25,115 bases of DNA from Gaiellaceae bacterium (GTDB lineage: Bacteria; Actinomycetota; Thermoleophilia; Gaiellales; Gaiellaceae): contig DATDDZ010000021.1 of assembly GCA_036523555.1 (NCBI GenBank), forward strand, positions 1-25,115. Reading direction: 5' to 3'. Of the stretch, positions 1 through 25,115 are shown one piece after another; positions within the stretch are counted from its first letter, which is position 1; each line of letters opens with the position of its first letter. The notes under the pieces were generated by a model that made no database searches, was not told the origin of the DNA, and saw only the letters and a list, made by a program, of their open reading frames with translations. Position numbers and translations under genes: made by a program.

Positions 1-648
1 CTGGCCGCTGCCGACCACTCGAAAGGCGATCTCGGGGGCCAGTCGCGCGGCGGCGAGGATGGTCTCGATCCCCTGCAGGGGGATCAACTTGCCGACGAAC
101 AGAGCCGTGAAGGGCTCGGACGGCTCCCACCCGGGACGGAAGAGCCGGTCCTCCGCGCCGACAAAGCACACCTCGACGACTCCGAGTCCGGCGAGGTCGG
201 CCAGGAAACGAGCGTGGGCCTCGGTGTCGGCGACGACGAGATCCGCGGCGCGGAACGCGTGACGGTCGACTGCCTCGAGCGCCCGCGCGGCGAATGAGCC
301 GGGCCGAAAGCGGCGCCGGTCCGAGACGAGCGTGTCGGCGAGCGAGACGAGCGGGTTGAAGACGATCGGCGCGCCGCGCGCCGCGCGCCGGGCGGCGGTC
401 AGGTCGAGGTGCCCCGGGTAGCCGACCACGAGGGCGTCGGCACCCTGGGCGCTCCCGGCGAGGAGCTTCCCCTCGGCGACGACGAGCCTGAGCAGCCGAC
501 CCGGGCCGGCGCTCCACCCCTCACGCAGGTCGTCCCACACGGGGACGTGCTCTTCGACGACGTCGACGCCGGCACGCCGCAGGCACGCGATCACCTGTGC
601 GTTCCGTGGATACGCTCGCTCGTAGGTGCCGAAGTAGCAAACCTTCAC
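1..648 (-). CDS. GT4-family glycosyltransferase, N-terminal part (runs off the left edge)
   Basis: Not in the ORF track because no stop lies in the window. Manual translation from GTG at 648 gives VKVCYFGTYERAYPRNAQVIACLRRAG...VVGYPGHLD...FNPLVSLADTLVSDR...VVADTEAHARF...ALFVGKLIPLQGIETILAAARL...FRVVGSGQ, typical of GT-B/GT4. Confidence 0.82.
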   Translation of the reverse strand, partial: MKVCYFGTYERAYPRNAQVIACLRRAGVDVVEEHVPVWDDLREGWSAGPGRLLRLVVAEGKLLAGSAQGADALVVGYPGHLDLTAARRAARGAPIVFNPLVSLADTLVSDRRRFRPGSFAARALEAVDRHAFRAADLVVADTEAHARFLADLAGLGVVEVCFVGAEDRLFRPGWEPSEPFTALFVGKLIPLQGIETILAAARLAPEIAFRVVGSGQ

Positions 649-686
649 GGCGCGGCGCCCCGGCGCCCGTGGACGTGAGTCACCCT

Positions 687-850
687 AGTGCTCCCGGCCG
701 CAAGTACGCCCAGCCTGGCCGGCTGCAAAGCGTCGCCTCGCGTCGTCCTCGGTCGCGCTCGTACTTGATCCAGTACGAGCGCTCCCTGCGTCCTTGCGAT
801 GCTCGCTTGTTCGCCGGCCAATCAAGACCGTACTTACGGCCGGAAACACT
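687..850. repeat. 164-nt nested foldback (MITE/REP-like) element between GT2 and GT4
   Basis: 22-bp terminal inverted repeat 687-708/829-850 with 3 mismatches, all G-U compatible on the minus strand; inner stem TGGCCGGC 716-723/GCCGGCCA 813-820; perfect 11-bp central hairpin GCGCTCGTACT 755-765/AGTACGAGCGC 772-782. Confidence 0.7.
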
Positions 851-1788
851 TAGGAGAGGACTTCGTCCACGAGCAACTCGGCCCGCTCGCGTTCCCCGGC
901 ACGCTCCTCGTGATGGCTCGTGATCATCTCGCTGATCAATCCGAGCGAGAAGAACTGCAGGCCGATGACGACGAGCAGCACTCCGAGCATGAGCAGGGGC
1001 CGATGCCCGATTGCATGGCCGAGCGCCTTGAGGACGGTCAGGTAGACCAGGATCGCGGATCCGAACAATCCGAGGATCAGCCCGAGCCCGCCGAAGAGAT
1101 GCAGCGGCCGGTGCCGGTACCGCCCGATGAACGAGACGGTCAGCAGGTCGAGAAACCCGCGCAGGTAGCGCTCGATCCCGTACCGCGAGCGGCCGTGCTC
1201 GCGCGACCGGTGATTGACGGGAAGCTCGGCGATCCTGAAGCCGCGGTAGTGCGCGAGCACGGGAATGAAGCGGTGCAGCTCACCGTACAGGCGCAGGCCG
1301 TGCACGACCTCGGCGCGGTACGCCTTCAGGCCGCAGTTCATGTCGTGGAGGCGCACTCCCGAGAAGGCGCCGGTGACGCGGTTGAAGATGCGCGACAGGA
1401 TCCGCCGGGACAACCGGTCGCGTCGATCGGTCTTCCAGCCGGAGACCAGGTCGAACCCCTCGTCGAGCTTCGCCAGGAGGCGTGGGATCTCGGCGGGGTC
1501 GTCCTGGAGGTCGCCGTCGATGGTCACGACTGTCTCGCCCTTCGCCTGGTCGAATCCCGCGACCAGCGCCGCGGCCTTGCCGAAGTTGCGACGGAGCCGG
1601 ACGACGCGGACGTTCTCCTCGGCGCTGTGGAGGCGCGTGAGAGCCGCGAACGTTCCGTCAGTCGATCCGTCGTCGACGAAGATCGCCTCCCATGAGGTGT
1701 GGAGGGGCTCGAGCGCGGAGCGGAGCTCGTCGTAGAGCAGGGCGACGCTTCGCGCCTCGTTGTGAACCGGGACGACGACAGAGATCAC
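850..1788 (-). CDS. GT2 polyprenyl-phosphate glycosyltransferase (ArnC/GtrB/DPM-synthase-like) with C-terminal TM helices
   Basis: SVVVPVHNE, FVDDGSTDGT, LRRNFGK, IDGDLQDDP (DxD), LYGELHRFIP, and two hydrophobic C-terminal segments. Confidence 0.92.
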   Translation of the reverse strand: MISVVVPVHNEARSVALLYDELRSALEPLHTSWEAIFVDDGSTDGTFAALTRLHSAEENVRVVRLRRNFGKAAALVAGFDQAKGETVVTIDGDLQDDPAEIPRLLAKLDEGFDLVSGWKTDRRDRLSRRILSRIFNRVTGAFSGVRLHDMNCGLKAYRAEVVHGLRLYGELHRFIPVLAHYRGFRIAELPVNHRSREHGRSRYGIERYLRGFLDLLTVSFIGRYRHRPLHLFGGLGLILGLFGSAILVYLTVLKALGHAIGHRPLLMLGVLLVVIGLQFFSLGLISEMITSHHEERAGERERAELLVDEVLS

Positions 1789-1794
1789 GGCGCG

Positions 1795-1806
1795 AGGTTA
1801 TAGCCT
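1795..1806. promoter_or_regulatory. Back-to-back -10 hexamers for divergent leaderless transcripts (GT2 / moeA)
   Basis: Minus-strand TAACCT (1800-1795) and plus-strand TAGCCT (1801-1806), each exactly 6 nt from a GTG start (1788, 1813). Confidence 0.6.
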
Positions 1807-1812
1807 GGGCCC

Positions 1813-3003
1813 GTGGCGGAGCTGCTCTCTCTCGCGGAGGCACGGGCGGCCGTGCTCGAGCGGGTGGTGCCTCTCCCCGCTGAGCCGGTCGCTCTCGGCG
1901 AGGCCGGTGGACGGGTTCTGGCAGAGGACGCTGTCTCGACTGTCGACCTGCCTCCGTTCCCGAGCTCGGCAATGGACGGGTTTGCCGTGCGCGCGGCGGA
2001 CTCCCCCGGCCGCCTGGTCGTGGTCGGAAGCGTCGCAGCCGGCGCGCCTGCGACCGCCGGTCTGCGAGCAGGAGAGGCGATGGGCATCGCAACGGGCGGG
2101 GCGGTCCCGCCCGGCGCCGACGCCGTCGTCAGGATCGAGGACGTCGTCCTGGAAGGCAACACGGTCGAGATTCCCGGAGTCGGCGAAGGCAAGAGCATCC
2201 GCCCGCGCGGCGGAGACATCCGCGAGGGCGAGGTCGTCGTCGAGAAGGGGACCCGCATGGGAGCGGCCCACGTCGCGGCGCTCGCGGCCGCAGGGGCTGC
2301 GGGAGTCTCGGTCTCGCGACGCCCGCGAGTCGCCGTGCTCGCCACCGGCAGCGAGCTGCGCCCTCCCGGCGAGCTCCTGGGCCCCGGACAGATCTTTGAC
2401 GCGAACGGCGTCCTGCTCGCGACCGCGCTGTCGGCCGCAGGCGCCGAGGTCGAAGTGCTTCCCGCCGTCGAGGACGATCCGGACGCCCACCGGGATGCGC
2501 TGGAACGCGGTCTCGGAGCCGACGTGCTGGTCACGACGGGGGGCGTGTCCGTCGGCCCCCACGACCTCGTGCGCTCGATTCTTCGCTCCCTCGGAGTGGA
2601 GGAGGTGTTCTGGGGTGTCGCGGTCAAGCCCGGCAAGCCGCTGGCCTTCGGCGTGCTGGGCACGACGCTCGTCTTCGGGCTCCCCGGCAACCCCGTGTCG
2701 ACACTCGTCGGCTGCGAGCTCTTCGTTCGCCCGGCGGTCCTGGCTCTGCAGGGTGCGCCGGAGCCCGGCCCGGTCTACCGGGATGCGCGTCTCGCGGCCG
2801 CGGTCAAGCGTAACGCGGGGCGAGACGAGCTCCTGCGCGCGCGGACGCGGTTCACGGACGACGGTGTCGTCGTCGAGCCCGTGACGGGCCAGGAGTCGCA
2901 CATGATCGTCCGGGCGGCAGGCGCCGACGCGCTCGTGCTGTCACCGCGCGGAAACGGTGAGCTTCCCGAGGGATCTCACGTCCGCTACTTCCCGCTCGCC
3001 TGA
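1813..3003 (+). CDS. moeA: Molybdopterin molybdotransferase MoeA
   Basis: PPFPSSAMDGFAV, ATGGAVPPGADAV, GQIFDAN, TGGVSVG, VKPGKP, GLPGNPVS, GQESH motifs. Confidence 0.95.
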   Translation: MAELLSLAEARAAVLERVVPLPAEPVALGEAGGRVLAEDAVSTVDLPPFPSSAMDGFAVRAADSPGRLVVVGSVAAGAPATAGLRAGEAMGIATGGAVPPGADAVVRIEDVVLEGNTVEIPGVGEGKSIRPRGGDIREGEVVVEKGTRMGAAHVAALAAAGAAGVSVSRRPRVAVLATGSELRPPGELLGPGQIFDANGVLLATALSAAGAEVEVLPAVEDDPDAHRDALERGLGADVLVTTGGVSVGPHDLVRSILRSLGVEEVFWGVAVKPGKPLAFGVLGTTLVFGLPGNPVSTLVGCELFVRPAVLALQGAPEPGPVYRDARLAAAVKRNAGRDELLRARTRFTDDGVVVEPVTGQESHMIVRAAGADALVLSPRGNGELPEGSHVRYFPLA

Positions 3004-3713
3004 GCAGAGATCGGTGCGTAGGGCGTGCCGCCGCGCGGCTCGACGCGCACGAGCCTCGCGTACGCGATGTAGCGATGCGTGGCGAAGAACCTCGGGTGGC
3101 ACGCCTGCAGCTCGAGCAGCTCGTGCCGCGGCGACTTCAGGACCGAGAGATCGGTCGCCTTCACGATTCGGTGGCCAGTCACCGAGTAGACGAACGTCGC
3201 GTACGGGACCTGCAGGGTGACGCGATCGCCGGGCCGGAGCGCGTCGATGTGCGAGAAGGGAGCGAGATACGTCGTACGGTGCCCGGCGATGTAGACGAGC
3301 CTGTTCTCGCCGGGCATGTAGGTCCGCTGGTCTCTGCCGGGGCCTTTCGTCAGCGTGTCGTGGTCGGTCCCGTTGACGAAGATCATGTGCAGTCCCATGC
3401 GTGGGATCAGGATGCGGCCGATCGCCTGGCCGGGGCGCGAGCTCGCGCGGTAGCGCTCGGCCGCCCGCGCGACGTTCCTTCGAGTCGCCGCCAGCGAGTC
3501 GCCGGGTGAAAGTGGCGCGAAGGTACTGACGCGCCGGTCGTACTGCGATCTGAGCTCGTGCTGCTTCCACTTCGTGTAGAGGGCGGTGAACGGGTCCTGC
3601 CACCTCCAGACGACGAACGCCCACACGAGAGTCAGCAGACCGGCCGCGATCAGCACCGTGCCTCCGAGCCGGAGCGCTCGCCGCGCGCGTGGGCGTGTCG
3701 CAGCGAGACGCAC
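2985..3713 (-). CDS. Sortase (class E-like)
   Basis: The likely start is GTG 3713, overlapping the upstream TAG (TAGTG), not 4397 as in the ORF track. N-terminal TM (LGGTVLIAAGLLTLVWAFVVW), His in IAGHRTTY, Cys in LELQACHP (Ala in place of the usual Thr of TLxTC), Arg in THRY. Confidence 0.9.
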   Translation of the reverse strand: MRLAATRPRARRALRLGGTVLIAAGLLTLVWAFVVWRWQDPFTALYTKWKQHELRSQYDRRVSTFAPLSPGDSLAATRRNVARAAERYRASSRPGQAIGRILIPRMGLHMIFVNGTDHDTLTKGPGRDQRTYMPGENRLVYIAGHRTTYLAPFSHIDALRPGDRVTLQVPYATFVYSVTGHRIVKATDLSVLKSPRHELLELQACHPRFFATHRYIAYARLVRVEPRGGTPYAPISAQASGK

Positions 3714-5599
3714 TAGCCCTCGAGCGCCTCGAGGTCTCGACCCGCCGACGCTCGCCGCCGGTTTCGAACGGCGAGGAACGTCGTCCGCATGACTCGCCTG
3801 AGCGGGCCGCGCGGCGGCAACTCGGCCGCGTCGGGGTACGGGGCGTAGCGACCGACGGCGAGCGCGGCGAGCTGACCTGCGCCCGCGAGCCAGATGACGA
3901 GAAACGGCATCACTATGAGCGGGACATAGCCGACGGCGCGCAATTCCGCCAGGTACCACGGTGCGTCCCAGCCGAGCCCGAAGCGTCCCGCGAACGAGCC
4001 GATCAGAAGCATCGGCCCTGCGAGCCCGGCGATGAGCACGCCTGCTCGTGCGGCCGGAGAGGCCCTCGCGATCTGCGGTAGCCAGAGCCAGATATGCAGG
4101 CTCGGCAGGACGAAGACGAGGGCGAAGGGGTTCGTCGCGACGAGCAGAAGCGCCAGCACGCCGAGACAGAGCAGGGCAGCCGTGTGGCCGGCGAGAATCT
4201 CTTCGACGGCGACGCCGCGCCGCGGCAGCAGGCGCTCCCGCGTCACGAGCCAGCCGAGTAGAGCGAGGACGATCAGCGCGACGAGCGCCTTCGCGGGAAC
4301 ATGGTGGGCGAGAGTGCTTCGGGGCGAGATCGGGCGAGGCTCGCCCGAGCCCCAGGCCCGGAGGAGGCCGAAGAGCTCGAAGAGCGCGATCACCCACGCC
4401 CAGAACGCGAGGCGGCTTCGGTAGCTGCGAAGCGCGGGGCCCAGCGGGATGCGCCGGCGGCGGCAGCGGGCGAACAGGTCGATCGCCGTTGCCAAAAATG
4501 GCAACAAGCAGGCGATCAGCACGAGCTCGACCGCCCAGCCTCGAATCAGGCGCGAGCCGAGGTAGAGGTAGCTCGACGTGCCTCGCGCGAACTCGAGGCC
4601 GTCGTCGAGCGAGCCCACGATGTCCTGTGCGGTCCTTCCTGCCTCGGCGAGGCGATCGGTGCGCAGGCGCCGGGGAGTATCGAAGAGGGGATTCGGGAGA
4701 TGGTCGCCTGCAGTGGTGAGCGTCACCGCGCCGATGCCGTGCGTCAGGAACGGAGCATGCTCGTAGAAGGAGTAAGGAAAGCCCAGGTCGACGAGCTGCC
4801 GGATCAGTCCCGACCGCGCAGGCCGGACGCCGGTCTGGGCCGCCGCGCGTGCCGCGACCGTCTCGATCAGGGTGGCCGACGGCGTCCGCGGCACGTCGCC
4901 GTTGAACTCGACGCGCAACGGCCCTCCTCCGCCCACTGCGTCGAGGTTGACCACCGCCTCGACGTCGTGGCGCAGGGGCGAGTGGGCCGCGAACCAGGCC
5001 GCGCCCAGCCCGCCGGCCGAACCGCCGTCGGTCGAGAGGAAGAGAATCGTGTGGTTCGGGTGGAGCTGAACTGACGGCACGCCGGGCGGGGCGGCATAGG
5101 CGCGTGCGAGCTGTACCAGCACGGCGGTCCCTGAGGCGTTGTCGTTCGCGCCGGGGCCGCGGCCGTCGTTGTCGCGATGCGCCATGACGACGATCGTCCC
5201 CGGCGAGCGGCCTACCGCCTCGGCGACGAGGTTCTCGAGGCGGACGCGGCCGCGACCGGGGATCTCCGCGCTGAAGCTCTCAGACCTGACCGGGAGGCCG
5301 TAGGGCTCGAGCTGTCCGCGGAACCAGTCGACGGCGGCGGGGGCACGCGCAGACCCGGGCGACCGGTCGGGGATCTCGTTCACGAGATCGGACGCGAGCG
5401 CTTTCGCGGCGCCGCCGTTGAAGGCCGGGATGAAGCTCGATCGCGGCAGGGCCGCCGGGCGCGCGACGCTGAACGCGGCGACGAGCAGCGGCAGTCCGAC
5501 GAGCAGCCAGGTTCCGCGGTAGAGACGGCCGTTGACCGGGCGCTCGAGCGAGCCGGGCCGCGCCCGACGCCGCTTGCTTCGGGGCGGAATGGAGGCCAT
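3713..5599 (-). CDS. Multi-TM M28-fold protein lacking the catalytic EE (GPAA1/Gaa1-like architecture)
   Basis: N-terminal TM, MAHRD, GANDNASG and NLDAVG are present; FLSTDGGSAGGLGA replaces the FxxDGEExGLxGS motif; about 7 hydrophobic C-terminal segments. Confidence 0.85.
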   Translation of the reverse strand: MASIPPRSKRRRARPGSLERPVNGRLYRGTWLLVGLPLLVAAFSVARPAALPRSSFIPAFNGGAAKALASDLVNEIPDRSPGSARAPAAVDWFRGQLEPYGLPVRSESFSAEIPGRGRVRLENLVAEAVGRSPGTIVVMAHRDNDGRGPGANDNASGTAVLVQLARAYAAPPGVPSVQLHPNHTILFLSTDGGSAGGLGAAWFAAHSPLRHDVEAVVNLDAVGGGGPLRVEFNGDVPRTPSATLIETVAARAAAQTGVRPARSGLIRQLVDLGFPYSFYEHAPFLTHGIGAVTLTTAGDHLPNPLFDTPRRLRTDRLAEAGRTAQDIVGSLDDGLEFARGTSSYLYLGSRLIRGWAVELVLIACLLPFLATAIDLFARCRRRRIPLGPALRSYRSRLAFWAWVIALFELFGLLRAWGSGEPRPISPRSTLAHHVPAKALVALIVLALLGWLVTRERLLPRRGVAVEEILAGHTAALLCLGVLALLLVATNPFALVFVLPSLHIWLWLPQIARASPAARAGVLIAGLAGPMLLIGSFAGRFGLGWDAPWYLAELRAVGYVPLIVMPFLVIWLAGAGQLAALAVGRYAPYPDAAELPPRGPLRRVMRTTFLAVRNRRRASAGRDLEALEG

Positions 5600-5606
5600 C
5601 CACGGC

Positions 5607-5613
5607 TATAGTA
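5607..5613. promoter_or_regulatory. Overlapping divergent -10 hexamers (M28-like gene / response regulator)
   Basis: Plus TATAGT 5607-5612; minus TACTAT 5613-5608, 8 nt upstream of ATG 5599. Confidence 0.5.
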
Positions 5614-5718
5614 GGTCGCGTACCACCCGGCAACTCAGCGGGCATGTGGGCAAGGCCCGCAGACCCTCCCCGGAGCCGGCGAGCGCCCCAACGGCAGGCA
5701 GCCGACAGCCGAGCCGAC

Positions 5719-6414
5719 ATGTCCGACTCCTCGACCATCCTCCTCGTCGACGACGAGGACTCCGTCCAGAAGCTTCTCGCGTATCCACTCGAACGTGAGG
5801 GCTTCAGGGTGCTGCAGGCTCGCGACGGGCAGGAAGCGCTCGAGCGCTTCGCCTCCGAGAGCGTCGACCTCGTCGTGCTCGACGTCATGCTCCCCAAGCT
5901 CGACGGGCTCGAGGTCTGTAAGCGCCTCCGCGCGGAGAGCCAGGTCCCGATCATCATGCTGACCGCGCGCGACGACGAGCTGGACAAGGTGCTCGGCCTC
6001 GAGCTCGGGGCGGACGACTACATCACGAAGCCGTTCTCGATTCGCGAGTTCCGCAGTCGTGTGCGCGCGCTCCTCCGGCGTGCGGCGGTTCCGCGCCAGG
6101 CGGAGGTCGGCGACGTCATCTCCGCCGGCGGCCTCGAGATCGACCTCGCCCGGCGCGCGGTCGAGGCTCGCGGAGGGCAGGTTCAGCTCACGTACGTCGA
6201 GTTCGAGCTCTTGCGGACGCTGGCCTCACATCCAGGCCGCGTCTACAGCCGGCGGATGCTGCTCGAGGCCCTCTGGGGGAGCGCCGACTACCGGGAGCCG
6301 CGCACGATCGACGTTCACGTTCGCCACCTGCGCGAGAAGCTCGAGGAGGATCCCGCCGAGCCCGAGTACATCCTCACCGTGCGCGGCGTCGGGTACCGCT
6401 TCCGGGACAGGTGA
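5719..6414 (+). CDS. OmpR/PhoB-family response regulator
   Basis: ATG 5719 (MSDSSTILLVDDE), phospho-Asp in VVLDVMLP, YITKPF, and winged-helix RTIDVHVRHLREKLE...TVRGVGY. Confidence 0.95.
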   Translation: MSDSSTILLVDDEDSVQKLLAYPLEREGFRVLQARDGQEALERFASESVDLVVLDVMLPKLDGLEVCKRLRAESQVPIIMLTARDDELDKVLGLELGADDYITKPFSIREFRSRVRALLRRAAVPRQAEVGDVISAGGLEIDLARRAVEARGGQVQLTYVEFELLRTLASHPGRVYSRRMLLEALWGSADYREPRTIDVHVRHLREKLEEDPAEPEYILTVRGVGYRFRDR

Positions 6415-7841
6415 ATCCCCTCCGGAGCGTCGGTGCGCGGCTCGGTCTCGGCCTTGCAGTCGTCGTCGCTTTCGCGCTCCTCCTGGTCGACCTGATCGTC
6501 GTTCCATCCCTCGAGAACAACCTGATCAAGTCGAAGCTCGGACAACTGCGGGAGGAAGTGCCCACCGTTGCGCAGCAGGTCGTGGCGAGCAGCACCTTCA
6601 CCCTCGTCGACACGCTTCAGGCCGCCGCGTCGAGCTCGAATGCCCGGGTGGTCTGGTTCAACGTCCTGACGGCGGCGCCGCTGACCCTCACCGTCTACGC
6701 CGATTCGAACTCCATCTCGACCGCCGACGTGCAGAACGACCGCATCGCCCTCGCCGCGTATCGTGACGGGGCGCCCGCGAGCGGAACCGTCTCCTGGCAC
6801 GGCCAGCGCTACGCGGAGTCGGCGGTCCCTGTCGCGGAAGGCGTGGTTCTCCTTCGAGCATCGCTGCACGATTCGTTGCGCAGCATCGCTCTCGTCCGCC
6901 GGCGCCTCGTGATCGCGGGCCTCATCGCTCTCGCCGCTTCGCTGCTCGTCGGTTACCTCGCGGCAGCATTGTTCGCGCGCCGGATTCGGCGGCTCGAGCG
7001 CGCGGCGGACCGGATCGCCGGCGGCGACTTCGGCGAGCCGGTGACCGATGCCGGGCGGGACGAGCTCGGGGACCTGGCCGCGACGTTCGAGCGGATGCGC
7101 CAACGGCTCGCCCGGCTCGAGCACGCCAGGCGTGAGTTCATCGCGAATGCGTCCCACGAGCTTCGCACGCCGCTGTTTTCGCTCGGCGGCTTCCTCGAGC
7201 TGATGTCCGAGGAGGACCTCGACGCGAACACCCGGATCGAGTTCCTGGCGACGATGCGAGAGCAGATCGAGCGTCTGACGAAGCTCGCCACCGAGTTGCT
7301 CGACCTGTCGAGGCTGGATGCCGGGCGTATGCACGTCGAGCGCGAGCCGGTCGACCTGGTCGAGGTGGCCGAGACCCTCGCCGCGGAGTTCCGCGCGGTC
7401 GCCCGGGCCGGCGAGCATATCCTGGAAGTCGAGGGCTCGGAGACCGCCACGGCCCTGGCGGACGAGGAGAGGGCGCTCCAGATCGGCCGGATCCTCGTGG
7501 AGAACGCTCTCGTGCACACCCCGGCGGGGACTGCCGTTCGCCTCCGCACGGCGCGGCGGGACGACTCCGTCCTGCTGACCGTCGAGGACGAGGGCCCGGG
7601 CATCCCGGTCGAGCAGGCCGAGCAGGTCTTCGACCGGTTCTACCGGGTCGAGGGCTCGGTCGCTTCGGGGAGCGGCCTCGGCCTCGCGATCGCCCGCGAG
7701 CTCGCGGAGCTGATGGGCGGGGCGATCGAGCTCAGTGGGATGCCTGGACGGACGATCTTCGCGCTCGTGCTGCCGGCGGCGGCCGCCGACTTCGCCGTTT
7801 CACGTGAAAACAGGTCGCTGAAAGAGCCGTCGCTACAGTGA
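6411..7841 (+). CDS. HAMP-containing sensor histidine kinase
   Basis: Two TMs, HAMP (RDELGDLAATFERM), H-box SHELRTPL, N-box LVENAL, DEGPGI, FDRFYR, GSGLGLAIA; GTGA overlap with the RR. Confidence 0.95.
   Translation: MNPLRSVGARLGLGLAVVVAFALLLVDLIVVPSLENNLIKSKLGQLREEVPTVAQQVVASSTFTLVDTLQAAASSSNARVVWFNVLTAAPLTLTVYADSNSISTADVQNDRIALAAYRDGAPASGTVSWHGQRYAESAVPVAEGVVLLRASLHDSLRSIALVRRRLVIAGLIALAASLLVGYLAAALFARRIRRLERAADRIAGGDFGEPVTDAGRDELGDLAATFERMRQRLARLEHARREFIANASHELRTPLFSLGGFLELMSEEDLDANTRIEFLATMREQIERLTKLATELLDLSRLDAGRMHVEREPVDLVEVAETLAAEFRAVARAGEHILEVEGSETATALADEERALQIGRILVENALVHTPAGTAVRLRTARRDDSVLLTVEDEGPGIPVEQAEQVFDRFYRVEGSVASGSGLGLAIARELAELMGGAIELSGMPGRTIFALVLPAAAADFAVSRENRSLKEPSLQ
7796..7811. 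promoter_or_regulatory. parS-like palindrome
   Basis: cGTTTCACGTGAAAac matches 13/16 of the parS consensus TGTTTCACGTGAAACA; perfect 12-bp palindromic core TTTCACGTGAAA. Confidence 0.5.
7834..7839 (+). promoter_or_regulatory. -10 hexamer for leaderless htrA
   Basis: TACAGT 7 nt upstream of ATG 7847; the same hexamer precedes ccmA. Confidence 0.45.
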
Positions 7842-7846
7842 CGCCG

Positions 7847-9064
7847 ATGCGAGCCGGGCCCCTCGCCGCCGTGGCGGTTGCAGCCGCCGTCGTCGGCGGA
7901 GGTGCCGCTCTGGGTATCGGCAAGAGTGCGGGTTGGCTCGGCCAGAGGACGAAGACCGTCGTCGTTCAGGCCGGCACCGTCAGGCCCACCGCTCTGCCCG
8001 CTGCCGCAAAGTCGACCGTCGCCCCGCTCGAGGGAAAGGGTTTCGAGCCGAGCCGCATCTTCGCCAGCCGCTCCCCGGGCGTCGTGACGATCTTCGCCTA
8101 TTTCGGCGATCCGGCGTCCGCGAGCACCCAGATCTCACAGGGCTCGGGTTTCGTCATCTCCGGTTCCGGCTACGTGCTGACGAACTCGCACGTGATCACG
8201 AATGCGGGGGAGACGAGAAACGTGCACGCGGCAGCACACCTCTATGTCGAGTTCTCGGACGGCGGCCGGGTCGAGGCGAAGGTGGTTGGCTGGGACCTCT
8301 ACGACGACGTCGGCCTCGTTCGCGTCGATCCAGCAGGCCATGACCTCTTTCCGGTGCCTCTCGGCGAGTCGGCCGGCGTCGTCGTCGGCGAGCCCGTCGC
8401 CGCGATCGGGAGCCCGCTCGGCAACGAGAACTCGCTCGCGGTCGGGGTCGTCTCCGCCGTCCATCGCTCGATCGACGCCTTGACGGTGGCCAGGTACAAG
8501 GTGGTCGACGCGATTCAGACCGATGCGCCGATCACGCACGGCAACTCTGGCGGCCCGCTCTTCGACGCCCACGGTCGCGTGATCGGGATCAACGCGCAGA
8601 TACGGAGCGCGAACGGGACCGGCAACGACAGCGGCATCGCTTTCGCGATTCCGATCGACGCGGCGAAGCGATCGGTCGCGCAGCTGATCGCCAGGGGCAA
8701 GGTGTCGTATGCGTACGTCGGCGTCAGCACCGAGGACATGACGCCGACGCTCGCACGGGCCCTCGGCTCGAAGGTCGAACACGGGGCTCTGATCGTCGCT
8801 GTGAACTCGTCGAGCCCCGCGAGCCGGGCGGGGCTCAGGGCCGGAACGCGCCAGGTCGACGTGCTCGGCATCAACGGCCTGGTCGCAGGTGGGGACGTCG
8901 TCGTCGCAGTCGACGGCCACGCGATTCGGCGTGCGGACGACCTTGTGCGGATCGTCTCGTTCTCCCTTGAGCCGAACGGGGTCACCGTCTTCACGATCGT
9001 CCGGAACGGCCGCCGCCTGAACGTCCCCGTCACGCTCGGCGAGCGAGAGCTGCCGACCGATTAG
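7847..9064 (+). CDS. htrA: HtrA/DegP-like S1C serine protease with PDZ domain
   Basis: N-terminal TM; triad TNSHV, YDDVGL, IQTDAPITHGNSGGP; C-terminal PDZ. Alternative start GTG 7838. Confidence 0.93.
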   Translation: MRAGPLAAVAVAAAVVGGGAALGIGKSAGWLGQRTKTVVVQAGTVRPTALPAAAKSTVAPLEGKGFEPSRIFASRSPGVVTIFAYFGDPASASTQISQGSGFVISGSGYVLTNSHVITNAGETRNVHAAAHLYVEFSDGGRVEAKVVGWDLYDDVGLVRVDPAGHDLFPVPLGESAGVVVGEPVAAIGSPLGNENSLAVGVVSAVHRSIDALTVARYKVVDAIQTDAPITHGNSGGPLFDAHGRVIGINAQIRSANGTGNDSGIAFAIPIDAAKRSVAQLIARGKVSYAYVGVSTEDMTPTLARALGSKVEHGALIVAVNSSSPASRAGLRAGTRQVDVLGINGLVAGGDVVVAVDGHAIRRADDLVRIVSFSLEPNGVTVFTIVRNGRRLNVPVTLGERELPTD

Positions 9065-9088
9065 GGTCTCATCGTGCCGGTTTCGCCA

Positions 9089-9113
9089 GTTTCGCCTTCG
9101 GTTCTCTGGGTAA
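9089..9113 (+). promoter_or_regulatory. SigB/SigF-type stress promoter
   Basis: GTTT-N15-GGGTAA ending 10 nt before the rsbW-like ATG; matches the GTTT-N14-17-GGGTA consensus. Confidence 0.65.
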
Positions 9114-9123
9114 ACCCTTCCGA

Positions 9124-9567
9124 ATGGGCGAAGCGAAGGTGACGACGGGCACGAACGGCGAAGGCCACACGGTGGAGCTCACCATTCCGGCCCGCGCGGA
9201 GTACGTCGCCCTCTGCCGGCTCACCCTGGCCGGCCTCGTGCGGGCGCGCCCGCTCCCGGAGGAGGTCGTGGCCGATCTCAAGCTCGCCCTGACCGAGGCG
9301 GCCTCGAACTCCGTGCGCCACGCCTACGCGGACGGCGGTGGTGGGGTCGTCGGGATCCGCTACCACCTCCTGCCGGACCGTCTGGTGATCGAGGTGGAGG
9401 ACGAGGGCAGCGGCTTCGACCAAAACACGGAGGCGGGAGCTCCCGCCGAGTTGAACGAGGGCGGCCTCGGGCTCGCGATCATCCGCGCGATCGCGGACCA
9501 CGTCGAGATCGGCGCTCACCCGAGCGGCAGAGGATCGCGGCTCCGCTTCGAGAAATCCCTGGAGTAA
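9124..9567 (+). CDS. RsbW-like anti-sigma factor / Ser-Thr kinase (HATPase_c_2)
   Basis: ELTIPARAEYVALCR, DLKLALTEAASNSVRHAY, VEDEGSGF, EGGLGLAIIRAIAD. Confidence 0.9.
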   Translation: MGEAKVTTGTNGEGHTVELTIPARAEYVALCRLTLAGLVRARPLPEEVVADLKLALTEAASNSVRHAYADGGGGVVGIRYHLLPDRLVIEVEDEGSGFDQNTEAGAPAELNEGGLGLAIIRAIADHVEIGAHPSGRGSRLRFEKSLE

Positions 9568-9618
9568 GAGCCCCCTCGGGCTGTATGCTGCGCGCCCTTC
9601 GACGCAACGAGCCCAGAC

Positions 9619-10896
9619 ATGCTTCAACTCGTCAACGCCGGCCACAAGTCACTCGCCGACTACGCCACGATTGCCACGCGAGGGCTGATGGACGAGATCC
9701 GCAGGCTCGCCGAGCCGCTCGCCGGCAAGCGGGTCGCCCACCTTTCAGCCACCGCGTTCGGTGGCGGCGTCGCCGAGATCAACTACACGCTCATCCCGCT
9801 GATGCAGGACGCGGGCCTCGAGGTCGAGTGGCGCATCATCAAGGGCGCCGAGGAGTTCTACGACGTCACGAAGACGATCCACAACGCGTTGCAGGGCAAT
9901 CCGCAGGGCCTCACCGCGGAGCAGCTCGAGATCTTCCGGCGGTACCAGGCGCTGAACGCCGAAGCCTTCGAGGACGACTACGACTTCGTCGTCGTTCACG
10001 ATCCGCAGCCCGTCGGGATGGTCGACTTCTACCCTCGGTCCCGCGCGCACTGGATCTGGCGAGGTCACATCGACTTCTCCACGCCGAATCACGAGGTCTT
10101 CGATGCGCTGCTTCCGTCGATCCGCGGTTACGACGCGGCGATTTTCCACATGCGCGAGTACGTGCCGAGCGCGGATGGGCTGCCTCCGTGTTACATCTGG
10201 CCGCCTGCGATCGACCCCCTCGCGCCGAAGAACATGGCTCTCTCCGGGGAGGACGCCGCCTACATCGTCGACCAGTTCGGCATCGACGTGGAGCGGCCGC
10301 TGCTAACCCAGGTGTCGCGGTTCGACCCGTGGAAGGACCCGCTCGGCGTGATCGACGCGTACCGTCTCGTGAAGGAGCAGTTCCCCGGCATGCAGCTCGC
10401 GCTCGTCGGTTCGATGGCTCACGACGATCCCGAGGGTTGGGACTTCTACAACCAGACCGTCGCGTATGCGGCCGGCGATCCCGACATCTACATCCTCTCG
10501 AACCTGAACAACGTCGGCTCGGTGGAGGTCAATGCCTTCCAGGTCCACTCTGCGGCAGTCCTGCAGAAGTCGATCCGTGAGGGCTTCGGGCTGACCGTGA
10601 CGGAGGCGCTCTGGAAGACCCGCCCGACGGTCGCCGGACGCGTCGGCGGGATCGTTGCGCAGATCCAGGACGGCGAGACCGGGTGGCTCGTCGACTCCGC
10701 GACGGACTGCGCCCGGGCATGCATCGAGATCCTCTCTGACCCGGCAGCCGCGCGACAGCGTGCGCTCAAGGGCAAGGAGTACGTCCGCCGCAACTTCCTG
10801 ACGCCGAGGCTCCTGCGCGACTGGCTTGTGCTCTTCAACCGTCTGCTCGGCAACGAGACGGCAGGCGCGGAGCTGGCGGTCGTCGCGGCCGCCTAG
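9619..10896 (+). CDS. treT: TreT-like trehalose synthase (GT4)
   Basis: GGGVAEI, IHNALQG, VHDPQP, WIWRGHID, QVSRFDPWKDP, QKSIREGFGLTVTEALWK. Confidence 0.8.
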   Translation: MLQLVNAGHKSLADYATIATRGLMDEIRRLAEPLAGKRVAHLSATAFGGGVAEINYTLIPLMQDAGLEVEWRIIKGAEEFYDVTKTIHNALQGNPQGLTAEQLEIFRRYQALNAEAFEDDYDFVVVHDPQPVGMVDFYPRSRAHWIWRGHIDFSTPNHEVFDALLPSIRGYDAAIFHMREYVPSADGLPPCYIWPPAIDPLAPKNMALSGEDAAYIVDQFGIDVERPLLTQVSRFDPWKDPLGVIDAYRLVKEQFPGMQLALVGSMAHDDPEGWDFYNQTVAYAAGDPDIYILSNLNNVGSVEVNAFQVHSAAVLQKSIREGFGLTVTEALWKTRPTVAGRVGGIVAQIQDGETGWLVDSATDCARACIEILSDPAAARQRALKGKEYVRRNFLTPRLLRDWLVLFNRLLGNETAGAELAVVAAA

Positions 10897-10908
10897 GCTG
10901 CGCCGCTC

Positions 10909-12327
10909 GTGCGCCGCAGGCTGATCGTCGTCTCGAACCGCGGCCCGGTCTCGTACGGGCTCGATGCGCAGGGGAACCGCACGGCGAGGCGAGGTGGCGG
11001 CGGTCTCGTGACCGCTCTGCGGAGCCTCGTCGCCTACCACGACGTCACGTGGATCGCGAGCGCGATCACGCCCGAAGATCGCGCGCTCGCGGGCCGTACG
11101 ATCGACGAAACGGCTCGCGACGGCTCCCTCTACCGTCTGCATCTGATCGCCCATGACGAGCAGGCCTACGACTGGTACTACAACGTCGTCGCGAACCCGG
11201 CGCTCTGGTTTCTCCAGCATTCGCTCTGGGCGCTTGCGAACACACCGAGAGTCGATCGCGCCTTTCACGTCGCCTGGGACCAGGGGTACACGGTCGTGAA
11301 CGAGGGATTCGCGGCAGCGGTCCTCGCGGAGCTCGAGCAGGCCCCCGATGCCGCCGTGTTCTTCCACGACTACCAGCTCTACCTGGCCCCGCGCATGGTG
11401 CGCGCGCGGAAGCCCGACGCGAAGTTGATGCATTTCGTGCACATCCCGTGGCCCCAGCCGGACGCGTGGCGGGTACTGCCGAGGCGCATGCGCTCTGCCG
11501 TGCACGACGGCCTGATCGCCAACGACGTCGTCGGCTTCCACACCGAGCGCTGGCGCCGGAACTTCGTCTACTGCGTCCGGGAGATTCTCGGTGAGGACGT
11601 GACCGCGAAGACGGTGACCGCACCGATCTCCGTTGACGCTGCCGAGTTCGAGGAGCTCGCGCAGAGCGACGCCGTGCTCGAGGCCGAGCGCGAGATCGTC
11701 GCCGACCGGCCCGAGAAGCTCGTCGTCCGCGTCGACCGGACCGACCCGTCGAAGAACATCGTGCGCGGTTTCCAGGCGTTCGAGCTCTACCTCGACCGGC
11801 ATCCGGAGATGCACGGACGCGTCACCATGCTCGCGCTGCTCGACCCCTCACGGCAGGACATCGCCGAGTACGCGGAGTATCTCGCGTCGATCGAGCGTGA
11901 GGCGCGCCGCGTCAACGGGCGACTGGCCACGATGGGCTGGACACCGATCGAGCTCGAGATCGAGGACGATTTCCCCAGATCGGTGGCGGCCTTCAAGCAG
12001 TTCGATGTACTGCTCGTCAACGCGATCTTCGACGGGATGAACCTGGTCGCCAAGGAGGCGCCGCTCGTGAACCAGCGCGACGGTGTCGTTGTCCTGTCGG
12101 AAAACGCCGGCGCGCACGCCGAGCTCGGCGAATGGGTGCTTTCCGTGAACCCGTTCGACGTCGAGGCGCAGGCCGACGCGCTCGAGGAGGCCGTGGAGAT
12201 GCCCTTGGGGGAGCGCCGGGCGCGGCTCGACGCGATCCGGTCGCAGGTGCTCGAGCACGATCTGAACGCCTGGATCGCCACGCAGCTCGATGCTCTCGAC
12301 CGGGTGGGCGCTCCGTCGCGCAGCTAG
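10909..12327 (+). CDS. otsA: Trehalose-6-phosphate synthase family (GT20)
   Basis: [69 protein letters not shown]. Confidence 0.85.
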
Positions 12328-12340
12328 GATCGGCAGGCGC

Positions 12341-12787
12341 ATGGGCGAGCTGAGCCACGTCAGCAAGGCGGGCGACGTTCGCATGGTGGACGTCGGCGGA
12401 AAGCCGCTCTCACGGCGCAGGGCTGTCGCGTGCGGGAGCGTTGTCATGGGCTCCGAGACCGCGCGGCGCCTACGAAAGCTCCCGAAGGGCGACGCGCTCG
12501 CAGCGGCCCAGCTCGCCGGCATCATGGCCGCCAAGCGGACGAGCGAGCTGATCCCGCTGTGCCATCCGCTGCCGCTGACTCACGTCGAGGTGTCGCTCGA
12601 GGTCGGCGAGGCGCGCGTCGACATCACCGCCGTCGCGGAGACGACGGCCCAGACGGGCGTCGAGATGGAAGCGCTGACGGCCGTGTCGGTGGCCGCGCTG
12701 ACGGTCTACGACATGACGAAGGCGGTCGATCGGGAGCTCGTCGTCACCGATGTGCGGCTCGTCGAGAAGACGAAGGAGCCGACCTGA
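12341..12787 (+). CDS. moaC: Cyclic pyranopterin monophosphate synthase MoaC
   Basis: LSHV...[46 protein letters not shown]; start at ATG 12341. Confidence 0.95.
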
Positions 12788-13263
12788 GAGCGGCAGTACT
12801 GACCGTCTCCGACGGGGTCGCGGCGGGAGTGCGTGATGATGCGAGCGGGTCACTGCTCGTCGAGCTGCTGGCGGGTGAGGAATACGAGGTCGAGCATCGC
12901 GTCGTGCCGGACGACCGCGCCGGGATCTCGGCGGCGATCCGCGAGCTCTGCGAGCGGGCCGAGCTCGTCCTGACGACCGGGGGAACCGGCGTTGCCCCAC
13001 GAGACAACACTCCCGAAGCAACCGAGGAGGTGCTCGACCGGCACGTGCCAGGGATCGCGGAAGCACTGCGCGCCGACGCGCTCGCGAAGACGCCGCACGG
13101 ACTGCTCGGCCGCGGGGTCGCCGGCATTCGAGGGAGAACGCTCATCGTCAACCTTCCGGGGTCGACCGGCGGTTGCCGCGACGGCTTCCGTCTCCTGCGG
13201 CCGGCACTCGGGCACGCGCTCGAGCTGATCGCCGGCGAGACGTCCGAGCACCGGGCGACGTGA
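12784..13263 (+). CDS. mog: MogA/MoaB-family molybdopterin adenylyltransferase (probable CTG start)
   Basis: (L)RAAVLTVSD...[47 protein letters not shown] 12784 lies 5 nt after AAGGAG and overlaps the moaC TGA. Confidence 0.88.
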
Positions 13264-14120
13264 GCTCGGCGCTCGTCCTCCCCGGCCGGTTCGCGTCGCT
13301 CGTCAAGATCGAGCACACGGTCTTCGCTCTTCCGTTCGCGTACATCGGAGCGCTCCTCTCCGTCCACGACGTCCCGTCCGCGCACGACCTCCTCTGGATC
13401 ACGGTGGCTATGGTGGGCGCGCGGTCGCTCGCGATGGGGCTCAACCGGGTCATCGATGCGGAGATCGACGCGCGCAACCCGCGGACGGCCGGGCGCGAGC
13501 TTCCGTCCGGCCTGTTGACGCGCGCTCAGGTGGCCGCTTTTTGCGCGCTCGCGCTCGCCGTCTACCTGCTCGCCTGCTTCCAGCTCGACCCGCTCGTGCG
13601 GTGGCTCTGGCCCATCCCGCTCGCCGGTTTCGTCGTCTACCCGTATCTCAAGCGCTTCACGTGGCTCAGCCATCTGTGGCTCGGTGCTGTCGACGGCCTC
13701 GCGCCCGTGGGCGCGTGGGTCGCGATCACCGGCCGGCTTCCATGGGAGGCCTGGGCGCTGGGCGGCGCTGTCGCGCTGTGGATCGCAGGCTTCGACTTCT
13801 TCTACGCGCTCTTCGACCGCGACGTCGACGTCGCGCAGGGGCTGCATTCGGTGGCTGTCCGGTTCGGCGTCGCCGGCGCTTTCTGGTGGGCGCGGGCGCT
13901 CCACGTCGCGACCGTGGCGCTGCTCGCCGCAGCCGGCATCGGGTTGCGGCTCGGGTGGCCCTACTGGCTCGGAGTCGGCATCGTCGCGGCTCTCCTCGGA
14001 TACGAGCACTCACTGGTGCGGCCCGGTGATCTCCGGCGTCTGGACGCCGCGTTCTTCACGGTCAACGGCGCGATCAGCATCGCGCTCTTCCTGTTCGTGC
14101 TCGTCGAAGTCCTGGTCTAG
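13260..14120 (+). CDS. mqnP: UbiA-like prenyltransferase, MqnP type (futalosine menaquinone pathway)
   Basis: LVKIEHTVFALPFAY, GARSLAMGLNRVIDAEIDARNPRT, RELPSG, YPYLKRFT, AGFDFFYALFDRDVD; GTGA overlap with mog. Confidence 0.85.
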   Translation: MSSALVLPGRFASLVKIEHTVFALPFAYIGALLSVHDVPSAHDLLWITVAMVGARSLAMGLNRVIDAEIDARNPRTAGRELPSGLLTRAQVAAFCALALAVYLLACFQLDPLVRWLWPIPLAGFVVYPYLKRFTWLSHLWLGAVDGLAPVGAWVAITGRLPWEAWALGGAVALWIAGFDFFYALFDRDVDVAQGLHSVAVRFGVAGAFWWARALHVATVALLAAAGIGLRLGWPYWLGVGIVAALLGYEHSLVRPGDLRRLDAAFFTVNGAISIALFLFVLVEVLV

Positions 14121-14148
14121 GGCCGAGGCCGCCCGCGGCGCCCGCGAC

Positions 14149-14154
14149 TACAGT
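14149..14154 (+). promoter_or_regulatory. -10 hexamer for leaderless ccmA operon transcript
   Basis: TACAGT 6 nt before GTG 14161. Confidence 0.5.
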
Positions 14155-14160
14155 GGCGCT

Positions 14161-14745
14161 GTGATCCGGGCCCGCCGACTGGAGAAGCGCTACGGCGCCA
14201 AGCGGGTCCTGCGCGGAGTCGGCTTCGAGCTCACCAGCCCGGGCTTCCTGCTCGTGACCGGCCCCAACGGCTCCGGGAAGACGACCCTCCTCCGCCTCTG
14301 CGCCGGCCTGGCCGCACCGACGGCCGGGGAGCTCGACGTCGCGGTGACGCGCGGACGGATCGGCTTTCTCGGACACGAGCCGCTGGTGTACCGGGAGCTC
14401 ACCGCCCTCGAGAACCTCGAGCTCTACGGGCGCCTCTACCGCGTGCGCGAGCGCCGGGAGCGGATCGGGATGCTGCTCGAGCGCTTCGAGCTCTGGGACG
14501 CCCGGCACGAGCGCGCCGGTTCCTACTCCCGCGGCATGATGCAGCGCCTCGCGCTCTGCCGGACGCTCCTGCACGATCCCGACCTGCTCGTCCTCGACGA
14601 GCCTTACAGCGGCCTCGACGACGACGGCGCAGCGCTGCTCGACCGTGAGCTCGCCGAGCGGCGCGAGAGGGCGGCGTTCGTCGTGGCGACGCACGATCCC
14701 GAGCGAGTCGAGCCGCTCGCCTCGCTTCGACTGGCGCTGGGATGA
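14161..14745 (+). CDS. ccmA: Heme exporter ABC ATPase CcmA
   Basis: Walker A GPNGSGKT, YSRGM signature, Walker B LLVLDEP, VATHD; adjacent to ccmB and ccmC. Confidence 0.88.
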   Translation: MIRARRLEKRYGAKRVLRGVGFELTSPGFLLVTGPNGSGKTTLLRLCAGLAAPTAGELDVAVTRGRIGFLGHEPLVYRELTALENLELYGRLYRVRERRERIGMLLERFELWDARHERAGSYSRGMMQRLALCRTLLHDPDLLVLDEPYSGLDDDGAALLDRELAERRERAAFVVATHDPERVEPLASLRLALG

Positions 14746-15380
14746 CGTACCTCGCGGACGTCGGCACGCTTGCTCGCAAGGATCTTCTGCTCGAGCTGCG
14801 CGCGCGCGACACGCTGCCGGCAATGCTCCTGTTCGTCTTCTCCACCCTGGTCGTCTTCCACTTCGTGCTGCCCGGCGACTCGTCGGAGCTCGCGGCCACC
14901 GGGCTCCTCTGGGTCGCTCTCGTCTTCACGGCGCTCCTCGGCCTCTCGCGGTCGTTCGCCGCCGAGCGGGACCAGGGCGTGATCGACGGGCTCATCCTCG
15001 CCCCGAGTGACCGCAGCGCGATCTGGCTCTGGAAGGCTCTCTCGATCCTCGTCTTCCTCGGCCTCGCGGAGGTGGTGGCGCTGCCGGCCTTCGCCCTCTT
15101 CTTCGGGGACGTGGACGGGTCGCTCGTCGCCGGGGTCGCCCTCGCGGATCTCGGGATCGCGGCCGTCGGGACGCTGCTCGCGGCCGTCGCGGCGGCCAGT
15201 CGGGCACGCGAGCTGCTGCTGCCGCTCCTCTTCCTCCCTCTGGCGATCCCGATCGTGATCGGCGGCGTCGGCGCGAGTGTGGCCGACCACTCCCCGCGTT
15301 ACCTCGGCTTCCTGGCGGTCTACGACACGATCTTCGCGCTCGTCTGCTGGGCATCGTTCGAGTACGTCGTCACCGAGTAG
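14742..15380 (+). CDS. ccmB: Heme exporter permease CcmB
   Basis: KDLLLELRARD, LLWVALVF, FAAERDQG...L, ELLLPLLFLPLAIPIVI; about 6 TMs. Confidence 0.92.
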   Translation: MTYLADVGTLARKDLLLELRARDTLPAMLLFVFSTLVVFHFVLPGDSSELAATGLLWVALVFTALLGLSRSFAAERDQGVIDGLILAPSDRSAIWLWKALSILVFLGLAEVVALPAFALFFGDVDGSLVAGVALADLGIAAVGTLLAAVAAASRARELLLPLLFLPLAIPIVIGGVGASVADHSPRYLGFLAVYDTIFALVCWASFEYVVTE

Positions 15381-15403
15381 CGGCCCGGTCCGAGGGGTCT
15401 CAG

Positions 15404-16117
15404 GTGGGAGTTCTGCGAGAATTGCTTCGCAGTCCCGTGTGGATCCGTCTCCCCCTTCCAGGCCTCGCCGCCGTCGCCCTCGTCCTCGTCGCGACGGCGA
15501 TCGCGCTGATCGCGTACGTCGCTCCCGAGGACGTCGACCAGGGTCTCTCGCAGAAGATCTTCTACTTCCACGTGCCCATCGCCCTGACCGCGTACGCGAT
15601 GTTCGGCTGGGGTGCGTGGAAGGCACTGCTCCACCTGTGGCGCCGGGATCCAGACGCCGATCTCGAGAGTTACGTCGCGATCCACCAGGGCGTGATCTTC
15701 GGCGCGCTCACGCTCGTGACCGGATCGATCTGGGCCAAGATCTCTTGGGGCGTCTGGTGGGCGTGGAGCTCGAACCAGCTCGTCCTCTTCCTGGTCCTCT
15801 TCCTCTTCTACGCCGCCTACTTCATGCTGCGCTTCTCGATCGAGCCGGGGCCGCGACGGGCGAACAGCAATGCCGTCTACGCGATCTTCGGCGTCGCCCT
15901 GATCCCGGTCAGCTTTCTCGCGATTCGACTTGCGAACGACTTCATCCACCCGACCGTGTTCACCTCGCACGGGCCGCAGATGTCGGGCCTGATGTTCTTC
16001 ACGTTCTGCATCTCGTGGGCGTCCTTGCTTGCGCTGGCCGCATGTCTGTATCGAGTCGAGCTGGCGGGAAAGAGAATCGATCTGCGCCTGCGCGAGCTGA
16101 GGGAGCTGCTGACGTGA
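15404..16117 (+). CDS. ccmC: Heme exporter / heme-delivery protein CcmC (variant W-rich motif)
   Basis: KIFYFHVP (His), LVTGSIWAKISWGVWWAW, FIHP (His). Start uncertain (15404 or GTG 15437). Confidence 0.88.
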   Translation: MGVLRELLRSPVWIRLPLPGLAAVALVLVATAIALIAYVAPEDVDQGLSQKIFYFHVPIALTAYAMFGWGAWKALLHLWRRDPDADLESYVAIHQGVIFGALTLVTGSIWAKISWGVWWAWSSNQLVLFLVLFLFYAAYFMLRFSIEPGPRRANSNAVYAIFGVALIPVSFLAIRLANDFIHPTVFTSHGPQMSGLMFFTFCISWASLLALAACLYRVELAGKRIDLRLRELRELLT

Positions 16118-16296
16118 CCAGCGCGGAGAAGTACGTCGCGGCCGCGTATCTCGTTGTCTTCGTCGTCGTCCTCGCTTACGTCCTGATCATCGCCGCGAAG
16201 CTCGACCGGCTCGAGCGCGAGGTCGCCGAGCTCAGTGAGCTCGCACACGCACGCAGGGAGGACGAACCGGAGCGAGAGGCGGTCGCGGTTGGCTGA
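16114..16296 (+). CDS. ccmD: CcmD-like small membrane protein (60 aa)
   Basis: GTG 16114 overlaps the ccmC stop; KYVAAAYLVVFVVVLAYV single TM followed by a charged tail; position directly after ccmC. Confidence 0.75.
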   Translation: MTSAEKYVAAAYLVVFVVVLAYVLIIAAKLDRLEREVAELSELAHARREDEPEREAVAVG

Positions 16297-17080
16297 GCTC
16301 TTGTTCTGGCCGGCTTTGATCGCCTACGGCGAGGCGGCGGTCGCCTATCTCGGCGATGCGCGCCGTCCCGGGCTGGCAGGGCGGCTCGCGATCTGGGGCG
16401 TCCGCGTCGGCTGGCTCGTCCAGACCGCGCTGCTCGCGGTTCAGGCCGCCCGCTCGGACGGGTTTCCGTGGTCGACGTGGGCAACGTCGCTCAACCTCTT
16501 CGTCTGGCTCGTGGTCGCGGCCTATCTGATCTGGGGCTGCCGGCCCCGGTATCGGTTGCTCGGGCTGGCGGTCCTCCCTCCTGCGGTGATCCTGTTCGCC
16601 CTGGCCCGCGCGGGCGGCGGGACCGGCGTGGGTGCGCACAGCCGGTACTCGAATCTCTTCCTCGTGCTGCACGTCGGGCTCGTCCTGACCGCGTTCGCCG
16701 GTTTCATGCTCGCCGCGTCGCTGTCGGCCCTGTATCTCTGGCAGGAGCAGCGGCTGAAGCGCCACGAGGCATCGATCCTCCGCGTGCGCGCGCCGGCGCT
16801 CAGCCGCCTAGACGAGCTGACGGGCAGGACGATCGCGGTCGCGGTGCCGGCTCTGACTCTGGGGATCGCCGTCGGGATCGTGCGCCTGCGTAGCGACGGT
16901 GGGGGGTTCGACGCGCTGATGGCGGTGACGGTGCTCACGTGGGCCGTGTATGGGACCTACCTCGGGCTGCGCTATCTCGCGGGCTGGCGCGGCCGGCGTG
17001 GCGCCTATCTCGTCCTCGCAGGCTTCGCGCTCGTCGTCGTGGCCAGGCTCGCCCTCCCCATCACCCACTTCACCTCATGA
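16289..17080 (+). CDS. HemX/YpjD-like membrane protein of the CcsA (cytochrome c assembly) superfamily
   Basis: TTG start with GAGAGG upstream; LVLHVG, LYLWQEQRLK, PALSRLD, GWRGRRGAYL, C-terminal HF; no WGxxWxWD motif; directly precedes hemA. Confidence 0.8.
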   Translation: MAELLFWPALIAYGEAAVAYLGDARRPGLAGRLAIWGVRVGWLVQTALLAVQAARSDGFPWSTWATSLNLFVWLVVAAYLIWGCRPRYRLLGLAVLPPAVILFALARAGGGTGVGAHSRYSNLFLVLHVGLVLTAFAGFMLAASLSALYLWQEQRLKRHEASILRVRAPALSRLDELTGRTIAVAVPALTLGIAVGIVRLRSDGGGFDALMAVTVLTWAVYGTYLGLRYLAGWRGRRGAYLVLAGFALVVVARLALPITHFTS

Positions 17081-17274
17081 GCGTCGCTCGCTTTCGGCTC
17101 GCTCTCTCAGGGGAAACGATGTTTCCCCTGAGCAACTCCTTCTTCCGGCATCGCCTCAGCCCGCGCGCCGCTGAGATCGCCGCGCGTGCCGAGGAGAGCG
17201 AGAGGGGAAACCTCCCGGTTTCCCCCTTGTCCCCTTCCCCCGCTCATGGGCCAGAGTGCGCCCCATGAGCGTCG
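17076..17274. mobile_element. About 190-bp structured insertion flanked by an 11-bp direct repeat (CATGAGCGTCG)
   Basis: Direct repeats at 17076-17086 and 17264-17274; hairpins CTCAGGGGAAAC/GTTTCCCCTGAG (12 bp, 17106-17132) and GGGGAAACC/GGTTTCCCC (9 bp, 17204-17225); further stems 17098-17106/17194-17202 and 17076-17083/17241-17248. Confidence 0.65.
17077..17268 (+). CDS. 63-aa ORF spanning the insertion, ATGA-coupled at both ends
   Basis: The ATG overlaps the hemX TGA and the TGA overlaps the hemA ATG. The sequence MSVARFRLALSGETMFPLSNSFFRHRLSPRAAEIAARAEESERGNLPVSPLSPSPAHGPECAP has no recognisable family. Translation is unproven. Confidence 0.35.
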   Translation: MSVARFRLALSGETMFPLSNSFFRHRLSPRAAEIAARAEESERGNLPVSPLSPSPAHGPECAP

Positions 17275-18491
17275 TCCTCGTCGGCATCTCCCATCACCAG
17301 GCGCCCGTCGACCTGCGCGAGCGCGCGGCCCTCGACCTTCCCCGCGCGGCCGAGCTCGCCTCCCGGCTCGCAGGCCCGGAGGGCGAGGCCGTCTGCCTCT
17401 CGACGTGCAACCGTACGGAGCTGTATCTCGCCGACGAGTCGGGGGAGGATGCCGAGCAGCGCGCCGAGGCTGCGCTGCTCGCCCTCGAGACCGAGCTCGG
17501 CCCCGCGCTCTACCGCCTGCGAGACGAAGCTGCCGCGCTCCACCTCTTTCGCGTCGCGGCCGGTCTGGACTCGATGGTCCCCGGAGAGGGCGAGATCCTC
17601 GGGCAGGTCCGGAGCGCACACGACGCCGGCGTTGCCGGTCCGATTCTGGACCGGCTCTTCCGACAGGCCCTCCACGCTGGCAAGAAGGTGCGCGCGCAGA
17701 CCGCGATCGGCGAGAGCCCCGCGTCGATTGCATCAGCTGCTGCCGCGCTCGCCGAGCAGGTGTTCGGCGACCTGCGCGGCCGCTCGGTGCTCGTCATCGG
17801 CGCCGGGAAGATCGGCGAGCTGGCCGTTCGGAGCCTTGCTTCCCGCGGAGCGACGATCTCGTTCGTCGCCAACCGCACGGTCGACCGGGCTGCCGGGCTC
17901 GCGGAGAAGTTCGGCGCCGAGGCGCTCCCGCTCGATCGCATCGACGGCGAGCTCGAGCGCGCCGACGTCGTGCTGACGTCGACGAGCGCGCCGGGATGGA
18001 TCCTGACGCGAGACCAGGTCGCGCGTGGCCTGCCCGCGCGCAAGGGACGCTCGCTCTTCCTCATCGATCTCGCTGTCCCGCGTGATCTGGAGCCGGCGAT
18101 CAACGACCTCGACGGCTGCTATCTCTACGACATCGACGACCTGGAGGCGGTTGTCGCCGAGACGCTTGCAGGCCGCCGCCGCGAAGCCGAGCAGGCCGAG
18201 GCGATCGTCGCTGCGGAGGCGGACCGGTTCCGCGAGTGGCAGGCGTCGCTCGACGTCGTCCCTGCGATCGCCTCGCTCCGCGCGCGCGCCGAGGAGATCC
18301 GCGCGGCCGAGCTTCAGCGCGCCAAGCTCAGCGACTCCGAGCGCCGGGCTGCCGACTCGGTGACCGCGGCGGTCCTCAACAAGCTCCTGCATCTGCCCAC
18401 CGTTCGCATGAAGGAGGCAGCCGCGGCAGCCGATGGGGTCCTCTATGCTGACGCGGTGCGTCACCTCTTCGGTCTCGAGGACGAGCGCTGA
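17265..18491 (+). CDS. hemA: Glutamyl-tRNA reductase
   Basis: VGISHHQAPVDLRER, LSTCNRTELY, GLDSMVPGEGEILGQVR, IGAGKIG, IDLAVPRD, LYDIDDL. Confidence 0.96.
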   Translation: MSVVLVGISHHQAPVDLRERAALDLPRAAELASRLAGPEGEAVCLSTCNRTELYLADESGEDAEQRAEAALLALETELGPALYRLRDEAAALHLFRVAAGLDSMVPGEGEILGQVRSAHDAGVAGPILDRLFRQALHAGKKVRAQTAIGESPASIASAAAALAEQVFGDLRGRSVLVIGAGKIGELAVRSLASRGATISFVANRTVDRAAGLAEKFGAEALPLDRIDGELERADVVLTSTSAPGWILTRDQVARGLPARKGRSLFLIDLAVPRDLEPAINDLDGCYLYDIDDLEAVVAETLAGRRREAEQAEAIVAAEADRFREWQASLDVVPAIASLRARAEEIRAAELQRAKLSDSERRAADSVTAAVLNKLLHLPTVRMKEAAAAADGVLYADAVRHLFGLEDER

Positions 18492-18605
18492 AGTCGGCGA
18501 GCCTGATCGGGCGACCGCTTCCCGTGCAAGCTCCGACGGCGTTCGTTCGCATCCGCCGTCGCAAGGGCTGCGGCGCCCATGCGAGAGCGAGACGAAGCTG
18601 GTGCC

Positions 18606-19433
18606 GTGCTGATCCGCGTCGGTTCCCGCGGCAGTAGGCTCGCGCTCACGCAGGCCGAGCTCGCCGCGGCGCGGCTGCGCGCGCCCGGCGTCGAGATCGC
18701 GCTCGTTCCCATCACGACGGCCGGAGATCGTGACCGCACGCGGCCGTTCGGCGAGATCGGCGCCCGCGGCGTGTTCGTCAAGGAACTTGAGGAGGCGCTG
18801 CTCGACCGCCGCATCGACGTCGCGGTTCACTCCGCCAAGGACATGACCTCGACGGACACGGATGGATTGCGCGTCGGCGCGTATCTCGAACGCGAAGACT
18901 CCCGGGACGCACTCTGTGGCGCCGGCGAGCTTCGCGCAGGAATGCGGATCGGCACCGCCTCGGTCCGCCGGCGCGCCCAGCTCCTGGCGCTCGAGCCCTC
19001 GCTCTCGATCGAGCCGTTGCGCGGGAACATCGAAACTCGCCTGAGGAAGCGGCGCGAACGCGGCCTCGACGCGGTGGTGCTCGCCGCCTGCGGCCTCGAC
19101 CGGCTCGGCCTGGAGAAGGAGATCGGCCGCCGCTTCGACCCGGACGAGCTTCTCCCGGAAGCCGGTCAGGGCGCGCTCGCCCTCCAGGTGCGTTCGGGCG
19201 AGGAGCAGCTCGTGAGCGCGGCCGACCACTCCGAGACGCGGCGGCGGGTCGAGGCGGAGCGCTCCTGCGTCGCGCGGATCGGCGGCGGCTGTCTCGCCCC
19301 CGTTGCCGCGCACCACGATGGGACGCGGCTGACGGCGCTCATCGCAGCAGAGGAGGGCGGCTGGATCGAGCGGCGCAGCGGTGACGATCCGCAGGCGGTC
19401 GCGAACGAGTTGCTGCAGCTCGTCTCGTCGTAG
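18606..19433 (+). CDS. hemC: Porphobilinogen deaminase (hydroxymethylbilane synthase)
   Basis: GSRGSRLALTQ, GVFVKELEEALL, AVHSAKD, GTASVRRRAQ, LRGNIETRL, GQGAL, GGGCLAP (cofactor Cys). Start at GTG 18606, alternatively ATG 18579. Confidence 0.95.
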   Translation: MLIRVGSRGSRLALTQAELAAARLRAPGVEIALVPITTAGDRDRTRPFGEIGARGVFVKELEEALLDRRIDVAVHSAKDMTSTDTDGLRVGAYLEREDSRDALCGAGELRAGMRIGTASVRRRAQLLALEPSLSIEPLRGNIETRLRKRRERGLDAVVLAACGLDRLGLEKEIGRRFDPDELLPEAGQGALALQVRSGEEQLVSAADHSETRRRVEAERSCVARIGGGCLAPVAAHHDGTRLTALIAAEEGGWIERRSGDDPQAVANELLQLVSS

Positions 19434-20083
19434 TGCGCGTCATCGTCACGCGCCCGCGAGCCCAGGCCGGCGCGCTTGCCGACGCGCTCCGGTCCCGGGG
19501 TTTCGAGCCGGTTCTCTTCCCGCTGCTCGAGATCGAGCCGATCGACGACGGGCCGGTCGACCTCACCGGCTATGACTGGGTGATCGTGACGAGCGCGAAC
19601 GGGGCGGAGGAGCTCGCCCGCCGGCGGCACGGTGCTCTTCCACGGGTCGCTGCGATCGGGCCCGGTACGGCCACCTCGCTACGTGAGCTTGGCCTGCCGG
19701 TCGACTTCGTGCCCTCGGACGCGTCCCAGGAGGGCCTCGTCGCGGAGCTTCCGCGCCCGGTCGGCCGGGCGCTCTTCGTCGGGGCTGAAGATGCCCGGCG
19801 CCTCCTGGTGGAGGAGCTGCCGGCCGACTTCCGCGCCGTCTACCGGACGGTCGAGCTGGCCTCCGGGGAGCCGCCCGACGGAGAGCTCGTCCTACTCGCC
19901 TCCCCCTCGGCGGCTCGCGCCTGGGCGGGGCTCGGCGTGGAGGTCCCGGCGATCACCATCGGCCCGCAGACCACCGCCGCGGCGCGCGCCGCAGGCCTGC
20001 CGGTCGTCGCCGAAGCCGCCACGCGAGACGTGCAGAGCCTCGTAGACTCCGCCGCGGCGTGGCGCGCTTCATCACGTTCCTGA
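19433..20083 (+). CDS. hemD: Uroporphyrinogen-III synthase
   Basis: VIVTRP, YDWVIVTSANG, AAIGPGTA, VYRT, LASPSAA, TIGPQT; TAGTG overlap with hemC. Confidence 0.9.
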   Translation: MRVIVTRPRAQAGALADALRSRGFEPVLFPLLEIEPIDDGPVDLTGYDWVIVTSANGAEELARRRHGALPRVAAIGPGTATSLRELGLPVDFVPSDASQEGLVAELPRPVGRALFVGAEDARRLLVEELPADFRAVYRTVELASGEPPDGELVLLASPSAARAWAGLGVEVPAITIGPQTTAAARAAGLPVVAEAATRDVQSLVDSAAAWRASSRS

Positions 20084-20871
20084 CGGACTTCGGGCTCCAG
20101 GACGACTTCGTCGGCACCTGTCACGGTGTCATGAAGCGCATCGCGCCGGATGTCGAGATCCTCGACATCACGCACGGCATCGCGCCGCAGGCCGTGTTGC
20201 AGGGGGCGCTGACGCTCGCGAACACGCTCCCGTTCATGCCGGAGGGCGTGCATCTGGCAGTCGTCGACCCCGGGGTCGGCGGGTCGCGCCGGGCGCTGGC
20301 CATCCGCGACGGGCAGGGGCGGATCCATGTCGGGCCGGACAACGGCTTGCTCATTCCGGCTGTGGAAAAGCTCGGCGGAATCGAGGCGGCACACGAGCTC
20401 ACGAACCCCGAGTACGCGCTGGAGTCGGTCTCCCGCACGTTCCACGGCCGCGACCTGTTCTCGCCCGCTGCCGCCCATCTCGCGCTCGGGCTCCCTTTGG
20501 CGGAGCTCGGCCCGCCGCTCGATCCCGACGCGCTCGCCCGGATCGATCTACCCGAGCCCGAGATCGGATCGTCGCGAATTCGCTGCACCGTGGTCTCCGT
20601 CGACCGCTTCGGCAACGTGCAGTTGAACCTCGACCGATCGCATCTCGAGCAGGCGGGTGTCGTGCCCGGCACCCGCATCGAGCTGCAGGTCGGGTCGGAG
20701 CGCTACTACGCCGTCGTCGCGCGCACCTTCGCCGACGCCAGGCCGGGCGACATCATCCTCTATGAGGATGCGTACAGGAATCTCTCGATCGCGATCAGCG
20801 GGGGCAGCGCGGCGGCGATGTTCGCGATCGTGGACGGCCAGGACCTGCGCATTCATCTGGACACGGTGTGA
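20059..20871 (+). CDS. SAM hydroxide adenosyltransferase (DUF62; SAM-dependent chlorinase/fluorinase family)
   Basis: ITFLTDFG, LDITHGI, VVDPGVGGSRR, GPDNGLL, TFHGRDLF, VDRFGNV. Confidence 0.9.
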   Translation: MARFITFLTDFGLQDDFVGTCHGVMKRIAPDVEILDITHGIAPQAVLQGALTLANTLPFMPEGVHLAVVDPGVGGSRRALAIRDGQGRIHVGPDNGLLIPAVEKLGGIEAAHELTNPEYALESVSRTFHGRDLFSPAAAHLALGLPLAELGPPLDPDALARIDLPEPEIGSSRIRCTVVSVDRFGNVQLNLDRSHLEQAGVVPGTRIELQVGSERYYAVVARTFADARPGDIILYEDAYRNLSIAISGGSAAAMFAIVDGQDLRIHLDTV

Positions 20872-21506
20872 GCCCGTCGTTCGCGAATAGCCTCGGCAGG
20901 AAGCTCTCGCGGGTCGCCACGAACGCAGCGGTTCGGAGACCCTTTCTCTGGCGGCTGTTCCGGCCCGTGATCCGGCGACAGTTCGACTCGCTCGCACCGG
21001 TGTGGGACACGATGCGGACGCCGGCGAGCTTCCTCGCCTACGAAACCGCCCTGGCTGCCGTCGACCCTCCCCCGAAGCGGGCACTCGATCTCGGCACCGG
21101 TACCGGAGTGGGCGCGCTCGCGATCGCGCAGCGCTTTCCCGACGTCGAGGTGGTCGGCGCCGACATGGCCGACAGGATGCTCGCAGAGGCGCGCAAGAAG
21201 ACTCCCGCCGGGCTCGCGGGGCGTGTTCGCTTCGAGCACGCCGACGCGTCGGCGCTACCGTTCGGGGACGCGAGCTTCGACCTCGTCACGCTCGCAAACA
21301 TGATCCCGTTCTTCGACGAGCTGTCGCGGGTGCTGGCGCCGGGAGGCCAGGCGCTCTTCTCTTTCTCCGTCGGAGCTGAGACGCCGATCTACGTGCCGTC
21401 CGAGCGCCTGCGAGCGGAGCTCGGCTCACGGGGTTTCACGGAGTTTGCGGACTTCGCGGGAGGGCAGGGAACGGCGTTGCTTGCCCGCAAGGGCGATCGC
21501 GCTTAA
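20868..21506 (+). CDS. Class I SAM-dependent methyltransferase
   Basis: Motif I LDLGTGTG, GADMADRML, ADASALPFGDASFDLV. Confidence 0.88.
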   Translation: MSPSFANSLGRKLSRVATNAAVRRPFLWRLFRPVIRRQFDSLAPVWDTMRTPASFLAYETALAAVDPPPKRALDLGTGTGVGALAIAQRFPDVEVVGADMADRMLAEARKKTPAGLAGRVRFEHADASALPFGDASFDLVTLANMIPFFDELSRVLAPGGQALFSFSVGAETPIYVPSERLRAELGSRGFTEFADFAGGQGTALLARKGDRA

Positions 21507-21519
21507 GCTTCCCTTCGAT

Positions 21520-21557
21520 AGGTCGTTCGTGCGCGGTATCACCGGCGCGGACGACCT
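21520..21557. terminator. Hairpin between convergent genes (probable intrinsic terminator)
   Basis: AGGTCGT(21520-26)...ACGACCT(21551-57) with an inner GCGC/GGT-ACC stem, followed by TCTTTCT on the plus strand. Confidence 0.55.
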
Positions 21558-21577
21558 TCTTTCTGTCTCGAGGCCGG

Positions 21578-22147
21578 CTAGTTTGTCTCGATCGCGACGT
21601 CGAAGCCGCGTGCCTTCGCGTTGTCCTTGAAGGTCTGCGCCTCGGCGGGAGTCTTGAAGCCGGCGACGTACACCTCGAAGCCTCCGCACGGGTCGTTGCG
21701 GAGCTTCAGCCCGGGGAAGCCGGCCGCAGCCGCGCGCGACACGATCGCGTTGGCGGCATTCCTGTCGATCCCATGCCCGAAGACCGCTTCGAGCCGCCCG
21801 ATCTGACCGGCCTTGACGCACTCGAGCGTGACGAAGAAGCCTTCCTTGCGCGCCTCGGCCTGGAAGGACACGCCGATGTCGAAGGTCTCGAGCCCCCGCA
21901 GGACGAGCTTGAATCCGGGACAGTCCTCGACGATCTGCGTGTTCAGGAAGCCGCGGCCCTGAACCTGCCTCTGCAGGGTGGCGACGGCGGACTGAGTCTT
22001 ACTGCGCGCGAACACCGCCTCGAGGCCACCGAAGTCGGTGGGCGCGCAGACACGTGCTGCACCCGCTTTCGAGAGGCCGTGCGCGGGCACTAGGACGGCG
22101 ACGGCAGCGGCCAGCGCGGCCAGCAGGGAGAAGCGGGCGACCCTCAC
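21578..22147 (-). CDS. Secreted protein with two SPOR-like repeats
   Basis: Signal peptide (MRVARFSLLAALAAAVAVLVPAHG); two ~70-aa repeats both beginning LEAVF and ending GF(F/D)V(T/A)(L/I)E; 4 Cys. Confidence 0.7.
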   Translation of the reverse strand: MRVARFSLLAALAAAVAVLVPAHGLSKAGAARVCAPTDFGGLEAVFARSKTQSAVATLQRQVQGRGFLNTQIVEDCPGFKLVLRGLETFDIGVSFQAEARKEGFFVTLECVKAGQIGRLEAVFGHGIDRNAANAIVSRAAAAGFPGLKLRNDPCGGFEVYVAGFKTPAEAQTFKDNAKARGFDVAIETN

Positions 22148-22291
22148 GGCGCACAGTCCTAGCAGACCGCCCAGAACCCGGCTTCAGTCTTAACGAATCC
22201 TTTAGAAGAATCGGGACGCGAAGCCCGGAGGGGTCTCCGGGACGGGCGGGCACCTGGAAACCTCGAGAGTGAGGAGTTACGCTCGTCGCGA

Positions 22292-23326
22292 GTGATTCGA
22301 GGCAGGCGGATCCTCGTGATCGTGATCGTGCTCGTGGTCGCTCTCCTCGCGGTCGGGGCCAGGGCGGGAACTGTGCAGCCGAAGTCCGGGACGCGGTGCG
22401 CTCCCGGTACGACTGCGGCAACGATCGCCGGGAAGAAGGTGTGCCTCAAGGCGGGCGCACGCTGCGTGAAGCGACTGGACCGTGCCTACCATCGCTATCG
22501 CTTCCACTGCCATTCCGGACGGCTGACTCGTTTTCCGTCGCCGATCCCCGTCCCGCCTGTCGGGACACCGCCGACCCTCCCCGAGCCGCCGGCACCAGCA
22601 GGCCAACTGGTCGATGTCGGTGGGTATCGGCTGCACCTCGAGTGTGTCGGAACGGGGTTACCGACGGTTGTGATCGAGACCGGTTCGTTGGCGACGCGTC
22701 TCGGCTATCGGAAGGTGCAGTACGCGTTGAGCGCCGAGAACCGGGTCTGCACGTACGACCGCCCGGGCACGACCGCGCCCGTCGCCGGTGCGAGCGATCC
22801 GCGGCCGGAGTCCGTACCGCCGACCTCGGAGACCTTCGCCCGCGAGCTGCACACCGTCCTCGTGAACGGAAACGTGCCCGGCCCCTACCTTCTCGCCGGC
22901 AACTCCCTTGGCGGGCTCCTCATCTCGGCCTTCAGCGCGCGGCATCCCAGCGACGTCGTGGGGCTTGTCTTCGTCGATGCGGAAGCCCCTGGCAACATCG
23001 AGAGCTGGCTCCAATCCGAGCTCCTCTCTCCGGAGCCGTGGGACGGAAGAGCCGATGTCGGTCTTCTCCGCACCCTCACGTTCGGGTCGCGGCCCGTCGT
23101 CGTGCTCACCACACAGCAGCCGGGCGAGATCCCGGCCTTCAGGCGCAGCGCCTCGAACATCGTCGTGGCCCAGGCGCCGCAATACGGGCACATCGTCTTC
23201 AGCGAGGCTCCGGGTCTGGCCTACGAGGCGATCCGGGTTGCGGTGGCGGCCGTACGAGGGGGCGGAGTGCTGCCGCCGTGCTCGCAGACGCAACTGCCGA
23301 AGATCGGCGCGCGCTGCGATCCATAG
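22292..23326 (+). CDS. Secreted alpha/beta hydrolase with a Cys-rich N-terminal module
   Basis: Signal peptide; 4-Cys basic module; Pro-rich linker; VDVGGYRLHLEC, CTYDRPG, nucleophile elbow GNSLG, VFVDA, GHIVF. Confidence 0.85.
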   Translation: MIRGRRILVIVIVLVVALLAVGARAGTVQPKSGTRCAPGTTAATIAGKKVCLKAGARCVKRLDRAYHRYRFHCHSGRLTRFPSPIPVPPVGTPPTLPEPPAPAGQLVDVGGYRLHLECVGTGLPTVVIETGSLATRLGYRKVQYALSAENRVCTYDRPGTTAPVAGASDPRPESVPPTSETFARELHTVLVNGNVPGPYLLAGNSLGGLLISAFSARHPSDVVGLVFVDAEAPGNIESWLQSELLSPEPWDGRADVGLLRTLTFGSRPVVVLTTQQPGEIPAFRRSASNIVVAQAPQYGHIVFSEAPGLAYEAIRVAVAAVRGGGVLPPCSQTQLPKIGARCDP

Positions 23327-23350
23327 GCCGCGCGCCGCGAGACCGGGATG

Positions 23351-23423
23351 TGGCGAGGGCCGGAATCGAACCGGCGACACCACGGTTTTCAGCCGTGTGC
23401 TCTACCGACTGAGCTACCTCGCC
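23351..23423 (-). tRNA. tRNA-Phe (GAA)
   Basis: GGCGAGG-TA-GCTC-AGTCGGTA-GAGC-A-CACGG-CTGAAAA-CCGTG-GTGTC-GCCGG-TTCGATT-CCGGC-CCTCGCC-A forms a complete 73-nt cloverleaf; CCA is not encoded. Confidence 0.97.
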
Positions 23424-23559
23424 TCGGCGGGCAGTCTAGCCCGGTGTGAAGGTTTCCTTCGGCCGAAAGCCCGCCGCGTAAGCGATTCGGACTTTCGGCG
23501 GCTGAGCCGTGTGCTCTACCGACTGAGCTACCTCGCCTCGGCGGGCAGTCTAGCCCGGT
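23391..23559. repeat. Perfect 55-bp direct repeat (23391-23445 and 23505-23559) around a 59-bp hairpin-rich spacer
   Basis: The repeat comprises tRNA positions 1-33 plus 22 bp of upstream DNA including the TAGACT -10 box. Confidence 0.92.
23505..23537 (-). pseudogene. 5' half (nt 1-33) of tRNA-Phe, broken immediately before the anticodon
   Basis: Identical to 23391-23423; continues into CAGCCG... instead of GAAAACCGTG. Confidence 0.85.
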
Positions 23560-23951
23560 TCGACCGGCACCTTCGCGGCGGCAAGCCTGTCGATGAGGAC
23601 GTCCAGGAACTCGTTCTTCACGAGGACGGCATCCGCTCCCGCTTCCGACACCGCTCTGTGCAGCGCCGCGTGCTCGTCGCCCGTGAGCGCGATGACGCAC
23701 AAGCTCGGGTGGTCGCGCCGGAGCCTCACGACTGCCGAGACGCCGTCGAGCCGCGGCATGTGGAGGTCGATGACAACGGCATCGGGCTCGAGCTCGTCCG
23801 CGAGCTCGATCGCGGCGAGCCCGTCGAGCGCCACACCGACGACGGCGAGCTCCGGCTGACGCTCGATCAAGGGGGATAGGGCCTCGAGGAAGGGCTGGTC
23901 GTCGTCGGCGAGGAGAACCCGGATCGTCCCTGCCGACTCGCCCCGTTCCAT
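23550..23951 (-). CDS. Stand-alone response regulator receiver domain (NarL/CheY-like)
   Basis: VLLADDD, AVVIDLHMPRLDG, ALTG, AGADAVLVK; no output domain; ATG 23951. Confidence 0.88.
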   Translation of the reverse strand: MERGESAGTIRVLLADDDQPFLEALSPLIERQPELAVVGVALDGLAAIELADELEPDAVVIDLHMPRLDGVSAVVRLRRDHPSLCVIALTGDEHAALHRAVSEAGADAVLVKNEFLDVLIDRLAAAKVPVEPG

Positions 23952-23959
23952 CAGGTGCC

Positions 23960-23969
23960 AAGTTAGCCT
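23960..23969. promoter_or_regulatory. Divergent -10 hexamers sharing a TA (receiver gene / arginase)
   Basis: Minus TAACTT (23965-23960) is 8 nt from ATG 23951; plus TAGCCT (23964-23969) is 8 nt from GTG 23978. Confidence 0.6.
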
Positions 23970-23977
23970 TGTCGGCC

Positions 23978-24892
23978 GTGGCATTTCAACCCGTCAAGGG
24001 ACGACGAATTGCGGTCATCGGCGCAGCGCTCGACCTGGGCGCGGGCCGCCGCGGCGTCGACATGGGGCCCTCGGCGATCCGCTACGCCGGGCTCGACTCG
24101 CGGATCGCCGAGCTCGGGCTCGAGCTGGCCGACCTGGGCAACGTCGAGACGGCCGTGGCCGAGGCGTCGAGCGTCGGCGACGAGCACGCCCGCTTCCTCC
24201 CCCAGATCAAGGCCACCTGCCGGCGCATCGCCGAGCTCGTCTCGAGCGCGACGCGCGACGGGTCCGTGCCGGTCGTGCTGGGCGGCGACCATTCCGTCGC
24301 TCTCGGCACGCTCGCGGGCCTGCGCGAGGCGCACGGGCCCGGCGGGACGATCTGGATCGATGCTCACGGTGACCTGAACAGTCCGGAGACGAGCCCGAGC
24401 GGCAACGTCCACGGGATGGTGCTGGCGGCTGCTCTCGGGCTGGCCGGCCCTCGGTTCTCCGACGACGGCTGGGGACTGCCGGCGCTCGCGCCGGGCCGGG
24501 TGGCGCTCGTGGGAGTCCGGTCCCTGGACGAGGGTGAGCGAGCCCTGCTGCGCGACCTCGAGGCCATGGTCTTCACGATGAGTGACCTCGACCGGCTCGG
24601 AGTCGAGCACGCGGTCCGCGAGGCGCTGGAACATGTCGCCGGCCCCGGCTTCGTGCATGTCAGCCTGGACATGGACGCGCTCGATCCGGACGTCGCTCCC
24701 GGCGTCGGCACGCCGGTACGGGGCGGCCTCTCCTACCGGGAGGCGCACCTCGCGCTCGAGCTCGTCGCCGAGTCGGGGCTCGCATCCTCGCTCGACGTGG
24801 TCGAGGTGAATCCGATCCTCGACCGGGAGAACGAGACCGGGAAGCTCGCGGTCGAGCTCGTCGCCTCAGCCCTGGGCGCGCGCATTCTCTGA
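23978..24892 (+). CDS. rocF: Arginase
   Basis: GVDMGPSAIR, LGGDHS, WIDAHGDLNSPETSPSGNVHGM, SLDMDALDP, PGVGTPVRGG, VEVNP. Confidence 0.93.
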   Translation: MAFQPVKGRRIAVIGAALDLGAGRRGVDMGPSAIRYAGLDSRIAELGLELADLGNVETAVAEASSVGDEHARFLPQIKATCRRIAELVSSATRDGSVPVVLGGDHSVALGTLAGLREAHGPGGTIWIDAHGDLNSPETSPSGNVHGMVLAAALGLAGPRFSDDGWGLPALAPGRVALVGVRSLDEGERALLRDLEAMVFTMSDLDRLGVEHAVREALEHVAGPGFVHVSLDMDALDPDVAPGVGTPVRGGLSYREAHLALELVAESGLASSLDVVEVNPILDRENETGKLAVELVASALGARIL

Positions 24893-24946
24893 GGCGCCGC
24901 TTGGGGTGTCGTCTGAAACGACCGGTTCGGTGCGATCGGGCTCATC

Positions 24947-25115
24947 TCAAAACGCCTCCAGGAAGCGCCCAAGCGCGCGGACGGTCTCCTCGTACGCGTC
25001 CCAGTAGACGTAGTGCCCGCCGCCGACCTCGACGATCTCGATCTGGTCGCCGAGCACGGTCGCGTAGGCCTGAAGCTGCTCCTCCCGCACGAGCCCGAAC
25101 TCGCCCGCGTAAACG
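24947..25115 (-). CDS. C-terminal end of a probable alpha/beta hydrolase (enters from the right edge)
   Basis: Manual translation VYAGEFGLVREEQLQAYATVLGDQIEIVEVGGGHYVYWDAYEETVRALGRFLEAF*; GGGHYV resembles the catalytic-His end of the fold. Confidence 0.6.
   Translation of the reverse strand, partial: VYAGEFGLVREEQLQAYATVLGDQIEIVEVGGGHYVYWDAYEETVRALGRFLEAF

Follow-up and report, generated by a model that had tools for sequence, protein, structure and literature searches.

Here we describe a family of polytopic membrane proteins, represented by P0001, that has the architecture and fold of the GPI-transamidase subunit GPAA1/Gaa1, as judged from a predicted structure. P0001 is encoded by a soil actinobacterium of the Gaiellaceae, and its gene overlaps that of a sortase, P0003, in the 25,115-nt stretch of DNA analysed as a whole (hereafter the window; Table 1). 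In our judgement there is an even chance that P0001 is a non-proteolytic, GPAA1-fold envelope protein that is co-expressed here with a housekeeping class E-like sortase as its probable accessory.

Table 1. Location of the P0001 and P0003 genes and of the predicted parts of P0001
Feature	Position in window	Strand	Basis or remark
P0001, predicted GPAA1-fold membrane M28 protein, most likely a pseudo-peptidase, 628 aa	3713..5599	(-)	ORF and translation; Pfam M28; AF2; GPAA1 is the top full-length structural match
P0001, N-terminal TM helix, residues 24-43	5471..5530	(-)	DSSP helix on AF2 model
P0001, extracytoplasmic M28-fold alpha/beta domain, residues about 55-335	4595..5437	(-)	half-degenerate metal site
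P0001, C-terminal polytopic membrane domain, residues 353-583	3851..4543	(-)	predicted fold of GPAA1 TMD
P0001, charged C-terminal helix, residues 599-627	3719..3805	(-)	DSSP, lower pLDDT; GPAA1 alignments end at about residue 584
P0003, membrane-anchored sortase, class E-like, 242 aa	2985..3713	(-)	Pfam Sortase, 9e-25
TAGTG stop/start overlap joining the P0001 and P0003 genes	3711..3715	(-)	sequence

Predicted architecture of P0001 and its structural relatives

P0001 has a Pfam Peptidase_M28 match over residues 123-294 (1.2e-20) and passes PF04389 (Peptidase M28) with 74.5 bits against a cut-off of 21.3. The AF2 model (pLDDT 90.1, pTM 0.86) bears out the topology proposed in an earlier note on this DNA, namely an N-terminal TM helix, an M28 fold and about seven C-terminal TM helices. 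It gives about seven to eight membrane helices in the C-terminal domain, whose helical segments are residues 354-381, 387-412, 436-457, 465-489, 491-504, 515-539, 543-556 and 563-582. The N-terminal TM helix is preceded by a cytosolic RLYR motif, in which R25 and R28 each reach 90% conservation or more across the family. In the membrane domain, P491 of an NPF motif is invariant family-wide, and a D374/R381 (DxxARxRR) motif is also present. The charged C-terminal helix is probably cytosolic.

The best full-length structural match of the model is GPAA1 (PDB 7W72, 7WLD, 8IMX/8IMY), with residues 9-584 of P0001 aligned to residues 8-621 of the GPAA1 chain at a structure-based identity of 16-18%. 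With the membrane domain alone, GPAA1 was the only PDB match in an unfiltered VIA-align scan, in which ERMP1/PFF1 membrane domains could not appear for want of a PDB entry, and Foldseek gave no significant match in the PDB. When the human GPI-transamidase structure was solved, the GPAA1 membrane domain was described as being without a recognisable structural relative (PMC9098846), and our searches of an open-access paper library turned up no prokaryotic protein reported to be GPAA1-like.

Sequence comparisons gave a different ranking. Pfam Gaa1 (PF04114) did not match P0001 at E <= 10; 2 of 46 relatives gave weak matches, at most 17.4 bits where the cut-off is 28.6, and the one match that was located fell in the shared M28 motif region. 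GPAA1 was not among the PDB sequences listed by phmmer and profile searches with P0001 or its family, and in sequence profiles Gaa1 ranks below ordinary M28 peptidases, glutaminyl cyclases, TfR and Nicalin. A profile restricted to the membrane domain had no match at all, and that domain shows no sequence-level link to Gaa1. Shape searches of the ESM Atlas recovered nothing beyond P0001's own family and generic M28 clusters. The earlier suggestion that P0001 is GPAA1/Gaa1-like is upheld by structure comparison for fold and architecture, the membrane domain included, but not by sequence profiles.

ERMP1, FXNA and yeast Pff1, M28 proteins of the ER and vacuole membranes, likewise have numerous TM helices after the M28 domain. 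Their Foldseek E-values (1e-15 to 1e-11) are similar to that of GPAA1, and the ERMP1/Pff1 type ranks slightly above Gaa1 in language-model features. However, global TM scores of 0.35-0.40/0.24-0.31 and an rmsd of 12-21 Å against P0001 suggest that only the M28 domain superposes; these proteins are larger (820-1000 aa) with extra domains, and ERMP1-TM and PFF1_TM (PF22249, PF22251) had no Pfam match in 46 family members.

A half-degenerate metal site

Alignment of P0001 with the Streptomyces griseus aminopeptidase (1cp7_A) confirmed the residue pattern read earlier from the sequence, in which the HxD motif, the GANDNASG Asp and the NLD Asp are kept, EE is replaced by GS and a clear YHT His is lacking. 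H141 (AHRD), D153 (GANDNASG) and D220 (NLD) align with H85, D97 and D160, respectively, and G193/S194 align with E131/E132; these positions of 1cp7_A are its metal-site residues. Both Glu residues are therefore lost in P0001. The YHT position, which was placed by motif, reads LFDTP (F306) and has no His. The general base and second-site ligands (E-E and the YHT His) are missing from every class member examined, and close homologues do not retain E-E. These changes remove the general-base Glu as well as one zinc site of the pair, and P0001 is most likely not a peptidase.

The remaining half-site is conserved in Gaiellaceae. H141, D143 and D220 are invariant and D153 is nearly so in 78 Gaiellaceae species, down to 51% identity, which implies selection on a metal or ligand site, and the P0001 ectodomain superposes on active aminopeptidases with an rmsd of about 2 Å. 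These data would suit a membrane-tethered, working mono-metal aminopeptidase or processing enzyme, for example one trimming surface proteins or clearing cleaved sorting-signal peptides. We consider such an enzyme distinctly unlikely, given the class-wide absence of the general base, E-E and the YHT His and the fact that most other families, outside Gaiellaceae, have lost the remaining ligands as well, yet retain the protein and its synteny. To our knowledge, no M28 enzyme works with the H/D/D half-site alone.

Coupling to a sortase and distribution of the pair

The open reading frames and the reverse-strand sequence bear out the 628-aa protein and the overlap of its TAG with the sortase GTG that the earlier note had reported. 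The reverse strand reads GGC TAG TGC at the junction, so that the P0001 stop codon (TAG, 3715-3713) and the sortase start codon (GTG, 3713-3711) overlap by one base. Among 47 paired Gaiellaceae loci, 39 junctions lie within -4 to +4 nt, and the types TAGTG and TAGATG occur 16 times each. From this arrangement, P0001 and the sortase appear to be co-expressed from one translationally coupled message in this genome and in many Gaiellaceae.

P0003 passes generic sortase models, and its best subfamily model is class E (NCBIfam NF033747), at 118.8 bits against a cut-off of 160. The catalytic residues are present: its GHR His, QACHP Cys and THR Arg align with GHR, TCTP and THR of the class C sortase 8t28_A. 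It is the only sortase detected in the genome (a single PF04203 match; the genome is 74% complete). The same genome encodes two LPFTG proteins (C201 and C211), each with the LPFTG motif followed by a hydrophobic helix and an Arg/Lys tail.

The P0001 family is present in 110 of the 121 sampled genomes of the class (Thermoleophilia). In a single-protein scan that covered Gaiellaceae and yielded 77 loci, a sortase gene lay immediately downstream of the P0001 homologue in 48, and the same arrangement occurs in three further families (f79, f80 and f4; 8 of 11). Five other sampled families have no sortase immediately downstream. Retention of the H/D/D half-site was also tried as a correlate of sortase adjacency and did not track with it. 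The pairing recurs across these four families, but it is facultative. Several Gaiellaceae carry the orthologous sortase at another place in the genome, so that the linkage is dispensable; at least 16 near-complete genomes (12 from family f2 and 4 from f1, with completeness of 94-99%) have the P0001 family without a detectable sortase, and family f5 has sortases but no P0001-family member. These observations argue against an accessory role, and since the family persists where no sortase is detectable, its core role must be independent of one. The two genes may also be neighbours merely as members of a conserved gene backbone, GT4-GT2-MoeA-[Srt]-M28TM-RR-HK-HtrA-TreT-OtsA.

The P0001 family may instead have an envelope function that is independent of sortase. 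It would handle a lipid-linked glycan or glycolipid, or act together with HtrA and the divergently transcribed envelope-stress two-component system, and in some lineages the sortase gene would do no more than share its promoter. The sortase-free genomes fit this explanation, as do the gene neighbourhoods: the P0001 homologue is divergent from RR-HK(-HtrA) in f1, f4, f6 and f7; in f2 it is directly upstream, on the same strand, of an ArnC/PgfS-like polyprenyl-phosphate glycosyltransferase and a GT4; and in a same-genus genome (G417) the block goes on with DUF2079, GT87 and a class A PBP. Contact with a glycolipid is also known for GPAA1 (PMC10491789). On the other hand, dozens of species, spread over four families, preserve a stop/start overlap between the two genes, which is above the expectation for a passenger gene, and within the window the sortase is the sole neighbour translationally coupled to the P0001 gene. 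We regard a sortase-independent function as possible but doubtful.

Our preferred reading is that P0001 serves as a scaffold or receptor in envelope assembly, a role that M28-like ectodomains have in the complexes of GPAA1, nicalin and nicastrin, and that in this genome it is probably an accessory of the sortase. The two proteins would then be in physical contact: P0001 could keep the sorting signal in place within the membrane or position a lipid-linked nucleophile, while the sortase would cleave LPFTG proteins, with lipid II as the default acceptor.

The earlier note went further and proposed a prokaryotic analogue of GPI transamidase. In this scheme the thioacyl intermediate would arise on the sortase, an amine of a lipid or glycolipid would be offered by the GPAA1-like partner, and proteins would end up anchored to lipid instead of the wall. 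The extension of the GPAA1 fold into the membrane domain, the coupling to a Cys transpeptidase, the glycolipid-type glycosyltransferase genes nearby (GT2, GT4 and GT87) and the mechanistic parallel with PIGK (PMC9098846) all speak for it. However, the genome search for sorting signals gave substrates with canonical LPFTG wall-sorting signals, orthologous sortases are unlinked in some genomes, and relatives keep the protein without a sortase. No Peptidase_C13 (PIGK-like) protein was found in five genomes and no true PIG-U counterpart was found, the sole PIG-U signal being a sub-threshold cross-match of a GT87 protein. No candidate amine-bearing lipid was identified, and nothing points to a lipid or glycolipid acceptor. 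The proposed anchoring system is not supported by our data, and we consider it very unlikely. A bolder idea, which we find unlikely, is that P0001 and the sortase form a two-subunit bacterial transamidase, the counterpart of the GPAA1-PIGK core, in which the GPAA1-like subunit would bind the helix of the sorting signal and offer an amine on a lipid carrier (lipid II, or a glycolipid made by the neighbouring GT2/GT4/GT87), and that eukaryotic GPAA1 descended from such a bacterial membrane M28 protein.

Comparison with known systems

A bacterial family with the whole GPAA1 architecture is a concrete candidate for the origin of GPAA1. Its frequent coupling to a Cys transpeptidase with PIGK-like ping-pong chemistry offers a simple two-gene system in which one can ask what a GPAA1-type scaffold contributes to transpeptidation. 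For the biology of actinobacterial sortases, the family is a further candidate accessory factor. Should the pairing turn out to be only synteny, what is left is still a large family of envelope pseudo-peptidases, so far without annotation, in Actinomycetota that are abundant in soil.

Compared with the M28 aminopeptidases (those of Streptomyces griseus and Aeromonas, and BSAP/YwaD), P0001 lacks the general-base Glu, a Glu ligand and the C-terminal His ligand, its M28 domain is fused to a multi-helix membrane domain, and most of its relatives in the class are without any ligand. Nicalin, the best PDB sequence match of P0001 taken singly (1e-5), and nicastrin are also M28-like lids without catalytic activity on membrane complexes (the BOS complex and gamma-secretase, respectively), but they lack a polytopic domain and end in just one TM helix, and in the family profile search they rank below ordinary M28 peptidases. 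A precedent for sortase accessories is SafA, a membrane protein whose gene is linked to those of housekeeping sortases in actinobacteria (PMC9282373). This small TM protein carries an FPW motif and shields the sortase from signal peptidase, and P0001 is unrelated to it in size, fold and gene order.

GPAA1 is the closest parallel in structure. GPAA1 binds the ethanolamine phosphates of GPI beside the Cys transamidase PIGK, in human GPAA1 through the juxtamembrane residues S51, N53, H354 and Q355 (PMC10491789). P0001 differs from it in standing outside Pfam Gaa1 by sequence, in having a sortase (C60) as partner whereas PIGK is a C13 legumain-like protein, in an ectodomain that is nearer to active aminopeptidases and in Gaiellaceae keeps the H/D/D half-site, and in belonging to a family that also occurs without any detectable transpeptidase partner. 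The two proteins nonetheless agree in how their parts follow one another, from the N-terminal TM helix through the extracytoplasmic M28-like domain to the multi-helix membrane domain at the C terminus; both have an M28-like domain without a working di-zinc site, and both are found beside a Cys transpeptidase with a thioacyl intermediate, GPAA1 in a complex and P0001 in an operon.

Fold and active site of the GPAA1-like protein

The 628-aa protein is GPAA1-like in its predicted structure, not in its sequence. Pfam Gaa1 did not match the protein and matched only 2 of 46 relatives, weakly (one located match falls in the M28 motif region); a membrane-domain profile search gave zero matches, and the PDB sequence matches were ordinary M28 enzymes, glutaminyl cyclases, the transferrin receptor and Nicalin. 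In contrast, when an AF2 model made from 46 bacterial sequences (pLDDT 90.1, pTM 0.86) was searched against the PDB with Foldseek, ranks 1-4 were GPAA1 chains of human GPI transamidase (GPI-T; 8imy_G, 7wld_G, 8imx_G and 7w72_A), with E ~1e-15 and TM 0.58-0.65 over ~640 columns. Swiss-Prot models of GPAA1/Gaa1 from human, mouse, fission yeast and budding yeast gave TM 0.56-0.65. ERMP1 and Pff1 had E-values like those of GPAA1, but their TM of 0.35-0.40 and rmsd of 12-21 Å indicate that superposition is limited to the M28 domain. In human GPI-T, the GPAA1 membrane domain was reported to have no recognisable structural homolog, and GPAA1 to lack a zinc site (PMC9098846). In AFDB, the full model found its best Foldseek match in cluster A0A7C6ZCG0, a bacterial 'M28 family peptidase' of 963 aa.

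Alignment to the Streptomyces griseus aminopeptidase bore out the earlier description of the active site (HxD, the GANDNASG Asp and the NLD Asp retained, EE replaced by GS). H141, D153 and D220 align with H85, D97 and D160 of that enzyme; its E131/E132, the general base and a ligand, are G193/S194 here, and the position of the YHT His, absent from the 628-aa protein, reads LFDTP. H141, D143 and D220 do not vary across 78 Gaiellaceae species, 74 of which also keep D153, and this is so both with and without a downstream sortase; on the question raised earlier of whether close homologs retain EE, the pair was found in none of the 78. Families of the class other than Gaiellaceae have lost the remaining ligands too (APRD, AARD; DN Asp gone). 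The membrane M28 family is thus most likely a pseudo-peptidase overall, with a residual half-site conserved in Gaiellaceae. The residues conserved family-wide lie outside the metal-ligand positions: RLYR preceding TM1, F60 directly past it, RxPGS, a GxxG motif, D374/R381 (DxxARxRR) past the first C-terminal helix, and an invariant P491 in the NPF motif within the membrane domain.

A distant out-group member from another family of the phylum (genome G003, L062:5911-7680) keeps EE (DGEEWGMLGA) and YH (YHLPEDT), with the first His absent, and may represent an intermediate stage of active-site decay. Genomes of family f8 carry a second, longer M28 and membrane-domain paralog of ~775-835 aa (e.g., G426:C4:903450-904913 and G404:C44:38836-40491), matching the family profile across positions ~20-555.

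Linkage to the sortase and gene neighbourhood

The window spans one entire 25-kb contig. The MAG to which it belongs measures 2.3 Mb, is 74% complete and has ~70% G+C, and the sortase is the only one detected in that genome. As claimed earlier, the TAG of the 628-aa ORF overlaps the sortase GTG, by one base. In the sortase the catalytic His, Cys and Arg motifs are all present; class E is its top NCBIfam model, scoring below the model cut-off.

Features of the window and candidate sortase substrates elsewhere in the same genome (G000)
Feature	Position	Strand	Remarks
ArnC/PgfS-like polyprenyl-phosphate GT2 + GT4	1-1788	-	GT4 truncated at contig end
Sortase, 242 aa	2985-3713	-	Pfam Sortase 9e-25
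GPAA1-like gene, 628 aa	3713-5599	-	Pfam Peptidase_M28 1.2e-20
OmpR-type response regulator	5644-6414	+	
HAMP histidine kinase	6411-7841	+	
HtrA/PDZ protease	7838-9064	+	
194-aa ORF	9061-9645	-	no Pfam match
treT (trehalose synthase), otsA (GT20), moaC	9619-12787	+	in series
421-aa ORF	12744-14009	-	no Pfam match; overlaps ABC ATPase ORF 13684-14745 (+)
Cytochrome c maturation (ABC ATPase, CcmB, Cytochrom_C_asm); hemA, hemC, hemD, SAM hydroxide adenosyltransferase	13684-20871	+	
Candidate substrates, Thr-rich stalk or small secreted protein	C201:4522-4986; C211:2561-2845	- (both)	LPFTG, helix, RR/K tail

The membrane M28 family occurs in 110, and a sortase in 103, of the 121 genomes sampled from the class. 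Scored from combined gene coordinates, the gene immediately downstream, in the same orientation, is a sortase in f1 (7/19), f79 (1/1), f80 (1/1) and f4 (8/11); in f2, f3, f6, f7 and f8 the sortase was adjacent in no checked genome. Among 80 species-level Gaiellaceae loci, 77 were informative and 48 of these have the pair adjacent, with a junction within -4 to +4 nt in 39 of 47 measured; moeA comes directly next in the 29 loci without an adjoining sortase. Relocated Gaiellaceae sortases (G223, G249, G403, G427 and G474) fall inside the clade of the adjacent ones (support 100/99, sortase-domain tree) and are therefore the same housekeeping gene moved, and f1, f4, f6 and f7 sortases form one clade (95/96). 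The pattern fits an ancient linkage, repeatedly broken. What speaks against an obligate partnership is that at least 16 genomes (12 f2, 4 f1; 94-99% complete) have the protein and no detectable sortase, and that genomes of f5 have sortases, with no full-length family member detected.

The neighbourhood is of cell-envelope type. The pair converges on moeA, past which lie the GT2 and GT4 genes, and diverges from the two-component and HtrA block, followed by treT and otsA. The neighbours conserved most widely are this block and treT/otsA, joined in f1 and f2 by the GT2-GT4 pair; in f2 the two GT genes come immediately after the GPAA1-like gene, in the same orientation. In a contiguous genome of the same genus (L065:9186-16706) the GT2-GT4 cluster extends with DUF2079, a GT87 GT-C glycosyltransferase and a class A PBP. 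The response regulator, kinase and HtrA genes overlap one another, and their divergent arrangement is kept in f1, f4, f6 and f7; treT/otsA stay beside the locus over most of the class. The cytochrome c maturation and hem region looks like ordinary housekeeping content, and the 421-aa ORF is probably a high-G+C shadow frame.

Candidate substrates and proposed role

A genome search for a shared sorting motif, as suggested earlier, found at least two canonical sortase substrates in which LPFTG is combined with a hydrophobic helix and a basic tail. One of them, a Thr-rich stalk protein, is truncated by a contig end; the other is secreted, ~90 aa long, rich in Gly, Ala and Asn, and carries a signal peptide. 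A search of 5 genomes for a C13 peptidase found none, and the sole PIG-U signal was a GT87 glycosyltransferase. The proposal of anchoring to a lipid or glycolipid amine gained no direct support.

We read the 628-aa protein as a GPAA1-fold, non-proteolytic envelope membrane protein. Its family occurs without a detectable sortase, so its core role must extend beyond sortase assistance. In this lineage, where it is co-translated with the housekeeping sortase, it probably assists that enzyme. GPAA1 is the GPI-T subunit that places the glycolipid nucleophile beside PIGK (PMC10491789); by analogy, it is plausible that the bacterial protein would hold the sorting signal or a lipid-linked acceptor.

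What the first reader, a model, noticed from the sequence alone, without database searches (positions are those of the whole stretch)
17076..17274. Structured insertion that duplicates the hemA start and reads as a 63-codon bridge ORF preserving translational coupling
Seen: removing one copy of the 11-bp repeat CATGAGCGTCG plus the 177 bp between the copies restores a normal hemX(TGA)/hemA(ATG) ATGA overlap. With the insert, the first ATG opens a stop-free 63-codon frame ending in a TGA that again overlaps the hemA ATG. The insert folds into several stems, including two GGGGAAAC/GTTTCCCC hairpins, and carries CGCTCATG (17241-17248), which is complementary to its own target and could sequester the start codon. 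Established: Rickettsia palindromic elements show that palindromic repeats can be tolerated as coding sequence. Inference: a non-autonomous element that inserts into overlap junctions without polarity, possibly using target complementarity and possibly tuning hemA translation. An 8-nt match in GC-rich DNA could be chance.
Basis: partly seen in the sequence, partly recalled or inferred. Interest (0 to 1): 0.72.

Follow-up and report, generated by a model that had tools for sequence, protein, structure and literature searches.

The report
MIRU-like relay repeat at hemA start
The 188 bases between hemX and hemA are one copy of a small repeat that is common in soil Gaiellaceae bacteria, lands exactly on start codons between neighbouring genes and carries an open "bridge" reading frame that lets ribosomes pass; mycobacterial MIRU repeats already work this way.

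Summary

- **Insertion:** relatives have an empty hemX/hemA site with a plain ATGA overlap. Only the three closest genomes carry the insert.
- **Family:** it belongs to a dispersed family found in 82 of 151 sampled Gaiellaceae genomes.
- **Position:** of 78 copies examined, 64 start exactly in the stop/start overlap of the upstream gene. All end in (A/G)TGA, whose first three bases are the start codon of a long downstream frame, apart from two followed by a partial second copy and one cut by a contig end.
- **Frame:** 72 of 78 keep the bridge frame open.
- **Selection:** there is none on the peptide (260 synonymous and 655 non-synonymous changes, against 249 and 661 expected). Stops are avoided (0 of 40 copies, about 15 expected), and net length changes are mostly multiples of three.
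- **Structure:** four stems covary. The last pairs the downstream start codon and tracks the host gene's second codon.
- **Correction:** the 11-bp "target duplication" is not general. Only NTGA is repeated; the other 7 bases are the element's own conserved left end, which happens to match native hemA.

No transposase partner was found. RNA versus DNA action of the stems is unresolved. The closest known system is the mycobacterial MIRU. This scan has noted MIRU-like repeats before on other DNA, including Gaiellaceae.

The parts
16235..17080 (+). Upstream gene (hemX/CcsA-like cytochrome c assembly protein). Its TGA stop at 17078-17080 lies inside the left ATGA.
   Evidence: ORF list; Pfam PF01578, E 1.4e-16.
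17077..17080 (+). Left ATGA: the upstream stop overlapping the start of the bridge frame. This is the original stop/start overlap of the empty site.
   Evidence: Empty sites in relatives read ...CACTTCGCGAC-ATGA-GCATCGTCC.
17081..17268 (+). The inserted 188 nt: the element body plus its terminal ATGA. The cut could equally be drawn 4 nt to the left.
   Evidence: Filled versus empty comparison. Matches other copies at 79-82% in the same genome and 94% in G011.
17077..17268 (+). Bridge (relay) ORF of 63 codons plus TGA. The frame is kept open but the peptide is not conserved as a protein.
   Evidence: No Pfam hit. Called 'hypothetical protein' in 105 database clusters.
17106..17132 (+). Hairpin 1: a 12-bp stem, CTCAGGGGAAAC / GTTTCCCCTGAG.
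   Evidence: 7 of its 12 pairs show double changes across copies. The G062 orthologue shows a C-G to U-A double change.
17154..17194 (+). Middle stem, CCTCAG (17154-17159) with CCGAGG (17189-17194). This copy has one A-C mismatch.
   Evidence: Helix 2: 4 of 6 pairs with double changes, 91% of cells paired.
17204..17225 (+). Hairpin 2: GGGGAAACC / GGTTTCCCC, with the same stem core as hairpin 1.
   Evidence: 97.7% paired, nearly invariant.
17241..17271 (+). Terminal start-codon hairpin: CGCTCATGGG (17241-17250) pairs with CCCATGAGCG (17262-17271). The purine-rich loop lies between the arms. The hemA ATG (17265-17267) and its second codon are in the 3' arm.
   Evidence: Covariation: N/N' pair types CG 36, GC 11, AU 9, UA 5. 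The hexamer tracks the host's second codon.
17265..18491 (+). hemA (glutamyl-tRNA reductase). Its ATG overlaps the TGA of the bridge ORF.
   Evidence: Pfam GlutR_N, Shikimate_DH and GlutR_dimer.

Best explanation
Window 17081-17268 is one copy of a dispersed, probably mobile, non-autonomous repeat family of the Gaiellaceae (Thermoleophilia, Actinomycetota). The family has a long form of about 188 nt and a short form of about 140 nt. Elements lie directly on a start codon followed by A (NTGA, preferably NTGAGC), which in most cases is also the stop/start overlap with the gene before. Each copy begins with NTGA and ends with ATGA. A reading frame whose length is always 2 mod 3 therefore runs from the upstream stop to the downstream start.

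Inferred mechanism: a ribosome finishing hemX re-starts on the bridge frame, reads through the stems, stops at UGA on the hemA AUG and re-initiates there. Operon translation and protection from polarity then survive the insertion. The last stem locks the hemA AUG and second codon against a complementary hexamer, and often shows a Shine-Dalgarno-like loop. hemA translation should therefore depend on a ribosome arriving through the bridge.

Shown: the insertion, the family, the position, the frame conservation and the stem covariation. Inferred: translation of the bridge, the coupling role of the last stem and the way the element moves.
For: - **Insertion:** the hemX/hemA junction is a plain ATGA overlap in 11 relatives that read cleanly and is filled only in G000, G062 and G011. 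The C283 copy is absent from the closest relative, G062. The C70 site is empty in most relatives.
- **Family:** there are 5 copies in this 74%-complete MAG. 19 of 24 genus genomes have a match, as do 82 of 151 genomes and 57 of 89 genera of the family.
- **Position:** in 64 of 78 copies a long upstream frame stops exactly in the left NTGA. The right ATG opens a long frame in all but two copies followed by a partial second copy and one cut by a contig end. Flanking genes are real and unrelated in function.
- **Frame length:** left-to-right distances in the first 63 copies are 188 (43 copies), 191 (11), 194 (2), 185 and 206. Off-frame values are 187 (2), 184, 189 and 190. Short forms measure 137 and 140. 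The relay frame is intact in 72 of 78 copies.
- **Selection:** 260 synonymous and 655 non-synonymous changes were seen, against 249 and 661 expected. Variation is flat across codon positions. No copy of 40 has an internal stop, against 15.1 +/- 3.1 expected if the same substitutions fell at random.
- **Structure:** 95.5% of cells are paired, against 40-52% in slid controls. 18 pairs and 115 cells show double changes, against 6-11 and 9-18.
- **Terminal stem tracks the host gene:** with second codon AAC the hexamer is GTTCAT in 5 of 5 copies. ATC goes with GATCAT in 2 of 3, AGT with ACTCAT in 3 of 4, and AGG with CCTCAT in 1 of 2. Orthologous copies compensate in place (L095/L110 versus L099).
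- **Ribosome-binding motif:** an SD-like tetramer lies 6-8 nt before the right ATG in 31 of 63 copies, against 10.5 +/- 2.9 in control windows.
- **Derivatives:** deletion forms in G000 keep the relay (46 codons on C248, 16 codons on C274).
- **Precedent:** MIRUs insert at start codons with a coupled ORF at -4 spacing (PMC12548453; PMC3184786).
Against: - Translation of the bridge and re-initiation are therefore inferred.
- The wobble test gives no sense-strand signature: 22 G-U against 50 A-C cells. The stems could act in DNA rather than in mRNA.
- Copies are related, so the counts overstate independent events (63 copies fall into about 46 locus groups).
- Openness of the frame may partly reflect loss of disruptive insertions rather than a device built into the element.
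- Six copies have a broken relay yet persist.
- The hemA copy has only a weak SD-like loop (AGAG).
- No mobilising enzyme was found.
Confidence: 0.8

Rival explanations
1. This is a purely selfish DNA-level hairpin element of the REP/REPIN or IS200/IS605-derived 'PATE' type. The two identical GGGAAAC stems are protein-recognition hairpins. The GCTCAT hexamer is a guide that pairs with the NTGAGC target in single-stranded DNA. The open frame is only what purifying selection leaves behind.
For: Hairpins 1 and 2 share the same stem core. Insertion is orientation-specific next to a fixed tetranucleotide, and the element ends in the same tetranucleotide. Occupied sites have second codon AGC in about 75% of copies, against 18% of candidate NTGA junctions in G000. 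There is no sense-strand G-U excess. Y1_Tnp genes are present in 52 of 53 genus genomes.
Against: No element copy or GGGAAAC hairpin lies within 1.5 kb of the 12 best Y1_Tnp genes. In G000 the hairpin motif occurs only inside element copies. Y1_Tnp genes also occur in genomes with no element match (G006, G008, G017, G021). Stems are repaired in place in orthologous, immobile copies, which points to a role at the resident site or to hairpin-templated repair. Three-nucleotide indels and avoidance of stops indicate selection on translation.
Confidence: 0.2
2. The 63-codon frame is a genuine small-protein gene that has been duplicated around the genome.
For: Gene callers list it as a 63-aa hypothetical protein in at least 105 clusters. 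The frame is open in most copies.
Against: Synonymous and non-synonymous changes occur at the rates expected by chance, and codon positions vary equally. There is no Pfam family. Conservation follows nucleotide stems, not residues. Deletion forms of 16 and 46 codons keep only the ends. Every copy is wedged into a junction between unrelated genes.
Confidence: 0.03
3. It is a heme-specific regulatory leader (attenuator or riboswitch) of hemA.
For: It is a structured RNA-like segment immediately upstream of hemA with the start codon sequestered.
Against: There is no Rfam match. The same element sits before SnoaL-like, BatA/VWA, ABC-2 permease, OppC-like and many other genes. Most relatives have hemA without it.
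Confidence: 0.02

Closest known systems
MIRU (mycobacterial interspersed repetitive units; Supply et al. 1997, as summarised in PMC12548453 section 11 and PMC3184786 section 9)
   Same: A dispersed repeat in intercistronic regions of operons, co-oriented with the genes. It inserts at start codons. It has its own small ORF, whose start overlaps the upstream stop and whose stop overlaps the downstream start (-4). It has tetranucleotide direct repeats, empty and filled orthologous sites, and GC-rich internal inverted repeats.
   Different: This family occurs in a different class of Actinomycetota (Thermoleophilia/Gaiellaceae). It is 137-206 nt rather than 40-100 bp. It is almost always a single unit rather than a tandem VNTR array. 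It has four covarying stems, including a start-codon stem whose inner arm tracks the host gene's second codon. Sequence relationship to MIRU was not tested.
   Same: A palindromic repeat tolerated inside translated sequence.
   Different: RPEs are inserted in frame within host proteins and become part of them. Here the element forms a separate ORF with its own start and stop. Fusions are rare: 7 longer proteins against 105 stand-alone clusters.
REP/REPIN elements with RAYT, and IS200/IS605-derived palindrome-associated elements
   Same: Short GC-rich hairpins repeated in the element, strand- and site-specific placement, and Y1/HUH transposase genes present in the genomes.
   Different: No Y1 gene is flanked by these hairpins. 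REPs are untranslated and lie outside coding frames; these elements are built around a reading frame.
MITEs (for example Correia, Nezha, ERIC)
   Same: Small, non-autonomous and structured, with empty and filled sites.
   Different: No terminal inverted repeats were seen, only an 8-nt subterminal match. No parent IS was found. Junction specificity and the phased ORF are not MITE features.
Termination-reinitiation coupling at ATGA overlaps (PMC6728339) and classical start-codon-masking hairpins
   Same: The proposed way ribosomes pass from gene to bridge to gene, and the way a stem makes downstream initiation depend on upstream translation.
   Different: Here the coupling signals are carried by a repeat and duplicated by its insertion.

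Membership tests
MIRU-like intercistronic relay repeats | Dispersed repeat between co-directional genes, in the orientation of the genes | tested here: met
   In the 78 copies the right ATG opens a long frame on the element's strand, apart from two copies followed by a partial second copy and one cut by a contig end. In 64 of 78 the upstream stop lies in the left NTGA.
MIRU-like intercistronic relay repeats | Own ORF overlapping the upstream stop and the downstream start by 4 nt | tested here: met
   The window copy runs from ATG 17077 to TGA 17268. 72 of 78 copies are intact.
MIRU-like intercistronic relay repeats | Tetranucleotide direct repeat, and empty versus filled orthologous sites | tested here: met
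   NTGA lies at both ends of every full copy. Empty sites were found at hemX/hemA, C283 and C70.
MIRU-like intercistronic relay repeats | Unit size of 40-100 bp, often in tandem arrays (VNTR) | tested here: not met
   Units are 137-206 nt. Only two loci carry a partial second unit (L038, L105).
MIRU-like intercistronic relay repeats | Sequence homology to mycobacterial MIRU consensus | not tested
All listed hits (80 of 114) of the pattern scan of 185,579 species genomes were Gaiellaceae/Gaiellales-type MAGs.
MITE | Terminal inverted repeats matching a parent IS | tested here: not met
   Only CATGAGCG/CGCTCATG, and it is subterminal on the right. No longer element with the same ends was seen.
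REP/REPIN-RAYT | The repeat hairpins flank a RAYT (Y1_Tnp) gene | tested here: not met
   12 Y1_Tnp loci with 1.5-kb flanks showed no element hit and no GGGAAAC hairpin. Only 12 loci were read.
IS200/IS605-type non-autonomous element | Similar subterminal hairpins at both ends, and insertion 3' of a fixed short target in one orientation | tested here: inconclusive
   Two hairpins share a core, and placement is always after NTGA. No enzyme link was found, and the data fit other mechanisms too.
Rickettsia palindromic element | In-frame insertion inside a host protein-coding gene | tested here: not met
   The element forms a separate ORF bounded by its own start and stop. Only 7 fused proteins were found.
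Known RNA family (Rfam) | Match to a curated covariance model | tested here: not met
   The best hits had E 1.6-9.8, far below the gathering scores.

The most novel reading that the evidence does not exclude
The internal hexamer (GCTCAT and its variants) is a guide that selects the insertion site by base pairing with a start codon plus second codon. It would do so in single-stranded DNA or in an RNA intermediate. The family would then be a start-codon-homing element with a re-settable guide, mobilised by a host-encoded enzyme. The same hexamer would later serve the host as a strict translational coupling lock.
Probability: 0.12. Interest if true: 0.8.

Novelty: new member of a known kind. Interest (0 to 1): 0.5.

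Why it matters
The MIRU principle is a mobile repeat that survives inside operons by carrying its own relay reading frame. This finding shows the principle is not a mycobacterial curiosity: it is a major repeat family of an abundant, uncultured soil lineage.

The many diverged copies work as a natural mutagenesis experiment on termination-reinitiation. Selection keeps the frame, the phase and a start-codon stem, but not the peptide.

There is also a practical point. These 46-64-codon "hypothetical proteins" in metagenome catalogues are repeat artefacts, and the repeats break MAG assemblies at gene junctions.

Tried and rejected
- **Rfam** scan of 16700-17600 found nothing near threshold.
- **11-bp target duplication as a general rule** is rejected. 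Most copies have the consensus left end whatever the right flank is. A minority do share extra target-like bases on both sides. These are L096 (13 nt), L040 (ATGAGCAC), L090/L102 (ATGAGG), C283 and C70. I cannot tell whether that comes from microhomology at insertion or from later homogenisation by slippage or hairpin repair.
- **Campbell-type integration of a 188-nt circle** predicts an attR that the C283 site does not show.
- **Y1/HUH transposase as partner:** genes are present but have no physical or presence/absence link to the element.
- **Sense-strand G-U excess as proof of an RNA fold** was not found.
- **Peptide as a protein** is rejected.
- **Matches in 16 genomes of four other families of the order** were weak. 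The four hits had E 9e-5 to 9e-4. Re-scoring with the profile left only one, at E 0.038.
- **One script timed out** and was rewritten.
- **No complex or structure prediction was run**, because the peptide shows no protein-level constraint.

Full report
**1. The observation**

- The window reads CATGAGCGTCG at 17076-17086 and again at 17264-17274.
- The upstream ORF (16235-17080) belongs to the cytochrome c assembly family. The downstream ORF is glutamyl-tRNA reductase, and its N-terminal domain begins at residue 6 of the frame opened by ATG 17265.
- TGA 17078-17080 overlaps ATG 17077. That ATG opens 63 codons ending at TGA 17266-17268, which overlaps ATG 17265.
They are stable as RNA at -20.1, -17.8 and -18.5 kcal/mol. 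The whole region folds better than all 200 shuffles.
- The "8-nt match" is really a perfect 10-bp stem (17241-17250 with 17262-17271) that contains the hemA start codon.

**2. It is an insertion**

- A search of 53 genomes of the same genus with the HemA N-terminus found the gene in 49.
- In the 11 relatives that read cleanly in the query's orientation, the junction is a plain overlap...CACTTCGCGAC-ATGA-GCATCGTCC....
- Only G000 and its two closest relatives, G062 and G011, carry the 188 nt.
- Two empty-site relatives (L072, L078) already start hemA with ATGAGCGTCGTC. The right-hand 11-mer is therefore native hemA.

**3. It is a family**

- The 74%-complete MAG holds three full copies (C21, C70, C283), one truncated copy (C248) and one 48-nt remnant (C274).
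- 19 of 24 genus genomes have matches, with up to 25 matches scored per genome (only 19 first-look candidates per genome were scored).
- Across the family, 82 of 151 genomes and 57 of 89 genera have matches. Most other genera carry a 137-140-nt short form that lacks the middle.
- Record titles identify the hosts as Gaiellaceae/Gaiellales soil MAGs.
- Sixteen genomes from four other families of the order gave no convincing match.
- The tallies include a few unpublished genomes (G044, G045, G095, G108, G176). No specific claim rests on them. I left their loci out of the junction comparisons.

**4. Anatomy across 78 copies**

- Every full copy begins (A/G)TGA(G/A/C)CGTCGCTCGCC and ends ...GCTCAT-N-GGCC-loop-GGCC-N'-ATGA.
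- In 64 of 78 copies a long upstream frame stops in the left NTGA. In 11 more the stop lies within 21 nt upstream.
- The right ATG opens a long frame in all but two copies followed by a partial second copy and one cut by a contig end.
- The flanking genes of the five G000 copies are real and unrelated in function:
  - CcsA-like / HemA
  - hydrolase / SnoaL-like
  - unknown / BatA-VWA
  - ABC ATPase / ABC-2 permease
  - OppB-like / OppC-like
- The C283 site is empty in the closest relative. There the upstream stop does not overlap the start (TGA-A-GTG). The target is therefore the start codon context, not the overlap as such. That is how MIRUs are described.

**5. What selection keeps**

- Left-to-right distances in the first 63 copies are 188, 191, 194, 185 and 206, all 2 mod 3. 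Six have an off-frame distance; with the left start re-placed, L125 is in phase and L124 is not. Short forms of 137 and 140 nt obey the same rule.
- Substitutions relative to the consensus are 260 synonymous and 655 non-synonymous, against 249 and 661 expected. They fall evenly over codon positions. The peptide is therefore not under protein-level constraint.
- None of the 40 gap-free copies has an internal stop. Random placement of the same substitutions gives 15.1 +/- 3.1 copies with a stop, and never fewer than 5.
- The two deletion derivatives in G000 still chain stop to start: 46 codons on C248 and 16 codons on C274.
- Copies share ancestry, so these figures overstate independence. The direction is nevertheless clear.

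**6. Structure**

- On the 63-copy alignment, a four-helix structure is 95.5% paired, against 40-52% when partners are slid.
- It has 18 pairs and 115 cells with double changes, against 6-11 and 9-18 in slid controls. No shuffle reached any measure.
- The terminal stem pairs the downstream ATG and second codon. Its N/N' pair uses all four Watson-Crick combinations.
- The inner hexamer follows the host gene: GTTCAT with AAC (5 of 5), GATCAT with ATC (2 of 3), ACTCAT with AGT (3 of 4) and CCTCAT with AGG (1 of 2). It does not follow ACC (0 of 3).
- Orthologous copies compensate in place:
  - G062 changed a C-G pair of hairpin 1 to U-A.
  - G011 changed hemA codon 2 to AAC, together with the hexamer and the left end.
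  - L099 carries a synonymous AGC-to-AGT change matched by the hexamer.
- About half the copies show an SD-like tetramer 6-8 nt before the ATG, in the loop.
- G-U cells (22) do not exceed A-C cells (50). The data therefore do not show that the stems act in mRNA. Hairpin-templated repair in DNA could also produce concerted changes.

**7. The "target duplication"**

- In most copies the left end is the family consensus whatever follows the right ATGA. The general repeat is 4 nt, as reported for MIRUs.
- Occupied sites are nevertheless biased. The second codon is AGC in about 75% of copies, against 18% of candidate NTGA junctions in G000. CGTCG follows in about 10% of occupied loci, against 1.6% of candidate junctions.
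- A minority of copies share extra target-specific bases at both ends.
- The bias may reflect a target preference, survival of well-paired insertions, or later homogenisation. I could not separate these.

**8. Mobility**

- Y1_Tnp genes occur in 52 of 53 genus genomes. None of the 12 loci I read carries the element's hairpins nearby.
- Genomes without the element also have Y1_Tnp genes. No partner is identified.

**9. Comparison and novelty**

- The design matches MIRUs in position, orientation, phased ORF, 4-nt repeats and empty sites.
- It differs in host class, size, lack of tandem arrays, and the covarying start-codon stem.
- Full-text searches found no description of such a repeat in Gaiellales.
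- Earlier notes of this scan report MIRU-like repeats in several lineages. One is a 46-codon family in Gaiellaceae. Another is a 184-nt hairpin spacer that shares words with this element. The kind has therefore been seen before on other DNA in this scan.
- I file this as a new member of a known kind, of moderate interest.

Noticed in passing
G000 contig C274:3540-3590 (locus L005:1501-1551): A 48-nt remnant of the element lies between OppB-like and OppC-like genes. The left end is joined to the terminal hairpin, apparently by deletion between two CGCTC repeats. It still reads as a 16-codon ORF from ATG (TGATG with the upstream stop) to a TGA overlapping the downstream GTG. G018, G022 and G001 hold full-length copies at the same junction.
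   Followed up: partly
G000 contig C248:2257-2397 (locus L004:1501-1641): A truncated copy (positions 1-129) lies between an ABC ATPase and an ABC-2 permease. It still forms a 46-codon bridge from ATGA to GTGA.
   Followed up: partly
Relatives, about 3.1-3.7 kb from hemA (for example G022:C11:25384-25671, G012:C16:4719-5006, G043:C25:12584-12868): A roughly 148-codon Y1_Tnp-like frame sits at a conserved distance from hemA in at least a dozen relatives. It looks syntenic rather than mobile. It was not detected in the window's own contig (the G000 hits are on C181 and C266).
   Followed up: no
L047:1501-1542 (G020) and L048:1481-1539 (G009): The hairpin-2 module plus the CCCCTTCC tract occurs alone in another sequence context. 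This suggests a modular set of related repeat subfamilies.
   Followed up: no
L038 and L105 (right flank of the element): The right ATGA is followed by a partial second copy of the left end. These are the only tandem-like arrangements seen, and they are a possible route to homogenising the two ends.
   Followed up: no
The family profile hits the contig only at 17076-17274.
   Followed up: partly
G011 contigs C305 and C106: Contigs of a close relative end exactly at the start codons that carry the element in G000. This fits the repeat breaking short-read assemblies at gene junctions.
   Followed up: no
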